From: Patescibacteria group bacterium
Lineage (GTDB): Bacteria > Patescibacteriota > Patescibacteriia > UBA2591 > UBA6264
Assembly (NCBI GenBank): GCA_028713575.1
Contig: JAQTOB010000002.1
Span: 1,371 to 65,370, forward strand
Direction: 5' to 3'
Length of the DNA stretch: 64,000 nucleotides
The notes under the pieces are model-generated. The model had not been told where the DNA came from. It did not search any database and saw only the letters and a list, made by a program, of their open reading frames with translations. Positions 1-64,000 of the stretch are shown here, piece by piece (position 1 is the stretch's first letter; each line of letters starts with the position of its first letter). The translations under genes were made by a program, and so were the position numbers.

Positions 1-2
1 AA

Positions 3-218
3 GATTTTGATTTTAAAATAAAAGTAACGGGCGGAGGAGTTCACGGTCAAGCGGAAGCGGTTCGTTTAGGAATCAGTCGAGCATTGATTTTATTAAATCC
101 GAGCTGGCGGAAAGAATTGAAAATGGCCGGTTTTTTGCGTCGCGACCCTAGGGTTAAGGAAAGAAAAAAACCAGGACTAAAAAGAGCTCGTCGCGCACCG
201 CAGTGGGCAAAAAGATAA
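3..218 (+). CDS. rpsI: 30S ribosomal protein S9, C-terminal fragment (gene starts upstream of window)
   Basis: Frame from position 3 reads ...[62 protein letters not shown], the canonical S9 C-terminus. The stop TAA is at 216-218. Confidence 0.85.
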
Positions 219-249
219 AAGTTTTAAGAGTTTTCTCAAAAATTTCAAT

Positions 250-277
250 CCGCCAGCTGGCGGAGCAGAAATTTTTG
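250..277 (+). terminator. putative intrinsic terminator after rpsI
   Basis: 14-bp palindrome ccgccagctggcgg (250-263) followed within a few nt by a TTTTT run. Confidence 0.45.
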
Positions 278-290
278 TCAGAAAACCTTT

Positions 291-430
291 ACCCCGCCCC
301 CAACAGTTTTAAAATATAACAGTTTTTCGTGACTTAGTCTTTAAATCTTTATTTTTATTTTAATAAAAGCATTTTTTAAAAAATGACTTCATGTTATATT
401 TTAGAAAAACAAAACTGTTGGGGGCGGGGT
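291..430. repeat. perfect 20-bp inverted repeats (291-310 accccgcccccaacagtttt / 411-430 aaaactgttgggggcggggt) bracketing a 100-bp AT-rich segment
   Basis: Read directly from the sequence. These are GC-rich arms in an AT-rich intergenic region immediately upstream of the glycan operon start at 488. Confidence 0.8.
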
Positions 431-487
431 GCTCAAATTTATAGCGAAATTTTTATCGCTACGCTCTAAAATTTAGATAACTTTGGC

Positions 488-1969
488 ATGGTTTCCACAG
501 CCAAGAATACATTTTATTTATTGATTGCTTATATCTATCAAAAATTGATAGCGCTCTTTTACTTTATTGTTTTAGCTAGATATTTAGGCGCGGATGGATT
601 TGGTAAATATACTTTTGCCCTTTCCTTTACCGCGCTTTTTTCTGTGATTATAGACTTCGGGATGTACTCGGTTTTAACCAGGGAAATTGCCCGCGACAAA
701 GAAAAGACAAAAAAATATTTTGGCAACATCCTAACTTTTAGCTTAGTATCGGGAATTTTTGTTTTAATTTTAGTTTGTTTCTTAATTAACGTTTTACATT
801 ATCCATTAGTAACAAAAAGATTGGTTTATTTCTCAGGTCTGATTATTTTTTTAGACACCCTGGCCCTGTCCTTTTATTTTGTTTTTCGCGGACATTTAAA
901 CACCAAATACGAAGCCCTAGGGGTTATTATTCACAAAACAGTTATGTTCCTTGCTGGACTGTTTTTGATTTTTATCAAAGCCAAATTATTTTTAATGCTT
1001 TTGCCCCTTTTATTGGCTAGTTGTTTTTACTTGACTAATGCGGTTTTTTGGCTGAAAAGAAAATTAAACATTTGGCCGGTTCCCAGATTTGACAAAGAAA
1101 CTCTAAAATCATTACTTAAACTTTCCTGGCCGTTTTTTATCGCCGCTTTATTTGCCAAGCTTTATGCCACTAGTGATACGATTTTACTTTCATATTTAGC
1201 CGATGACCAAGCCGTAGGCTGGTACAATGCGGCGCAAAAATTAACCAACGCTTTTATGCTCTTAATCGCCGGTTCTTTAAGTTCAGCCCTTTATCCGTCT
1301 TTGAGTTATTATTTCGTTCGTTCTAAAGAAGAAATGGGCAGGGTCTTTACCCAAGCGATTTTTTATTTGATGTTGATTACTATTCCTTTGGTTTTTGGAC
1401 TTTTAATTTTAGCCAAACCTATAATTCTTTTTATTTACGGGACCGGTTATACTCCCGCCGTTACCACTTTGATTCTTTTAGCCTATTCAATTCCCTTTAT
1501 GTTTTTGGACTTTATTATGGTCTCTCTTTTAAACGCCGGTGAAAAGCAAAAAATCAATACCCTGATTCATGGTTTGGGGGCGGGATTGTTTCTTATATTG
1601 AATTTAATTTTAATTCCTCTTTTTTCCCAAAATGGCGCGGCTTTGGCGGTTTTTTTAGGGATGGCAATAATTTTTATTTTAGAGGTTTATTGGTCTAAAA
1701 AGATAGTTAGAATAGAAAAAAAATATTTATTTAAAAAAATCATTTATATTTTTCTTTCCAGCGTCTTGATGGGGATTCCTTTGTTTCTATTGAGGGACAG
1801 AATTCATCTTGTTTTTTCCGTTATTTTTGGGATTTTAGTCTACTTTGTTTTTGCTTTTGCTTTTCATTTAATTCAGAAAAAAGAAATGGTATTTCTTAAA
1901 GAATTTTTGCTCTTTAAGAAGGGAACTGAAAATGGAACTGAAAATGTCAAAAAAAGTTTGGGAACTTAG
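488..1969 (+). CDS. polysaccharide biosynthesis protein / oligosaccharide flippase (Wzx/MOP superfamily-like)
   Basis: 493-aa ORF with roughly 12-14 predicted TM helices and basic loops. It is the first gene of a glycosyltransferase cluster, and the start ATG is 488. Confidence 0.65.
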   Translation: MVSTAKNTFYLLIAYIYQKLIALFYFIVLARYLGADGFGKYTFALSFTALFSVIIDFGMYSVLTREIARDKEKTKKYFGNILTFSLVSGIFVLILVCFLINVLHYPLVTKRLVYFSGLIIFLDTLALSFYFVFRGHLNTKYEALGVIIHKTVMFLAGLFLIFIKAKLFLMLLPLLLASCFYLTNAVFWLKRKLNIWPVPRFDKETLKSLLKLSWPFFIAALFAKLYATSDTILLSYLADDQAVGWYNAAQKLTNAFMLLIAGSLSSALYPSLSYYFVRSKEEMGRVFTQAIFYLMLITIPLVFGLLILAKPIILFIYGTGYTPAVTTLILLAYSIPFMFLDFIMVSLLNAGEKQKINTLIHGLGAGLFLILNLILIPLFSQNGAALAVFLGMAIIFILEVYWSKKIVRIEKKYLFKKIIYIFLSSVLMGIPLFLLRDRIHLVFSVIFGILVYFVFAFAFHLIQKKEMVFLKEFLLFKKGTENGTENVKKSLGT

Positions 1970-1984
1970 TTCCCAAACTTTTTG
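1956..1984 (+). terminator. intrinsic terminator overlapping the stop of the flippase gene
   Basis: Stem gtttgggaa / ttcccaaac with loop cttag, then TTTTT. The same hairpin motif recurs at 9540-9566. Confidence 0.55.
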
Positions 1985-2178
1985 TTCCCAAACTTTTCTA
2001 AAAGTATTATAATGTATATATAGAAATCCGACCTCAATAGATAATCTATGAATAAAAAATTGATAGGGCTCGACTTCGTCAAGCCAGTTAAACCAGGTCG
2101 CACCTGGGTGCCAGGTGAGACCTGGTAAGTTTTTACTAAAGTCATTTTTACGGGCTTAACCTGTATTAAAATATTGAT

Positions 2179-3441
2179 ATGTCTGGAAAATTAGAGATAA
2201 TCATGTTCAATATGTCCGGTTATTCGGAATGGCAAAAGGGGATAGCTAATCGGAATTATCACCTTTTCCGTAAGTTATTGGAAAATGATGCTGTCGGCCG
2301 GATTATTTGCGTTGATTTTTTGCCCTTTACCTTTAAAAGGGCGATTAGAAATTATTGGCAAAATATTTTTAAGGGAGAAAAAGGAGAAGTGATTTTTCGC
2401 GATTTAACCACTCGGGTGATTAGAATCCCTCATTCACAAACTGAAGTTTATGTTTTTTCTACCATTGATTCCATTTTTTCTTCCGCCATGGTTATTAAAA
2501 AAATAAACAAAGTTTTAAGTAAAATATTCCAGTTATCCAATTACCCAACAACCCGATTGCCAAGAGTAATTTGGTCCTGCTTTCCTATGTTTGTTGATTA
2601 TTTTTCCGCCAAAGGCGGATCCGCCTCTGGCGGAGAGAATTTACCTCACGATTTAACAGTTTTTGATGCCGTGGATAATTGGATTGAACATCCGTCTTTT
2701 ATAAAACAAAAAGAAAAATTAAATAAAAATTATCAAATAATCGCGGGAAAAAGCGATTTAATTTTTACGGTTTCGGAAAATCTATTGGGATTTTTTAAAA
2801 ATTTTGGACGAGAGAAAGATGTTTATTGGATTGCTAATGGCGTAGACGTTGTTCACTTTATGGAGAAATCAACAACGAAGCCAGAAGATTTAAAGAATAT
2901 TCCCCGGCCAATTATCGGTTATGTGGGGATTATTCAGCAAAGATTAGACATAGATTTGTTAGAATATTTGGCGGAGAAAAATCCAGAAAAATCATTTGTT
3001 TTAATCGGACCGCTTTGGCCGGTTTATTTTCAAAAGATAAGAAAGCCGGCAATAGAAATTCAAAGGCTAAAAAAATACAAAAATATTTATCTTTTGGGTC
3101 AAAAAAATTATTTGCAAACGCCGGATTACATCAAAAATTTTGATTTAGCTATTAGTCCGCATCGTTTGAATAATTTTGTTAAATATACCAATTCACTTAA
3201 AGTTTTAGAATATTTAGCTTGCGGTCAGCCCGTGGTTAGCACTCCGCCCTCAGGAGTAGAGAGGTTTTCTCATTTGGTTTATATCGCCCAAGATTATCAG
3301 GATTTTAATAAAAAAATGGAAATGGCTTTAAGAGAAAATAATGAAGAATTGAAAAATCAAAGAATCAGTCAAATGAAAAATCAGGATTGGAGTTTTAAAA
3401 TAGAAGAAATGATTAAATTGATTAAGGAAAAATTATTATGA
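2179..3441 (+). CDS. glycosyltransferase, GT-B fold (family 1/4-like)
   Basis: 420-aa ORF whose C-terminal half resembles the GT1 C-domain (…GYVGIIQQRLDIDLL…FVLIGP…YLLGQKNY…). It lies in the glycan cluster and overlaps the next gene by 4 nt. Confidence 0.55.
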   Translation: MSGKLEIIMFNMSGYSEWQKGIANRNYHLFRKLLENDAVGRIICVDFLPFTFKRAIRNYWQNIFKGEKGEVIFRDLTTRVIRIPHSQTEVYVFSTIDSIFSSAMVIKKINKVLSKIFQLSNYPTTRLPRVIWSCFPMFVDYFSAKGGSASGGENLPHDLTVFDAVDNWIEHPSFIKQKEKLNKNYQIIAGKSDLIFTVSENLLGFFKNFGREKDVYWIANGVDVVHFMEKSTTKPEDLKNIPRPIIGYVGIIQQRLDIDLLEYLAEKNPEKSFVLIGPLWPVYFQKIRKPAIEIQRLKKYKNIYLLGQKNYLQTPDYIKNFDLAISPHRLNNFVKYTNSLKVLEYLACGQPVVSTPPSGVERFSHLVYIAQDYQDFNKKMEMALRENNEELKNQRISQMKNQDWSFKIEEMIKLIKEKLL

Positions 3442-4328
3442 CTCTTTCCATAATTATTGTTAGCTGGAACGTTAAGGCCCTTTTAGAAAGGTGTCTGGAT
3501 TCCGTTTTCCGTAATTTAAATGATTTAGAAGCGGAAATTTTAGTTGTGGATAATAATTCTCAGGATGGGAGCCAAGAATATTTAAAGAGTAGACAAAGTT
3601 ATAATTTGAAAATTATTTTAAATAACAGAAATTTTGGATTTAGCCAAGCCAATAATCAAGCCCTAAAACAGGCAAAAGGGGAGTATATTTTATTTCTTAA
3701 TCCAGATACGGAAATTATAGATGATGTTTGTCGGCAGGCAATCCAACTTTTACAACAAAACAAAGACTGGGGATTAATTGGTTGTCAGTTAATTGGTCCG
3801 GACAATAGAATTCAGTCCTCAGTAAGAACTTTCCCCAGCGTCGGGAATCAACTGATTCTTCTTTTAAAGCTCCAGTATTTGCTGCCCGGCCTTAGGACAT
3901 TGAAAAGATATTTTCGTCAGGATTTCAATTATGACCAGATTGCTGAGGTTGACCAGGTGGCAGGAGCATTTATGATGACAAAAAAAGAAGTTTTGGAACA
4001 GATAGGGAGTTTTGATGAGCGCTTCCATTTGTGGTTTGAAGACGTTGATTTTTGCTATCGGTTAAAACAAGTTGGTTATAAAATTATTTACTATCCTCGG
4101 AGAAAAGTAATTCATTATGGCGGACAGAGTTTTAATCAACTTTTATCCAAAGAGAGACAAAAAATTTATAACCACAGTTTACGGCTTTATTTTAAAAAAC
4201 ATTTTCCTCCTTTTTATTATTGGCCCATTATTTTAGTTCAGCCATTAAGTTTATTTTTGGCTCGGTTAAGCGAAGTTTTTTCTGTTACAAAAAAAGAACA
4301 AATAAAAAAAAGATTAAAAGTCAACTAG
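3438..4328 (+). CDS. glycosyltransferase family 2
   Basis: N-terminal MTLSIIIVSWN…VVDNNSQDGS matches the GT2 DxD/NxS pattern, with FEDVDFCYR in the C-terminal region. Confidence 0.8.
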   Translation: MTLSIIIVSWNVKALLERCLDSVFRNLNDLEAEILVVDNNSQDGSQEYLKSRQSYNLKIILNNRNFGFSQANNQALKQAKGEYILFLNPDTEIIDDVCRQAIQLLQQNKDWGLIGCQLIGPDNRIQSSVRTFPSVGNQLILLLKLQYLLPGLRTLKRYFRQDFNYDQIAEVDQVAGAFMMTKKEVLEQIGSFDERFHLWFEDVDFCYRLKQVGYKIIYYPRRKVIHYGGQSFNQLLSKERQKIYNHSLRLYFKKHFPPFYYWPIILVQPLSLFLARLSEVFSVTKKEQIKKRLKVN

Positions 4329-4335
4329 TTTTAAA

Positions 4336-5772
4336 ATGAAAGAGGATAATTTAAAATTAAATTTAGGAATAATGATTTTTTGTTTTTTTCTTTTTCATTT
4401 GTTTTCTTTTTTGGCTTATCAACATCCTTGGTTAAATAGCTTATTTTTTTGGTTAATTATTATTTTAGCGATTATTTTTAGTTTATATAGATTAGAATAT
4501 GGATTTTTATTTCTGATTTTTGAATTTTTTTCCGGTCATGAAGGCCATTTATTTGAATTTGTCGGACTTTCTTTAAGGTGGGCTTTATTTTTAGTGATTA
4601 TTTTTATTTGGTTTGTTCGGCGATTCAATCAGGAGAAGAAAAATTTTTTTCGACGCCTTATTCAACCAAAAATATCTTTATTTTTTTCAATTTTTTTACT
4701 GATTGTTTTTTTGTCTTTTATTCAGGGGTTGGTTCAAAATGACCCAGTTTTGGCGATTAAAGATTTTATTAATTATTCATATTTTTTCTTGATTTTTCCT
4801 TTAATGGATGTTGTTAAGAACAGGTGGTTTCAGGAAAAAACTTTCAAGATCGGTAAAGCGGCGACCATTGGCATTACCTTAGTAACGATTTTTGTTTTTG
4901 TTCTTTTCGTTTCAGGTTTAGTTAATGTCCATGGTCATTTTTATTGGTGGTGGCGAGGCACGGTAATCGGTAAGGCCACAGATACGGGTACTGGATTTTT
5001 CCGCATTGTCAGTTCGGCGCATCTTTTAATGGTGCCAATTTTTTTGCTTTATCTGAGTTTTTTGTTCGTGCCGGAAATTAAAAAAAAGAAAACCTGGTTT
5101 TGGCTGGCTTTTTTGTCCAGTGTGGTTCTTCTGATTAATTTTTCCCGCGCTTATTTTCTTGGCATTGTCATTGGCTTATTTTTTTTAGGCAGGAGTTTAC
5201 CTTGGAGACGCTGGCTATGTTTTTCTCTAACTACGATTTTGGTATTATTTTTTGAGTTTTTTATTATTTTTGGTTTGGCCACCGGCGAATGGGGGAATCA
5301 AGGCGCGTTATTTTTCGGGAAGAGAATCCAAACCGTGGTGACGCCCGGCGAAGAGGTGAGTTCTTTAAGCCGGATGAACATCCTGCCCCAGTTGCTGAGT
5401 CGGTTGGAAAAAGAACCGATATTTAGCCAGGGGCTGGGCACTACTGTTTCCTATTTTGATCCGGTTACGCAGATGCAGAAATCCACTTTTCATTTAGACT
5501 GGGGTTATCTGGAGATGTGGTTAGAACTAGGCTTTTTCGGTTTGTTGTTTTATTTTTTTCTTTTATTTAATATTTTTTATCAGGGATGGCGAAAATTGAA
5601 AGAACTGACCCAAATTTGGGGGAAAAGGCTAATTATCGGCTTGCTAGCCGGTTTGGCGAGTCTGATGGTTGCCACCTTGACCGGTCCATTTTTGTTTCAT
5701 CCCTTGGGAATATTTTACGTGGTTTCAACCGCGGCCATAATTAACATTTTAAAAAATGAAAACTCGGCTTAA
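4336..5772 (+). CDS. O-antigen ligase/polymerase-like (Wzy_C-type) polytopic membrane protein
   Basis: 478 aa with roughly 10-12 TM helices and a large loop region. It sits in the glycan cluster between GT genes. Confidence 0.45.
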   Translation: MKEDNLKLNLGIMIFCFFLFHLFSFLAYQHPWLNSLFFWLIIILAIIFSLYRLEYGFLFLIFEFFSGHEGHLFEFVGLSLRWALFLVIIFIWFVRRFNQEKKNFFRRLIQPKISLFFSIFLLIVFLSFIQGLVQNDPVLAIKDFINYSYFFLIFPLMDVVKNRWFQEKTFKIGKAATIGITLVTIFVFVLFVSGLVNVHGHFYWWWRGTVIGKATDTGTGFFRIVSSAHLLMVPIFLLYLSFLFVPEIKKKKTWFWLAFLSSVVLLINFSRAYFLGIVIGLFFLGRSLPWRRWLCFSLTTILVLFFEFFIIFGLATGEWGNQGALFFGKRIQTVVTPGEEVSSLSRMNILPQLLSRLEKEPIFSQGLGTTVSYFDPVTQMQKSTFHLDWGYLEMWLELGFFGLLFYFFLLFNIFYQGWRKLKELTQIWGKRLIIGLLAGLASLMVATLTGPFLFHPLGIFYVVSTAAIINILKNENSA

Positions 5773-6919
5773 ACTCATTATTCAAATCGTTACCTGGAAT
5801 AGTGAAAAATTTTTAAAGGACTGTTTGGATTCAATTTTTTACCAGACTTTTAAAAATTTTTCTTTACTCATAATTGATAACGGCTCAACTGATAGGACTT
5901 TGGATATCGTCAAAAATTATTCTCAGGAGAAAATTAAAGAAAAATTTGGTCGGAATAATAAGTTATTTGTTTTTTATAATAATAAGAACATAGGTTACAG
6001 TCGGGCTCATAATCAGGGCTTTCATCTTCAGAAATCGGAATTTGTTTTAATTTTAAATCCAGACGTTATTCTTGAACCTGATTTTTTGAATCAGATAATA
6101 AAAGTGGCGAGTAAAGAAAAAAGAACCGGCAGTTTTGGCGGCAAGCTTTTAAAAATTAAGAGCGGGGATTGTGAGTGCGAAGAAAAAATTAAAACAGATA
6201 TTCTTGATAGCACAGGTATGAGATTGTTTAAGAATTATCACTTTATTGAACGCGGACAAGGAGAAAAGGACCAAGGTCAATATGACAAACAGACAAATGT
6301 TTTTGGCATTACCGGCGCTTGTGTTTTATACCGCCGCGTCGCCTTAGAAGACGTTAAAATTTTTAAAATAAATATTGCCCGTCTTCGTTCTCATCAGGTT
6401 CGGGCTACGGCGGGCGCTCAATTTTCTAATCAAATCAAAAATTTAGAGGGAATTGGCGAATATTTTGACGAAGATTTTTTTGCCTATCAGGAAGATGTGG
6501 ACTTGGCTTGGCGTTTGCAGATAGCCGGCTGGTTGTCCCTTTACGTGCCGAAGGCCAGAGCTTATCATTACCGAGGAACGGGACTAAAAGAAAGGCCGAA
6601 TTTAAGAGAAATCATTAAAGGCCATCTTAGCCGTCCGGCACAAGTAGAGTTTTTTTCCTATCGCAACCATTTATGGCTGCTTTTAAAAAATCTTCAGACA
6701 AGGAATTTTTTTTCCGGTTTTTTCTGGATTTTTCTTTATCAACTGGGGAAAGAAACTTATTTGTTTTTTACCAAGCCAAAGGTTTTGTTTAAGGGAGGAA
6801 TTAGTTTTTTTCTTGGATGTGGAAAAATGTTAAAAAAGAGAAGAATGATTATGAAACAGGCTAGGGTTTTGCCTAAAGAAATCAAGGCCTGGATACAAAA
6901 ATCACATTTTTATCATTAA
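5756..6919 (+). CDS. glycosyltransferase family 2
   Basis: IVTWNSEKFLKDCLDSIFYQTF…IIDNGSTD…YQEDVDLAWR carries GT2 motifs. Confidence 0.75.
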   Translation: MKTRLKLIIQIVTWNSEKFLKDCLDSIFYQTFKNFSLLIIDNGSTDRTLDIVKNYSQEKIKEKFGRNNKLFVFYNNKNIGYSRAHNQGFHLQKSEFVLILNPDVILEPDFLNQIIKVASKEKRTGSFGGKLLKIKSGDCECEEKIKTDILDSTGMRLFKNYHFIERGQGEKDQGQYDKQTNVFGITGACVLYRRVALEDVKIFKINIARLRSHQVRATAGAQFSNQIKNLEGIGEYFDEDFFAYQEDVDLAWRLQIAGWLSLYVPKARAYHYRGTGLKERPNLREIIKGHLSRPAQVEFFSYRNHLWLLLKNLQTRNFFSGFFWIFLYQLGKETYLFFTKPKVLFKGGISFFLGCGKMLKKRRMIMKQARVLPKEIKAWIQKSHFYH

Positions 6920-6920
6920 T

Positions 6921-7730
6921 ATGGAATTATCAATCATTATCCTTAATTACAATCATAAAAATCTTTTAAAAAATTGCTTAAAAAGTTTGCAAGAAGCGAG
7001 TATTAAATCGTCTTATGAATTGATTATTACAGATAATGGCTCAAATGATCAGAGTCAGGAATTTTTATCCCAATTAAAAAAGGGGAATTCTGAAATCAAA
7101 GTTATTTTTAATTCTAAAAACTTGGGTTATAGTCGGGCGAATAATCAGGCCATTAAATTGGCACAAGGGAAATATATTTTAATTTTAAATCCTGATATTA
7201 TTGTTTTCCCTCAATCAATTGATAAATTGAAAGAATTTTTACAAGAAAATTCCCAGGTCGGCGTAGTGGGTCCGCAGCTGCTCAATCCGGATAAAAGCAT
7301 TCAGTATTCTTGTTGCCGTTTTCCTAATTTATTGACACCTTTATTGCGAAGAACCTTTTTAGGCTGCCGGCCTTGGTTTAAAAAGGAATTAGGCCATTAT
7401 TTAATGTTTGATTTTGACCATCAACAAACCCGAGAAGTTGATTGGCTCATCGGCGCTTCTTTAATGATAAAAAAGGAGGTTTTTGAGAAAGTTGGTTTAT
7501 TTGACGAGCGCTATTTTGCTTATTTTGAAGACGTGGATTTTTGTCGCCGGGTCCGGGAAGCCGGCTTTAAAGTTATTTATTTCCCTCAAACGCAGATGAT
7601 TCACTTTCATCAACGGCTTTCAGCCGATGGCTCGTTTATCCATTCCTTGTTTTCTAAAGCGACGTGGATTCACATTAAAAGCGCCTTAAAGTATTTTTGG
7701 AAGTGGCGAAAAAATAAAAAAGTGTTATAA
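6921..7730 (+). CDS. glycosyltransferase family 2
   Basis: MELSIIILNYNHKNLLKNCLKSL…ITDNGSNDQS…FEDVDFCRR carries GT2 motifs. Confidence 0.8.
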   Translation: MELSIIILNYNHKNLLKNCLKSLQEASIKSSYELIITDNGSNDQSQEFLSQLKKGNSEIKVIFNSKNLGYSRANNQAIKLAQGKYILILNPDIIVFPQSIDKLKEFLQENSQVGVVGPQLLNPDKSIQYSCCRFPNLLTPLLRRTFLGCRPWFKKELGHYLMFDFDHQQTREVDWLIGASLMIKKEVFEKVGLFDERYFAYFEDVDFCRRVREAGFKVIYFPQTQMIHFHQRLSADGSFIHSLFSKATWIHIKSALKYFWKWRKNKKVL

Positions 7731-7746
7731 TTATTTTGATAAATAT

Positions 7747-7820
7747 TCGGGGGTCGTCTAATGGCAGGACATCAGGTTTTGGTCCTGAGAATTGGGGTTC
7801 GAGTCCCTGCCCCCGAGCCA
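7747..7820 (+). tRNA. tRNA-Gln (anticodon TTG), CCA encoded
   Basis: Hand-folded cloverleaf: acceptor tcggggg/cccccga, D-stem gtct/ggac, anticodon stem tcagg/cctga with loop ttTTGgt, T-loop ttcgagt, discriminator G then CCA. The T-stem needs two G·U pairs. Confidence 0.7.
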
Positions 7821-7865
7821 TAAACCAGAACGAAGTTCGGTTTAGAATATATTAGAATATATATA

Positions 7866-8330
7866 AAAAAATACACAGGGGAAAAAAATACACAGGTTCA
7901 ACCTGTGTATTTCTAACCTATGCATTTCTGATTTTAAAAGGTATGATATAATTAAAATATGGGTTGGATATAAAAAAATACACAGGTTGAACCTGTGTAT
8001 TTTTAATTTATGCATCTCTAATTTTTGACTTTTTGACCAGGGGACTGTCCCCAAAAGACGTCCTTCTACAATCCCCATTTTTGACCAGGGGACTGTCCCC
8101 AAAAGACGTCCTTCTACAATCCCCATTAGTGCTGGATTTTGGAACGATTTTTAAAAAATAGTCGAATATCGACTACTCTATATGAAATGAAAAAAGGCGT
8201 CAGGAACCTTTTAATGAGTAATCTTTTATAATATAATTAAAATATGGGTTGGATATAAAAAAATACACAGGTTGAACCTGTGTATTTTTAATTTTTTAAA
8301 AATAGTCGAATATCGACTACTCTATATTTA
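7866..8330. repeat. mosaic of short repeats between tRNA-Gln(TTG) and the next gene
   Basis: Four components read directly. A 27-bp palindrome aaatacacaggtt[g/c]aacctgtgtattt occurs three times (7886-7912, 7976-8002, 8261-8287). A perfect 64-bp direct repeat lies at 7946-8009 and 8231-8294. A 48-bp unit is tandemly repeated twice at 8030-8125. A motif tttaaaaa(a)tagtcgaatatcgactactctata containing a 17-bp palindrome occurs twice (8147-8183, 8293-8329). Confidence 0.85.
8030..8125. repeat. 2 x 48-bp tandem repeat tttttgaccaggggactgtccccaaaagacgtccttctacaatcccca
   Basis: Two identical adjacent units. Each unit is homologous to the 5' ~45 bp of the ~210-bp elements at 54385 and 56325. Confidence 0.85.
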
Positions 8331-8424
8331 AGAAAGAAGTTGTTTATTATTTTGTTTGCCGCCTTTTTTATTTTTTCTGAGGTGGTATAATAAAACTGGA
8401 TTAATAATTATTAATATTAATATT

Positions 8425-9045
8425 ATGAAAATAAAATTAATGACAAAAAATATTATTATTTTAGTGGTTATTTTGGCAGTAATTTTTCTTTTAATGATGT
8501 TTAAAACGAAGGAGGATAGAAAAGAATTTGACTTGAATGAAATAGCCAGTTTTGAAGAATGCGTGAATGCCGGTTATCCAATAATGGAATCATATCCTCG
8601 GCAATGTATAACGTCGGATGGTCAGATTTATGTTGAAGAACTGCCCGTTTCCGGAGATTTTATTGTCGGTGGCGATGCGGATGAGCATGGCTGTATTGGT
8701 TCAGCCGGTTATTCTTGGTGTGAACCGAAAAATAAATGTCTGAGGATTTGGGAAGAAGCGTGTTATGAAAGCGCAGGACAAGAGATTCAATATATTTTAG
8801 CTGGAAAATATGACCGCCCGGTCAATGAAGTAAGAATAAATATTTTAAAAGAAAAAGATGATTTTGTCAGCGGTAGTATTTTATTCGGTCAAGGCGGACC
8901 AGGAGAAGGGGGAATGTTTTTAGCGAAAAAAATAAATAATATTTGGCAACTTTTGTATGATGGCAACGGCAGTGTGGATTGTGAAAATTTAAGAACAGAA
9001 CATGAATTTCCCGAAGAGATATTAAGACCGAATTTTTGCGATTAA
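8425..9045 (+). CDS. hypothetical secreted or membrane-anchored Cys-rich protein
   Basis: The ORF track starts at 8356, but ATG at 8425 gives MKIKLMTKNIIILVVILAVIFLLMMF, an N-terminal signal/anchor, followed by a Cys-rich domain. It shares a ~30-aa motif (C..AG…M.S.P.QC.T.DG.I) with the protein at 55273-56289. Confidence 0.45.
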   Translation: MKIKLMTKNIIILVVILAVIFLLMMFKTKEDRKEFDLNEIASFEECVNAGYPIMESYPRQCITSDGQIYVEELPVSGDFIVGGDADEHGCIGSAGYSWCEPKNKCLRIWEEACYESAGQEIQYILAGKYDRPVNEVRINILKEKDDFVSGSILFGQGGPGEGGMFLAKKINNIWQLLYDGNGSVDCENLRTEHEFPEEILRPNFCD

Positions 9046-9066
9046 TTATAATTAAGAATATTATTT

Positions 9067-9525
9067 ATGAGTTATCTTGAAAATAGTTTAATAGATGACG
9101 AGCAATTAATTTATCGCGCCAGGTTACATTGGATAATTTTTCTTTTGCCTGCTGTATTTTCTTTGATTGTTTTTATGCTTTTTATTACCGATGACATTTC
9201 TAACAATGAAACATCTTTACTTTTTGCAGTTATTGTTTTGTGGCTATATTCTTTTATTTATTTTAAGACCTCGGAATTCGGGATAACAAACAAAAGAGTA
9301 CTGTTTAAAACGGGTTTTATTAGGAGAAATTCTTTAGAATTTTTTTTAACTCAAGTGGAAGCAATTGAAATCAATCAAGGAATTTTTGGCCGTTTGTTAA
9401 ATTATGGCGCAGTTATTGTCAAAGGAAGCGGTGGCAGTGCTAATTCTTTTTTTAGAATTGACAATCCTTTAGAATTTAGAAAAAAGACTCAAGAACAAAT
9501 TATTTTGTCTCAAGAGAAAAAATAA
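9067..9525 (+). CDS. bacterial PH-domain (bPH_2, YdbS/YdbT-like) membrane protein
   Basis: Two N-terminal TM helices followed by KRVLFKTGFIRRNSLEFFLTQVEAIEINQGIFGRLLNYGAVIVKGSGGS, typical of DUF304/bPH_2. Confidence 0.5.
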   Translation: MSYLENSLIDDEQLIYRARLHWIIFLLPAVFSLIVFMLFITDDISNNETSLLFAVIVLWLYSFIYFKTSEFGITNKRVLFKTGFIRRNSLEFFLTQVEAIEINQGIFGRLLNYGAVIVKGSGGSANSFFRIDNPLEFRKKTQEQIILSQEKK

Positions 9526-9539
9526 AAAAGATTTTAAAA

Positions 9540-9566
9540 GTTTGGGAACTTAGTTCCCAAGCTTTG
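9540..9566 (+). terminator. putative terminator hairpin, second copy of the gtttgggaacttagttcccaa motif
   Basis: Near-identical to the 1956-1984 hairpin, with a weaker T-run downstream. Confidence 0.4.
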
Positions 9567-9604
9567 TTATTATCAAACAAGTAAAATTTTAGTATAATAA
9601 AGAC

Positions 9605-10741
9605 ATGACCAAAGAAAAAATAAAAAGTATTATTTATGCTATTTCTGTTTTATCTGGAACAATTATCGGCGTGGCCTTGTTTTCGCTTCCATATTTAACT
9701 TTGCAAGTCGGCTGGTTAACCATGCTTTTGTATTTTATTATTCTCGGCGGTTTGATAGTTTTATTGCACGTTTTATTTGGCGAATTAGTGTTGCAAACTC
9801 CGGACCAAAAAAGATTTCCCGGCATTGCCGAATATTATTGGGGAAAGAGGGGAAAATATTTAACATTAACCACTCATTTAATTTGTTTGGTTTGTACGAT
9901 TCTCGCCTATATCCTTGTGGGTGGCGGATTTTTATATGAGTTATTATCAATTATAATTCCTAATATTTCCTTACCCTTGGCTATTTTGATTTTTTGGGCC
10001 TTGGGCGCTTTAATTATATTTTTGGGATCGTCTGCCCTTAATAAAATTCAGCTTGTTGGCATAATCAGCTTTATTTTTGTTATGTTGGGCTTGGCCTGGC
10101 TGGGAAGAGCAGAGATCTCAATGGCTAATGTTTTTGCTCGTAACGGAGATAATATAAATTGGTTTATGCCCTATGGCATTTTAATTTTTGCTTTATGGGG
10201 GATGACTTTAATTCCCCAGATAGAAGACATTTTAGGGAAAAACAAGCAGTATATGACCCGTGTTGTTATAGCTTCAATAATCCTGCCTATTATTGTTTAT
10301 ATTCTTTTTACGGCCCTTGTCTTAGGTATCAGCGGAACAGGAACCGAACCTTTAGCTTTAACCAGTTTAAGTAATCAATTGGGAAAAGGCGCTTATTCTT
10401 TAATTTTGTTTTTCGGGCTAATTACCACCTTCACTTCTTTTATCGCCATTGGCTTGATTATGGCGCAAGTTTTTGAATTTGACCTTAAGATTAGAAAAAT
10501 AAAATCTTGGACAATGACCGTTTCTTTGCCTCTATTGCTTTATTTTGCCGGTATTAAGAATTTTTTAGAATTGATTATTTTTCTTGGCGCTGTTTTACTG
10601 GCGATTGACGGAATAAACATGCTTTTAATGTATCGCCATGGTTTGCCGCAAGCCAAGCTTTGGAAACGTTTTGCAAGCCTTATTCTAATTATTATGCTTA
10701 TGGGCGGGATTGTTTATGAAATTGCCTCTTTAATAAACTGA
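9605..10741 (+). CDS. aromatic amino acid (Trp/Tyr) permease family (HAAAP) transporter
   Basis: 11-TM protein whose N-terminus IYAISVLSGTIIGVALFSLPYL resembles the Mtr/TnaB/TyrP signature. It is a paralogue of 30927-32069. Confidence 0.55.
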   Translation: MTKEKIKSIIYAISVLSGTIIGVALFSLPYLTLQVGWLTMLLYFIILGGLIVLLHVLFGELVLQTPDQKRFPGIAEYYWGKRGKYLTLTTHLICLVCTILAYILVGGGFLYELLSIIIPNISLPLAILIFWALGALIIFLGSSALNKIQLVGIISFIFVMLGLAWLGRAEISMANVFARNGDNINWFMPYGILIFALWGMTLIPQIEDILGKNKQYMTRVVIASIILPIIVYILFTALVLGISGTGTEPLALTSLSNQLGKGAYSLILFFGLITTFTSFIAIGLIMAQVFEFDLKIRKIKSWTMTVSLPLLLYFAGIKNFLELIIFLGAVLLAIDGINMLLMYRHGLPQAKLWKRFASLILIIMLMGGIVYEIASLIN

Positions 10742-10748
10742 ACAAATA

Positions 10749-10777
10749 TTGACAAAACATAATTTTTTTGTTATAAT
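10749..10777 (+). promoter_or_regulatory. consensus sigma70-type promoter
   Basis: TTGACA (10749-10754), 17-nt spacer, TATAAT (10772-10777). A strong RBS AAGGAGG precedes the ATG at 10828. Confidence 0.5.
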
Positions 10778-10827
10778 CTAAATATTAAAGATTAGAAATT
10801 CATTAAAAATTAAAAAAGGAGGACACT

Positions 10828-11040
10828 ATGATTATTGTCCTTAAAAAAATGAATATTGCCATTTCGATGAAAAGGTGGGAGGCAATATTCTGGGGGACTA
10901 TAGGGTTCGCCGTTGGAGGATTTCTCTCAGCGTTCTTTATCTTCCCCGTCCCTGTATTAGAGATTATTGTGAAAATCACTTTGATTTTTGCAATAATAGG
11001 AGGCGTTGTAATTTTCTATAGAACTCGCCACTCTAGTTAA
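10828..11040 (+). CDS. small hypothetical membrane protein (70 aa)
   Basis: Strong SD, two hydrophobic helices and a consensus promoter upstream. Confidence 0.4.
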   Translation: MIIVLKKMNIAISMKRWEAIFWGTIGFAVGGFLSAFFIFPVPVLEIIVKITLIFAIIGGVVIFYRTRHSS

Positions 11041-11057
11041 GGCCACAATGAAATTTT

Positions 11058-11090
11058 AAATAGGGCCCCCAAATAGGACCCTATTTTTTG
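11058..11090 (+). terminator. putative intrinsic terminator
   Basis: Stem aaataggg/ccctattt with a 13-nt loop, then TTTTTT. Confidence 0.4.
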
Positions 11091-11096
11091 AAACAA

Positions 11097-11268
11097 AGTT
11101 AAAGCCCTGTTTGATAACAGGGCTTTGTAGATAGATACGCCGAGTGTTCAGGAAGAGAGCGGCAATAATACTCTTCCTGATTTATTGGCCGGGAGGAAAC
11201 GGCCCAAAGACACCCGGCGTTTAATTTTGGGAGACATTTATTAGGGATAAGAACTAATAAATGCCCCC
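11097..11268. ncRNA. candidate structured small RNA of unknown class (strand undetermined)
   Basis: An 11-bp perfect hairpin sits at 11101-11126. A three-stem junction spans 11138-11220: outer stem acgccg/cggcgt, inner hairpins caggaagag…ctcttcctg and ggccg-ggaggaaa-cggcc. A hairpin gggagacatttattag…ctaataaatgcccc (11230-11268) is followed by a U-rich tract. There is no ORF, and the downstream cdd promoter lies beyond it at 11357. Confidence 0.3.
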
Positions 11269-11356
11269 TTCTATTTTATATAAACTCCTTTATATTTAAA
11301 AATTAAACTTAAATTAAAATTATTATAACACATTTTTTTAAAAAAGCAAGACCTTG

Positions 11357-11385
11357 TTGAAAAATAAATAAAAATACTATATAAT
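11357..11385 (+). promoter_or_regulatory. consensus sigma70-type promoter for cdd
   Basis: TTGAAA (11357-11362), 17-nt spacer, TATAAT (11380-11385). Confidence 0.5.
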
Positions 11386-11404
11386 ATGATAATAGAATTT
11401 TAAA

Positions 11405-11863
11405 ATGAAAAACATAAAATTTAAAGATTTAAAAAGAAAATATCAACTGCTTTTAAATGAGGCAGAAAAGGCCGCCTCTAAGGCGTACGCGCCATATAGC
11501 CGTTTTCAAGTAGGTGCTGCTTTGCTTACGCAAAAAGGGCTGATAATCGGCGGGGCGAATGTGGAAAATGCGAGCTATGGTCTATGTATTTGCGCCGAGA
11601 GGGCGGCTTTAATTAACGCCAATACTCAAGGAGAGCGTCGTTTTAAAGCGTTGGCGATGATTGCTCGGGGCGGAGCGGATGGTAAAAAAATAATTAGCCC
11701 CTGTGGCGCTTGTCGTCAAATGTTGTTTGAATTTTCCGAGAATTCTGGAATTGACCTTGAAATACTGATGTCAAATTTTAATAAAAGTAAAATCGTTATT
11801 GCCAAAATCTCCGAGTTATTGCCCTTGGCTTACGGACCAAATGATTTAGGTATTAAGATTTGA
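11405..11863 (+). CDS. cdd: cytidine deaminase
   Basis: Zinc motifs C[IV]CAE (GLCICAERAA) and PCGACRQ, with small tetrameric-type length. Confidence 0.85.
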   Translation: MKNIKFKDLKRKYQLLLNEAEKAASKAYAPYSRFQVGAALLTQKGLIIGGANVENASYGLCICAERAALINANTQGERRFKALAMIARGGADGKKIISPCGACRQMLFEFSENSGIDLEILMSNFNKSKIVIAKISELLPLAYGPNDLGIKI

Positions 11864-12672
11864 TTTCCATGATTGATACGCATGCGCATTTAAATTTTGA
11901 AGATTTTAAAGACGATTACCAAGAGGTCATTAAAGATAATTTTAAAAATGGTTTAATGGCGCTTATTAATGTCGGCTCAAACTTGGAGACCAGTCAGAAG
12001 GCGATAAAGATTACTAAAGAATTTACAGGTTGTTATGCCGCCTTAGGTTTGCACCCCATTCACGTTGAGGACGAAGAATTTAATGAAGAAAAATACAAGG
12101 AATTGATTGAAAAGAATAAGGAAAAAGTCAAAGCCATTGGGGAAACTGGTCTTGATTTTTATCATTCACAAAACAACAAGGAAAAACAAAGATCCTTATT
12201 TTTGAAACATATTTCCCTAGCTAACTTGTCTGATTTGCCGATTATTATTCATTCCCGAGGAAGCAAAGGAAATCCAAGAGATGCTTATTTGGAGTTATTA
12301 GAAATTATTAAAGGGCTGCCAACCTCACGCTCAAGTGCGGTTAGGGGAGTGATTCATTGTTTTTCCGCCAATAGGGAGATTGTCCAGGAATTTTTAAAAC
12401 TTGGTTTTTACGTGGGCTTTGACGGGCCTATTACTTTTAAAAATGCCGACCCATTGGTCTTGGAAGCGGTAAAAGAAACACCCCTAAACAAGATTTTACT
12501 AGAAACCGATTCTCCCTACTTGACTCCGGAACCATACCGTGGTCAGAGAAATCAACCGGTTTATATTCGCTTCGTTGCTCAAAAAATTGCGGAATTGAAA
12601 AATATTTCCCTTGAAGAAGTAATCAGCCAAACAACTAAAAATGCGCAGAAATTGTTTGACATAAAATTATGA
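11860..12672 (+). CDS. tatD: TatD family metal-dependent hydrolase/DNase
   Basis: N-terminal IDTHAHL and the conserved TatD layout. It overlaps cdd by 4 nt. Confidence 0.85.
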   Translation: MISMIDTHAHLNFEDFKDDYQEVIKDNFKNGLMALINVGSNLETSQKAIKITKEFTGCYAALGLHPIHVEDEEFNEEKYKELIEKNKEKVKAIGETGLDFYHSQNNKEKQRSLFLKHISLANLSDLPIIIHSRGSKGNPRDAYLELLEIIKGLPTSRSSAVRGVIHCFSANREIVQEFLKLGFYVGFDGPITFKNADPLVLEAVKETPLNKILLETDSPYLTPEPYRGQRNQPVYIRFVAQKIAELKNISLEEVISQTTKNAQKLFDIKL

Positions 12673-12910
12673 TCTGCGGACTTGTCTTCGGCTCGTTGAC
12701 ATTTGTTTCCTTGATTTTACATCATGGGACACATCTTTCCGGCTGGTTTTACGTCGGCAACATGGGGACATGTTTAATCTTCGCCCTTAATCAGAACGAG
12801 GCTTTTTCAACGGACGATGATTGTTAAATTATTTATTAAAAGCCCGATATTTATAATATCAGGCTTTAACTATACAGGGTTCGACAAATAATGCGTTCTG
12901 TGTTAAAATA

Positions 12911-15877
12911 TTGCTTATGGCGGAAAATGATTCATTAAGTAAAATTTTAAAAGGATTAAATCCCGAGCAAAAAAAGGCAGTCTGTCACGGTCCTGGTCCT
13001 TTGATGATTGTTGCTGGCGCCGGCACGGGTAAAACTACGGTTATCACCAGAAGAATCGCTTGGCTTGTCTTGAGCGGCCTGGCGAAGACCGATGAAATTT
13101 TGGCTTTAACCTTTACGGAAAAAGCGGCCCAAGAAATGGAAGAAAGGGCAGACAAGCTTCTTCCTTACGGATACGTGGATTTATGGATTTCCACCTTTCA
13201 TTCTTTTTGCGAAAGAATTTTACAAGAGCATGCCTTAGATATAGGTTTGCCTTTAAATTTTAAACTGCTTAATGAGGCTCAGCAGTGTTTTTTAATTCAA
13301 GAGAATTTTAATCAATTTAATCTTGATTATTATCGGCCTTTGGGCAATCCGACCAGATTTATCCAAAGCCTGGTTAAACATTTTTCTCGAGCTAAAGATG
13401 AATTAATTAGCCCGGAAGATTATTTGGAATATGTAGAAAATTTAAAGACGAATGAAGACATGACTATGTCCGGTGGACAATTAACCCAAGAAATCAGTCG
13501 TTTAAAAGAATTGGCTGAAGCTTATCATGTTTATCAACAATTACTTTTAAAGAACAATGCTTTGGATTTTGGAGATTTAATCAATTATACCCTGCGTCTT
13601 TTTGAAAAAAGACCGCAGATTTTGGAAAAATATAAAAACCAGTTCAAATATATTTTAGTGGATGAATTTCAGGATACCAATTGGGCCCAGTATAAATTAT
13701 TACAAACACTAACCAAAGCCAATGATAATCTAACCGTGGTACTTGATGATGACCAAGCAATCTATTTATGGCGCGGCGCTTCATACAACAATGCTTTGCA
13801 GTTTAAAAAAGATTATCCAAAAGCTAAGCAAATAGTTTTGGTGAGCAATTACCGTTCTTGTCAGAATATTTTAGATTTAGCGTATAATTTTATTCAACAG
13901 AACAATCCGGAAAGGTTGGAAGCGCAAGAGAAAGAAATGGTTAAAAAACTCAAAGCTAAAAATCAAGGTGAAGGAGAAATCGTTCATTGGCGCGTTAAAG
14001 ATCAAGAAGAAGAAGCCAGGATTGTGGTGGAGAAAATAATTGATTTGAAAAAAAGAGACCAGGAAGCGAGCTGGAATGATTTTGCCGTTTTAGTTCGGGC
14101 AAATAGTCAAGCGGAGATTTTTGTTCAAGCTTTAAATATGGCTAATGTTCCTCATCAATTTTTAGCCCGGTCGGGCCTATTTTCCAAGTCAATAATTTTG
14201 GACATTCTTTCTTACTTGAAATTGCTTGACAATTATCACGAAAGTCCGGCAATTTATCGCGTACTTATTTCCCCGATTTTTCAAAATAAAATTAAGGGCG
14301 AGGATTTAGCGAATTTAACGAATTTTGCTTATAAGAAGTCCTGGTCGCTTTACGAAGCAATGCAAAAAGCCAGCATTATTCCTAAACTTTCTTCATCAAC
14401 CATTGGACAATTAAATATTTTTTTATCTTTAATTCAAAAACATACAGAATTGTCTAAAAGCGAAAATGTTAGTAAAGTAATCTACGCTTTCTTAGAAGAT
14501 TCCGGATATTTAAAAATTTTAGCCAAGCAAGAAGATAGAAGCGAGAAAAAAAATAGAGAAAAGGTTTTTTGGTTAAATCAGTTCTTTAAAAAAGTGGAAA
14601 ATTTTGAAGCAGTTAATTTTGATAAATCAATTAATAATTTTAATCGGATGATGGACTTAATGATCAGTACCGGTGATACGGGCAGCATGGATTCTGGATT
14701 AGAAGAAGGACCAGAGGCGGTTAAAGTGAGCACAGTACATAGCATCAAAGGATTGGAATTTAAATATGTTTTTATCGTTAATCTGGTTGATAAAAGATTC
14801 CCGACCATTGAACGCCATGAAGCCATTGAATTACCTAAAGAATTAATCAAAGAAATTATCCCTCAAGGAGATATTCATTTGCAAGAAGAAAGAAGGCTTT
14901 TTTATGTAGCTTTAACCCGAGCTAAATATGGCTTATATTTGACTTCAGCCGAGGATTATGGAGGAAAAACCGTAAAAAAACCATCAAGATTTTTATATGA
15001 GATTAGTTTAATTAATGAAAAAGAAACAGAAAAGAGAAATAAAAAAGAGATTTTAGCCAAGCCATTAGATGAATTTCAAAAAGAAAAGCCAACGGTTTTG
15101 CCGGCGCGATTTAGTTTTTCTCAGTTAATCGCTTTTGATACTTGTCCTCTGCAATATAAATTTGCTTTTATTTTAAACATTCCCCGGAAAGGAAGATATG
15201 TTTTTAGTTTTGGCAAGAGCTTACACAAGACTCTTTATCAATTTTCTCAGATTTGGCGGGAAAACCAAAAAACAAAACAAAAAAATTTATTTGACAAAAA
15301 AACGGGAAAAGAAAAAATTTTGCCATTTGAATATTTATTGAAAATTTATGAACAATGCTGGATTGACGAATGGTATCAAAACAAAGAACACCAAGAAAAA
15401 TACAAAGAAAAAGGAAAACAAGTTTTAAAAATGTTTTATGAAGATTTATTTAATACCAATCCCAAGATAAGATATTTGGAGAAAGAATTTAATTTTAAAA
15501 TAGGGGGATATATTATAAAGGGTTTTATTGATCGCGTAGACGAAAATAACGGCGGATTGGAAATTATTGATTATAAAACCGGACAGGGGGGAAGTAAAAA
15601 TCTTGATTTGGAAAAGAAACAACAACTTTATATTTATCAATTGGCGGCGCAAAAACTGCCAACAGCTTTTAATAAGCCAATTCAACAACTTACTTTTTAT
15701 TATTTAGAAACAGGAGAAAAAGTTTCTTTTTTGGGGAAAGAAGAAGATTTAAAAAAAATTGAAGAGAAAATAATTAAAACTATTAATAAAATAAAACAGG
15801 GAGATTTTTCTCCTCGGCCCAGCCGACTTTGTCGTTTCTGCGACTTTTTCCCCATTTGCCAGTATCGTCAGGAATAA
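12911..15877 (+). CDS. UvrD/PcrA/AddA-family ATP-dependent DNA helicase fused to a C-terminal PD-(D/E)xK nuclease with a Cys cluster
   Basis: Walker A GAGTGKT and UvrD-type helicase motifs sit in the N-terminal two-thirds. The C-terminal end CPLQY…DRVD…IIDYKTG…CRFCDFFPICQ is RecB/AddB-type nuclease-like with an Fe-S-type cysteine cluster. The likely start is ATG at 12917. Confidence 0.8.
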   Translation: MLMAENDSLSKILKGLNPEQKKAVCHGPGPLMIVAGAGTGKTTVITRRIAWLVLSGLAKTDEILALTFTEKAAQEMEERADKLLPYGYVDLWISTFHSFCERILQEHALDIGLPLNFKLLNEAQQCFLIQENFNQFNLDYYRPLGNPTRFIQSLVKHFSRAKDELISPEDYLEYVENLKTNEDMTMSGGQLTQEISRLKELAEAYHVYQQLLLKNNALDFGDLINYTLRLFEKRPQILEKYKNQFKYILVDEFQDTNWAQYKLLQTLTKANDNLTVVLDDDQAIYLWRGASYNNALQFKKDYPKAKQIVLVSNYRSCQNILDLAYNFIQQNNPERLEAQEKEMVKKLKAKNQGEGEIVHWRVKDQEEEARIVVEKIIDLKKRDQEASWNDFAVLVRANSQAEIFVQALNMANVPHQFLARSGLFSKSIILDILSYLKLLDNYHESPAIYRVLISPIFQNKIKGEDLANLTNFAYKKSWSLYEAMQKASIIPKLSSSTIGQLNIFLSLIQKHTELSKSENVSKVIYAFLEDSGYLKILAKQEDRSEKKNREKVFWLNQFFKKVENFEAVNFDKSINNFNRMMDLMISTGDTGSMDSGLEEGPEAVKVSTVHSIKGLEFKYVFIVNLVDKRFPTIERHEAIELPKELIKEIIPQGDIHLQEERRLFYVALTRAKYGLYLTSAEDYGGKTVKKPSRFLYEISLINEKETEKRNKKEILAKPLDEFQKEKPTVLPARFSFSQLIAFDTCPLQYKFAFILNIPRKGRYVFSFGKSLHKTLYQFSQIWRENQKTKQKNLFDKKTGKEKILPFEYLLKIYEQCWIDEWYQNKEHQEKYKEKGKQVLKMFYEDLFNTNPKIRYLEKEFNFKIGGYIIKGFIDRVDENNGGLEIIDYKTGQGGSKNLDLEKKQQLYIYQLAAQKLPTAFNKPIQQLTFYYLETGEKVSFLGKEEDLKKIEEKIIKTINKIKQGDFSPRPSRLCRFCDFFPICQYRQE

Positions 15878-15932
15878 GAACCTTGTCAATCAGTATTCAA
15901 ATGTTATAATGTTTTAATATTATTATAATTAC

Positions 15933-16029
15933 TACGAAATATAAAATCGTACGAAAACGAAAAAAATAAATTAATAATATAAGCATAAAATTAGATTTCG
16001 TATTTTCGTAATTTTTTCGCAATTTCGTA
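15933..16029. promoter_or_regulatory. array of heptamer repeats (TTTCGTA / TACGAAA) in inverted arrangement around an AT-rich spacer
   Basis: Three TACGAAA-type copies on the left at 15933-15961 face four TTTCG[T/C]A copies on the right (15996, 16004, 16015, 16023). The array lies upstream of ORF 16047 and pheST. Confidence 0.4.
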
Positions 16030-16046
16030 GGAAGAGCGAAGCGCTT

Positions 16047-16436
16047 ATGACTTTAAAAAAATATCTTAATCTAATGATGGTTTTGACCGCTATTTGCTGG
16101 CTGTCCTGGCTTGTGGTCTTGTTTTTTATTAATCCCGAAGAAACCGGTTTAATGGGGTTTATTTTATTTTATTTTAGCTTATTTTTGGCGATTTTGGGCA
16201 CGACTTCTATTTTGGGATTTATTATTCGCGCCCGCTTTAATCAAGGACCTGTTTTTAAACAAGTGGAAGTTTCTTTTCGTCAAGGGATTTGGCTTGGAAT
16301 GTTGGCTATTGGACTGTTGCTTTTAAAAGAAACAGAACTTTTGCGTTGGTGGAATGGAATTTTTCTTTTTTTGTTTTTAACTTTTTTAGAATTTTTCTTT
16401 TTATCTTCGCGTAAAAGATTTAAAGGTGCGGTATGA
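16047..16436 (+). CDS. hypothetical small membrane protein
   Basis: 129 aa with 3-4 TM helices. It overlaps the pheS start by 4 nt. Confidence 0.4.
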   Translation: MTLKKYLNLMMVLTAICWLSWLVVLFFINPEETGLMGFILFYFSLFLAILGTTSILGFIIRARFNQGPVFKQVEVSFRQGIWLGMLAIGLLLLKETELLRWWNGIFLFLFLTFLEFFFLSSRKRFKGAV

Positions 16437-17467
16437 TAGAAAAAATAAGACAATTAAAAGATAAGGCGATTCAGGAGATAAAGCAATCAAAAGGACCAAT
16501 AGAAATGGAAAAAATCTGGCGTAAGTATTTGGGTCGCCAAGGCGGAGAATTAACCAGGATTTTACGTGGCTTGAAGGATTTATCAATTAATGAACGGCCG
16601 AAAATCGGCAGTTTTGCCAATCAGACAAAAAAGGAAATAGAGGATTTTTTAAACGAGAAAAAACAAAATCAAGGAAATTTTTCAGAAAAGAACAAAGAAA
16701 ATTCTAATTATCTTTTACCCGGGAAGAAAATAGACTATGGACATCTTCATCCTTTGACGCAAATTCGCTATGAGATAGCGGACATTTTTTCTTCTTTAGG
16801 TTTTGAAATTTTAGAAGGACCAGAAGTAGAAACAGATTATTATAATTTTGAAGCTTTAAATATTCCGGCCGGCCATCCGGCTCGGGATATGTGGGACACT
16901 TTTTATCTTAAATCAGAAGAAAGAAAAAATAAAAATAAATGGTTGTTGCGAACTCATACTTCAACCATGCAGGTGAGGGTGATGGAAAAAAATAAGCCAC
17001 CGCTGAAAATCTGCGTTATTGGTCGATGTTTTCGTCATGAAGCCACAGACGCCTCACATGAACATACCCTTCATCAAGTGGAGGGATTTATTGTAGACAA
17101 AGAGATTACCGTGGCTAATTTAATTTATGTTTTAAAAAACTTTTTAAATGCTTTGTTCAACCGGGAAGTTAAAATCAGATTAAGGCCTAGTTATTTTCCT
17201 TTTACCGAGCCGAGTTTTGAGGTTGATTTTGCTTGTCTAAATTGCCAGGGTAAAGGATGTCCGGTTTGCAAACATACAGGCTGGGTGGAAATTTTAGGGT
17301 CAGGCATGATTCATCCTAAAGTTTTTCAATATGCCGGCTATCCCAAAGGAAAATATACTGGGTTTGCCTTTGGTATGGGCTTAGATAGGTTAGCCATGAT
17401 GAAATACCAGATAGACGACATCCGTTTATTCCATTCAGGTGATTTACGATTTATTAATCAATTCTAA
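16433..17467 (+). CDS. pheS: phenylalanine--tRNA ligase alpha subunit
   Basis: Class II motifs: …FRHEATDASHEH…GFAFGMGLDRLAMM. Confidence 0.9.
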   Translation: MIEKIRQLKDKAIQEIKQSKGPIEMEKIWRKYLGRQGGELTRILRGLKDLSINERPKIGSFANQTKKEIEDFLNEKKQNQGNFSEKNKENSNYLLPGKKIDYGHLHPLTQIRYEIADIFSSLGFEILEGPEVETDYYNFEALNIPAGHPARDMWDTFYLKSEERKNKNKWLLRTHTSTMQVRVMEKNKPPLKICVIGRCFRHEATDASHEHTLHQVEGFIVDKEITVANLIYVLKNFLNALFNREVKIRLRPSYFPFTEPSFEVDFACLNCQGKGCPVCKHTGWVEILGSGMIHPKVFQYAGYPKGKYTGFAFGMGLDRLAMMKYQIDDIRLFHSGDLRFINQF

Positions 17468-17475
17468 TTTCATTT

Positions 17476-19908
17476 ATGAAATTATCGTATAACTGGTTAA
17501 AAGAATTTTTACCCAAATTGAAAAACCCTTTTGAATTAGGAAGAATTTTAAGCATAAAAGTGGCGGAAGTGGAAAAAGTTTTTGAAGCGGGGAAAGAGTT
17601 TGATAAAATAGTAGTGGCAAAAATTTTAGAAGTTAAATATCACCCCCAAGCAGATAAATTAAAAATTGTTTTAGTGGATACGGGTAAAGAAAAATTAGAA
17701 ATCGTTTGTGGCGCATCAAATATTAAACCAGGACAAAAAGTGCCCTTGGCATTAGAGGGGGCTTATTTGCCCGCCGGCGTAGGCAGGTTAAATGGAATGG
17801 AAATAAAAACCGCTGTGATTAGGGGAGTAGAATCAAAAGGTATGCTTTGCGCTGAAGATGAATTGGGACTGGGGCCTGATCATCAGGGTATTTTAATTTT
17901 AGATTCTAAAGCAAAGGTTGGCCAACCTTTAAGTGAATATTTGGGATTAAATGATTTTATTTTGGAAATAGAAAAAAAATCATTAACTCATAGGCCAGAT
18001 TTGTTTAATCATTTGGGTTTTTGCCGAGAAATGGCAGCAATTTTGAATTTAAAGATAAAAGAGAATAAACAGAAATTAAAAATTAGTAAATCAAATAAAT
18101 CGCCATTACAAATTAAAATTTTAGACCAAAAACTTTGCCCGCGTTATATGGCCGTGGTAATGGAAGGAATAAAAGTTGAGCCTTCGCCAGACTGGCTTCA
18201 GCATAGATTAAGAAATTTAGGGGTCAGCTCCATTAATAATATAGTTGACATCACCAATTATGTTTTAATGGAACATGGTCAACCCCTGCATGCTTTTGAC
18301 GCTGATTTAATTAAAGATAATAAAATTATAGTTCGTCAGGCAAAAGAGGGAGAGAAAATTATTGCTTTAGACGATAAAGAATATGAATTATCAGAAGAAG
18401 ATTTAGTGATTGCCGATAGTCAAAAGCCCATTGCTTTAGCCGGCATTATTGGCGGAAGAAATTCAGCCATTAATCAGAATACGCAACGGATTGTCATTGA
18501 ATCAGCTAATTTTAACAATGTTAGAGTAAGAAGAACTTCTTGGCGTTTGGGCTTGCGGACAGAAGCGGTCATCAGATTTGAAAAAGAATTGCCCTTGATT
18601 TTTAGTGAAAATGGTTTAAATCGAGCCATTGAATTGATTCAAAAATTAACCAAAGGAAAAGTGGTCAGCAAATTATATGATTTAAAGAGTCCAGGGGCGC
18701 AGGTAATACTAAAACAAAAAAAAGAAATTGTTTTTAGTCCAGAAAAGGCTAGGAAATTTATTGGTGAAGAAATAGAAGATGAAACTATGAAAAATTTTTT
18801 GCAAAATTTGGGGATGGAAGTAAAAAGGGGAAAAAATCAATGGCTTGTGAGAGTGCCGTTTTATCGTCAAGATTTAAATATCTTTGAAGATTTAATTGAA
18901 GAGATTGTGAGGATTTACGGTTCAGACAAAATTATTCCTCAACCGGTTTTTGGCGAATTGCGTTCGTTACGCCAAAAGCAAGAATTTGTTTTGGAAAAAG
19001 AAATAAAAAATGTTTTAATCGGACTTGGTTTTAGCGAAGTATACAGTTACATTTTTTACAACACTTCTTGTGTTATTGACCAGGAAAGACATTTATCAAT
19101 TGAGAATCCGCTGAATAAAGATCAGAAATTTTTAAGAACCACCCTTTTGCCCATGCTTTTGGAAAAGGCGGAAAAAAATATCAATTATTATTCTCAATTT
19201 AAAATTTTTGAGGTCGGTCATGTTTTTTATAAAGAAAAAGAAAATTATTTTGAAAAAAAGAATTTGGCAGGGATTATTACTTATTTAGAAAAAGAAAAAG
19301 ACGAGTTTAACCATTTAGAAGAAGAGCCGATTTTTCAAACAATGGGTTTATTGGAAACATTTTTTAATAATATCGGATTAGAGGTTAAATACGAGAAAGC
19401 TGATAGCCAATTTTTAAAAAATTCTTTTAATGGTTATTGGTTGGCGGCAAAAGATTCATATAAAATTAGGATACAGAATAAAACAGTTGGCGTCTTGGGG
19501 GAAAATAAGGTCCAAGAAAAAGAACATAAATTAGAAAATGATTTAATGGTTTTGTTTGAAGTTGATTTGACAGAATTAATGAAACTTAATTTTTCAGAAA
19601 AGAAATTCAAGCCCATTCCTCAATATCCGGCGGTAAAAAGAAACCTTTCTTTTATTTTAAATAAAAATAATTTTAATTGGTTTGAGATTTCTACGGAAAT
19701 ATTTAAAATAGACCCTTTAATTAAAAATGTGGATTTTTCCGAATTTGTTGATGCTAAATGTTTTAAGGATGGAAGTTGCAATTTATGTTTTTCTATTACT
19801 TATCAATCTTGGAAAAAAACTTTAAAAGCAGAAGAGGTGAATATTGTTGAAAAAAAAATTATTGATTTGATGAAAGAAAAATTTAACGCTCACTTAAGGA
19901 ATTTCTAA
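17476..19908 (+). CDS. pheT: phenylalanine--tRNA ligase beta subunit
   Basis: 810 aa, with an N-terminal tRNA-binding domain followed by B3/4 and B5 domains and an FDX-ACB-like C-terminus. It sits directly downstream of pheS. Confidence 0.9.
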   Translation: MKLSYNWLKEFLPKLKNPFELGRILSIKVAEVEKVFEAGKEFDKIVVAKILEVKYHPQADKLKIVLVDTGKEKLEIVCGASNIKPGQKVPLALEGAYLPAGVGRLNGMEIKTAVIRGVESKGMLCAEDELGLGPDHQGILILDSKAKVGQPLSEYLGLNDFILEIEKKSLTHRPDLFNHLGFCREMAAILNLKIKENKQKLKISKSNKSPLQIKILDQKLCPRYMAVVMEGIKVEPSPDWLQHRLRNLGVSSINNIVDITNYVLMEHGQPLHAFDADLIKDNKIIVRQAKEGEKIIALDDKEYELSEEDLVIADSQKPIALAGIIGGRNSAINQNTQRIVIESANFNNVRVRRTSWRLGLRTEAVIRFEKELPLIFSENGLNRAIELIQKLTKGKVVSKLYDLKSPGAQVILKQKKEIVFSPEKARKFIGEEIEDETMKNFLQNLGMEVKRGKNQWLVRVPFYRQDLNIFEDLIEEIVRIYGSDKIIPQPVFGELRSLRQKQEFVLEKEIKNVLIGLGFSEVYSYIFYNTSCVIDQERHLSIENPLNKDQKFLRTTLLPMLLEKAEKNINYYSQFKIFEVGHVFYKEKENYFEKKNLAGIITYLEKEKDEFNHLEEEPIFQTMGLLETFFNNIGLEVKYEKADSQFLKNSFNGYWLAAKDSYKIRIQNKTVGVLGENKVQEKEHKLENDLMVLFEVDLTELMKLNFSEKKFKPIPQYPAVKRNLSFILNKNNFNWFEISTEIFKIDPLIKNVDFSEFVDAKCFKDGSCNLCFSITYQSWKKTLKAEEVNIVEKKIIDLMKEKFNAHLRNF

Positions 19909-20027
19909 CAGCGCTTGGTGCAGAAATCATAAACCCTAAATAAATTCATATTTTATATTTAGATATTCGGATTTTGATATTATTTAGAGTTTAGAAATTA
20001 GAATTTATAAATTTAAACGAAATAATT

Positions 20028-21017
20028 ATGGCATATGATATTTTAACCATTGGCGGAATAATGCGAGACGTTATTTTTTTAACCAAAGAAGGTTTGATTA
20101 TTGAAAATCCGCAAAATCCTTTATGTCAGCGTCTGCTTGGTTTTGAATTGGGCGCGAAAATTTATGTTAATCAAGTTCATTTTGAAGCCGGCGGCGGAGC
20201 GAGTAATACCGCGGTTGGATTTTCCAGGCTTGGTTTAAAAACAGCGATTATGGGTCGGGTTGGTCAAGACAGAGAAGGGGAAGAATTGATTAAGGGTTTA
20301 AAGAAGGAAAAAGTGGATACACGCTGGATTCAAATAGATAAAAAATTTAGCACCGGTTTTGCCGCTATTCTTGCTTTAAGCCATCGGAAGAGGGCTCATG
20401 CTATCTTTGCTTATCGTGGCAGTAATGATAATTTGGTTTTAAAAATAAACAAAGAAGAAGTAAAAAAAGCGAAATGGATTTATCTTTCATCATTAAGTTC
20501 GCCAATTTGGGAAAAGTTCCTCAAAGATGCCTTTTCTCTTAAAACTGGAAAAATAAAACTTGCCTGGAATCCTTCCAATGTGCAATTAAAAGCCGGATGG
20601 AAAAGTTTAGATAAGTATTTGAGAAAAACAGATGTTTTAATACTTAATGACGACGAGGCAAGGGAATTAGTTTTATCAAAAACAAGAATTAAAAATTTAA
20701 GCAATAAAAATTTACTTCAACATCTTTTTCAGATGGGTCCCCAGATTTCTATTATTACTGCCGGCAAAAAAGGAGCTTACGCTTATAATGGGAAAATGTA
20801 TTATCAAAAGCCGGCGCCAGCCAAAGTTATTCACGCCACGGGCGCGGGTGATTCTTTTTCTGCCGGGTTTATTTCCAGCTTATTTTATTGTCCCCAAGAC
20901 ATACAAAGGGCTTTAAAATGGGGAGTGACCAATAGCGCTTCGGTTATTGACCATGTTGGAGCGCAAAAAGGATTATTGAATAAAAACCAAATTATTAAAT
21001 TAAGTAAAAATGTTTAA
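20028..21017 (+). CDS. PfkB-family carbohydrate kinase (ribokinase-like)
   Basis: GGGASNTAVGFSRLGL (GG motif) and TGAGDSFSAGF (anion-hole motif). Confidence 0.8.
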   Translation: MAYDILTIGGIMRDVIFLTKEGLIIENPQNPLCQRLLGFELGAKIYVNQVHFEAGGGASNTAVGFSRLGLKTAIMGRVGQDREGEELIKGLKKEKVDTRWIQIDKKFSTGFAAILALSHRKRAHAIFAYRGSNDNLVLKINKEEVKKAKWIYLSSLSSPIWEKFLKDAFSLKTGKIKLAWNPSNVQLKAGWKSLDKYLRKTDVLILNDDEARELVLSKTRIKNLSNKNLLQHLFQMGPQISIITAGKKGAYAYNGKMYYQKPAPAKVIHATGAGDSFSAGFISSLFYCPQDIQRALKWGVTNSASVIDHVGAQKGLLNKNQIIKLSKNV

Positions 21018-21606
21018 GGTTCCCGTAGAAATATCCGCTCGCCATGTTCATTTGAGTCAAGAACACTTAACGATTCTTTTTGGCTCTGATTATCAATTAA
21101 ATAAATTGAAAGATATTTCCCAGCCGGGGGAATTTTCATGCCAAGAGACTTTGATTTTAAAAACCGATAAAGCAGAAATAAAAAACGTAAGGATTGTCGG
21201 TCCCTTAAGAAAACAAACACAGGCAGAAATATCTTTAACCGATGCCAGAAATTTAGGGATAAGGCCGCCGATTAGGATTTCTGGAGACTTGACCGGGTCG
21301 GAAAAATGTTCTTTAATCGGACCGGCCGGAATGATTGATTTAACAGAAGGCGTGATAGTGGCCCAACGCCATTTACATTTAGACCCAGTTTCCGCCCAAG
21401 AAAACAAATTAAAAAATAAAGAGATAGTTTCTGTTTTGGTTAATTCTAAAAATAGAGCAATTACTTTTCATCAAGTTATGGTCAGGGTTTCGCCTAATTT
21501 TAAGAATAGTTTTCATTTAGATACAGACGAAGGCAATGCCGCCGGCCTTAGAGGAGGGGAACAAGGAATTGTTATTAAAAATGAATTTCATAAAGATGAA
21601 TATTAA
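21010..21606 (+). CDS. pduL: PduL/EutD-type phosphate acyltransferase
   Basis: Two PduL repeats: VPVEISARHVHLSQEHLTILFG and VIVAQRHLHLDPVSAQ. Confidence 0.65.
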   Translation: MFKVPVEISARHVHLSQEHLTILFGSDYQLNKLKDISQPGEFSCQETLILKTDKAEIKNVRIVGPLRKQTQAEISLTDARNLGIRPPIRISGDLTGSEKCSLIGPAGMIDLTEGVIVAQRHLHLDPVSAQENKLKNKEIVSVLVNSKNRAITFHQVMVRVSPNFKNSFHLDTDEGNAAGLRGGEQGIVIKNEFHKDEY

Positions 21607-22657
21607 AAAACCCAAAATAGCCGTAGTTATTGTTACTTATAACGGTCGGAAATATATTTCCGATTGTTTTAATAGTTTAAAAAAACAAACCCTGCCGGTT
21701 AGTGACATTATTTGTGTTGACAATGCTTCCCGGGATGAGACAATTGAATACTTGGAAAAAAAATTTCCCGAATCCAATTTAATCAAAAACAAAAAAAACC
21801 AGGGATTTGCCCAAGCCAATAATCAGGGGATACAGATGGCCTTACAGAATAATCCTGATTATGTTTTTCTTTTAAACCAGGATACAATTTGCCGCAAAGA
21901 TTGTTTAGAAAAGTTAGCGGAACAGGCGGAAAAGGAAAAAGAAAATATTTTTGCTTGGCAACCCTTAATTTTCTGCTGGCCACAAAAGGATTTAATTCAA
22001 ACCGCCGGAGACAAAATTCATTACCTGGGTTTTGGTTTTTGCGGTGATTACAAAAAGTCAGTTAATCAATTATCAGTTATCAAGAATCAATTGCCTGACA
22101 TCACTTATGCTTCCGGCGCGGCGATGTTCATCAATGCTTCCGCCTTAAAAAAAGTAGGTTTTTTAGACAAGGACCTGTTTTTATACCACGAAGATTTAGA
22201 TTTATGCCTGCGGGCGAGATTTTTGGGTTATGAGATAAAATTAGCGCCGACGGCAATTATTTACCATAAATATACCGAAGGAATTCCTAAGCATCGTTGG
22301 TATTGGTCGGAAAGGAATCGTTTGTTGACCTTATTAAAGTTCTATAAATTGCCGACCTTAATTTTAATTTTTCCCGCTTGGTTGTTTATGGAAATTGGCG
22401 TCTGGGGATTCAGTTTATTGACCGGTTGGTTTCATTTAAAACTTAAGAGCTATTTTACTTGTCTTTGGCAGATTCCTAAAACCCTGATTAAAAGAAGAAA
22501 ATTGCAAAAAATGAGAAAAATAAAAGACCGGCAGTTAGCGGAATTTTTGGAAGCAGAGTTCAGTTTTGCCGGTTTTGATAATCCAATTATTAAGAAGATT
22601 GTTAATCCTATTTTAGGAATTTATTGGAAAATAGTTAAAAAAATAATTTTTTGGTAA
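21581..22657 (+). CDS. glycosyltransferase family 2
   Basis: KIAVVIVTYNGRKYISDCFNSLKKQ…DNASRDE, then a C-terminal membrane segment. The start is ambiguous: the ORF opens at 21536 with in-frame ATGs at 21581 and 21596. Confidence 0.7.
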   Translation: MNFIKMNIKKPKIAVVIVTYNGRKYISDCFNSLKKQTLPVSDIICVDNASRDETIEYLEKKFPESNLIKNKKNQGFAQANNQGIQMALQNNPDYVFLLNQDTICRKDCLEKLAEQAEKEKENIFAWQPLIFCWPQKDLIQTAGDKIHYLGFGFCGDYKKSVNQLSVIKNQLPDITYASGAAMFINASALKKVGFLDKDLFLYHEDLDLCLRARFLGYEIKLAPTAIIYHKYTEGIPKHRWYWSERNRLLTLLKFYKLPTLILIFPAWLFMEIGVWGFSLLTGWFHLKLKSYFTCLWQIPKTLIKRRKLQKMRKIKDRQLAEFLEAEFSFAGFDNPIIKKIVNPILGIYWKIVKKIIFW

Positions 22658-22663
22658 TTTATC

Positions 22664-22699
22664 AACTTCTTGCAGGTCGCACCTGCAAGAAGTTTTTTA
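22664..22699. terminator. bidirectional intrinsic terminator between convergent genes
   Basis: 14-bp stem aacttcttgcaggt / acctgcaagaagtt with loop cgc, then TTTTTT. A related palindrome occurs at 28685-28711. Confidence 0.65.
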
Positions 22700-23143
22700 T
22701 TCCCTTATTTTCTCGGCCAGTTTTTTTAGTTCGTCGGAATCGGCTTGAGGGCCAAGAAGGGTACTCAAATATCCGGGATAATTTTCAAAAAACACTTTTT
22801 CTTTTGCCTCCATACTGATAAATTTTTTACCCAAGCCATGCAGGGGATAAAGTTTTAAATGGGCGTGATTAACCCCCATGCCTTCCATTACCAAAGCGGT
22901 CCTTTGTGTTTTCAGTTTTTTGTCCAACAGTTTAGCCACTTCTTTTCCCGCCTGCATAAATCTTTGGTAAATATCATCAGGCATTTCAAAGGCGTAAGAA
23001 TTATAATGTTTCTTAGGCATCACCAGGGTCATACCTTTGGTGTTGGGAGAGATGTCCAAAATGGCCAGAAATTCGTCATTTTCCCAGATTTTATGGCTAG
23101 GAATTTCTCCGTTAATGATTTTACAAAAGATACATTCTGACAT
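22697..23143 (-). CDS. HIT-family (histidine triad) hydrolase
   Basis: N-terminal CIFCKIING…IPS and the histidine triad region NHAHLKLYP. Confidence 0.75.
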   Translation of the reverse strand: MSECIFCKIINGEIPSHKIWENDEFLAILDISPNTKGMTLVMPKKHYNSYAFEMPDDIYQRFMQAGKEVAKLLDKKLKTQRTALVMEGMGVNHAHLKLYPLHGLGKKFISMEAKEKVFFENYPGYLSTLLGPQADSDELKKLAEKIRE

Positions 23144-23383
23144 ATTTTTTTAAGTAAAATTATTTAAGATGGTTTATATTTTAGCATAAAATAAAAACAA
23201 GACAATCATTTTAAAGCAATGTTAGACGACGGAATTTATTATTTTTTAAAATATAGCAAGACCTTTTATGTTTTACAAGAGAAGCATTTTTAAAGAAGTC
23301 GTTTTTTAAATATTTAAAAAAGAAATTTTCAGGGAAAAAGAAAAAACACTGGATTATTTAATCCAATGTTTTTTTTAAAATTT

Positions 23384-23749
23384 TTATTTGATTTGAACCC
23401 AAGACCGCTCTGGTACATGGTCATTGGGTTGATAACTCACCTCAACCAGCTCCACTTTTTCCCCCACCTTAAGATATCTCGGTGGGTTTACAATGACAAG
23501 GAATGGTATTCCGTCATTGTTTTTGACCTCAACGAATCCCAGATTATTGATAATCCGGACCGGGGTCGTTATAATGAAGATGTCATCAGGATTCCAGGCG
23601 GTAATACTGGGATTATCTCCTGGCATTGTTTTTACAACCGATTTTAGACACGGTTGTAATAAGAATATTACAATTAATACTATTGTCATTAGTATAATTG
23701 TAATAACCTCTGCTTTTATAACCCCGATAAACTTTAAAAATTTTTTCAT
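23384..23749 (-). CDS. hypothetical small secreted or membrane-anchored protein (121 aa)
   Basis: N-terminal MKKFLKFIGVIKAEVITIILMTIVLIVIFLL is a signal/anchor. It is preceded on the - strand by TTGACA-17-TAAGAT and GGAGG. Confidence 0.45.
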   Translation of the reverse strand: MKKFLKFIGVIKAEVITIILMTIVLIVIFLLQPCLKSVVKTMPGDNPSITAWNPDDIFIITTPVRIINNLGFVEVKNNDGIPFLVIVNPPRYLKVGEKVELVEVSYQPNDHVPERSWVQIK

Positions 23750-23781
23750 TTTTCCTCCTTTGATTTTAATTTACTGTCTAT

Positions 23782-23810
23782 ATCTTATCACAAAATTTCC
23801 CCCTTGTCAA
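23782..23810 (-). promoter_or_regulatory. sigma70-type promoter (- strand) for the 121-aa gene
   Basis: On the - strand TTGACA (plus-strand coordinates 23805-23810), a 17-nt spacer and TAAGAT (23782-23787). The RBS is GGAGG. Confidence 0.45.
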
Positions 23811-24048
23811 TCCCGTGTACAAGATGAGTATATAGGTAACGCTTTTATTAGTCTGGGGTCTGACCCCTAAATTATGCCCCTAAAATAGTGATTAATAAAG
23901 CGTTTTAGAAAAAAAATTGAGATTTGTAACGATTTTGATTGATTTTATTTGATTCATTATACCACTCACCAAAAATAAAAATAAAAAAAAAAGACCAGGT
24001 AGCCTTTTAATTAATATAGATTAAAGGGATTAGACGTTTTTATTTTTT

Positions 24049-24147
24049 CTAATCCCTTAATATAGCCACTATAAGTGGCAAAATATAAATAATTAACACC
24101 ACGATTATCGTGATGACAATTTTCTGCCGTGGCGATATTTCTTTCAT
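24049..24147 (-). CDS. tiny hydrophobic membrane peptide (32 aa), not in the ORF track
   Basis: The - strand reads GGAGGgaaaaATG and encodes MKEISPRQKIVITIIVVLIIYILPLIVAILRD*. It is driven by a near-identical copy of the promoter/RBS module of the gene at 23749. Confidence 0.35.
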   Translation of the reverse strand: MKEISPRQKIVITIIVVLIIYILPLIVAILRD

Positions 24148-24180
24148 TTTTCCCTCCTTTAATTTTAATTTATTGTCTAT

Positions 24181-24209
24181 ATCTTATCACAAAATTGCCT
24201 TTTTGTCAA
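24181..24209 (-). promoter_or_regulatory. sigma70-type promoter (- strand), duplicate of the 23782-23810 module
   Basis: On the - strand TTGACA (24204-24209), 17-nt spacer, TAAGAT (24181-24186). The block ttgacaa[a/g]ggg..aattttgtgataagatatagaca.taaattaaaat.aaaggagg.aaaaatgaaa is shared between both copies. Confidence 0.45.
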
Positions 24210-24263
24210 GATATGATAGAATTATAAGAAACTCGTATACTATTAATAAACCATTTTATTTTT

Positions 24264-25478
24264 ATGAGAGTAGTTCATCTTGTTTCTACTTTTCCTCCTT
24301 ATAAAGGGGGAATGGGCAATGTTTGTCTGGCACAAGCCAAAAATCTTGCTTCTTTTGGTCATCAAGTTTCCGTTTATACTCCCCTAGAGACTTCTTTGGA
24401 GATTTTGGAGACCAGGTCTCCAAAGAAGTGGATTTTGGAGACCAGGTCTCCAAAATCTAGGTCTCCAAAATCTATTTCGGACGCGGGATTTGCAGTGAGA
24501 TATCTCAAACCCCTGTTTAAATACGGCAACGCCGCTTTTGTGCCCGGTATTATCAAGAGTTTGAAAAATTTTGACCTTATTCATTTACACTGGCCGTTTT
24601 TAGGCGGAAGCGAAATTCTTCTTTTATGGCGTTTGTTTAGGAAAAAACCAAAATTGATAGTTCAGTATCATATGGATTTAATCGCTCCGGGATTGAGGGG
24701 CTTAATTTTTAAATTAAACTTTTTTTTATTTGCGCCTTTAATGGTCAAACTGGCGGATAAAATTTTAGTTTCTTCACAGGATTATTTAGAACATTCTGAT
24801 TTAAAAAGACATTGGTTGAAAAATAAGGAAAAATTTATAATTAGTCCTTTCGGCGTTGACCAACAAAGATTTTTCCCGCAAGAAAAAAAAGGTGAATTAC
24901 TGGAACAATACGGCCTAAAAAACAAGAAGATTATTTTATCAGTCGGCGGTTTAGACAGAGCTCATTATTTTAAAGGCGTTAGATTATTAATTATGGCCTT
25001 AACTGAACTAAAGGACAAAATGCCTGATTTATACTTATTGCTGGTCGGGGAAGGAAATTTACGGCCGGAGTATGAAAAATTAGCCAGTGATCTGGGAATA
25101 AAAAAAAGAGTAATTTTTAGCGGCCGGGTTGAAGATAATCAATTACCAGATTATTACAATTTAAGCGATGTTTTTGTTTTTCCTTCTTTTAGTCGGTCCG
25201 AGGCGTTTGGCTTGGTTTCTTTGGAAGCGATGGCTTGCGCCAAACCGGTTATTCTTTCCGATTTGCCCGGAGTCAGAACTTTAGCAAAAGACAACGGATT
25301 AATATCTAAAGTTAACGACATAGATGATTTAAAGGAAAAAATTATTTCTATTTTTTCTTGTTCGGAAAAATTGAAAGCAATGGGGGAGAATGGGCTACGA
25401 ATGGTTAAGGGCAAATATCATTGGCTGTCCATTGTTAAGGAGATAGAGAAAATTTATGTTCAAGCAGTTGCTTCGTAG
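24264..25478 (+). CDS. glycosyltransferase family 4 (GT-B, group 1), carrying an internal in-frame repeat insertion
   Basis: MRVVHLVSTFPPYKGGMGNV…EAFGLVSLEAMACAKPVI is the GT4 signature. A low-complexity segment LETRSPKKWILETRSPKSRSPKS is encoded by a 30-bp tandem repeat. Confidence 0.8.
   Translation: MRVVHLVSTFPPYKGGMGNVCLAQAKNLASFGHQVSVYTPLETSLEILETRSPKKWILETRSPKSRSPKSISDAGFAVRYLKPLFKYGNAAFVPGIIKSLKNFDLIHLHWPFLGGSEILLLWRLFRKKPKLIVQYHMDLIAPGLRGLIFKLNFFLFAPLMVKLADKILVSSQDYLEHSDLKRHWLKNKEKFIISPFGVDQQRFFPQEKKGELLEQYGLKNKKIILSVGGLDRAHYFKGVRLLIMALTELKDKMPDLYLLLVGEGNLRPEYEKLASDLGIKKRVIFSGRVEDNQLPDYYNLSDVFVFPSFSRSEAFGLVSLEAMACAKPVILSDLPGVRTLAKDNGLISKVNDIDDLKEKIISIFSCSEKLKAMGENGLRMVKGKYHWLSIVKEIEKIYVQAVAS
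24401..24474. repeat. 2.5 copies of a 30-bp in-frame tandem repeat containing the palindrome ggagaccaggtctcc
   Basis: gattttggagaccaggtctccaaa occurs at 24401-24424 and 24431-24454, and a partial third copy at 24455-24474. The 30-bp period keeps the frame. Minus-strand ORFs 24374-24556 and 24384-24584 are artefacts of this repeat. Confidence 0.85.
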
Positions 25479-27720
25479 AATTGAAAAAAATAAAAATATT
25501 TTTATTATAATTAGCCTTTTAGCAGTTATCTTTTGGTATTTGAATTTTTCTACCAACAGGCAGGGGCCCGCCCTTAGTGGATGGTTTTATTTTTTAAATA
25601 TTTTTTGTTTTCTGGTTTATTTCTTTCTCAATTCCTTTTGGTTGGGTAAAATCCTTCGGCGTTATGGCTGGGAAAGAGAGCTTTATTTTATTTTTGGGGC
25701 TTTTTGCTTGTTGTTTTTAATCGCTTTTGGCATGGCCGTGCCCATTGTCATTTATCGAGTAACTCCGGTTTATTTATTAATCTGGTTGCTGTTGCTGACC
25801 GGATTAATTTCTTTTGTCCTAGAAAAGACAAATAAAAAGCCGACAGTAAATAAGGAAATGGAGAAAACGGGAAATAGATTTGCTTTTAAACCTCTTTATC
25901 TTCTCCTGTTCGTTTTATTGGCTGGTTGTTTGTTTTTTCTTTTTTACAGCCGAACCGGGGAATACGTTGATTCTCCTTGGAAAATAATTCATCCGCTTTA
26001 TCTTTATGCCTGGTTAGGAGTGATTTTTATTCTTGGCTGGTTGGCTTTTACCAAGATTAAAATAAAACATTTTCTTTTTCTGGTTATCCTTGCTTCATTG
26101 GTTTTTCATGCTTATTTAATAATTCCCTATAAAGCGGGATTTGGCGGAGACAAATGGCGGCATATTGGGGCGGAACAATGGCTGGCTGAAGGGAAAATTT
26201 ATGAACCGGTCCTTTTGGGAAAAAATGTTTCCCGAATTCCTTTAGGACCATTTCAGGTCCCGGAAGTGTTAGTGGCCGGCAATAAAACTTCTTATGCCAA
26301 TATGTGGGGTTTAACCATTGCTTTATCCTGGCTGACGGGCATAAATATTTTTTATTTAGATTTAATTTTAGGCTTTTTACTTTTTTCTATTTTTTTGCCG
26401 TTTTTGCTTTTGAAACTCGGGTTGTTTTTTTCTCAAAAAAAAGAATTTCTATTTTTATTAATGTTGATGCCTTTTTGTTTTTATCCTTTTCAGGTTTACG
26501 GCAGTATTACCGTGCCCATGACTTTTTCTTTTCTACCTTTCCTTTTTAGTCTTATATTTATTGCTCAGTATCTGAAACAGAAGGAACATTCGAAAAAATT
26601 GTTTTGGTTTTTAGTTCTTTTTATTCCTTTCCTCTATTTTGGCTACCTAGTCTATCTGATTTTGTTTTTGGAAATGTTCGTGCTGGCGATTTTGATCAAA
26701 AACATGAAGGAAAATAAAAAGGTTTCTATTCCTCTGCTGGTATTTTTCTTCTTGATTTTATTGCTGCTAATTCCGGGCATGGAAACGTACAACCAGTATT
26801 CATGGCTAAAGAACGAAACACCGGTCAAGATCCATGTCGGGGAAATGTTCAGGAACTTTCCTTTAAAACTGATTATTTCCCAACCGGTTTTCCCCCGGGT
26901 TTACGGGTTTGAGCAAGATAACTGGCTTTATGCCATGACCGACCGGGAATTGTCGCGTTCGGCACTTCTTGACCTTCTGCCCTGGGCCCTGATACTGACG
27001 CCCTTGGTCTGGCTTTTCACTGTTTTCGGATTCTGGCGTTTTAGAAAATCAAGGACGCCCGGATTAGGCCTGCTATTTTTTTTCATCTTGGCGGTCGTTT
27101 TGGTTAATCAGATGATTTCTTCATATCTGATGGACGGGAATCATCTACTGACCAAGCGCTTGGTGATGTTTACTTCTTTCATGTTCTTTATGCCTTTATG
27201 CTGGGGGGTCTGTTGCTTTAAGGGAAAGATCAGGCGGAAATTTTCTTCCTCTTTGGTTCTCTTCTTTCTCGCCATATTCATTTCCTTATTGTCGGTTACG
27301 GTTTACGCTTCGGGTCCGCGGTTCCAGGTGGTTACGCAGGATGAGTATCAGGCGGCTCAATATCTTTGGCAAAATATGGAAAAATCACCACAGGGGAAAT
27401 ACTGCGTCTTGGCCAATACTTGGCCTTTACTGGCCTTAGAAGGCGTATCAGGACGGCAAATCGTTACCGGCGGCTTTCCTTATTATTATGAATACCGGCA
27501 ACCGGAGAGGACTCAGCTGTTTGAGAATATGAACAGTAATCCTTCCGTCCGTTATCTGGAAAAGTCTTTGGAAATAACCGGGGCCGATGAATGCTATTTT
27601 ATGACTGAAGAAAGATGGGTCTATTTTGACAAAAGAGAACAGATTATTGAACAATTGGACGAGATACTGGGTCAACATGAGAGTCTGGGTAAGGTAATGA
27701 TTTGGAAATACAAACCATAG
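25456..27720 (+). CDS. large polytopic membrane protein, possibly a GT-C-type glycosyltransferase (ArnT/PMT/YfhO-like)
   Basis: 754 aa, with more than 15 TM helices followed by a ~150-aa soluble C-terminal domain. It sits in the glycan gene block and its family is uncertain. Confidence 0.35.
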   Translation: MFKQLLRRIEKNKNIFIIISLLAVIFWYLNFSTNRQGPALSGWFYFLNIFCFLVYFFLNSFWLGKILRRYGWERELYFIFGAFCLLFLIAFGMAVPIVIYRVTPVYLLIWLLLLTGLISFVLEKTNKKPTVNKEMEKTGNRFAFKPLYLLLFVLLAGCLFFLFYSRTGEYVDSPWKIIHPLYLYAWLGVIFILGWLAFTKIKIKHFLFLVILASLVFHAYLIIPYKAGFGGDKWRHIGAEQWLAEGKIYEPVLLGKNVSRIPLGPFQVPEVLVAGNKTSYANMWGLTIALSWLTGINIFYLDLILGFLLFSIFLPFLLLKLGLFFSQKKEFLFLLMLMPFCFYPFQVYGSITVPMTFSFLPFLFSLIFIAQYLKQKEHSKKLFWFLVLFIPFLYFGYLVYLILFLEMFVLAILIKNMKENKKVSIPLLVFFFLILLLLIPGMETYNQYSWLKNETPVKIHVGEMFRNFPLKLIISQPVFPRVYGFEQDNWLYAMTDRELSRSALLDLLPWALILTPLVWLFTVFGFWRFRKSRTPGLGLLFFFILAVVLVNQMISSYLMDGNHLLTKRLVMFTSFMFFMPLCWGVCCFKGKIRRKFSSSLVLFFLAIFISLLSVTVYASGPRFQVVTQDEYQAAQYLWQNMEKSPQGKYCVLANTWPLLALEGVSGRQIVTGGFPYYYEYRQPERTQLFENMNSNPSVRYLEKSLEITGADECYFMTEERWVYFDKREQIIEQLDEILGQHESLGKVMIWKYKP

Positions 27721-27787
27721 CATTAAAACATTAAAACAAATTATTTTTACGTTTTCGTATTTTTATGTTTTAATAAAATAGCCATTT

Positions 27788-28429
27788 ATGCATAAAAAAA
27801 TTCTAATTATCTATCGCTTGATTTTGATTTTTGGAGTTTTAATACTCTTTGCTTGGCTTTTGCAAAAGAACATAGTCATGAAAGGGGATTTGTCTTTAAG
27901 TAAGGATTTTTGTTTTTCTTCCCGTTTTATATCCAATCTTTATCCCGAAGACCGGGCCGGGATTTTAGAAAAAGATGAAGCGAAAAATTGTTTTCAAAGA
28001 ATTTTTGTGGAGCCGGCATATTTCAAGGTAAAGATTCCTCGGACTTTTGATACTGCCAGAGTGACGGTTATTTATGCTAATCCGAATCAAGCTGAAATTA
28101 AACTTGGCTTGCTTAAAAAAAGAGAGTATCCTTTAGATTGGCGTTTCAGTTTGAAAGACCTTCAGGTTATTAGTTGGGAAGAGGACCAGGGAGGAAATGT
28201 TTGGTTGACCGCAGAAGCGGACTTTACGGTAGGAGAAGAACATCTTAACGATCATGCTTTGGAATTTTTCTTTTCATCGCCCGGATTAATTGGTCATCGT
28301 TATCAGATAAAAGTTAAGAAAATAGAAGTTGAATTGGTCCGGTCAGCCAGTAATTGGTCTGATTTTTTTCGCGATGTCAAAAATTATCTTATAAACAAAA
28401 CAAAAAATGTCAGAGCAAAATTCAAATAA
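27788..28429 (+). CDS. hypothetical protein with N-terminal TM anchor
   Basis: 213 aa with a single N-terminal hydrophobic helix and no recognisable motifs. Confidence 0.4.
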   Translation: MHKKILIIYRLILIFGVLILFAWLLQKNIVMKGDLSLSKDFCFSSRFISNLYPEDRAGILEKDEAKNCFQRIFVEPAYFKVKIPRTFDTARVTVIYANPNQAEIKLGLLKKREYPLDWRFSLKDLQVISWEEDQGGNVWLTAEADFTVGEEHLNDHALEFFFSSPGLIGHRYQIKVKKIEVELVRSASNWSDFFRDVKNYLINKTKNVRAKFK

Positions 28430-28643
28430 TAGAATCTTCAAAAAGTACGGGGTTAATATTTATTATTTTTTTCGGGATTTGTTTTTCACTAGTCTGTGCT
28501 TGCTTTTATTTTTATTAATTATTGAAGACCTTCAGCCGGGCTTTGTCAGTTTTTGGCTGGAAATGAAATATGTCCTAGGCATTGTTCTGGTGACGGGGAT
28601 ATTAGCCCTTCTGGCGGCAAGGGAAAACGGAAGGAGAGAATAA
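28407..28643 (+). CDS. hypothetical small membrane protein
   Basis: 78 aa with two hydrophobic segments. It overlaps the upstream gene. Confidence 0.3.
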   Translation: MSEQNSNNRIFKKYGVNIYYFFRDLFFTSLCLLLFLLIIEDLQPGFVSFWLEMKYVLGIVLVTGILALLAARENGRRE

Positions 28644-28684
28644 CAGGGACTAAGGTAAGGTTAGGATTCATGGACAAAGCACAA

Positions 28685-28736
28685 CTTCTTGCAGGTCCGA
28701 CCTGCAAGAAGTCTGCGAGAAGTGCTGCGAGAAGTG
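28685..28736. repeat. inverted repeat cttcttgcaggtc/gacctgcaagaag followed by 2 x 12-bp tandem ctgcgagaagtg
   Basis: It belongs to the same palindrome family as the terminator at 22664-22699, but no T-run follows here. Confidence 0.6.
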
Positions 28737-28758
28737 CTGAATCATTAATATTTACAAA

Positions 28759-28983
28759 ATGAAAAAAGTGAAAAATGCTATTATTTTTTGTCCTGAGAAA
28801 TTAGAGAAAATAAAAAGATTGATATGGGTCAAAGAAACGGAAAAATTTCATATTTTATGTGATTTTAGCCAAACCGGATATTTTTATGTTAAAATATTTA
28901 GTATATTTAGTATTAAGGAATATATAGATATCCCTAAAGATAAATATTTTTTAAATGATAATATAAATAAAATATATGTTTAA
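28759..28983 (+). CDS. hypothetical protein (74 aa)
   Basis: The ORF has no recognisable motifs and overlaps the next ORF by 8 nt. Confidence 0.25.
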   Translation: MKKVKNAIIFCPEKLEKIKRLIWVKETEKFHILCDFSQTGYFYVKIFSIFSIKEYIDIPKDKYFLNDNINKIYV

Positions 28984-29767
28984 AAATTTTTTGAAAAATT
29001 TTGATAATCCGCAAGAAGAATTGATTAATCAGAAAGAATCAATTAATCCAATTAAATCAGAGCATTTAAGAGAGGGGATTAAACCAATTATGGCTTGCGT
29101 TGGGACGCCCGATGATTTTCCTGAGCCAATCAAAAAAGTGATGTCTAAAGAAAATAAATTAGTTAATGTAAATTTTTATGAAAATTTTATAGGATTAAGT
29201 TTAAAGAGATTCAAAAACGCCGGAGAATATTCTTATGTTATATCTAATATAAATAATAAAAATAAATTTTCCGAGTGTTTTTTAAACTGTACAGGATTAA
29301 TAGTCGCTGGTTTTAGTAAAAAAACAAATGAAAATATTTCTTTCGTCAGCCATCAAAATCCTGGCTTTTTTTTAGAAAGTGAAAACAATAAAAAGAAATT
29401 TTCCAAAGACCTTAGGCAAAGGCTATTAAAATTAAAAGATAAAAGTTTAGACAAAACCATTGATGCGGTGATTGTTGGCGGAAATTATTTTAGCCAACAG
29501 GGAAAAGTTAATGAGTTTGGGGAGGATTATTTTGCTTCAATCAAATTATTGTCAGAAGAAGTATTAAAAATTTTAGGATTTGAGCCAGTGGTTATAATTG
29601 GACCCAAAATAATTGATAGAAATCATGGCGATGAAGATATTTTTTACGACAATAAAAATAGGCAGCTTTATATCGTCAGGTTATCTGTTGACAACAAAAC
29701 AGCAAAAAGTTTCATCCCAAGTGATTTAGAAGAACAAAGTAAAAATTGGGACAAAGATAAATTTTAA
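28976..29767 (+). CDS. hypothetical protein (263 aa)
   Basis: No TM segment and no recognisable motifs. It lies upstream of rmuC. Confidence 0.4.
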   Translation: MFKNFLKNFDNPQEELINQKESINPIKSEHLREGIKPIMACVGTPDDFPEPIKKVMSKENKLVNVNFYENFIGLSLKRFKNAGEYSYVISNINNKNKFSECFLNCTGLIVAGFSKKTNENISFVSHQNPGFFLESENNKKKFSKDLRQRLLKLKDKSLDKTIDAVIVGGNYFSQQGKVNEFGEDYFASIKLLSEEVLKILGFEPVVIIGPKIIDRNHGDEDIFYDNKNRQLYIVRLSVDNKTAKSFIPSDLEEQSKNWDKDKF

Positions 29768-29892
29768 CAAAGTGATTATTATAACCTTTACGAAGTCGCT
29801 TTGTTTGATATAATAAAAATATGAATCCTATTATATTTTTAGGAGTTTCTATTTAAGGTTTAGGAAAATTAATTTATTTAATTTTTAACAGA

Positions 29893-30924
29893 ATGAACAT
29901 TTTTTTTATTGTTTTAATCGTTATCGTTTTACTCGGATTTTCAGGCGTGTTTTATTTCTTATTTCGGGCATTTGACAATAAAAAAGCCAATGAGGGACAG
30001 GGGATGATGATGTTGCAGAATCAGATCGGTGAAATTAGGCAAAGTATTCAGTCTCAGTATCAGCAAAGCCTTAATCTTACTAAAGATTTAACAGAAAAAC
30101 TGGGCAAATTAGACCAAACCAATCAACAGATTGTTGGTTTTGCCGACCAGTTACAGGGATTACAGGATATTTTGAAAAATCCCAAACAAAGAGGCGTTTT
30201 GGGGGAATATTTTTTGGAATCGGTGTTAAAGAATGTTTTGCCGCCGAAGATTTATAAAATGCAATATAGCTTGGGGAAAGACGAGGAAACAGAAAAAGAA
30301 TTAATCGTAGACGCGGTAATTTTTATTAAAGAAAAAATCATTCCTATTGATTCCAAATTCTCTTTGGAAAATTATAATCGTTTACTAAACGAACACAATC
30401 CGGAGCAGCAAAAACAGTTGGAAAAAATTTTTAAGCAGGATTTAAAAAACAGGATTGATGAAACCTCCAAATACATTAAGCCAGAAAAAAATACTTTTGA
30501 CTTTGCTTTTATGTTTATTCCTTCTGAAGCTATTTATTATGATTTATTAATCAATCAAGTTGGCCCGATTAAAAGCGTTACTAATAACTTGATTGAATAC
30601 GCGGTAAAGGAAAAAAGAGTAATTATTGTTTCTCCTACCACTTTTTTAGCTTATTTGCAAATGGTATTACAGGGTTTAAAATCATTACAAATTGAAGAAT
30701 CGGCAAAACAGATTAAAAAAAATATTGAGATACTTAGCCAACATTTGCTTAGATACGATATTTATTTTAAAAAATTAGGGAATCATTTAGAAACTACAGT
30801 CAACAGCTATAACATTGCTTATAAAGAACTGGGGAAAATTGACAAAGATGTGGTTAAGATAACCGGCGGGGGAAAAAAAATTGAACCGCTGTCTTTAGAT
30901 AGACCAAAAGTGATTGAGGAATAA
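29893..30924 (+). CDS. rmuC: DNA recombination protein RmuC
   Basis: N-terminal TM, a long coiled coil, and the C-terminal motif FDFAFMFIPSEAIYYDLL, which matches the RmuC MFIPSE signature. Confidence 0.75.
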   Translation: MNIFFIVLIVIVLLGFSGVFYFLFRAFDNKKANEGQGMMMLQNQIGEIRQSIQSQYQQSLNLTKDLTEKLGKLDQTNQQIVGFADQLQGLQDILKNPKQRGVLGEYFLESVLKNVLPPKIYKMQYSLGKDEETEKELIVDAVIFIKEKIIPIDSKFSLENYNRLLNEHNPEQQKQLEKIFKQDLKNRIDETSKYIKPEKNTFDFAFMFIPSEAIYYDLLINQVGPIKSVTNNLIEYAVKEKRVIIVSPTTFLAYLQMVLQGLKSLQIEESAKQIKKNIEILSQHLLRYDIYFKKLGNHLETTVNSYNIAYKELGKIDKDVVKITGGGKKIEPLSLDRPKVIEE

Positions 30925-30926
30925 TT

Positions 30927-32069
30927 ATGAACAAAAAATATTTATTTATAAAAGCCATTTCCGTGCTTATCGGCACTATTATCGGAGCGGGAATTTTTGG
31001 CTTACCCTATGCTTTTGCCCAAGGCGGGTTTTTACTCGGCTTATTTTATTTATTGCTTTTAACAGGATTATTTTTAATTGCTAAACTTTGTTATACAGAA
31101 ATTATTCTTCGCACAAATGATAATTTAGAAATGGCTGGTTATGTGGAACGTTATTCGGGTCGCTTAGGCAAAATAATTATTACGCTTTGTTTAATCTTTG
31201 GGACTTATGGCGCTTTAACCGCCTATACCATTGGGGTGGGAGAATTTCTTTATTCTTTACTTAATCCTATTTTAGGCGGAACGCAAGTATTTTGGTCTAT
31301 TATTTTTTGGGTCCTGGCCAGCATTTTAATTTTTATCGGCATCGGCATTATCAGCCGCATAGAAGTTTTTATGGTTTTCGTTTTAATTTTTATTATTTTT
31401 TTTGTTTTTTTAAAATGTTTTCCTTATTTTAATTTTCAAAATTTAAAGTATGTTAATTTAGATTGGCGAATAATTTTTTTCCCCTATGGTCCGATTCTTT
31501 TCGCCCTGGGAGGAGCTTCGGCTATTCCAACCATGAGACGGATTTTAAAAGATAAAACTTATCTTTTAAAAAGGGCCGTGATAATTGGATTTTTTATTCC
31601 CGTAATCATATATTTGATTTTTGCCTTTATTGTAGTCGGAGTGAGCGGGAAACAAACTTCGGAAACTGCTTTAATCGGCCTGACTAATTTTACAGACGGC
31701 AATCTTTTATTAATTGGTGGAGTTTTTGGCATCTTTGCCATGACAACTTCTTTTTTGGCATTAGGACATTTTTTAAAAGAATTGTTTCATCGCGATTATC
31801 ATTTGCCTAAAATTGTTGCCGGATTGTCAGTAGTAAGCGTTCCTTTGATTTTTTTCCTTATAGGTATGAGAAGCTTTATTACTGTCATTAGTTTTGCCGG
31901 CGGCGTTCTTTCTGGTATGCAAGGGATAATTTTGATTGTCACTTATTATCGGGCAAAGAAAAAGGGCGATCGCCAGCCGGAATTTAGTTTTAATTTACCT
32001 CGTTTGCTGGCTTATTTTATTTATTTTTTATTTATTTTCGGTATTGTATATCAATTTATTTATGTCTGA
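30927..32069 (+). CDS. aromatic amino acid permease family (HAAAP) transporter, paralogue of 9605-10741
   Basis: IKAISVLIGTIIGAGIFGLPYAFAQGGFLLG resembles the Mtr/TyrP N-terminal signature. The protein has 11 TM helices. Confidence 0.55.
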   Translation: MNKKYLFIKAISVLIGTIIGAGIFGLPYAFAQGGFLLGLFYLLLLTGLFLIAKLCYTEIILRTNDNLEMAGYVERYSGRLGKIIITLCLIFGTYGALTAYTIGVGEFLYSLLNPILGGTQVFWSIIFWVLASILIFIGIGIISRIEVFMVFVLIFIIFFVFLKCFPYFNFQNLKYVNLDWRIIFFPYGPILFALGGASAIPTMRRILKDKTYLLKRAVIIGFFIPVIIYLIFAFIVVGVSGKQTSETALIGLTNFTDGNLLLIGGVFGIFAMTTSFLALGHFLKELFHRDYHLPKIVAGLSVVSVPLIFFLIGMRSFITVISFAGGVLSGMQGIILIVTYYRAKKKGDRQPEFSFNLPRLLAYFIYFLFIFGIVYQFIYV

Positions 32070-33108
32070 TAAATTAATTTTAGTTTTAAACGCCGGTAGT
32101 ACTTCCTTTAAGTACAAATTATTTAATGAACAATTAAAAACGATTAAAGAAGATAATTATACGCACTTAGACGGAAAGACCAATAGTCATTTAGAGGTTT
32201 TTCGCAAGATTCTTAGAGAAATCGGGGATTTGACTGATATTAAAATTGTAGGCCATCGGATTGTGCACGGTGGCGGAAAATTTTTTCAACCAACATTGAT
32301 TGATGATAATAATTTTCAAGAATTAAAGTCATTCAATCATTTAGCGCCTTTGCACAATCCTTATAATTTGCAAATTTTAGAATCTTCCCGCGTCTATTTG
32401 TCTCATGCTCCGCAATTAGCTGTTTTTGATACGGCTTTTTTTATTTCTCTTCCTTTTAAAGCCAAAATTTATGCCCTGCCTCTGGAGTATTATGAAAAAC
32501 ATCATTTACAACGTTTTGGGTTTCATGGTATTTCGCATCAATCAGCGGCCGAACAGGCAAGAGAAAAATTAAAAAGAAAATTAAATACTCTTAATTTAAT
32601 TATTTGTCATTTAGGCGGCGGTTGTAGTGTGACGGCGGTTAAAAACGGTCAAGCCATTGATACAAGCATGGGGTTTACCCCTATGGACGGATTAGTCATG
32701 ATGACTAGGTCGGGCAATATTGATCCGGGCATAATTCTTTATTTACATGAAAATTTTAACATGCCTTTTTCGGAAATCAATTATTTATTAAATAATCAGT
32801 CAGGCATAAAAGGTTTGTTTGGCAATTCCGATTTTAAAAAACTTTTAAAAGCGGTTAAAAGGGGAAACAAAAAAGCCAAACTGGCTTTTGATATTTTTGT
32901 TTATCATGTTCAAAAATATATTGGCGCTTATGCCGCGATTTTAGGAAAAATCGACGCTTTGGTTTTTACTGGCGCTATTGGTAACGGCGACCCTTATACT
33001 CGCAAAAAAATTTGCCAATTGGAAATGTTGAGAAAAATTAAAATTTTAAATTTTAAGGCCGACGAAGAAAAGGTCATTGCTCAAGAATGTCAAAAATTAT
33101 TAATTTGA
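32062..33108 (+). CDS. ackA: acetate kinase
   Basis: MSDKLILVLNAGSTSFKYKLF…HRIVHGG…GFHGISH are acetate/propionate kinase motifs. The start is chosen at ATG 32062 within the longer ORF 31936-33108. Confidence 0.9.
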   Translation: MSDKLILVLNAGSTSFKYKLFNEQLKTIKEDNYTHLDGKTNSHLEVFRKILREIGDLTDIKIVGHRIVHGGGKFFQPTLIDDNNFQELKSFNHLAPLHNPYNLQILESSRVYLSHAPQLAVFDTAFFISLPFKAKIYALPLEYYEKHHLQRFGFHGISHQSAAEQAREKLKRKLNTLNLIICHLGGGCSVTAVKNGQAIDTSMGFTPMDGLVMMTRSGNIDPGIILYLHENFNMPFSEINYLLNNQSGIKGLFGNSDFKKLLKAVKRGNKKAKLAFDIFVYHVQKYIGAYAAILGKIDALVFTGAIGNGDPYTRKKICQLEMLRKIKILNFKADEEKVIAQECQKLLI

Positions 33109-33123
33109 TATAAAAATTAGTTT

Positions 33124-33399
33124 ATGAATAGTTTTAATAAAATTGAAGCAAGCATTCCAGATGAAGATGTTTTTGGATGGATAGAATCCTTAAAAAGAGG
33201 AGGAATGAGCGAAGAGGAAATAGATTTGATTTTAGAAAGACTCAATTATTATTATCGGAAGGCGAAAAATCATTTATCAGTTGAAGAAGAATTAGAAATA
33301 ATAAACAAGGAACATTTTGCCAAGCACGGCCGACCTTTAGATAGTGAACAAAAAGAATATTTTAGAAAAGGATTAAAAACAAAGAGGGGAGAAAAGTAA
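33124..33399 (+). CDS. hypothetical small protein (91 aa)
   Basis: The product is charged and helical with no recognisable motifs. Confidence 0.3.
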   Translation: MNSFNKIEASIPDEDVFGWIESLKRGGMSEEEIDLILERLNYYYRKAKNHLSVEEELEIINKEHFAKHGRPLDSEQKEYFRKGLKTKRGEK

Positions 33400-33673
33400 T
33401 TTTGCTCTTTAAAAATTTATTTTAATAAATCCGGTTTTTACCGGATTTTTATTTTGTTCCATTCTGAATTCTAATTTTCCTAAATTTTTTATGGTAAGAT
33501 ACTCGCCGCACTCGGATTTATTTAGTCGCTATTTTGCGGCGGTTAATAATTAATAAATTTTAAACAATAAATTGTTAATAAATTTAGATGGCAAAATTAA
33601 AATGAAAGATTTTATTATTTTGATAAAAATTATTGCAGTTTTAATTTATAATTTTTGAAAATAGTGAAAAAAG

Positions 33674-33779
33674 TTATCCACAGGGCAAAGATTGTTTTGT
33701 GGGAAAAAATGGTTTATAATACATCTGTTGTGTATATCTGTGGATAAAAGTGGGGATAAATAAAGATATCTGTGGATAA
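33674..33779. promoter_or_regulatory. cluster of DnaA boxes
   Basis: Perfect TTATCCACA on + at 33674-33682. Perfect boxes on - (TGTGGATAA) at 33739-33747 and 33771-33779. A one-mismatch box TGGGGATAA at 33751-33759 and a weaker TGTGGGAAA at 33698-33706. An AT-rich tract lies upstream (33590-33670). Confidence 0.5.
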
Positions 33780-33799
33780 CTCTCAAATAATATTTTTAT

Positions 33800-34231
33800 A
33801 TGTTTATCGGCGAATACCATTATTCAATAGATGATAAAAATAGATTAGGTCTGCCTGTTAAATTTAGACTTGATCTTTTTAAAGGCGCAGTAGTCACGCG
33901 GGGTTTGGATGCTTGCCTTTTTTTATTTCCCAAAAAAGAATGGGAAAAATTGGCAGCTAAGTTGGCAGAAATGCCAATCAGCCAATCAAAGCCGCGGGCT
34001 TTTGCCCGCTTGATGTTGGCCGGCGCCATGGACGTGGAATTGGATAAACAGGGTAGAATTAATTTGCCTGATTATTTACGCAGTTATGCTGATTTGGGTA
34101 AAAAAGTAGTGGTGGCCGGTTTATACAATCGTTTGGAAATTTGGGACGAAAAGAAATGGGAAGAATACAAGAAAACATCAGAGGAAGACAGCTCAGAAAT
34201 TGCCGAAACATTAGGAGAGTTGGGAGTATAA
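33800..34231 (+). CDS. mraZ: transcriptional regulator MraZ
   Basis: MFIGEYHYSIDDKNRLGLPVKFR… with a duplicated SpoVT/AbrB-like MraZ fold. It is the first gene of the dcw cluster. Confidence 0.85.
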   Translation: MFIGEYHYSIDDKNRLGLPVKFRLDLFKGAVVTRGLDACLFLFPKKEWEKLAAKLAEMPISQSKPRAFARLMLAGAMDVELDKQGRINLPDYLRSYADLGKKVVVAGLYNRLEIWDEKKWEEYKKTSEEDSSEIAETLGELGV

Positions 34232-34344
34232 TAGAAATGGAAAATATAAAAATCAAAACATAAAATGATAACACGAGACACAAAAAATAAAATAATAGAA
34301 TCAGATATAATTTTTAATTTTGATTTTTAGGTTTTAAATTATCT

Positions 34345-35214
34345 ATGCATATTCCAGTTCTTTTAAAAGAAGTTATTGAATATTTTAATCCCAGTCCGGG
34401 CAAGAATTTTATTGACGCAACTATTGGCGGCGGGGGACATGCCAAAGAAATTTTAAAAAAAACATTTCCAGATGGGAAATTACTTGGATTAGACGCTAGT
34501 CCGGAAGCAATTGAAGACATTAAAGCTCAGACAAAGGAAAGCGATTTAAAAAGACTTATTTTAATTAATGATAATTTTTCTCATTTAAAAGAGATTGTTC
34601 AAGAAAATAATTTTCAACCAGTTAATGGAGTTTTATTTGACTTAGGATTATCAAGTAATTTATTAGCAAGTAGCGGTCGGGGATTCAGTTTTATGGCGCA
34701 TGAATTTTTAGACATGCGGTATAATCCGCAAGGCCAATCTTTAACGGCGGATAAAATTATTAACAATTACGATAAAAATGATTTAGAAATGTTTTTTCGG
34801 GATTATGGCGGAGAAAGGTTTGCTGGTCGCATCGCTCAGGCCATTGTTAAGGAAAGAAAAAACGGGAAAATTACTATGACCAGCCAATTAGTAATGATTA
34901 TAAGAAAAGCTTTAGGCCGCCGTTTTCATGTCAAAAGTTTAGCCAGGGTTTTCCAGGCCTTAAGAATTAAGATTAATTACGAGATGGAAAATATTCAATT
35001 GGGCTTTAATGACGCGGTTGACATTTTGACATCGGGCGGAAGAATTATTGTTCTTACTTATCATTCAGGTGAAGACCAAATTGTAAAAAATCTTTTTAAA
35101 CAAGAACCAAGAATAAAAATAATAAATAAAAAAACCATTAAACCCTCTCAAGAAGAAATTAAAAATAATATTCGGGCGCGGAGCGCCAAAATGAGAGTAG
35201 GGGAGAAAATTTAA
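34345..35214 (+). CDS. rsmH: 16S rRNA (cytosine1402-N4)-methyltransferase RsmH (MraW)
   Basis: MHIPVLLKEVIEYF…DATIGGGGHA. Confidence 0.9.
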   Translation: MHIPVLLKEVIEYFNPSPGKNFIDATIGGGGHAKEILKKTFPDGKLLGLDASPEAIEDIKAQTKESDLKRLILINDNFSHLKEIVQENNFQPVNGVLFDLGLSSNLLASSGRGFSFMAHEFLDMRYNPQGQSLTADKIINNYDKNDLEMFFRDYGGERFAGRIAQAIVKERKNGKITMTSQLVMIIRKALGRRFHVKSLARVFQALRIKINYEMENIQLGFNDAVDILTSGGRIIVLTYHSGEDQIVKNLFKQEPRIKIINKKTIKPSQEEIKNNIRARSAKMRVGEKI

Positions 35215-35220
35215 AACATT

Positions 35221-35553
35221 ATGACTCTTGCTCAAAAATTTTTCCGAACAATTTTCGGAGAAAAACAAAAAACAAAATACATCGTTTTTAATTGTTCCGC
35301 TTTATTGGTTTTTATTTTAATTGTTGTTTTTTATTTAATTCAAGTTAATACCGGCATTTCTTATCGTTTAGAAATGGAAAAAACAAACAAAGAAATAAGA
35401 TCTTTAAAAATTGAAAACGAAGAACTTTTAAAACAAACGACCGTAGTCGGTTCTATGGCTAATGTTCACCAATTGGCGCAAGGACTAAAAATGGTTAAAG
35501 TCGACCAAACGGATTATTTATTTATGTCAGAAGAGGTTTTTGCCAGAAAATAA
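35221..35553 (+). CDS. ftsL: cell division protein FtsL-like (septum formation initiator family)
   Basis: 110 aa with a short cytoplasmic N-terminus, one TM helix and a coiled coil. It occupies the conserved position between rsmH and ftsI. Confidence 0.5.
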   Translation: MTLAQKFFRTIFGEKQKTKYIVFNCSALLVFILIVVFYLIQVNTGISYRLEMEKTNKEIRSLKIENEELLKQTTVVGSMANVHQLAQGLKMVKVDQTDYLFMSEEVFARK

Positions 35554-37345
35554 TTTTATATATGATATGAATAGAAGGATAAAAATACTAATAATGTTAG
35601 TATTTCTTTTAGGATTTTGCGTGGTTGGTCGACTTTTTGAATTGCAAGTTTTGGGCCATAATTTTTTGGGTGAAACGATTTACCGCCGACAAATAACAAA
35701 GAAAATAATTCCGGCGGAACGGGGAAAAATTTTTACTCACGACGGGAAAGATTTTTATTCCGTGGCCATTAATGTTAATACTTATAATTTAATTGCGTCA
35801 CCGAATGAAGTTTCACAATCAAAAATAACGCCCGCGCAATGGTTGGGGAAAATCGTTTCTTATTTGGATATTTCCGAACCAACGTCTGTTTCAGAAGAAG
35901 TATTTTTAATTCAAGAGAACGAAGAAACAAATAAATTAAAAAATGTTTTGATTAGAATTTCCAGCAAAAATGATTATTATGAATTATTAAAAAAGGGATT
36001 AACCACTAAGGAAATGGAAGAAATTCAAGATTTGAATTTACCGGGTATAAGTTTTGAAACAGTTCCTCGGCGTTATTATCCAGAAGAAAACGTTTTTAGT
36101 CATTTAATTGGTTTTGTTAATTTGCCACAAGATTGCGAGCAGGGAATATGTCAAGGTGGTACTGGCCAATATGGCTTGGAAAAATTTTTTGATAAAGAAC
36201 TTGCTGGTCAATCTGGATGGCAAAACATAGAAAATAGCGGCGGCTTGCCTGATTATACTAAAGACACCATTAAGCCGGCAAAAAAGGGGATTGATTTAGT
36301 TTTAACCATTGATCGCACCATTCAATTTTTTACTTGTCAACTTCTTGGAAAAGCAATTAAAGAATATGAAGCTACAGAAGGATCAATTGTGGTTTTAGAA
36401 ATCAAAACAGGAAGAATTTTAGCTCTTTGTAATAAGCCGGATTTTAATCCTAATAATTATTCTGAAGTAAAAAATTATTCTTTATTTAAAAATCCGGTTG
36501 TTAATTCGTCTTTTGAGCCAGGCTCAATTTTTAAAGTTATTACCATGGCGAGCGGATTAGACAGTGGGGTGGTAATTCCGGAAACAACTTTTCTTGATTT
36601 GGGAATGATTGATATAGATGGAGATGTTATCCATAATGTTGACGACAGAAGCTTTGGTTATCAAGATATGACCGGGATTTTGGAAAAATCAATTAATACG
36701 GGCGCAGTTTTTGTAGCACAAAAGTTAGGTCGTCCTAATTTTCGTAACTATTTGAAAAAATTTGGTTTTGGTAGCCTGACTAAAATTGAGTTGCCGGATG
36801 AAATGATTGGCGACATTAGTAATTTAGATCAAAAACAAAAAATATACTTAGCGACCGCTTCTTTTGGTCAAGGAATTACAGTTACGCCCATACAAATGGT
36901 TAACGCCATTGCCGCCATTGCCAATAAAGGCAAATTGATGAAGCCTTATTTAATTGAGGCAATAATTAAAGATGGACAAAAAATTATTCAAGAGCCGGAA
37001 TTTATTCGTCAGGTAATTTCTCCATCCGTTGCCTCCTCTTTAACCGCGATGATGGTTTCGGTTTGTGAAAAAGGCTATGGAAAGGGAGCACAAGTAAAGG
37101 ATTATTATGTAGCCGGAAAAACAGGAACGGCACAAATCCCCCAAAAAGGAGGCGGTTATTCTGACGAGACAATCCATTCTTTTGTTGGCTTTGCGCCGGC
37201 GACTGATCCAAAGTTTGCGGTTTTAATTAAATTTGACAAACCTCAAAAAGGACGTTTTGCCGAATCAACCGCGGTTCCGGTATTCGCGCAATTGACGGAG
37301 TTCATTTTGGATTATTACCACATCCCGCCAGACAAAAAACATTAG
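35540..37345 (+). CDS. ftsI: penicillin-binding protein 2 / FtsI-type transpeptidase
   Basis: SxxK (GSIFKV), SxN (KSINTG) and KTGT (AGKTGTAQ) motifs, with an N-terminal TM anchor. Confidence 0.85.
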   Translation: MPENNFIYDMNRRIKILIMLVFLLGFCVVGRLFELQVLGHNFLGETIYRRQITKKIIPAERGKIFTHDGKDFYSVAINVNTYNLIASPNEVSQSKITPAQWLGKIVSYLDISEPTSVSEEVFLIQENEETNKLKNVLIRISSKNDYYELLKKGLTTKEMEEIQDLNLPGISFETVPRRYYPEENVFSHLIGFVNLPQDCEQGICQGGTGQYGLEKFFDKELAGQSGWQNIENSGGLPDYTKDTIKPAKKGIDLVLTIDRTIQFFTCQLLGKAIKEYEATEGSIVVLEIKTGRILALCNKPDFNPNNYSEVKNYSLFKNPVVNSSFEPGSIFKVITMASGLDSGVVIPETTFLDLGMIDIDGDVIHNVDDRSFGYQDMTGILEKSINTGAVFVAQKLGRPNFRNYLKKFGFGSLTKIELPDEMIGDISNLDQKQKIYLATASFGQGITVTPIQMVNAIAAIANKGKLMKPYLIEAIIKDGQKIIQEPEFIRQVISPSVASSLTAMMVSVCEKGYGKGAQVKDYYVAGKTGTAQIPQKGGGYSDETIHSFVGFAPATDPKFAVLIKFDKPQKGRFAESTAVPVFAQLTEFILDYYHIPPDKKH

Positions 37346-37430
37346 AATATTGGAGCATGAGAGCATAAGAATAGAAGAATAAAAATAATAATAAAATTTA
37401 ATTTTTTATTTTACTTTTAACGAAGATTTT

Positions 37431-38732
37431 ATGTTATTAAAAATTTTACAAAAAATTTTAGCTTTTATGGCCAAAAAAATAATTAAACGGCACAAACCGT
37501 TAGTAATTGGTATTACCGGAAGCGTGGGCAAATCTTCTGCCAAGCAGATGATTTCTTTGATTTTGAAAGACCAAATGGATATTCGTGAAAGTAAGGGTAA
37601 TTATAATAATGAAATTGGTGTGCCTTTAACCATTATTGGCATAAGCAAATCGCCAGGGAAAAATGTTTTGGGTTGGTTTAGAGTTTTTATTTTCGCTTTA
37701 ATTAAAATTATTTTTAAAAAAAGATTTTATCCAAAAATTTTGGTTTTGGAAATGGCTGCGGATAGACCGGGCGATATTGAATATTTACTTAAAATAGCCG
37801 CTTGCAACATTGGAGTAATAACCGCTATTTCTTCGGCTCATATAGAATTTTTTGAGAGTTTAGAAAACATAGCTAAAGAAAAAAGTTCGCTCATTTCTAA
37901 TTTACCAGAAAACGGTTGGGCAATTTTAAACATGGACGATAAAAGGGTGGCAGGCCTTAGAAATGCGGCCAAGGCGCAGGTTTTAACTTATGGTTTTGAT
38001 TCTCAGGCCGATTTGCGGGGATTGGGATTGGAAATAGACCAGACTTTAAAACCAGAAGGACCAATAATAAATGGTTTGCAATTTAAAGTAAGTTATCGGG
38101 GCAATGTGATACCGGTTTTTTTGCCAAAAGCAATTTCTTTTAGCCAAGCTTATTCCGCTTTAGCCGGCCTGGCCGTTGGCTTGGCCTTAGGTTTTAATTT
38201 AATTGATTTAGTTCAATCTTTTGAAAAACATAAAAATTTACCCGGTCGTATGAATTTAATTTCTGGAATTAATAAAAGTTTAATCATTGATGATACCTAT
38301 AACTCTTCGCCCCGAGCCGTAGAAGCGGCGTTAGAAACCCTGAACAAGATAGAAATTAACTCACAAGCAAGTAGATGGGTGATACTTGGCGATATGTTGG
38401 AATTAGGAGAAATTAGCCAAAAGGCCCATTATCAAATCGGCGAAAAAATTAATAAAGAAAAAATTGATTATTTAATAGTTGTGGGGAAGGAAGCGGGAGC
38501 CATTGCTCAGGGTGCCAGAGAGAACGGTTTTATAAATGAAAATGTTTTTATTTTTGAAAATTCCATGGCCGTGACAAAGTTTTTAAAATCAAGGATTAAA
38601 ACCGGCGATGTGATTTTAATCAAAGGTTCGCAAAAGATGCGTTTAGAAAGATTGGTCAAGGAAATAATGTTGCAGCCAAGAATGGCAAAAAAATGTTTGG
38701 TCCGCCAGAGCCATTATTGGCTTAAAAATTAA
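37431..38732 (+). CDS. murF: Mur ligase family protein, probably UDP-MurNAc-pentapeptide synthetase MurF
   Basis: P-loop VIGITGSVGKSS and Mur ligase middle and C-terminal domains. Its position after ftsI in the dcw cluster fits murF. Confidence 0.6.
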   Translation: MLLKILQKILAFMAKKIIKRHKPLVIGITGSVGKSSAKQMISLILKDQMDIRESKGNYNNEIGVPLTIIGISKSPGKNVLGWFRVFIFALIKIIFKKRFYPKILVLEMAADRPGDIEYLLKIAACNIGVITAISSAHIEFFESLENIAKEKSSLISNLPENGWAILNMDDKRVAGLRNAAKAQVLTYGFDSQADLRGLGLEIDQTLKPEGPIINGLQFKVSYRGNVIPVFLPKAISFSQAYSALAGLAVGLALGFNLIDLVQSFEKHKNLPGRMNLISGINKSLIIDDTYNSSPRAVEAALETLNKIEINSQASRWVILGDMLELGEISQKAHYQIGEKINKEKIDYLIVVGKEAGAIAQGARENGFINENVFIFENSMAVTKFLKSRIKTGDVILIKGSQKMRLERLVKEIMLQPRMAKKCLVRQSHYWLKN

Positions 38733-38777
38733 AACTTGTTATTTTTTAATATAACAAGAGATAGACAAAAGCAATAA

Positions 38778-38810
38778 GCCCCGGAAACGATTTCCGGGGC
38801 GCTTATTTAT
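38778..38810. terminator. bidirectional intrinsic terminator between murF (+) and the elp3-like gene (-)
   Basis: Stem gccccggaaa / tttccggggc with loop cga, then a T-rich run. Confidence 0.6.
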
Positions 38811-40384
38811 TTTAATTTTTTAATCAGGTAAGTATTTTTGAGACGATAGCCGAGACGGCGGTAGTATTGGCGCACACCGATGCCGGAGATGACCGCCATT
38901 TTTTTATACCCTTGTTTTTTGGCGATTTTTTCCGCCTCAATCATTAACTTTTTTCCAAAACCCAAATGCTGAATCGCTTTTTTATTTTTTTTATTTACTT
39001 CTACTGATTGACCATAAGTGTGCAACTCTCTGATTAAAGCGGTATTTTTTAAAACCGGAAAAATTTGGTCGCTGTTTTTTGATAAACGTAAACGACAAAA
39101 GGCAATCAATTTACTCTCTTTCTTGTTTTCAAATGATAAGAAAATTTCTTTCCCTTCTGAAGCGACATATTCTCGTCTAATTAATTTAAAACTTGAAATT
39201 TTAAATTTTAAATCTTTTATTTCCCGACAACGAATACATTGACAGGGCTTTTTCAATTCTTTCATTTTTTTCTGGACAAATTCCCTAAGATTTGATATTT
39301 TACTGCCACCCTGTATTTGCCAAGCCGGGATATCACGAATTAAGCGATTAATTCGCGTGTAAGGAGGAACAATTAATTTAATTTTTATTAAAAGATTGAT
39401 TAATTGTTGGTCAGAATATGGTTTATATTTTTCTTTTTTCCAAAGTTGATATAGAAAAGACCCTTTGGTGACCACGCAAGGATAAATTTTAAGCATGTCC
39501 GGATGAAAATTTGAATTAGTAAAAACTTTTTTAAATTTTTTGAAATCATTTTGCAATGAAGAGCCGTAAAGACCGGGCATTAAATGATAACATATTTTAA
39601 ACCCTGCGTTTTTCAGTAATTTTGTTGCCGCAATAATTTCTTCAATCCCGTGTCCTCTTTTGTTTTTTTTCAAGATTTTGTCGTCAATAATTTGAACCCC
39701 CAATTCAACTCGGGTACACCCAAGTTTTCTCATTCTTTTAATTTCTTTTAATGTTATATAATCAGGCCGAGTTTCTAAAGTAAGGCCAATTATTCGGTGT
39801 TTGGCTTTTTCATTTATTTTTTGTGCTGTTTCCAGGTTTTTACTGATTAATCCATTGGCCGCGTCAAAACATTTTTTAATAAACCAGGTTTGGTATTTCG
39901 GGGGCAAATAAGACCAAGTACCGCCAATGACAATCAATTCTATTTTATCAACCGGATGACCGCCTCTTTTTAGCATCTCAATTCTTTTTTTTACTTGAAG
40001 AAAAGGATTATATTTTAATGTTTTCGCCCTTTCTACCGCCGGTTCTCCGGATAAATAACTTTTAGGAATGCCTTTTTCTAAAGGGCAGTAAAGGCAATGC
40101 CCGGGACAGGGCCAAGGTTTGGTTAAAACCGCGACCACGGCCACGCCGGATAAAGAACGAATGGGTCTTTTTTTTAGTATTTTTTCTAAAAATTCATTGT
40201 TTTTTATTTTTTTGTTTTTTTTCAATTTTTGATAAAAACTTAAAATATCAACATTGCTTGGCGGGTCAATTTTATATTTAGCGCAAAATTTTTGTTTTTC
40301 TTTTATTAAATCGTCAAAAGAATTAATTTTTTTCAAAATTAATTTTTTAATTAAGAGAAACATTGATTTTTCTTTACAATTCAT
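38807..40384 (-). CDS. Elp3-like radical SAM / GNAT acetyltransferase (tRNA wobble-uridine modification family)
   Basis: Radical SAM motif PCPGHCLYCP (CxxxCxxC) in the N-terminal half. A C-terminal GNAT acetyl-CoA motif QHLGFGKKLMIEAEKIAKKQG. The 525-aa length is typical of archaeal and bacterial Elp3 homologues. Confidence 0.7.
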   Translation of the reverse strand: MNCKEKSMFLLIKKLILKKINSFDDLIKEKQKFCAKYKIDPPSNVDILSFYQKLKKNKKIKNNEFLEKILKKRPIRSLSGVAVVAVLTKPWPCPGHCLYCPLEKGIPKSYLSGEPAVERAKTLKYNPFLQVKKRIEMLKRGGHPVDKIELIVIGGTWSYLPPKYQTWFIKKCFDAANGLISKNLETAQKINEKAKHRIIGLTLETRPDYITLKEIKRMRKLGCTRVELGVQIIDDKILKKNKRGHGIEEIIAATKLLKNAGFKICYHLMPGLYGSSLQNDFKKFKKVFTNSNFHPDMLKIYPCVVTKGSFLYQLWKKEKYKPYSDQQLINLLIKIKLIVPPYTRINRLIRDIPAWQIQGGSKISNLREFVQKKMKELKKPCQCIRCREIKDLKFKISSFKLIRREYVASEGKEIFLSFENKKESKLIAFCRLRLSKNSDQIFPVLKNTALIRELHTYGQSVEVNKKNKKAIQHLGFGKKLMIEAEKIAKKQGYKKMAVISGIGVRQYYRRLGYRLKNTYLIKKLK

Positions 40385-40459
40385 TATTAAATGATAACAT
40401 TTTATTTAAAAATCAAAAGACCATGTTGTCTTGTCATAAAATTCTGTTATTATTAGCCC

Positions 40460-41149
40460 ATGAGACAAAAAAATGTTCAAATGGTTTTAGAAGATAATAA
40501 AAATAATTGGGATGAAATAGCCGATAAATTTTCCCAAACCCGTCATCATCTTTGGTTTGAATTTGCAGATTTTAAGGATTATATTAAAAAAGGGGACAAG
40601 GTTCTGGATTTAGGCTGCGGCAACGGCCGATTAATTGAATTATTTGATAAAGATATTGATTATTTAGGCGTTGACCAGTCGCAAAAATTGATTGAAGCGG
40701 CAAAAAAGAGATTTCCTTCGGGTAAATTTTTTGTCGCCGACGCCCTTAATTTGCCGTTTAAAAAAAAATTTGATGTTATTTTTTCTATTGCTTTTTTTCA
40801 CCATATTCCTTCCCAAGATTTACGCTTAAAAATTTTAAAAGATTGTTATAGTTTTTTAGCACCAAAAGGAGTTTTTATTTGTTTAGTTTGGAACCTTTTT
40901 CAGCCGCGGTTAATTTGGAAATACAATCTTGGTAAAATCATTTTTGGTTTTAAAAATGTTTTAATTCCTTTTAAAATCAAAGAGCAAAAAATAAAAAGAT
41001 ATTATTACGCTTTTACTAAAGGAGAATTAAAAAAATCTTTTAAGAAAACCGGTTTTAAAATTATAAAATGTTATTATGTTAGAAAGGGTCGGTTGGCCAG
41101 TCGGTTGAACGGATATAATTTAATTTTAATCGCCAAAAAAGATGATTAA
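40460..41149 (+). CDS. class I SAM-dependent methyltransferase
   Basis: Motif I VLDLGCGNGRL. Confidence 0.7.
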   Translation: MRQKNVQMVLEDNKNNWDEIADKFSQTRHHLWFEFADFKDYIKKGDKVLDLGCGNGRLIELFDKDIDYLGVDQSQKLIEAAKKRFPSGKFFVADALNLPFKKKFDVIFSIAFFHHIPSQDLRLKILKDCYSFLAPKGVFICLVWNLFQPRLIWKYNLGKIIFGFKNVLIPFKIKEQKIKRYYYAFTKGELKKSFKKTGFKIIKCYYVRKGRLASRLNGYNLILIAKKDD

Positions 41150-42497
41150 AAATAATATTTTTAAAGCTTATGACATTAGGGGAGTTTATCCCGCGGAGAT
41201 TAATGAGGAAGTCGCTTTTAAAGTTGGCGTTTCTTTAGCTAAATTCTTAAGAAAGAAGTTGAAAAAAAATAATCTTCGGATTGTGGTCGGCCGTGATTGC
41301 CGCTTGTCTTCACCCTCCCTTTTTCAGGCACTCTGTCAAGGAATATTTAAGGAAAAAGCAACAGTAATTGATATTGGTTTAGTTTCCACCGACACCCTTT
41401 ATTTTGCTCTCAGTTATTTTAAATATGACGGCGGCGCAATGATTACCGCTTCACATAATCCCAGAGAATACAATGGTTTTAAAATGCAGATACGCGGCCA
41501 GAAATTTATTTATCAAGAATGGGGAATGGAGGAAATAAAGAGATTAGTTAATAAAACAAAAATATCAGAAAAAGAAATAAAAGGAAAAATTATTAAAAAA
41601 AATGTTATTCCCTTTTACGTTAAACACATTTTGAAATTAATTGACCTCAAAAATATAAAAAAATTAAAAGTTGTGGTTGATGCCGGCAATGGTATGGGCG
41701 GCCGAAACATCAAAGAGATTGCAAAAAAAATACCAATTACCTTATTTCCTTTATATTTTGAACCAGACGGTAATTTTTCTTCTCGTCATCCCGATCCAAT
41801 AATTAAAAAAAATCTTAAGGACTGCCAAAAAATGGTGATTAAAAGAAAGGCTAATTTTGGTTTGGCCTTTGATGCCGACGCTGACCGGACAATTTTTTTT
41901 GACGAACGCGGAGAAATTATTAGAGGCGATATGATTATTGCTTTATTCTCTCAATATTTTTTGAAAAAATATCCCGGAGCGAAAATTGTTTATAATTTAA
42001 TCTGTTCTCGGGCAGTAGAAGAAATTATTAAAGAAGCCGGTGGTTATCCGCTTAAAGTCAGGACAGGCCATGTTTTTATAAAGGAAAAAATGTTAAAGAA
42101 GAAAGCCGTCTTCGGCGGCGAGAAATCAGGCCATTTATTCTTTCCTGATGTTTTTTATTCTGAATGCGGCGGCCTAGTTTTTTTGATCATGATTAAGATT
42201 CTTTCCGAAACAGGGAAAACTCTTTCTGAATTAATAAAACCATTTAATAGATATTATCAAATTAATATTAATTTAAAAATAAAAAATAAAGAAAAAATAA
42301 TTAAAAAATTAAAGAGTTTTTATCAAAAAGAAAAAAGGAATCAAGTTGACGGCTTAACCATAAAATCAAATGATTGGTGGTTTAATGTAAGGCCCTCCAA
42401 TACTGAACCATGTTTAAGATTTGTTATTGAGGCAAAAAATAAAAAAATTGCTCAAAAAGAGTTTAAGCAGATAAAAGAAATCGTTAAAAAAGTTTAA
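41142..42497 (+). CDS. phosphomannomutase/phosphoglucomutase (alpha-D-phosphohexomutase family)
   Basis: Active-site TASHNP, metal loop DADADR and the sugar-binding region. Confidence 0.85.
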   Translation: MIKNNIFKAYDIRGVYPAEINEEVAFKVGVSLAKFLRKKLKKNNLRIVVGRDCRLSSPSLFQALCQGIFKEKATVIDIGLVSTDTLYFALSYFKYDGGAMITASHNPREYNGFKMQIRGQKFIYQEWGMEEIKRLVNKTKISEKEIKGKIIKKNVIPFYVKHILKLIDLKNIKKLKVVVDAGNGMGGRNIKEIAKKIPITLFPLYFEPDGNFSSRHPDPIIKKNLKDCQKMVIKRKANFGLAFDADADRTIFFDERGEIIRGDMIIALFSQYFLKKYPGAKIVYNLICSRAVEEIIKEAGGYPLKVRTGHVFIKEKMLKKKAVFGGEKSGHLFFPDVFYSECGGLVFLIMIKILSETGKTLSELIKPFNRYYQININLKIKNKEKIIKKLKSFYQKEKRNQVDGLTIKSNDWWFNVRPSNTEPCLRFVIEAKNKKIAQKEFKQIKEIVKKV

Positions 42498-42505
42498 CTT
42501 TAAGA

Positions 42506-43486
42506 TTAGGATAGGCCCATGTTTTTTTTAACTTCTCTCATGGTTTGAGAAGCGATTTCCTTGGCTCGTTTGGCTCCTTCAAGGAGCGTTTTTTTTATTT
42601 CCTTTTCTTTTAATTTTTTTCTTCTTTCTTGAATCGGTTTTAGCTCCTTAAATATATTTTCAGCTAAAAGTTTTTTACATTCCAGGCAGCCGATTTTAGC
42701 CTGAGTGCACCCTTCCACCACGTAATCCAAATCTTTTTTATCAGAAACCAATTGATGGAGGGTATAAAGATTGCATTTCTCCGGCGTGCCGGGGTCGGTT
42801 TTTCTTTTTCTGGCCGGGTCGGTCATTGCCGTGGACAATTTGCGGTAGATCGTTTCCTTTGAGTCGGATAAGGCGATGTAGCTTTCCGGGCCGTATGATT
42901 TGCTCATTTTTTTGGTTGGGTCAGTCAAACTCATTAATCGAGACCCCTTTGTTAAGAGCGATTTTGGTGAAGGGAATGTTTCACCGAATTTTTTATTAAA
43001 ACATCTAGCGATTTCTCTAGTTAATTCCACATGTTGTCGTTGGTCGTCTCCAACTGGCACGACTTGGGCTTTATAAAGAAGAATGTCAGCCGCCATCAGG
43101 ACCGGATAATTAAAGAGTCCTGCATTAACATTTTCAGTGTTTTGTTTTGACTTTTCTTTAAACTGAGTCATTCTTTTTAAATCGCCGAGCGAGGTGATGG
43201 TGCTTAATATCCAGGCCAATTCAGTATGCTCGGCCACGGCTGACTGGACGAAGATGATTGATTTTTTCGGGTCAAGCCCGCAGGCCAAATAATCCCCGGC
43301 TAAATCCAGAATCCTTTGTGGCATTTTTTTTGGTTCATAGGAAATAGTAATGGCGTGATAATCAACAATACAAAATAAACCGGAATACTCTTCTTGCAGT
43401 TTAATCCAGTTTTTAATGGCCCCAAAATAATTGCCGATATGGAGCAGTCCGGTTGGTTGAATGCCGCTGAAAAGTCTCTTTTTCAT
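42506..43486 (-). CDS. trpS: tryptophan--tRNA ligase
   Basis: GIQPTGLLHIGNY (HIGH region) and KMSKS. The 326-aa length fits TrpRS. Confidence 0.9.
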   Translation of the reverse strand: MKKRLFSGIQPTGLLHIGNYFGAIKNWIKLQEEYSGLFCIVDYHAITISYEPKKMPQRILDLAGDYLACGLDPKKSIIFVQSAVAEHTELAWILSTITSLGDLKRMTQFKEKSKQNTENVNAGLFNYPVLMAADILLYKAQVVPVGDDQRQHVELTREIARCFNKKFGETFPSPKSLLTKGSRLMSLTDPTKKMSKSYGPESYIALSDSKETIYRKLSTAMTDPARKRKTDPGTPEKCNLYTLHQLVSDKKDLDYVVEGCTQAKIGCLECKKLLAENIFKELKPIQERRKKLKEKEIKKTLLEGAKRAKEIASQTMREVKKNMGLS

Positions 43487-43531
43487 ATTATTTTAATTAT
43501 ATTTAAATAATAATAATTTTATAAAAGAGGA

Positions 43532-43614
43532 TGCCAGAGGTGGGACTCGAACCCACAAGCCCTTCGGCATACGGCCCTGAACCGTACGTGTTTACCAAAT
43601 TTCACCACTCTGGC
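43532..43614 (-). tRNA. tRNA-Leu (anticodon CAG), class II with long variable arm, no encoded CCA
   Basis: The reverse complement folds as acceptor gccagag/ctctggc, anticodon stem tacgg/ccgta with loop ttCAGgg, a 13-nt variable arm (gcc-gaag-ggc hairpin) and T-arm gtggg-ttcgagt-cccac. Confidence 0.8.
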
Positions 43615-43689
43615 TCTTAAATTATGAGTATCTGTTTTGCCAATGGATTTATCAAATGCCATTGCGGTTCGTAAATCAATCAAATAATT

Positions 43690-45459
43690 TTATCTCGTTA
43701 TTTTGTTAAGTTGTCTTCTGGTTTTAATATACCAGTTTTCAATATTATTAAAACGGTCAGCGGGGTGAGTAATAAAATTAATTTCAATGCCCTTTATTTT
43801 TTGGTCAACTAAATATCCGTGGATTTGATTATAAAGAAAAATGGCCGGGACATTATCCACAATTATTTCTTGAAATTCATGATAATATTTTCTTTTTTCT
43901 TCTTGATTTTGTGCTAAAGAAGATTTTTCTAAAAGCTCATCACTGCGACGATAATTAAAGGCCGTTAAATTAAGACCCGGGGGATAAATTTGCGAAGAAT
44001 GCCAAAGAAAAAATGGATCAGGGTTATAGTTTTCTAGTACTCCGTAGAGAAAGGCTTGAAAATTTCTGTTTTTAATAATTTCTTTTATTTGCTCCGGCGG
44101 CACTATGATCAATTTAACCTTTAGTCCTATGTTTTGCCATGATTTTTGAATCAGTTGAGCGGTTTTTACAAAATCAGGCTGATCAACTGTAGTTAAAGAA
44201 ATCTCTAGAATTTTATTATTTTTCTCATAAAAATCTGTGTTTTTTCTCCAACCAGCCATAGTTAATAAATTTTCCGCCGTTGTTGGCTCGTAGTTATAAG
44301 TTTTTATTTCCGGATTGTAATAGGCAGAATAAGGAAGAATTGGCCCGTGGATAACAATGCCTTGTTCATTGAATACCTGGCTGAAGATTTCTTGTTTAGG
44401 GGTTAGATAAGCCAGGGCTTTTCTAACGGATTTTTCCTGTAAATAATTTATTTTTTCTTCAATTGGGAAATCTCTAAGATTAAGAAAGACGGCGGTGTAA
44501 TAAGGCAAATTAAATTGATAATATTTAAAATTTCCGACAAACGATAAATCTTGATTTAATTGTTTAGATGAATAATTAAGGCCTTCTATTTCCTGATTTT
44601 TTAACATCTCCAGGGCTTGATCAAAGTCGGAGTAAAAACTAAAGACCAGATCTTTAATAAAAGGAGATTGGTCGTAAAATTTTTCATTAATGATTAAATC
44701 ATATAATTTAATTTTGTTTTCTAAGTTTCGCGCTAAAGAAGCAAATTTATAAGGACCAGTTCCAACTGGTTTCAAGTTAAATTCTGACTGGGTAAAATTT
44801 TCCGGCTTGATTTTTCCCCATATATGTTCAGGCAAAATACCAAAGGTTAAATTTGACCAAAAAGTTATGGAAGAATTTTCCGCGGCAACCTGAAAGCAAT
44901 TTTCATCAATTTGGTTAATTTGAATATTCTTTATTTTTTCTAAAAGGGGGCTTTTAAAAACCGGATTTTTAATTAAAGAAAAAGTAAAAAGAATATCTTC
45001 TATGTCTAATTTTTCCCCGTCATGCCAATAGACATTTTCTTTTAAACAAAAAATATGTTCTTTTTGTTCAGGGTTGAAAACAAAGCTTTTTACTAAATCA
45101 GGCTGTAGCTCTGAGTTTTGATTGAGTTTTAATAAACCGGAAAAAATTAAATTAACAAGAGTTAAATCAGTTTCATCCACGGCTAAAACAGGATTGATGA
45201 ATTTTGGCTGACCGACTAAGCCCTCTATGTATCTCCCTCCTTTCTGAGGAACAATTTCCGAATGAGCGAAATAAAAACGACCAATCAATAAAACCAAACA
45301 AACAATAATTATTAAAGAAAATAACTTAATCAGTTTTTTTTCTTTTTGTGAAAGAACCTGATTAAGATATTTTAGTTGTTTCCAAGTGGGAATTATTTTA
45401 TGTTTTTCTTTTTTTGTTTTTTGAAAAAAAGAAAACTTTTTTAATAATTGTTTAAACAT
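43690..45459 (-). CDS. ABC transporter substrate-binding protein, family 5 (peptide/nickel type)-like, membrane anchored
   Basis: 589 aa with an N-terminal TM anchor and an SBP_bac_5-like size and layout. No partner permease or ATPase is adjacent. Confidence 0.5.
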   Translation of the reverse strand: MFKQLLKKFSFFQKTKKEKHKIIPTWKQLKYLNQVLSQKEKKLIKLFSLIIIVCLVLLIGRFYFAHSEIVPQKGGRYIEGLVGQPKFINPVLAVDETDLTLVNLIFSGLLKLNQNSELQPDLVKSFVFNPEQKEHIFCLKENVYWHDGEKLDIEDILFTFSLIKNPVFKSPLLEKIKNIQINQIDENCFQVAAENSSITFWSNLTFGILPEHIWGKIKPENFTQSEFNLKPVGTGPYKFASLARNLENKIKLYDLIINEKFYDQSPFIKDLVFSFYSDFDQALEMLKNQEIEGLNYSSKQLNQDLSFVGNFKYYQFNLPYYTAVFLNLRDFPIEEKINYLQEKSVRKALAYLTPKQEIFSQVFNEQGIVIHGPILPYSAYYNPEIKTYNYEPTTAENLLTMAGWRKNTDFYEKNNKILEISLTTVDQPDFVKTAQLIQKSWQNIGLKVKLIIVPPEQIKEIIKNRNFQAFLYGVLENYNPDPFFLWHSSQIYPPGLNLTAFNYRRSDELLEKSSLAQNQEEKRKYYHEFQEIIVDNVPAIFLYNQIHGYLVDQKIKGIEINFITHPADRFNNIENWYIKTRRQLNKITR

Positions 45460-45463
45460 TTTA

Positions 45464-45685
45464 TTATTGAGCGACGAATAAACGGAAAACCCCTAATCCC
45501 ATAAAAGTAATTACTAAAATAATCGTCGCCGAGAAAATTATTTTTTCCAATCCCCTTTTTGTATGATAACCTTCGCCGCTGCCGCCGAAAGCCGAAGATA
45601 AACCGCTTCCCCTTTGTTGTAAAAGAACAGAAACGATTAAAAGAACGGAAATAATGATTTGGATAATATTTAGTATTTTTGTCAT
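45464..45685 (-). CDS. secG: preprotein translocase subunit SecG
   Basis: 73 aa with two TM helices and LLQQRGSGLSSAFGGSGEGYHTKRGLE, the SecG signature. Confidence 0.7.
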   Translation of the reverse strand: MTKILNIIQIIISVLLIVSVLLQQRGSGLSSAFGGSGEGYHTKRGLEKIIFSATIILVITFMGLGVFRLFVAQ

Positions 45686-45691
45686 ATGTTT

Positions 45692-46486
45692 TTATTTAGC
45701 AGATAAATATACGTTTTTTAACAAATAAATCACGGTTAAAGGTCCAATTCCTCCGGGCACGGGCGAAAGATAATGTGTTTTTAAATGAATTTGAGAGTCA
45801 ACGTCGCCGACTGATTTCCCTTTTTTACCAGAGGCAGACCGATTATAGCCAACATCAATAATAACTGCATTTTTTTTTATCATAAAGGGCTTAAGAAAAT
45901 TAGGTTTCCCTAAAGCAACAATTAAAAAGTCCGCATTTTTAATTTTATTTTTTTTGAAATTTTTTAAATCAATGATTTCAACAATTAGTTTCTTTTTTTC
46001 CAAAATATTTTTTAAAGGATAAGTAAAAACAGGATTTTTTCCCAAAATGACAAATTTTTTATTTTTGAGTGGCCTTTCACTTTGTTGAATTAGTTTTAGG
46101 ACGGCTTGATAAACCGGAGAAATAAATTTTGTTTTTGGTCCAAATCCATCAACATCTTTTTGAGGAGAGATATTTTCTACCAAGACATCAGGATTAAATT
46201 TTTTTGGCAAGGGCATTTGAACAATCAAGCCGTGAAAATTTTTGTTTTGATTTATTTTTTTTATAACCGCAATTATTTTTTTTTGCGCAATTGAAGCAGG
46301 GAAACGAAAAAGCTTAAATTTCATTCCCAGTCGTTCAGCTGCTTTCTGTTTCAGCTTAACATAAATTAAAGAACCTGAGTTTTTTCCAATTAGAATAACA
46401 GCCAGGCCTGGTTTTTGTGGGCATTTTTTTATTTTATTTTTTAGCCCTTTTTCAATTTTTTTGGCCGTGTCTTTGCCGTATAACAT
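45692..46486 (-). CDS. folD: bifunctional methylenetetrahydrofolate dehydrogenase/cyclohydrolase
   Basis: …IGKNSGSLIYVKLK…PVPGGIGPLTV are FolD motifs. Confidence 0.85.
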   Translation of the reverse strand: MLYGKDTAKKIEKGLKNKIKKCPQKPGLAVILIGKNSGSLIYVKLKQKAAERLGMKFKLFRFPASIAQKKIIAVIKKINQNKNFHGLIVQMPLPKKFNPDVLVENISPQKDVDGFGPKTKFISPVYQAVLKLIQQSERPLKNKKFVILGKNPVFTYPLKNILEKKKLIVEIIDLKNFKKNKIKNADFLIVALGKPNFLKPFMIKKNAVIIDVGYNRSASGKKGKSVGDVDSQIHLKTHYLSPVPGGIGPLTVIYLLKNVYLSAK

Positions 46487-46487
46487 T

Positions 46488-47747
46488 TTATATCTTTAAT
46501 TTAGAATAGAGGGGGTGACTTCGCGCCAATTCTTTTACTTGTCGCGCGGTTTTTTTGAGAATTACCGGATTTTCCGGGTTGTAAACAACTTGACTGATTA
46601 ATTGGCCGATGATTTTCATTTCTTTTTCTTTAAATCCGCGTGTGGTCAGGGCTGGCGTTCCTAACCTGATTCCCGAGGGATTAAAAGGCGTCCGCTGGTC
46701 ATAAGGAATCATATTTTTATTAACATAAATACCAACCGCTTCTAAAGATTTCTCCGCTTGTTTGCCCGTTACTCCAGTTTTAGTTAAATCAACCAGAATT
46801 AAATGATTGTCTGTGCCGCCAGAAATAAGAGTTAAATTATTATCCTTTAACGATTGAGCTAAAGTTTTGGCGTTTTTTACAATCTGTCGGGCGTATTTTT
46901 TAAAACTCGGCAAAGAGGCTTCTTTTAATGCCACGGCAATAGCGGCGGTAGTGTGATTATGGGGTCCGCCCTGAAAACCGGGAAAAACGGTTTTATCAAT
47001 CATTTCCGCGTATTCTTTTTTACACATAATCATGGCACCCCGCGGTCCGCGCAAAGTTTTATGAGTAGTGGTAGTAACGATGTCAATAAAAGGAAAAGGA
47101 TTAGGATGAACGCCGCCGATAATCAGGCCGGCCAGATGGGCAATGTCCGCCATGCTAACAGCCTTGACTTTTTTGGCAATCTCGGCGAATTTTTTGAATT
47201 TAATTATCCGCGGATAAGCCGTAGCCCCGCAAATAATAATTTTCGGACGATATTTTTTCGCCAGTTTTTCCACTTCTTTATAGTCTATCAGATGATTTTT
47301 TGGATTGACGCCGTACTGAACAAAATTAAAGATGCGACCGGAAAGATTAACTTTATGCCCGTGAGTCAGATGGCCGCCATGCGCCAAGTTCATGCCCATA
47401 ATGGTGTCGCCGGGCTGTAACAAGGAAAAATAAATTTCTAAATTAGCCGGAGAACCAGAATATGGTTGGACATTGACGTGTTCGGCATAAAACAGCTTTT
47501 TAGCCCTTTCTATCGCCAATGTTTCTATTTCATCAATGAACTGATTACCCCCGTAATATCTTTTCCCGACATAGCCCTCTGAATACTTATTGGTGAGAGG
47601 GGACCCTAGGGCTTCTAAAACTGCTTCAGAAACGAAATTTTCAGAGGGAATCAATTCCAAGCCCTGTCTTTGGCGGTTTATTTCTTTTGCCAATGATTTC
47701 GCGATTTGGGGGTCTGTTTTTTTTAACATGGTTAAATTATATCTCAA
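46488..47747 (-). CDS. glyA: serine hydroxymethyltransferase
   Basis: THKTLRGPRGAMI, the PLP-lysine region, and the 419-aa length. Confidence 0.9.
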   Translation of the reverse strand: MRYNLTMLKKTDPQIAKSLAKEINRQRQGLELIPSENFVSEAVLEALGSPLTNKYSEGYVGKRYYGGNQFIDEIETLAIERAKKLFYAEHVNVQPYSGSPANLEIYFSLLQPGDTIMGMNLAHGGHLTHGHKVNLSGRIFNFVQYGVNPKNHLIDYKEVEKLAKKYRPKIIICGATAYPRIIKFKKFAEIAKKVKAVSMADIAHLAGLIIGGVHPNPFPFIDIVTTTTHKTLRGPRGAMIMCKKEYAEMIDKTVFPGFQGGPHNHTTAAIAVALKEASLPSFKKYARQIVKNAKTLAQSLKDNNLTLISGGTDNHLILVDLTKTGVTGKQAEKSLEAVGIYVNKNMIPYDQRTPFNPSGIRLGTPALTTRGFKEKEMKIIGQLISQVVYNPENPVILKKTARQVKELARSHPLYSKLKI

Positions 47748-47827
47748 ACAGTTATTTTGTCAATTAATATTGACAAAGTTTGAATTTTATGGCATATTTA
47801 TTATATATTTTAAGAAAAGGAGGAAAA

Positions 47828-48019
47828 ATGGGCACAAGAAAAAAAAATGAGGATGGCCTCTTGGTAGAGGCGTCCTCGCAAAAGCCCTATTCAAAGGGCT
47901 TTGACGATCGCATCAATGAAAGATGCGACTCAACGCCTCCTGAAGGCGTTGATTATTGGTGGTGGAAAATCCACTACCAACATGGGCAAGAGGATGCCCA
48001 GAAAATTTTGGACGAGTAA
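47828..48019 (+). CDS. hypothetical small protein (63 aa), relatively GC-rich
   Basis: A perfect SD AAGGAGG sits 6 nt before ATG 47828 (the ORF track begins at 47780). A strong terminator lies downstream. No recognisable motifs. Confidence 0.3.
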   Translation: MGTRKKNEDGLLVEASSQKPYSKGFDDRINERCDSTPPEGVDYWWWKIHYQHGQEDAQKILDE

Positions 48020-48031
48020 CTCATCTCGTCC

Positions 48032-48070
48032 AAAAAAAAGCTTCTGACCTCAGAAGCTTTTTTTATTTTC
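48032..48070 (+). terminator. intrinsic terminator
   Basis: aaaaaaaagcttctga-cc-tcagaagcttttttt is a perfect extended stem followed by a U-run. Confidence 0.7.
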
Positions 48071-48103
48071 TTTTTTTTGCTATACTATAATTTATACCAA
48101 GAA

Positions 48104-48175
48104 GCCGCTATCGTCTAGTGGTTAGGACACATGGTTCTCAGCCATGAAACCAGGGTTCGACTCCCTGTAGCGGTA
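48104..48175 (+). tRNA. tRNA-Glu (anticodon CTC), no encoded CCA
   Basis: Acceptor gccgcta/tagcggt (G1·U72), D-arm gtct-agtggtta-ggac, anticodon stem catgg/ccatg with loop ttCTCag, T-arm caggg-ttcgact-ccctg, discriminator A. Confidence 0.8.
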
Positions 48176-48234
48176 TTTATTGCCTTAATTTATATTTAAT
48201 TTATAATATAAGTATTATTCATAAACATAAACAT

Positions 48235-48732
48235 ATGCCTCATGAAATAAAAGAACATCCGATTTCTTCAGAGATTCCTCAACCAGAGTCTTCTTTAGAA
48301 ACCCCGTCTTCTTTAGAAAAAAAAGAACAAGAATCAAAATTTATTGAACCGGCGAAAACGGATGAGATTTTAAAAAAAATAAAAAAAGCTTTACCGGGGA
48401 TTAAAACCAAACTAACCACTACTATTGTCAAAGAAAAAAGCCAAACAGTGAAAGAAATAGAAAATATTTTATCCGAAGACATGAATGAGATTTATCAGAA
48501 TTTGTCGCCAGACATTAAGCAGGAATTTAAAAGAAGGGGCGAAGAGACGGCGTTTAAAATAGAACAATTGATTTGTCAGGTTAAAATCGCGGTTTATAAA
48601 ATAGTGGATTTAATTAAACAATGGCTATTAATTGTGCCGGGGGTGAATAAATTCTTTTTAGAACAAGAAACAAAAATAAAAACAGATAAAATTTTAGCTT
48701 TATCGGAAAAGGAAAAAAAGAATAAAGTTTAA
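48235..48732 (+). CDS. hypothetical charged protein (165 aa)
   Basis: Lys/Glu-rich, no TM and no recognisable motifs. It precedes the VirD4/TraG-like ATPase. Confidence 0.35.
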   Translation: MPHEIKEHPISSEIPQPESSLETPSSLEKKEQESKFIEPAKTDEILKKIKKALPGIKTKLTTTIVKEKSQTVKEIENILSEDMNEIYQNLSPDIKQEFKRRGEETAFKIEQLICQVKIAVYKIVDLIKQWLLIVPGVNKFFLEQETKIKTDKILALSEKEKKNKV

Positions 48733-48742
48733 TTAATATAAT

Positions 48743-51292
48743 ATGGGGTTAGATATTTATTCAAATATTTTGTATTGGCGCGAGCGAGGATTTTTTAATC
48801 TTAAATTTTGGCTCCCTTTTTTTGTTTTAATATTATTTTTAATTTTATTCTTCTTTTTAAAAAAATATTTAAGAAGGTCGGCTCAATATAAGTTTTCTTT
48901 TCAGCGCGCCATTCTTTTAGTCACGGTGCCTAAGATAAAAATGGATAAAGAAGAAAAAGAGAAAACCCCCAAAGAAATGTTGCAACCAATAGAAAATTTT
49001 TTTGATAACATTGGCGGATTAAAAGCACAAAAAGGATTTAAAACTTGGTTTTTAGGCCGTTCAGACCATTTTTCTTTTGAAATACTTTCAGACAAGCAGG
49101 GTATTATTTCTTTTTATGTGGTCGTGCCGCGAAATTTGCAAACGTTTTTTGAACAACAAGTTCACGCGCAATATCCAGCGGCGCAAATAGAAGAAGTAGA
49201 TGACTATAATGTTTTTTTACCCCACGGAGAAGTTGTTTGCGCCAGTCTTACCTTAAGAACTTATTCCATGTTCCCAATTAAAACCTATAATAAGACAGAA
49301 ACTGATCCTTTAAATGCCATTACTAATTCTTTGAGCCGAATTGCGGAGGAAGATTCAGCCGCGATTCAAATTATGGTTCGTTCGGCTCAGTCAGGTTGGC
49401 GTCAACCCGGCATCAAAGTTGCCCTAGAAATGCAACAAGGCAAAAAATTATCAGAGGCGCTAAAAAATATGAGCGGAGGTTTATCAAAATTTTTTAGTTT
49501 TTTAACCGATTTTATTTTTCCCAAATCGCAAAAAAAACAAGATAAAGAATTAGATAAGCCGCATCAACTTTCACCCATGGAACAAGAAGTCGTTAAGACC
49601 ATTGAAGAAAAGGCGAGCAAGGCCGGAATGGATGTAAATATTAGAATTGTGGTTTCTGCCCGCGATAAAGGATTGGCTGAAAGCTATTTAGATAACATTG
49701 TTAATGCTTTTGCCCAATATACGGGTTATGAATACGGCAATGGATTTAAAAAAGCAAAAATGAATAAAAACGAGATTATTAGGAATTTTATCTACCGGAA
49801 TTTTAATGAGAATATAAGTTTTGTTTTAAACACAGAAGAAATGGCCAGTATTTATCATTTTCCATTGCCGACAACAGAAACGCCAAATATTCGTTGGTTA
49901 ATGGCGAAAAAAGCGCCGGCGCCGATTAACATTCCGCACGAAGGCTTGTTTTTAGGTTACAATATCTATCGCGGTCAAAAGACAGCCATTAAAATTAAAA
50001 GAGAGGACCGTCGTCGACATATGTATGTTATTGGTATGACCGGTACAGGCAAATCTTGGTTTGCCGAAGGCTTGGCTATGCAAGATATTGCCAATGGCGA
50101 GGGTATCTGCTTTATTGACCCGCATGGAGACGCTATTGGTCATATTTTAGAAAGAATTCCCAAGAATAGAGCCGAAGACGTAATTCTTTTTGACCCGGGC
50201 GACTTAACTCGGCCATTAGGATTGAATATGTTAGAATATGATTTTTCAGAACAAAAAACTTTTGTCATTAATGAAATCATGAATATTTTTGACAAGCTTT
50301 ACGATTTGCGCGCAACCGGTGGTCCGATTTTTGAACAATATTTTAAAAACGCTTGTCATTTGGTTATGGATGATATAGCTTCAGGTTCTACTTTATTGGA
50401 AATTCCTAAAGTTTTAGCTGATGATGAATTTAGAAGATATAAGCTTTCCAAATGCAAAACCTTAATGGTTAAAGAATTTTGGGAAAAACAAGCTTTAAAG
50501 GCGGGGGGTGAAGCTTCTTTACAAAATATGGTTCCTTATATTACTAGTAAATTGACACCGTTTTTGACTAATGAATTTATGCAACCTATTATTTCCCAGC
50601 AAAAAAGCAGTTTGAATTTTAGAGAGGCCATGGATAATAAAAAAATAATTTTAGCTAAATTATCTAAAGGTAAAATTGGTGATACCAATGCCTATTTGTT
50701 GGGAATGATTATTGTTGGCAAGATTTTAATGTCTGCTTTGAGTCGTGGAGATATGCCGGAAGAAAAAAGAAATGATTTTTATTTATACATTGATGAATTT
50801 CAAAACTTTTTAACCGAAAGTATGCAGGTCATTTTATCCGAAGCGAGAAAATACCGTTTATGTTTGAATATTATTCACCAGTACATCGGCCAGTTGGTTA
50901 AAAATAGTGATACTAAATTTAAGGACTCCATTTTTGGCAACGTGGGGACAAAAATAGCCTTTCGTATCGGCGTGGACGATGCTGAAGATTTGACTAAAGA
51001 ATTTGCCCCGGTTTTTAATGAATACGACTTTTTAAATATGCCTCAATATAGCGCTTTTGTAAAACTTTTGATTGACAATGCCAATCCGCCGGGTTTTAAT
51101 ATTTCTACGGTTCCTTTTGACCAAATCCCCGGAGTGCCACCGGCTAATCCGGAAATCGCAAAAATTATTAAGGAATTATCTCAATTAAAATACGGCAAAA
51201 CTTTACCCATGATTGAACGGGAAATAAGTCAAAGAAGTCAAATTATTAATCAATTAAAGCAAACAACAGATGGTAATTTATCGCAAATATAG
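48743..51292 (+). CDS. membrane-anchored P-loop ATPase, VirD4/TraG/TrwB coupling-protein-like (or HerA/FtsK-like)
   Basis: N-terminal TM helix, Walker A GMTGTGKS and Walker B FYLYIDEFQNF. The C-terminal region …LCLNIIHQYIGQL… resembles the TraD/TraG C-terminal domain. Confidence 0.5.
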   Translation: MGLDIYSNILYWRERGFFNLKFWLPFFVLILFLILFFFLKKYLRRSAQYKFSFQRAILLVTVPKIKMDKEEKEKTPKEMLQPIENFFDNIGGLKAQKGFKTWFLGRSDHFSFEILSDKQGIISFYVVVPRNLQTFFEQQVHAQYPAAQIEEVDDYNVFLPHGEVVCASLTLRTYSMFPIKTYNKTETDPLNAITNSLSRIAEEDSAAIQIMVRSAQSGWRQPGIKVALEMQQGKKLSEALKNMSGGLSKFFSFLTDFIFPKSQKKQDKELDKPHQLSPMEQEVVKTIEEKASKAGMDVNIRIVVSARDKGLAESYLDNIVNAFAQYTGYEYGNGFKKAKMNKNEIIRNFIYRNFNENISFVLNTEEMASIYHFPLPTTETPNIRWLMAKKAPAPINIPHEGLFLGYNIYRGQKTAIKIKREDRRRHMYVIGMTGTGKSWFAEGLAMQDIANGEGICFIDPHGDAIGHILERIPKNRAEDVILFDPGDLTRPLGLNMLEYDFSEQKTFVINEIMNIFDKLYDLRATGGPIFEQYFKNACHLVMDDIASGSTLLEIPKVLADDEFRRYKLSKCKTLMVKEFWEKQALKAGGEASLQNMVPYITSKLTPFLTNEFMQPIISQQKSSLNFREAMDNKKIILAKLSKGKIGDTNAYLLGMIIVGKILMSALSRGDMPEEKRNDFYLYIDEFQNFLTESMQVILSEARKYRLCLNIIHQYIGQLVKNSDTKFKDSIFGNVGTKIAFRIGVDDAEDLTKEFAPVFNEYDFLNMPQYSAFVKLLIDNANPPGFNISTVPFDQIPGVPPANPEIAKIIKELSQLKYGKTLPMIEREISQRSQIINQLKQTTDGNLSQI

Positions 51293-52367
51293 GCCAAAAA
51301 CTTTTAAGGAAGTAATTGGTCAAGAAAACATTGTGCAAATTTTAGAAAACGAAATTAAAAGTGATAAAGTTGCTCATGCTTATCTTTTTACCGGACCTCG
51401 CGGTTTAGGTAAAACCACTTTATCAAGATTAATGGCCAAAGCAGTTAATTGTTTAAATAGAAAAAACGGAGAATCAGAACCATGTAATAAATGCGACCAT
51501 TGTCAAAGCATCAACAATAATCGTTTTATAGATTTGATTGAACTTGATGCCGCTTCACAAACGGGGGTGGATAATGTGCGAGAAAACATTATTGCTTATT
51601 CAAGAATTCCTCCGGCTCAAGGCAAATACAAAGTTTTTGTCATTGATGAATGCCACATGCTTTCTTTGTCCGCCTTTAATGCCTTGTTAAAAATATTAGA
51701 AGAGCCGCCTAAATATGTTATTTTTATTCTTGCTACTACAGAAATTCATAAATTGCCAGAAACCATTATTTCTCGATGCCAGAGATTTGATTTTAACAAA
51801 GTGAGCATGGAAAAAATTGTGCAAAGAATGGAAACAATTATGAAGCAAGAGAAAATAAAAGTGGATAAAAAAGTTCTTCAAAATATCGCTAGTCGTTCTG
51901 AAGGTTGTGTCAGGGATGCGGAAAGTCTTTTAGGTCAATTAATGTTTTTAAATGATAAAAATATTACCGAAAAAGAGGCCAGTCTGATTTTGCCTTTGGC
52001 TCAGACCGATGCTATTGTCAAATTTTTGCAATTTATTTTTAAAAAAGACAAAACCGAAGCGGTTAAATTAATTAATGAACTTTTAGAACAGGGGATAAAC
52101 TTGGACCAATTTGTCGTTGATTTAATAGAATTTTTAAGAAAGATTATGCTGATTAAAATCAAGGCGGTTAATAAAGATTATTGGCTCCAAGATGAAAATT
52201 TTCAAAAAAAAGCAGACGAAATGGCGGGAAAAACAGAATTAAAAACCTTAATTTCTGCCCTTGATGTCTTTATCAAAACCAAAATTCAACTGGGTTACAG
52301 CGAAATTCCGCAGTTGCCTCTGGAACTGGCTGTTTTAAAAATTTGCGAAGAAGCACAGCCTAAATAA
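51270..52367 (+). CDS. dnaX: DNA polymerase III subunit gamma/tau (short form)
   Basis: GPRGLGKTT P-loop, Zn-module CNKCDHC and SRC arginine finger. At 365 aa it contains only domains I-III. Confidence 0.85.
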   Translation: MVIYRKYRPKTFKEVIGQENIVQILENEIKSDKVAHAYLFTGPRGLGKTTLSRLMAKAVNCLNRKNGESEPCNKCDHCQSINNNRFIDLIELDAASQTGVDNVRENIIAYSRIPPAQGKYKVFVIDECHMLSLSAFNALLKILEEPPKYVIFILATTEIHKLPETIISRCQRFDFNKVSMEKIVQRMETIMKQEKIKVDKKVLQNIASRSEGCVRDAESLLGQLMFLNDKNITEKEASLILPLAQTDAIVKFLQFIFKKDKTEAVKLINELLEQGINLDQFVVDLIEFLRKIMLIKIKAVNKDYWLQDENFQKKADEMAGKTELKTLISALDVFIKTKIQLGYSEIPQLPLELAVLKICEEAQPK

Positions 52368-52510
52368 TAAATAAAAACAAGCCATGGCCCACAACGGGCG
52401 ACGCCTGTTTTTAGTAGATACTATGAATAATAGTATCTGAATATAGAATAACAATTTGACACAAAAGGTCAAGCGCTAATCTGTGGGGAACTAAAACTAG
52501 TTAACTTTCC

Positions 52511-53692
52511 ATGAAAACAAACGTTGACGAAAAACAAATTAAAGGATTATTAACTCGAGGAGTTAATGAAGTAATTGATTTTAGTCATTTAAGAAAACGT
52601 TTGTTATCGGGAGAAAAATTAAGAATCAAATTAGGCATTGACCCTACCAGCCCTCATATTCATTTAGGAAGGGCGGTTTCTCTTCTTAAATTAAGAGATT
52701 TTCAAAATCTTGGGCACAAGGTGGTATTTATTATTGGCGATTTTACTGGTGTTGTTGGCGACACTTCTGACAAAGAAAGCGAACGCCCCATGCTTTTTAA
52801 AAAACAGGTGGAAGAGAATATGAAAACGTATATCAGGCAAGCTGGGAAAATTTTAGACATGGAAAAAACCGAAATTTGTCATAATTCTACGTGGCTAAAA
52901 AAACTTGGCTATGAAGAAATAGGAAAACAGGCGAATCAGTTTTCTTTAGCTGAGTTCATCAATCGGGAAAACATTAAAAAGCGACTAAACTTGGGGACCA
53001 GGGTTTCTTTAAGAGAACTTCTTTATCCTTTAATGCAGGGATATGACAGCGTTGAAGTGAAAGCTGACGTGGAGCTCGGGGGAACAGACCAGAGATTTAA
53101 TTTGCTGGCAGGTCGGACCTTGCAGGAATATTATGGTCAAAAACCTCAGGACGTAATGATGACTAATCTTATTTTAGGTACGGACGGCAGAAAAATGAGT
53201 TCCAGTTGGGGTAATACTATCAATATTGTGGACAAACCAAGTGAAATGTTCGGTAAAATAATGAGTTTAACCGATGATTTAATCATAACCTATTTTGAAC
53301 ACTGCACCCGGGTTGATATGGATAAGGTGAAAAAATATAGCGAAGAATTGAAGGCCGGTAAAAATCCCAAAGATGTCAAAATGGATTTAGCTTATGAGAT
53401 TACCAAGATATACTGGGGAGAAAAAAAATCAGAAGAAGCCAAAGATTATTTCATCACTGTTTTTCAAAAAAAGGGAATTCCGCAAGAAATATCGAAAATG
53501 AAATTGGCGAACAAAAATATTCTTGAGATTTTGGTTTTAAGTAAATTGGCAAAAAGTAAAAGCGATGCCAGAAGGCTAATAGGTCAAAAAGGCGTAACAG
53601 TTGATGGAAAAACAATAGAATCAACAGAAGAAACAGTTAAAAAGGGTAGCATTATCCAAAAAGGAAAAAGATATTTTGTAAAAATCATTTAG
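52511..53692 (+). CDS. tyrS: tyrosine--tRNA ligase
   Basis: HIGH-like PHIHLG, a KMSSS variant of KMSKS, GGTDQRFN, and a C-terminal S4-like RNA-binding domain. Confidence 0.8.
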   Translation: MKTNVDEKQIKGLLTRGVNEVIDFSHLRKRLLSGEKLRIKLGIDPTSPHIHLGRAVSLLKLRDFQNLGHKVVFIIGDFTGVVGDTSDKESERPMLFKKQVEENMKTYIRQAGKILDMEKTEICHNSTWLKKLGYEEIGKQANQFSLAEFINRENIKKRLNLGTRVSLRELLYPLMQGYDSVEVKADVELGGTDQRFNLLAGRTLQEYYGQKPQDVMMTNLILGTDGRKMSSSWGNTINIVDKPSEMFGKIMSLTDDLIITYFEHCTRVDMDKVKKYSEELKAGKNPKDVKMDLAYEITKIYWGEKKSEEAKDYFITVFQKKGIPQEISKMKLANKNILEILVLSKLAKSKSDARRLIGQKGVTVDGKTIESTEETVKKGSIIQKGKRYFVKII

Positions 53693-53725
53693 ATGCCGGG
53701 TCGTCTAACTTGCCCCGCCAATTTT

Positions 53726-54061
53726 ATGTCATATCTTTATATTTTAAAAAATAGATTAGGCAGGCATTATATCGGGATTACTAAATTAGAACCAAGAGAA
53801 AGATTAAAACGACATAATCAAGGAGACGTTTATTCAACAAAATCCGGGAGGTCCTGGAAAATAATTTGTCTAGAAAAATTTGAAACTCTTAAAGAAGCAA
53901 GAGAAATGGAAAAAATGATAAAGAGATGGAAAGGCGGAAATGCATTTAAAAAGTTTCTCTGCAAAACTGCCGGGTCGTCTAATGGCAGGACAACGGATTC
54001 TGGCTCCGTTTATCTTGGTTCGAATCCAAGCCCGGCAGTTTTGCAGAAAAACAAGATATAA
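53726..54061 (+). CDS. GIY-YIG nuclease family protein (YhbQ/UPF0213-like). The ORF reads through tRNA-Gln(CTG) before reaching a stop
   Basis: MSYLYILKNRLGRHYIGIT…RLKRHN…EAREMEKMIKRWKG covers the GIY/YIG/Arg/Glu motifs. The last ~30 codons are encoded by the tRNA gene itself. The ORF track begins at 53693. Confidence 0.55.
   Translation: MSYLYILKNRLGRHYIGITKLEPRERLKRHNQGDVYSTKSGRSWKIICLEKFETLKEAREMEKMIKRWKGGNAFKKFLCKTAGSSNGRTTDSGSVYLGSNPSPAVLQKNKI
53968..54038 (+). tRNA. tRNA-Gln (anticodon CTG), no encoded CCA
   Basis: Acceptor tgccggg/cccggca. A 19-nt block gtcgtctaatggcaggaca is identical to tRNA-Gln(TTG). Anticodon stem acgga/tccgt with loop ttCTGgc, T-arm cttgg-ttcgaat-ccaag, discriminator G. 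Confidence 0.8.
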
Positions 54062-54259
54062 ATTTGGCGGGGTGAACAGGACAACGGATTCTGGCTTCGT
54101 TTATCTTGGTTCGACTTGTCCCGTTAAAGGCGGGAATCCAATCTTGGCAGCCATCCTTCGCCAAGGCTACGAAATGGCTAAAACTATGTTGTTGTATTTG
54201 TTGCTTTGAATTTTAGGTAGTCCGGAACTTTAGTGAAGGATACCAAGCCCGGCAGTTTT
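54062..54259 (+). pseudogene. disrupted second tRNA-Gln copy and duplicated tRNA 3' end (att-like direct repeats)
   Basis: 54077-54114 matches tRNA positions ~20-57 (37/38) and is preceded by a D-arm-deleted remnant tggcggggtgaa. 54243-54259 repeats the tRNA 3' end ccaagcccggcagtttt exactly (17/17). A ~128-bp unrelated insert separates the two pieces, and a scrambled gggaatccaatcttggcag lies at 54132-54150. Confidence 0.6.
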
Positions 54260-54384
54260 TTATTGCTTCCGTTCCTCAAAACCTTCAGCCCGCTATATAA
54301 ATAGCGACGAAGACACTGATGCTGAGGGAAGCGCCGACGAACGAGAGTGAAGAGGGACTGAGCTTAACAGAGCGAATGTAATTA

Positions 54385-54597
54385 ACTTAAGAAAGGGGTC
54401 TGTCCCCAAAAAATGCCTTTCTAAAATCCTTATCAGTGTTGGATTTTAAGACGATTTTTAAAAAATAGTCGAATATCGACTACTTTAGAAAAATTAAATT
54501 CACCAAAATGGGACCGCCTTTGGAAAATGGCATACAGGGGCCGGACATAGATTTTTTAAAAGTCAGACCCCTTAAAGGGAAGATTGAGGAGGTTTAA
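54385..54597. repeat. ~210-bp conserved structured repeat element, copy A
   Basis: It is ~96% identical to 56325-56528. The 10-bp terminal inverted repeat (possible P1 stem) is aaggggtctg (54393-54402) / cagacccctt (54564-54573). Internal hairpin aaatcc…ggattt. A 17-bp palindrome tagtcgaatatcgacta lies at 54466-54482. It ends with an RBS-like gaggagg just before the downstream ORF. Confidence 0.85.
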
Positions 54598-54774
54598 CAT
54601 CTGATGTGATGGTGAGTACCTACGAGGTGAGACCTCGTAGGGGTGATGAAAAATTCCCGTTTTTGTTTTTTGGCCCAATTTCGCCTCTATCTTTTACAGG
54701 GTCGCCACTTTTTATTGAGGTATATAAAAATACGAAATTATTTAAATAATTTGCGGATTAAAAAATTTAATTTT

Positions 54775-55107
54775 ATGAAAACAATCAAATGGTTTGCTCG
54801 AATAATCGCATTATGTATTCTGGTGTTCGCTTTGCCGTTTTATTTTGGCTACGGTAATCCATTGCCGTTTGCTAATCCGAATTATTCTTTGTGGGAGAAT
54901 GTTGCACTATCTATGATGCCACTGGTTTTTATCGGTTTAGCCTTGGGCTGGAAGTATCCAAAAATCGCAGGCTGGCTTATTATTAGTGCAATTGCAATTG
55001 GTTTTATCGTTGGACTTTTAACAGAAGCAAACCTCAGTATCAATCTGGCAGTTCCTATCATTCCAGGAATTTTGTATTTAATAGATGGGTATAAAAAAAA
55101 TGAATAA
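54775..55107 (+). CDS. hypothetical small membrane protein (110 aa)
   Basis: ATG 54775 gives MKTIKWFARIIALCILVFALPFYFG… with 3-4 TM helices. The upstream in-frame extension from 54643 overlaps the repeat element and looks non-coding. Confidence 0.4.
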   Translation: MKTIKWFARIIALCILVFALPFYFGYGNPLPFANPNYSLWENVALSMMPLVFIGLALGWKYPKIAGWLIISAIAIGFIVGLLTEANLSINLAVPIIPGILYLIDGYKKNE

Positions 55108-55276
55108 ATATATTAAGATAATACTTTCTATTCTGGCGGTATTATTCGGGTTATTTTTAATTGTATTTGGCGGATACGATGACAGTCCTGGAGCACAAGG
55201 ACTTGGACTTATATTAGTTATTACTACAGTCATTATCGTAATTAGAAGCAGAAAGAAAAACAACAATCCACTATGA
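55085..55276 (+). CDS. hypothetical small membrane protein (63 aa)
   Basis: Two TM helices and a basic C-terminal tail. Confidence 0.3.
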   Translation: MGIKKMNKYIKIILSILAVLFGLFLIVFGGYDDSPGAQGLGLILVITTVIIVIRSRKKNNNPL

Positions 55277-56289
55277 TTTTTGAGCATTCATCAAAAAACA
55301 AAAAGGTATTATTGTTTATTTTTATAACTATTTTAATGATAGGTGTTTTTTTGTCTTTATATTCGTCAGTCATCTTTCAAGAAGGCAATCCTTGGCCACA
55401 AATCAAAGGAATGGTTCAATTAAAATTTGGCGATAGTGATATTGTGAAGTTGTCGGGTTCAGATAATAAATTTATGACCGAAAGTAAAAACGGGACCATG
55501 ATACATAATTTCATGAAAACCAAAGGATACGAATTTACCGAGCAAATGGGTTCAGGTTACTTCTTCAAATCTTCTACAGGACAAAGCGCCATTGCCACTC
55601 ATAAATATTACACTCGTTATTATTCGCTTTGGACTATTACCGAAAATAACAATTTCCAAACTGACAACGATCTGTGGGCGATGACTACCGATAACAACGG
55701 AGCAACCTTTCAATATCCAAAAGAGTTATTGGCCAAATATATTAGTATTGTAGAGTGGCCGCCGACAGTTAAGGTGGAATTTGGCAGTTTCTCTTGCGTT
55801 GAGACGCCACAAGAAAAAAGCAGTATGCTTGAAATAACCAGTCAGAGATTGGTTGATGATAGAATTTACTGCGTTAATGTTAAAAATGAGGGAGCGGCGG
55901 GAAGTGTTTATTCTTCCTATGTTTATACGACTCCCAGGAGAGGAAAACTGGTTTCGGTTAGCTTTGTCTTGCGCTATACGAATTGTGCCAATTATGACGA
56001 GGAGCAGAGTCAGGCCTGTACAAGCGAGCGCGAGGCTTTTGATTTTGATGCGACAGTGGATCGCATAGTCCAGACTGTTAAATGGGATTCAGCTTTAAGT
56101 GAAGACACCTTATTTAATCAAATAGCTAAATGTTTGGTATCAAGTCGGTCGGAAGATCAGGAAAAATGCGATGAATTTTTGAAACAGATTAGCGATTTTG
56201 ATTCCTGCGTAATGGCTGGTTTCTCCATAATGAAATCAAACCCTCTCCAGTGCGCCACGCCAGACGGCCGAATCTTTATTCAAAAGTGA
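55273..56289 (+). CDS. hypothetical secreted or membrane-anchored Cys-rich protein (338 aa)
   Basis: N-terminal signal/anchor. The C-terminal 30 aa CVMAGFSIMKSNPLQCATPDGRIFIQK are homologous to CVNAGYPIMESYPRQCITSDGQIYVEE in the protein at 8425-9045. Confidence 0.45.
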   Translation: MIFEHSSKNKKVLLFIFITILMIGVFLSLYSSVIFQEGNPWPQIKGMVQLKFGDSDIVKLSGSDNKFMTESKNGTMIHNFMKTKGYEFTEQMGSGYFFKSSTGQSAIATHKYYTRYYSLWTITENNNFQTDNDLWAMTTDNNGATFQYPKELLAKYISIVEWPPTVKVEFGSFSCVETPQEKSSMLEITSQRLVDDRIYCVNVKNEGAAGSVYSSYVYTTPRRGKLVSVSFVLRYTNCANYDEEQSQACTSEREAFDFDATVDRIVQTVKWDSALSEDTLFNQIAKCLVSSRSEDQEKCDEFLKQISDFDSCVMAGFSIMKSNPLQCATPDGRIFIQK

Positions 56290-56324
56290 AATAAGTAATT
56301 TTTCGGTATAATAGACTCAAGAAA

Positions 56325-56528
56325 GGGGTCTGTCCCCAAAAAATGCCCTTCTAGAATCCTTATCAGTGTTGGATTTTAAGACGATTTTTAAAAAATAGTC
56401 GAATATTGACTACTTTAGAAAAATTAAATTCACCAAAATGGGACCGCCTTTGGAAAATGGCATACAGGGGTCGGACATAGATTTTTTAAAAGTCAGACCC
56501 CTTAAAGGGAAAATTGGGGAGGTTTGAC
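56325..56528. repeat. ~210-bp conserved structured repeat element, copy B
   Basis: Same element as 54385-54597. A TATAAT lies at 56307-56312 just upstream. The internal palindrome carries one mismatch (tagtcgaatattgacta, 56396-56412). It ends in an RBS-like ggggagg before ORF 56546/56588. Confidence 0.85.
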
Positions 56529-56587
56529 CTCAGTAATATAGGGACGTGACAGGGTTCGGCCCAGCAAATTATTGTAAAATAATATAC

Positions 56588-57034
56588 ATGAACAAAATAA
56601 CGCTCCATAATCAATGGGTTGTCAAAGCTCCCATAAATGATGTATTCAGAATAATGACCGACTTTGAAAAATTTCCGAAGAATTTTCCAAAGGTTGCTGA
56701 ATCAATACAGATTAATAAACGGGAAGGAAATTATTTGGGAATGGACGCAACCGTAAAATCATTCGGCAAAAGGTTTCAAGTAAAGATGAAAACTCAAATC
56801 CTCCCAGGGAAGGGCTTTATCTCAGATAATGACAGTTATCAGTTTGGGACTTCCGGACATGAAGAGCTGCTGCTTTCCGAACACGTTGAAGGAACTTTAA
56901 TTGACTATACCTATCAGGTCACCATTCATAAAAAATGGCTGAGTATAATCGCTGTACCTCTGCTGCGCTGGTATTCAATGAAATACTGGGAAAAGGCGGT
57001 TATTGATCAGCTTAAAAAGACCCTTGAGAAATAA
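56588..57034 (+). CDS. SRPBCC-superfamily (polyketide cyclase/START-like) protein
   Basis: MNKITLHNQWVVKAPINDVFRIMTDFEKFPK… is typical of the Bet v1/SRPBCC fold. Start chosen at ATG 56588, as the ORF track's 56546 start lies inside the repeat. Confidence 0.55.
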   Translation: MNKITLHNQWVVKAPINDVFRIMTDFEKFPKNFPKVAESIQINKREGNYLGMDATVKSFGKRFQVKMKTQILPGKGFISDNDSYQFGTSGHEELLLSEHVEGTLIDYTYQVTIHKKWLSIIAVPLLRWYSMKYWEKAVIDQLKKTLEK

Positions 57035-57077
57035 TTGAAAGTAGGAGTATGCAGGGGTTCAATTCCTACATTTTTTC

Positions 57078-57106
57078 TTGACAAATTTTTATTTTTATCG
57101 TATAAT
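57078..57106 (+). promoter_or_regulatory. consensus sigma70-type promoter
   Basis: TTGACA (57078-57083), 17-nt spacer, TATAAT (57101-57106). Confidence 0.5.
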
Positions 57107-57195
57107 ATAATTGTTAGATTAAAAGATTCCTAAAAGGGGAGTTTTTTAATTCAAGGTCGATCTTTAACAAGTTAAAGCAAAAAAGAGGCACGCCT

Positions 57196-57465
57196 ATGGC
57201 TTTATTTTTTATTGGCATTTTGGAGATGATTATTGTCACCACCTGGACTAAAGTCGTAACCCGGACGAAGATTATCGCAAGCGGAATAGTTACCTTAATC
57301 AACATTTTGATTTGGTATTATGTTTTAGAGACAATTGTTAACGATATTAACAATTGGCGTTTAGTTCTCTTGTATGCTTTTGGTTGTGCTCTGGGTACGA
57401 TGTTGACGACTTTTTATTTCGCCAACAGAGAAAAAACAGGGCAAGCGGAAAAGAAGCTAGAATAA
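57196..57465 (+). CDS. hypothetical small membrane protein (89 aa)
   Basis: Three TM helices, with a terminator downstream. Confidence 0.35.
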   Translation: MALFFIGILEMIIVTTWTKVVTRTKIIASGIVTLINILIWYYVLETIVNDINNWRLVLLYAFGCALGTMLTTFYFANREKTGQAEKKLE

Positions 57466-57536
57466 CATTATTTTAGTCTTTGTGCTTATGACACCAGAAG
57501 ATTCATTGCCGAATAGTCGCAAGACAATCGGTAACT

Positions 57537-57575
57537 AAAAATCGCTTTTATTATATGTAAAGCGATTTTAGTTTT
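57537..57575 (+). terminator. intrinsic terminator
   Basis: Stem aaaatcgcttt / aaagcgatttt with a 10-nt loop, followed by a U-rich run. Confidence 0.55.
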
Positions 57576-57612
57576 AAATAAAATGTGTTATAATGTTAAA
57601 AATTTTAATAAT

Positions 57613-58434
57613 ATGTCAAAAAAAATTGTTGATTTCGTAAAAATCGCCTGGTATGGTAAACATTTTGGCGAAGAACCTCCTTTGGTTGGAAAAAGGGGAG
57701 CAGGCGCCATATTTTTTACTGGTTGCAATTTAAGATGCATTTATTGCCAAAATTTTCAAATTTCTCAACAAGGTTTAGGCAAAAGGTATAATCTTAAAGA
57801 ATTTATTGACATAATGCTAAAATTACAAAAGGAAAGGGCCCTGAATATAGACTTAGTTACGCCGACCATCTGGCGTAAACAAATAAAACAAGCGGTTATT
57901 TTAGCCAAAAAAAAGGGATTGAAGATTCCGATTGTTTGGAATTCAAACGCTTATGAAGAAGTTGATGATTTAAAAGAAATGGAGGGATTGGTGGATATTT
58001 ATTTGCCGGACTTTAAATATAGCGATGATAATTTGGCTTTTAAATATTCCGGAGCAAAGAATTATGTTACTAAAGCAACGGCGTCAATCAAAGAAATGCA
58101 GCGCCAAGTTGGCAACTTAAAAACATTTAAGGGCATAGCGGAAAAAGGGATAATCGTTAGGCATTTAATTTTGCCAAATCAGGCAAAGAATAGTTTGAAT
58201 GTTTTAAAAATCATCAAAAAAATTGATAAAGATATTATGGTGAGCTTGATGACGCAATACGAACCGGTTCACAAGGCGAAGGATTTTTCAGAAATAAACA
58301 GAACAATAAATAAAAAAGAATTCAATGAAGTTTTAAATTACTTTTTATTTTTGAATTTTAAGAACGCCTGGATTCAAGAGCGGGGAAGCCACCATATTTT
58401 TTTGCCTGATTTTAATAAAAAAAATCCTTTTTAA
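57613..58434 (+). CDS. radical SAM protein, PflX-like (COG1313; pyruvate formate-lyase-activating-enzyme homologue)
   Basis: …YGKHFGEEPPLVGKRGAGAIFFTGCNLRCIYCQNFQIS carries the CxxxCxxC cluster. The ORF track opens at 57583, and ATG 57613 is preferred because an extended -10 TGtTATAAT sits at 57586-57594. Confidence 0.65.
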   Translation: MSKKIVDFVKIAWYGKHFGEEPPLVGKRGAGAIFFTGCNLRCIYCQNFQISQQGLGKRYNLKEFIDIMLKLQKERALNIDLVTPTIWRKQIKQAVILAKKKGLKIPIVWNSNAYEEVDDLKEMEGLVDIYLPDFKYSDDNLAFKYSGAKNYVTKATASIKEMQRQVGNLKTFKGIAEKGIIVRHLILPNQAKNSLNVLKIIKKIDKDIMVSLMTQYEPVHKAKDFSEINRTINKKEFNEVLNYFLFLNFKNAWIQERGSHHIFLPDFNKKNPF

Positions 58435-58478
58435 AAAACAAATTTTATGTTATAATAATTTTTTATGATTAAAAATAT

Positions 58479-59213
58479 ATGAATACTTTAATTTGGATAA
58501 TTATTTCCGCTTTTATTATTAGCTTAACAGCTTGGGTCGGTTTAATTACTTTAATTTTAAAAGAAGAAAAATTAAAAAAAATTCTTTTACCCTTAGTGGC
58601 TTTTTCCGCCGGCTCTTTAATCGGTGGCGCTTTTTTACACTTGATTCCTGAAGCCCTGGAAAGAGAAGGTTCTGAAAATGTCTTTTTTTGGCTTTTAATC
58701 GGATTTTTAATTTTCTTTTTAATGGAACAATTTTTGCATTGGCATCATTGCCACCGAGTTCCTTCTGAACATAAAAAGCCGGTAACTTATTTAATTCTTA
58801 TTTCTGACGGCATTCATAATTTTATTGACGGCATGATTATTGCCGGCTCTTTTTTAATTAATGTAAAGATGGGGATTATTACTTGGTTGATTTGCTTAGG
58901 TCATGAAATTCCCCAGGAAATAGGGGAATTTGGTATTTTACTCCATGGCGGATGGAAAAAATATAAAGCCCTGTTATTCAATTTTGTTTCCGCCTTAATG
59001 ATTATTCCCGGCGGGCTTTTCGTTTATTTTATTTCTCAAGAAATCAATACGACTTTCTTGCTTTCTTTCGCTGCTGGCAATTTTATTTACATTGCAGCTT
59101 CTGATTTAATCCCAGAAATAAAAACAGGAGAAAATTTAAAAAAAAGTTTAAAACACTTTTTCTTTTTCATCCTTGGTATTTTATTTATTTTTTTAATTGG
59201 CATGATTGAATAG
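58479..59213 (+). CDS. ZIP-family divalent metal (zinc) transporter
   Basis: HEIPQEIGEFGILL ZIP signature and an 8-TM layout. Confidence 0.8.
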   Translation: MNTLIWIIISAFIISLTAWVGLITLILKEEKLKKILLPLVAFSAGSLIGGAFLHLIPEALEREGSENVFFWLLIGFLIFFLMEQFLHWHHCHRVPSEHKKPVTYLILISDGIHNFIDGMIIAGSFLINVKMGIITWLICLGHEIPQEIGEFGILLHGGWKKYKALLFNFVSALMIIPGGLFVYFISQEINTTFLLSFAAGNFIYIAASDLIPEIKTGENLKKSLKHFFFFILGILFIFLIGMIE

Positions 59214-59264
59214 AGGCCAATTTTCCTTTATTAAAAGTTATTTAATTAATAATAATTTAATATT

Positions 59265-60107
59265 ATGAATAATGAATTTGAAAACAAAATTTTTGAAGAC
59301 TTAACCCAAGAACAAATGTTTTCTAAAGCGAAAAAAGTTATTCAAAGAGAAGAAATAAAACCCCGTGATTTTAAGGACCTTTATGGCGAAGATAATGTAC
59401 AAATTGACGAACAATACGTGGAAAGAATGGAAAGAATATTTAAACAAGAAGAAAAACCGGAACAAAAAAAAATAAATCAGTTGGCGACTATTTTTGAAGC
59501 AGTTATTTACGAACATGGTGAATTAAGCGATTGGTTCGGACCAGACGCTTATATGATTAAATCTTCCCGTTATGATGACATAAAAAACGGCGTAGACAGT
59601 GTAATAGAGTTTAGAGAAGATGAGCGCGCAGCCTCCCATTTGGCTTTGGCCGTTGATGTCACTTTTAGTTCGGATACACAAAATAAATTTAAAAGAATAA
59701 AAAAAGAAATTGATAACGGCCAATTGGCTAAAGTTAAATATTTTTGCTCAGAACATTTGAGTATTAGAGGAGAGTTAAGCCATTTGCCTCGTGTAATAAT
59801 CGGCGCCGGGGCTAAAACCGTCAATGAATTAGGAGAATTGTGGATAGAAGAAAAAAACAAAAAATTAGGCAATCATCATATTCAATTTCAGATTTTAGAA
59901 GAGATATTAATGCAAATGAAAGCTTTTGCCAAATATGCCAAAACAAAGAAACAAAACGAAATCGCGGATACTTATGAAAAAACAGCTAAAATGATTGAAA
60001 AGATATATCAAAATAAAAAAGAGAATTTAAAAGACGATGGAGAAAGGGATGAGATTTTTTATCATCTTAAGGATTTGGTAAATTTCTTTGACCTTTTTTC
60101 TGATTAA
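59265..60107 (+). CDS. hypothetical soluble protein (280 aa)
   Basis: No TM and no recognisable motifs. It lies immediately upstream of the ECF sigma factor gene. Confidence 0.4.
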   Translation: MNNEFENKIFEDLTQEQMFSKAKKVIQREEIKPRDFKDLYGEDNVQIDEQYVERMERIFKQEEKPEQKKINQLATIFEAVIYEHGELSDWFGPDAYMIKSSRYDDIKNGVDSVIEFREDERAASHLALAVDVTFSSDTQNKFKRIKKEIDNGQLAKVKYFCSEHLSIRGELSHLPRVIIGAGAKTVNELGELWIEEKNKKLGNHHIQFQILEEILMQMKAFAKYAKTKKQNEIADTYEKTAKMIEKIYQNKKENLKDDGERDEIFYHLKDLVNFFDLFSD

Positions 60108-60110
60108 TAT

Positions 60111-60698
60111 ATGGATTTTTCCGACCAGCAATTAATAGTTGATTATCTAAAGGGTGATGAAGAATCTTTTAAGATTTTGATTAAACGATATCTTAAACCG
60201 ATTTATAATTTTGTTTATCAATACGTTAATGACCCACAGGAAGCGCAAGACATTACTCAGGAAGTGTTTGTCAGGGTCTGGCGTTATTTGAAAAAATTTA
60301 ATCAAAAAAAAAATTTTAAAACCTGGCTTTTTCAAATTGCTAAAAATGTTTCTATAGATTTTTATCGAAAGGCTCGCTTTCATGGAGGAGAAAGAAAAAA
60401 TATTTCCTTTAGTGATTTTGAAAACGAAAAAGGGGAAAATATTTTAACAGAAACCATTCCTGACCCCGGACCTTTGCCCGATGAAATTTTAGAAAGAAGC
60501 GATATAGGTCAGCAACTGGCGAAAGCGACAAAAAAACTGTCGTTAAATTATAAAAACGTCATTTGTCTTTATTATTATCATCATTTTACTTTTCAAGAAA
60601 TTGCCGAAATTTTATCTGCGCCGTTGAATACAGTGAAGAGCCAGCATCGCCGAGCCCTATCCATCCTCAAAAAGATTTTAGAAAAAGATTTTAATTAA
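60111..60698 (+). CDS. ECF-type RNA polymerase sigma-70 factor
   Basis: Region 2 (YLKPIYNFVYQYVNDPQEAQDITQEVFVRVW) and region 4 HTH (FQEIAEILSAPLNTVKSQHRRAL). Confidence 0.8.
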   Translation: MDFSDQQLIVDYLKGDEESFKILIKRYLKPIYNFVYQYVNDPQEAQDITQEVFVRVWRYLKKFNQKKNFKTWLFQIAKNVSIDFYRKARFHGGERKNISFSDFENEKGENILTETIPDPGPLPDEILERSDIGQQLAKATKKLSLNYKNVICLYYYHHFTFQEIAEILSAPLNTVKSQHRRALSILKKILEKDFN

Positions 60699-60774
60699 TG
60701 TTATATTATTTAAAAAGGATGCACCAAAATGCTTCTTTTTATCGTATAAATAATAAGAGATAATTTTAAAATTT

Positions 60775-61209
60775 ATGTTAAATAATTACGAAAAATTATT
60801 TGGTCATTTAAACTCTCAAGAGCCTCCGGTTAACATTTTTGACCGGATTATTTTGTTGATTCAACAAGAAAAAGAAAGAAAGCGCACGAAAAAGATATTA
60901 TTTATTTTTTCAATTCTTTTCGTAATTTCTTTAATCATTACTCCTTTATCATTCAATATCTTCATTAATCAGATTAAGGATTCGGGAATTACATATTTTT
61001 TTTCCACTGCCTTTAACGACTTGGATGTCTTTATTGCTTTGTGGCAAGATTTTTCTTTAGCCATTTTAGAATCCCTGCCACTGATGGGTTTGTTGACTTT
61101 TGTTTTTAGCTTGGCCGTTTTTCTTTTTACCTTTAGGTTATTTTTCCGCAGAAAAAAACTTTTAATTGATTATTTATTTTCTCATCAACATTTACATAAC
61201 ATTATTTAA
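60775..61209 (+). CDS. putative anti-sigma factor (single-pass membrane protein)
   Basis: Short cytoplasmic N-terminus, a TM helix, and a position directly after the ECF sigma gene. Confidence 0.4.
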   Translation: MLNNYEKLFGHLNSQEPPVNIFDRIILLIQQEKERKRTKKILFIFSILFVISLIITPLSFNIFINQIKDSGITYFFSTAFNDLDVFIALWQDFSLAILESLPLMGLLTFVFSLAVFLFTFRLFFRRKKLLIDYLFSHQHLHNII

Positions 61210-61228
61210 TTAAATTAACAACAATAAT

Positions 61229-61765
61229 ATGAACGAAGAAAAACAAAATGAAGAAAAACAAAATGAAAAAAAGGGAAACGACATTTTTAAATGGATAATT
61301 GTTGGTCTAGTTGTTTTTCTGGCGATAATTATGATTTTTGTCCTCGGGATGTTTGTCGGCGCCAACAGAGCAAAATTTTCCTATAAATGGGCGGAAAATT
61401 ATCATAAAAATTTTAGTGGACCGCGACAAGGATTTTTTAATGATTGGCGTCGTCCTCCTATTTTTCCCGATAATTTTATAGAAGGTCACGGTATTTTCGG
61501 TGAAATTATCAAGATTAACGACAATGGCTTTGTTATTAAGGACCGAGGTGACATTGAAAAGGTGGTTTTAACTGACGAGAAGACAATTATTAAAGACAAG
61601 ATGAAAAATGTAGGAAAGGACGAATTAAAAGTGGGTGTCAGGGCGGTCGTCATTGGTTCCCCGGATGAACAAGGACAGATTCAAGCAAAATTAATCCGGG
61701 TTTTTAATGAGGAAATGACGGAAAAAATGTCCCGAAAACAGTTTTCTTTGTTTAAACAAGAATAA
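61229..61765 (+). CDS. hypothetical membrane-anchored protein with N-terminal NEEKQ tandem repeat
   Basis: MNEEKQNEEKQNEKKG is encoded by 15-bp tandem DNA repeats and is followed by one TM helix. Confidence 0.4.
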   Translation: MNEEKQNEEKQNEKKGNDIFKWIIVGLVVFLAIIMIFVLGMFVGANRAKFSYKWAENYHKNFSGPRQGFFNDWRRPPIFPDNFIEGHGIFGEIIKINDNGFVIKDRGDIEKVVLTDEKTIIKDKMKNVGKDELKVGVRAVVIGSPDEQGQIQAKLIRVFNEEMTEKMSRKQFSLFKQE

Positions 61766-61767
61766 TT

Positions 61768-63735
61768 TTGGTTATAAAAATTATGATTAAAAAAATATTA
61801 AAGGCGATATTTAAACATAAATTTATCACCCTAATAATTTTTTTTCTTATCGTTGGTGGAATTTATGTTTATTATAAAAAAAACGCCAAAAAAGAAACGG
61901 CTTTACAATATACTATTTCTTCAATAAAAAAAGGTTCTTTGATTATTTCCGTTTCTGGCAGTGGCCAGGTTTCCGCTTCTAATCAGGTAGAAATAAAACC
62001 AAGGGTTTCCGGAGATTTGGTTAGTTTAAGGGTGGAAAATGGGCAAGAAGTCAAAGCCGGCGAATTATTAATGCAAATAGATACGACCAGCGCTCAAAAA
62101 GAGGTAAGGGACGCGGAAACCGACCTGGAAACCGCCAAACTTGACCTGGAAGAATTGCTAAAACCGACCGATGAATATACTTTAATGCAGGCGGAAAATT
62201 CCTTGATTGACGCGAAAGACAGTTTGACAAAATTAAAATTCACCCAACAAGCGGAATATGACGACCTTTTAAACACTATAAAGAAAGCTGAGGACGATCT
62301 GGAAAAAAGCTACGAAGATGCCTTTAATTCCATCGCCAACACCTTTCTTGATTTGCCGACCATCATTACCGGAGTGAGAGATATTTTATACAGTGAAGAA
62401 ATAGTTGACGCCGAAACATATTTATCCCAAACCTGGAACAAAGCGGCCTTATTGAATTCTATGGATACTCGGGATTATGATAAATATCAAAAAATGGAAG
62501 ACTTTATTGAACCGGCGGAAACGGCCTATGCTTCTGCCAGAGAAAAATACGACGAAAATTTTGAAAATTATAAAAACACCAGTCGTTATTCAGAGAAGGA
62601 GGACATAGAAAATTTGTTAATAGAAATTATTAACACTGTTAAATTAATTTCAGAAACAATAAAAAGAGAAGCCAATATGTTGGATTATTGGGTTGATTAT
62701 CGCTCACAAAAAAATTTAAAGATTTATAGCATAGTGAGTGATTATCAATCTGATTTAAATTCTTATACTTCAAAAACGAATAGCCATTTATCAGGCCTTT
62801 TGTCTAATCAAAGAAGTATTGAAGATTGCAAAAAAACTAAGAGCGAAGCAGAAAGAGATTTGCTGGAAATGGAGCAAAATAATCCCTTAAATTTGGCAGC
62901 AACGGAAAGAAACGTTAAAGAAAAGGAAGAAGCTCTGTCCAAGTTAAAAGAAGAACCTGATGAACTTGAGGTGAGGGCAAAGAAAATCACCATTCAGCAA
63001 AAAGAAGATTTATTAGCCGATGCCCGGGAATCTCTATTTAATCATTACATTCGCGCTCCTTTTGACGGCATAGTGACAGATATAAATGTAAAAAGAGGGG
63101 AATCGGTTTCTTCTTCCACAGCTCTTTTTACTTTGATTACCAAGGAAAAATTGGCGGAAATTACCCTTAATGAAATTGATATTGCCAAAGTGATGGTTGG
63201 TCAGCCGGCAACGATTGTTCTTGACGCTTTGGATGATTTGGCGGTAGCGGGAATTGTGGCGGAAATTGACACCATTGGAACAATTTCTTCAGGGGTTGTC
63301 ACTTATGATGTTAGAATTTCTCTTGATTCACAAGACGAGAGAATTAAGCCGGGAATGAGCCTTTCTGCAGAAATCATTACTACGCAGAAAGATGATGTAT
63401 TATTGGTATTGAGTTCGGCAATAAAGCAGGGAAGAGACGGGTTGTATGTTCAGACAGTTGAATTAATTTCTGATAAATTAGTTTCTAATAAACCGGAAAA
63501 TAGAAGTATAATTTTAAATGCTGATTTAATCCAAAATTTATCAAATCAGCCAGTTCAAATTGGCTTAAGCAATGATACAATGACGGAAATTTTAGATGGA
63601 CTTGAAGAAAATGATAATGTAATAATTCAAACTATTTCGTCATCTAATGCCAGTAATAATAATCAAATGCGAACCGGAACAGGAATTATGATTCCAGGCA
63701 TGACTGGCGGCCAAATGAGACAATTTACTCGTTAA
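61768..63735 (+). CDS. efflux transporter periplasmic adaptor (HlyD/MacA-like membrane fusion protein)
   Basis: N-terminal TM, a biotinyl/lipoyl-like hairpin (VSGSGQVSAS…KPRVSGDLV…VKAGELLMQIDT), a very long coiled coil and a beta-barrel C-terminal domain. Confidence 0.65.
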   Translation: MVIKIMIKKILKAIFKHKFITLIIFFLIVGGIYVYYKKNAKKETALQYTISSIKKGSLIISVSGSGQVSASNQVEIKPRVSGDLVSLRVENGQEVKAGELLMQIDTTSAQKEVRDAETDLETAKLDLEELLKPTDEYTLMQAENSLIDAKDSLTKLKFTQQAEYDDLLNTIKKAEDDLEKSYEDAFNSIANTFLDLPTIITGVRDILYSEEIVDAETYLSQTWNKAALLNSMDTRDYDKYQKMEDFIEPAETAYASAREKYDENFENYKNTSRYSEKEDIENLLIEIINTVKLISETIKREANMLDYWVDYRSQKNLKIYSIVSDYQSDLNSYTSKTNSHLSGLLSNQRSIEDCKKTKSEAERDLLEMEQNNPLNLAATERNVKEKEEALSKLKEEPDELEVRAKKITIQQKEDLLADARESLFNHYIRAPFDGIVTDINVKRGESVSSSTALFTLITKEKLAEITLNEIDIAKVMVGQPATIVLDALDDLAVAGIVAEIDTIGTISSGVVTYDVRISLDSQDERIKPGMSLSAEIITTQKDDVLLVLSSAIKQGRDGLYVQTVELISDKLVSNKPENRSIILNADLIQNLSNQPVQIGLSNDTMTEILDGLEENDNVIIQTISSSNASNNNQMRTGTGIMIPGMTGGQMRQFTR

Positions 63736-63739
63736 AATA

Positions 63740-64000
63740 ATGATTGAACTTTTAAATATCACCAAGATATACAAAACCGTTTCCGTGGAAACAAAAGCGC
63801 TTAAAAACGTTTCTTTTAACGTTAAAGACGGGGAGTTTATCGCCATTATGGGGCCGTCAGGTTCCGGCAAATCAACTTTAATGCATATTTTAGGATGTTT
63901 GGATGTGCCGACTAGCGGGAAATATCTTTTAGATGGTCGCGATGTTTCTCAACTTTTTGATGATGAATTAGCAGAGGTTAGAAAAAATAAAATCGGTTTT
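63740..64000 (+). CDS. ABC transporter ATP-binding protein (MacB/LolD-like), 5' part only (runs off window end)
   Basis: …FIAIMGPSGSGKSTLMHILGCLD… is a Walker A and resembles the MacB N-terminus. Confidence 0.8.
   Translation, partial: MIELLNITKIYKTVSVETKALKNVSFNVKDGEFIAIMGPSGSGKSTLMHILGCLDVPTSGKYLLDGRDVSQLFDDELAEVRKNKIGF

Follow-up and report, generated by a model that had tools for sequence, protein, structure and literature searches.

The window, i.e., the whole 64-kb stretch of DNA that was analyzed, belongs to a Patescibacteria MAG, has a GC content of 34%, and is 99.8% identical at positions 45273-60037 to contig JAQTSZ010000001.1 of the assembly GCA_028711035.1. A repeat finder detected two directly oriented copies of a 223-nt sequence in it, A (54379-54601) and B (56309-56531), which lie 1930 nt apart and flank a three-gene block encoding a DUF7670 membrane protein, a 63-aa membrane protein, and a 338-aa secreted protein. 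The two copies are identical at 212 of 223 positions (95%), consistent with the ~96% identity of the original prediction, except that the partner of 54385-54597 is 56315-56527 and not 56325-56528. The 10-nt inverted repeat described for these copies was found (AAGGGGTCTG at 54393-54402 and CAGACCCCTT at 54564-54573, with the same pair in B), as was the internal hairpin. However, the inverted repeat does not bound the unit as had been proposed, since the similarity between A and B extends ~14 nt further left and 28 nt further right.

Other copies were found elsewhere in the window (Table 1). Copy C, which continues to ~8190, carries a 48-nt perfect tandem duplication (8030-8077 and 8078-8125), bearing out the tandemly amplified partial copies reported there, and its region, which includes fragment D, is a mosaic of local duplications (families D5-D7). 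The collection of copies by profile, suggested earlier as a check, added a fifth copy, E, that had been missed; it sits between two minus-strand genes and faces away from both. In a four-copy alignment, only the 5′ ~90 nt were common to A/B and C. The supposedly conserved unit of ~210 nt is therefore a composite: its 5′ ~90 nt, which we call the arm, are also present in C and in genomes other than this one, and its 3′ ~117 nt, which we call the tail, occur in A and B only. The 17-nt palindrome noted in the original prediction gave 7 matches (≤3 mismatches, both strands) against 0.08 expected by chance, and the pattern GGGG-N3-7-CCCC occurred 6 times against 1.9 expected. The claim that all copies lie downstream of tRNA-Gln genes failed for copy E and for five arms on another contig (L030; see below). 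The copy number is modest, with five arms in 64 kb, which counts against the transposase reading preferred below, and the arms are grouped at few loci, in contrast to classic REPINs.

Table 1. Positions of the arms, tails, and their component features in the window.
Feature	Position	Strand	Description
Copy A arm, left-arm type	54393..54484	+	Profile E=4e-12, profile positions 7-94
Copy A outer hairpin	54395-54407		GGGGTCTGTCCCC
Copy A middle hairpin	54420-54429 / 54441-54451		TCTAAAATCC / GGATTTTAAGA
Copy A inner palindrome	54466-54482		TAGTCGAATATCGACTA
Copy A tail	54485..54601	+	Common to B only; GAGGAGG at 54586-54592
Copy B arm	56323..56414	+	Profile E=5e-12; outer hairpin 56325-56337; palindrome 56396-56412, one mismatch; 89/92 identical to A arm
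Copy B tail	56415..56531	+	Duplicate of A tail; 112/117 identical
Copy C, tandem duplicate (outer ~48 nt)	8030..8081	+	Hairpin 8040-8052; 48 nt 100% identical to 8078-8125; profile match 8040-8081, E=2e-4
Copy C arm	8087..8176	+	Profile E=2.5e-12; outer hairpin GGGGACTGTCCCC 8088-8100; palindrome 8159-8175
Fragment D	8291..8338	+	48 nt; TTTTTTAAAAA, palindrome 8303-8319 (exact match), and CTCTATAT; inner end of the arm only (~40 nt); 88% identical to 8147-8194
Copy E, diverged solo arm	23851..23944	+	Profile E=9e-8, profile positions 3-97
Copy E outer hairpin	23855-23867		GGGGTCTGACCCC
Copy E ancestral inner motif			TTGAGATTTGTAACGATTTTGAT, where the palindrome would be

The arm consists of an outer GC hairpin (GGGGWCWGWCCCC), ~58 nt, and the inner palindrome (TAGTCGAATATCGACTA). 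Scanning genome and metagenome collections for the palindrome revealed the ~90-nt arm in a few other low-GC contigs, in which the outer hairpin GGGGACTGTCCCC is followed by ~58 partly conserved nt, TTTTTAAAAAA, and the palindrome, with the sequences diverging 3′ of the latter. These scans demanded an exact palindrome, so that its invariance among their matches is an ascertainment effect. Four of the contigs (L001, L002, L004, and L005) come from one organism (MAG CAZHDT01) that carries three arm copies within 2.1 kb, and two more, L006 and L007, have two copies and one copy, respectively. A palindrome match in a high-GC contig, L003, was discarded as a chance match.

In L006, a 200-aa ORF that encodes a Y1_Tnp protein (IS200-like/RAYT; Pfam E=6e-16), hereafter RayT, begins 10 nt past the palindrome. 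Its stop codon is followed by GTAGTCGAAATAGTTCTAAATT, and the same string is found ~135 nt past a palindrome in L001, where no such gene is present. With the L006 protein as the query, 182 homologues were retrieved at E≤1e-10, almost all of which are 199 to 202 aa long and 50 to 79% identical, several being labeled as Patescibacteria or as "REP element-mobilizing transposase RayT." The contigs of eight distinct homologues were fetched for a comparison of their flanks. All eight genes are preceded, in register, by a GGGG-N5-CCCC hairpin, ~57 nt, a T/A-run, and an inner motif, and the ~57-nt stretch is recognizably homologous among them (e.g., TTCTACAAAT...TTTTAGACGG). At seven of the eight distinct loci, the transposase gene lies between inverted ~95-nt arms. 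A profile of the left-type module, from the training set of which right arms were absent, matched the inverted arms directly 3′ of the RayT stop codon in L006 (E=2e-10), L017 (1e-9), L018 (2e-9), L009 (1e-3), L023 (9e-13), L026 (3e-7), and L028 (1e-5), as well as the untrained left arms of L022, L024, L026, and L028. The exception is L024, which lacks an inverted right arm and carries direct copies instead, the second preceding the next gene, so that two successive genes have an arm at an equal distance from their ATG. A mini-unit of two arms with 130 nt between them and no transposase was found in another genome (L001, 5179-5471), the one inverted arm pair seen away from a transposase.

The palindrome lies 10 to 22 nt 5′ of the RayT ATG (L006/L030 and L022/L023), and in the right arms the inner motif is degenerate. 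L022 and L023, whose RayT is 79% identical, have an identical palindrome 5′ of the ATG and GTAGTCGAAATAG 3′ of the stop codon. Since these loci were reached via the protein only, they provide the sole unbiased evidence that the palindrome is conserved in the left arm of this subgroup. The neighbors of RayT are kept in some lineages, as in the order Wzy_C-TPR-RayT-glycosyltransferase of L024 and L028.

To avoid circularity, palindrome-bearing sequences were left out of an independent nhmmer profile, which was built from 11 arms of protein-anchored loci only, none having the palindrome and none coming from the window. Against the 64-kb window, this profile matched C, A, and B over nearly its full length on the + strand, with the E values given in Table 1, and it recovered nothing comparable beyond A, B, C, E, and the partial match at 8040-8081. 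By this sequence comparison, A, B, C, and E are shown to be homologous to the repeats that flank RayT genes.

A tblastn search found no RayT gene inside the 64-kb window. However, the gene for the L006 protein (P0001) lies on JAQTSZ010000042.1 (L030; 3957 bp), a contig of GCA_028711035.1, in which the window region is also found, and the left arm of this gene has that same palindrome, 10 nt 5′ of the ATG. L030 carries five arms, namely, the transposase gene's own left and right arms and three solo arms, one of which lies 5′ of a lipoprotein gene and two near the contig end. At this end, three tandem outer hairpins are followed by a full arm, the RayT start with its first ten codons, and then another full arm. 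That a solo arm is still joined to the first 10 codons of RayT shows the left arm of the transposase to be the source of the solo arms. L006 and L030 are 99% identical, and a 14-nt stretch at the outer left-arm end, ATAAAAAGGGGACT, is tandemly duplicated in only one of them; the outer ends of the arms are evidently unstable and prone to small tandem duplications. This 14-nt duplication resembles the 48-nt duplication of window copy C.

The RayT protein scored 65 to 67 bits with the NCBIfam model REP_Tyr_transpos (cut-off, 80) and 19.6 to 22.4 bits with transpos_IS200 (cut-off, 55), which puts it closer to the REP-associated tyrosine transposases than to IS200 TnpA. Its score below the equivalog cut-off of the former (65 versus 80 bits) counts against the RAYT/TIRYT assignment made below. 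A PDB search with the single RayT sequence gave no match, and the sole relative found by profile was the Escherichia coli TnpA-REP structure 4ER8 (E=9e-6). Invariant in 20 homologues are the HUH motif (N61-H62-x-H64) and Y121, which lies in YIDLN, and these homologues also keep G97-H98 and R103. The HUH, G-H, R, and Tyr residues make up the catalytic set of Y1 enzymes, and RayT looks catalytically intact from its residues. Domain searches detected no HTH domain in the 200-aa protein.

We then considered whether the arms have a common fold. RNAalifold retained only the 5-bp outer hairpin across 29 distinct homologous arms, and there is no family-wide RNA fold among the arms. Four G-C pairs of the outer hairpin are (near-)invariant, and its fifth pair is A-T (15 arms), T-A (10), or C-G (1); paired cells amounted to 96.6% in the outer hairpin, 58% in the middle hairpin, and 66% in the palindrome. 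Folding of single arms as DNA gave three hairpins for left arms in the palindrome subgroup (z=-3.7 to -5.4; copy A, z=-4.3; copy C, z=-3.7) and, for most arms outside this subgroup, the outer hairpin only. The 223-nt unit folds better than shuffled sequences on the + strand (MFE, -59 kcal/mol; z=-3.3) as well as on the minus strand (z=-2.8), which is expected for palindrome-rich DNA.

The five window arms all lie on the + strand, the GC skew of which is positive throughout. A + strand with a positive GC skew corresponds in sequence to the lagging-strand template, which is favored by this enzyme family. The orientation of the window arms, which represent approximately three independent loci, is thus compatible with the strand bias of single-strand transposition.

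The 117-nt tail had no homologue beyond A and B in any fetched locus by BLAST. It contains degenerate hairpin-like blocks, namely TGGGACCGCC near 54510, GGGGCCGGAC near 54538, and GTCAGACCCC near 54563. The second of these lies at the distance from the palindrome that the outer hairpin of a right arm has, and the third supplies the partner of the 10-nt inverted repeat. Comparisons did not establish the tail as a right arm: read as an inverted copy of a left arm, it reached only p~0.02, with a direct-orientation control scoring equally; against true right arms, it gave p=0.17 to 0.26; and against the transposase unit, it gave p=0.65. On the simplest reading, a recent local duplication copied an arm together with adjacent debris, giving A and B.

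Several searches around the copies gave no result. Promoter-like sites were about as frequent as in shuffled sequences (10 versus 8.1 and 5 versus 4.4), and terminator-like sites were near the shuffled level (4 versus 2.3 and 2 versus 0.4). The -10-like box said to precede each copy was confirmed as TATAAT at 56307-56312 ahead of B, but A has GTAATT, and a minus-strand promoter match, TCGACT-18-TAAAAT, was discarded as being unconserved in other genomes. A coding role was also rejected, the two minus-strand ORFs having only a repeat-encoded C terminus in common. No empty site was found via TyrRS-anchored relatives, the closest of which is not syntenic downstream, and Logan contigs end in the tRNA-Gln region. 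Neither a transposition event nor a target-site signature was found at the loci examined, and no direct repeat flanks A or B. A clean insertion into a GIY-YIG gene (L005/L001) was rejected, as the remainder of the gene is missing. An integron attC site, a dif/Xer site, and a sigma-54 promoter were dismissed by eye, given the lack of a nearby recombinase and of R′/R″ cores and the wrong spacing.

Taken together, we consider it likely that the window repeats are noncoding DNA that originated in the left arm of a transposase unit of the RAYT/TIRYT type, one that is endemic to this Minisyncoccales-like group of Patescibacteria. The full unit would comprise the outer hairpin GGGGWCWGWCCCC, ~58 nt, the inner motif, the gene for the 200-aa Y1/HUH RayT, and an inverted ~95-nt arm, and the window would hold transposase-less left arms, i.e., A, B, C, fragment D, and the older copy E. 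This reading brings together the homology of the arms, their association with RayT genes, the gene in the same assembly, the multiple arm copies, and the conserved HUH and tyrosine residues, all of which are direct observations. The single-copy RayT encoded on another contig may recognize the arm hairpins on single-stranded DNA, e.g., at the replication fork, and may cut and rejoin at them, thereby spreading or rearranging the arms in trans. The mechanism is proposed by analogy with REP/RAYT and IS200/IS605 biology, whose enzymes bind single-strand DNA hairpins and cut adjacent to them (PMC3479197, PMC6006769); by this analogy, RayT would bind, cleave, or mobilize the arms and might affect neighboring genes. 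Indirect hints that RayT mobilizes or processes the arms come from the solo arm with a 5′ fragment of RayT, the strain-variable 14-nt duplication, and a GIY-YIG gene that is truncated at an arm. On the other hand, the neighbors that RayT keeps in some lineages mean that the arms could be immobile, serving a domesticated gene as fixed sites for binding or regulation. A more elaborate scenario for ultra-small Patescibacteria genomes is a living REPIN-like partnership, in which a vertically inherited, single-copy RayT keeps a few ~90-nt three-hairpin arms moving by single-strand cut-and-paste, with some arms co-opted as portable insulator or operator modules around accessory genes for membrane and secreted proteins in tRNA-Gln hot spots; we put it forward tentatively, as something possible but rather doubtful.

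That the arms are primarily regulatory DNA, with the palindrome, and perhaps the outer GC palindrome, binding a dimeric protein such as RayT acting as an autorepressor or a host regulator, seems unlikely to us, and so does, to the same degree, the related view that solo arms control or insulate neighboring accessory genes. A regulatory role could coexist with an origin from a transposase unit. The position of the palindrome just 5′ of the RayT ATG, where the promoter must lie, speaks for regulation and keeps the operator module of the original prediction conceivable, as do its identity in two genomes with a RayT only 79% identical (L022 having been reached via protein homology), the promoter-like boxes found there in other lineages (TTGAGA-16-TATAAT in L017 and TGATATAAT in L018), the perfection of both palindromes, which is often seen in operator sites, and the arms at the same ATG distance before two successive genes in L024. 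However, the window copies have no promoter above chance, the spacing between an arm and the start codon that follows varies from 0 to ~320 nt, copy E faces away from both of its neighbors, the 200-aa RayT lacks a detected HTH domain, and the motif is degenerate in the right arms. It is improbable that the repeats reflect nothing more than a segmental duplication of intergenic DNA, unconnected to any mobile element, with A and B as simple direct repeats. Such a duplication would fit the 223 nt that these two directly repeated copies have in common, including a tail that has no other homologue, and the mosaic of local duplications around C and D. Yet it covers only A and B, and the arm recurs in C, in E, on another contig, and in at least seven other genomes, there always beside RayT. 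Segmental duplication is thus refuted as a complete explanation and stands for the sharing of the tail.

The least probable of the alternatives, which we regard as very remote indeed, is a cis-regulatory RNA, i.e., a riboswitch-like leader or small RNA with a 210-nt fold and a P1 stem that controls the downstream gene. The folding energy of the + strand and the three hairpins of the palindrome-subgroup arms are in its favor, but the minus strand folds nearly equally well, the outer hairpin alone is conserved across the 29 homologues, and the P1 partner and the presumed ribosome-binding site fall in the A/B-only tail. The suggested Rfam comparison returned no match at gathering thresholds or at E≤10, only tRNAs and noise. 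The ribosome-binding site, which had been placed immediately before a start codon, did not hold up either, the Shine-Dalgarno-like boxes being 66 to 185 nt from the called ATGs: in copy A, GAGGAGG precedes only ATG-TGA and a 47-aa ORF that lacks support, with the called gene starting at 54775 (~185 nt), and in copy B, 66 nt separate GGGGAGG (56516-56522) from the ATG at 56588. Finally, the arms precede genes that are unrelated to each other (DUF7670, SRPBCC, a secreted protein, and a transposase). A riboswitch is therefore unsupported, given the lack of a family-wide fold and of an Rfam match, the variable distance to the start, and the unrelated downstream genes.

The transposase-arm assignment replaces a candidate "undescribed riboswitch" with a concrete and testable one. 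Most descriptions of RAYT/TIRYT-type repeat families concern Proteobacteria, Acidobacteria, and similar phyla. We found no mention of Patescibacteria in the RAYT/REPIN literature that we searched, and in a 2026 preprint, the only RAYT mentioned is in an archaeal neighbor of a CPR-related gene. A well-conserved family with 182 homologues, consisting of a 200-aa transposase and arms in streamlined Patescibacteria, widens the range of domesticated-transposase systems. The arms account for assembly breaks at such loci, the outer hairpin and inner palindrome are defined DNA substrates for biochemistry, and the arms should be masked ahead of structured-RNA searches when such genomes are annotated.

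Among the known systems, a riboswitch differs from the arms, which lack a conserved multi-stem fold and lie at varying distances from start codons. What survives of the MITE-like element suggested earlier is that the repeat is noncoding and comes from DNA flanking a transposase gene. However, the enzyme is a Y1/HUH protein of the RAYT type and not a DDE transposase, the repeat unit is the ~90-nt arm, and neither a target-site duplication nor an outward promoter is evident. Unlike in a classical DDE-type MITE, the inverted repeat is internal (~14 and 28 nt from the ends of A/B), no direct repeat flanks A/B, and the other copies have no right-hand partner. IS200/IS605 elements and their miniature derivatives (PATEs) resemble the family in their Y1/HUH superfamily, a unit of ~900 bp, a hairpin near the left end just 5′ of the transposase start, as in IS200, and the transposase-deleted mini-element of L001 (5179-5471). 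On the other hand, the ends here are inverted repeats, which those of IS200/IS605 are not, RayT scores only ~20 bits on the IS200 model (cut-off, 55), and its neighbors are conserved in some lineages.

The REP/REPIN-RAYT system (Nunvar 2010; Bertels & Rainey 2011, PMC3116915) is similar in that RayT is apparently single-copy and its hairpin-forming flanks recur at other places in the genome. Bertels et al. (2017) described domesticated, vertically inherited RAYTs (PMC5581495), and RayT likewise keeps its neighbors in some lineages; moreover, its only solved relative is TnpA-REP (4ER8, PMC3479197). However, a 20- to 40-nt REP with a free 5′ GTAG/GTGG at the foot of the hairpin is not evident: no GTAG adjoins the outer hairpin, GTAG occurs only within the stem of the inner palindrome on the minus strand (GTAGTCGATATTCGACTA), and the TAG in GTAGTCGAAATAG, with which the right arms begin, is part of the stem. 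The arms are about three times as long as a REP, their copy number is low, with five same-orientation arms in the 64-kb window and not inverted doublets, and inverted pairs are rare away from the transposase. For the canonical REP/REPIN, the classical MITE, IS200, and the riboswitch alike, one or more of the features that define them are missing.

RAYT-like genes with terminal inverted repeats (TIRs) on either side in place of REPs were reported by Di Nocera et al. (2013), who named the genes TIRYTs and the units TIRtrons (PMC3733652). Their TIRs have the motif GGGGWSAS, and some form moderately abundant families that occur as singles, dimers, and groups (PMC3733652). Quentin et al. (2018) equated the TIRYTs with their subclass 2.1, with the motif GGGG[AT][CG]A[CG] (PMC6006769). 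The family described here likewise combines a Y1/HUH RAYT-like gene in the same genome with inverted-repeat flanks in place of GTAG-type REPs, a repeat motif of the GGGGWSAS type, window elements homologous to the transposase flanks, and flanking repeats that recur elsewhere as singles, pairs, and clusters in moderate numbers. In the outer hairpins GGGGACTGTCCCC, GGGGACAGTCCCC, GGGGTCAGACCCC, and GGGGTCTGACCCC, one strand reads GGGGACAG or GGGGTCAG, fitting GGGGWSAS, from which L017 (GGGGCCAG) and window copies A/B (+ strand, GGGGTCTG; minus strand, GGGGACAG) deviate slightly. The family differs from the described TIRYTs in its long arms (~90 to 95 nt), with three hairpins and a perfect 17-nt AT-rich palindrome in one subgroup, in a RayT without the detectable C-terminal HTH or DnaA_C domain that is present in most of subclass 2.1, and in its Patescibacteria host, with the solo copies here being all of the left-arm type. 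As far as sequence can tell, all of the defining features of a TIRYT/TIRtron appear to be present. The closest known system is that of the TIRYT/"TIRtron" repeats, found here in a new phylum and, in A and B, with a lineage-specific tail.

Downstream of tRNA-Gln, there appears to be a hot spot for variable DNA. At the tRNA-Gln(TTG) gene, the downstream DNA (window 7850-8340) was found to be a patchwork of local duplications, in which copies C and D of the arm, the ~90-nt repeat homologous to the flanks of the RayT transposase gene, are interspersed with both a short hairpin and a 68-nt unit (see table). The metagenome contig Ga0163210_1009198 is orthologous to window 6921-8400, carrying the glycosyltransferase, GIY-YIG, and tRNA-Gln(TTG) genes, and its tRNA and arm are set apart by 1.9 kb of additional genes, i.e., a membrane protein, methyltransferase fragments, and a Phd/RelE-like pair.

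Features of the arm loci and of other repeats in the window
Feature	Window position	Remarks
GIY-YIG ORF	53693-54061	Pfam E=3e-14
tRNA-Gln(CTG), intact	53967-54039	inside GIY-YIG ORF
Second tRNA-Gln, degenerate	54060-54114	after intact tRNA-Gln(CTG); 97% identity across 38 nt
Hairpin AAAAATACACAGGTT(G/C)AACCTGTGTATTTTT, 29-31 nt	7884-7912, 7974-8004, 8259-8289	three copies
68-nt unit	7942-8009, 8227-8294	two copies, 99% identity
62-nt repeat	23749-23810, 24148-24209	two copies, 89% identity
Secreted-protein genes	55273-56289, 8425-9045	by arm B and by arms C/D, respectively
Near-perfect long palindrome AAAAAAGTTTGGGAACTTAGTTCCCAAACTTTT	1950-1982, 9536-9568	two copies; A and T runs at flanks
Near-perfect long palindrome ACTTCTTGCAGGTCGCACCTGCAAGAAGT	22665-22694, 28683-28712	two copies; A and T runs at flanks

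On the 5′ side of arm A, the GIY-YIG ORF reads through the intact tRNA-Gln(CTG). The degenerate second tRNA-Gln has a ~130-nt insertion in its T-loop region, and its displaced 3′ end, CCAAGCCCGGCAG, is found again at ~54243. In the same-organism Logan assemblies (L032-L034), contigs break within this tRNA-Gln region (window 53693-54260). In L005 (3762-4112, equal to L001 5030-5200), two contigs of another single organism, a GIY-YIG gene stops after ~53 residues, precisely at the start of an arm, and its C-terminal remainder was not found past the mini-element. Immediately upstream of this site lie a tRNA-Gln 3′ remnant and then the hairpin CCCGAGCCATAAAYCAGAACGAAGTTC, the downstream hairpin also seen in the window.

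In the RayT-bearing contig of GCA_964531505.1 (positions 9901-10700), the arm in front of the transposase overlaps with the TPR gene before it, at the 3′ end of that gene. A second, direct copy of the arm stands before the gene that follows, as far from its ATG as the first is from that of the transposase. This MAG is labeled "uncultured Gammaproteobacteria," a label that looks wrong because its content is low-GC and Patescibacteria-like. The arm palindrome was also matched exactly over 20 nt in a high-GC soil contig (L003, 378-397) in an unrelated context, probably by chance or as an unrelated operator.

A Cys-containing segment of 45 residues, CV.AG..IM.S.P.QC.T.DG.I, is common to the two secreted proteins adjoining the arms (44% identity, E=3e-10); it is C-terminal in one of them and N-terminal in the other. 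The two 62-nt repeats precede two small membrane-protein genes and have arm copy E between them. The families AAAAAAGTTTGGGAACTTAGTTCCCAAACTTTT and ACTTCTTGCAGGTCGCACCTGCAAGAAGT are distinct from the arm palindrome, with kilobases between the members of each pair, and look like shared bidirectional terminators. On the minus strand, the 62-nt repeat contains TTGACA-17 nt-TAAGAT followed by AAGGAGG, and reads as a predicted textbook promoter and RBS.
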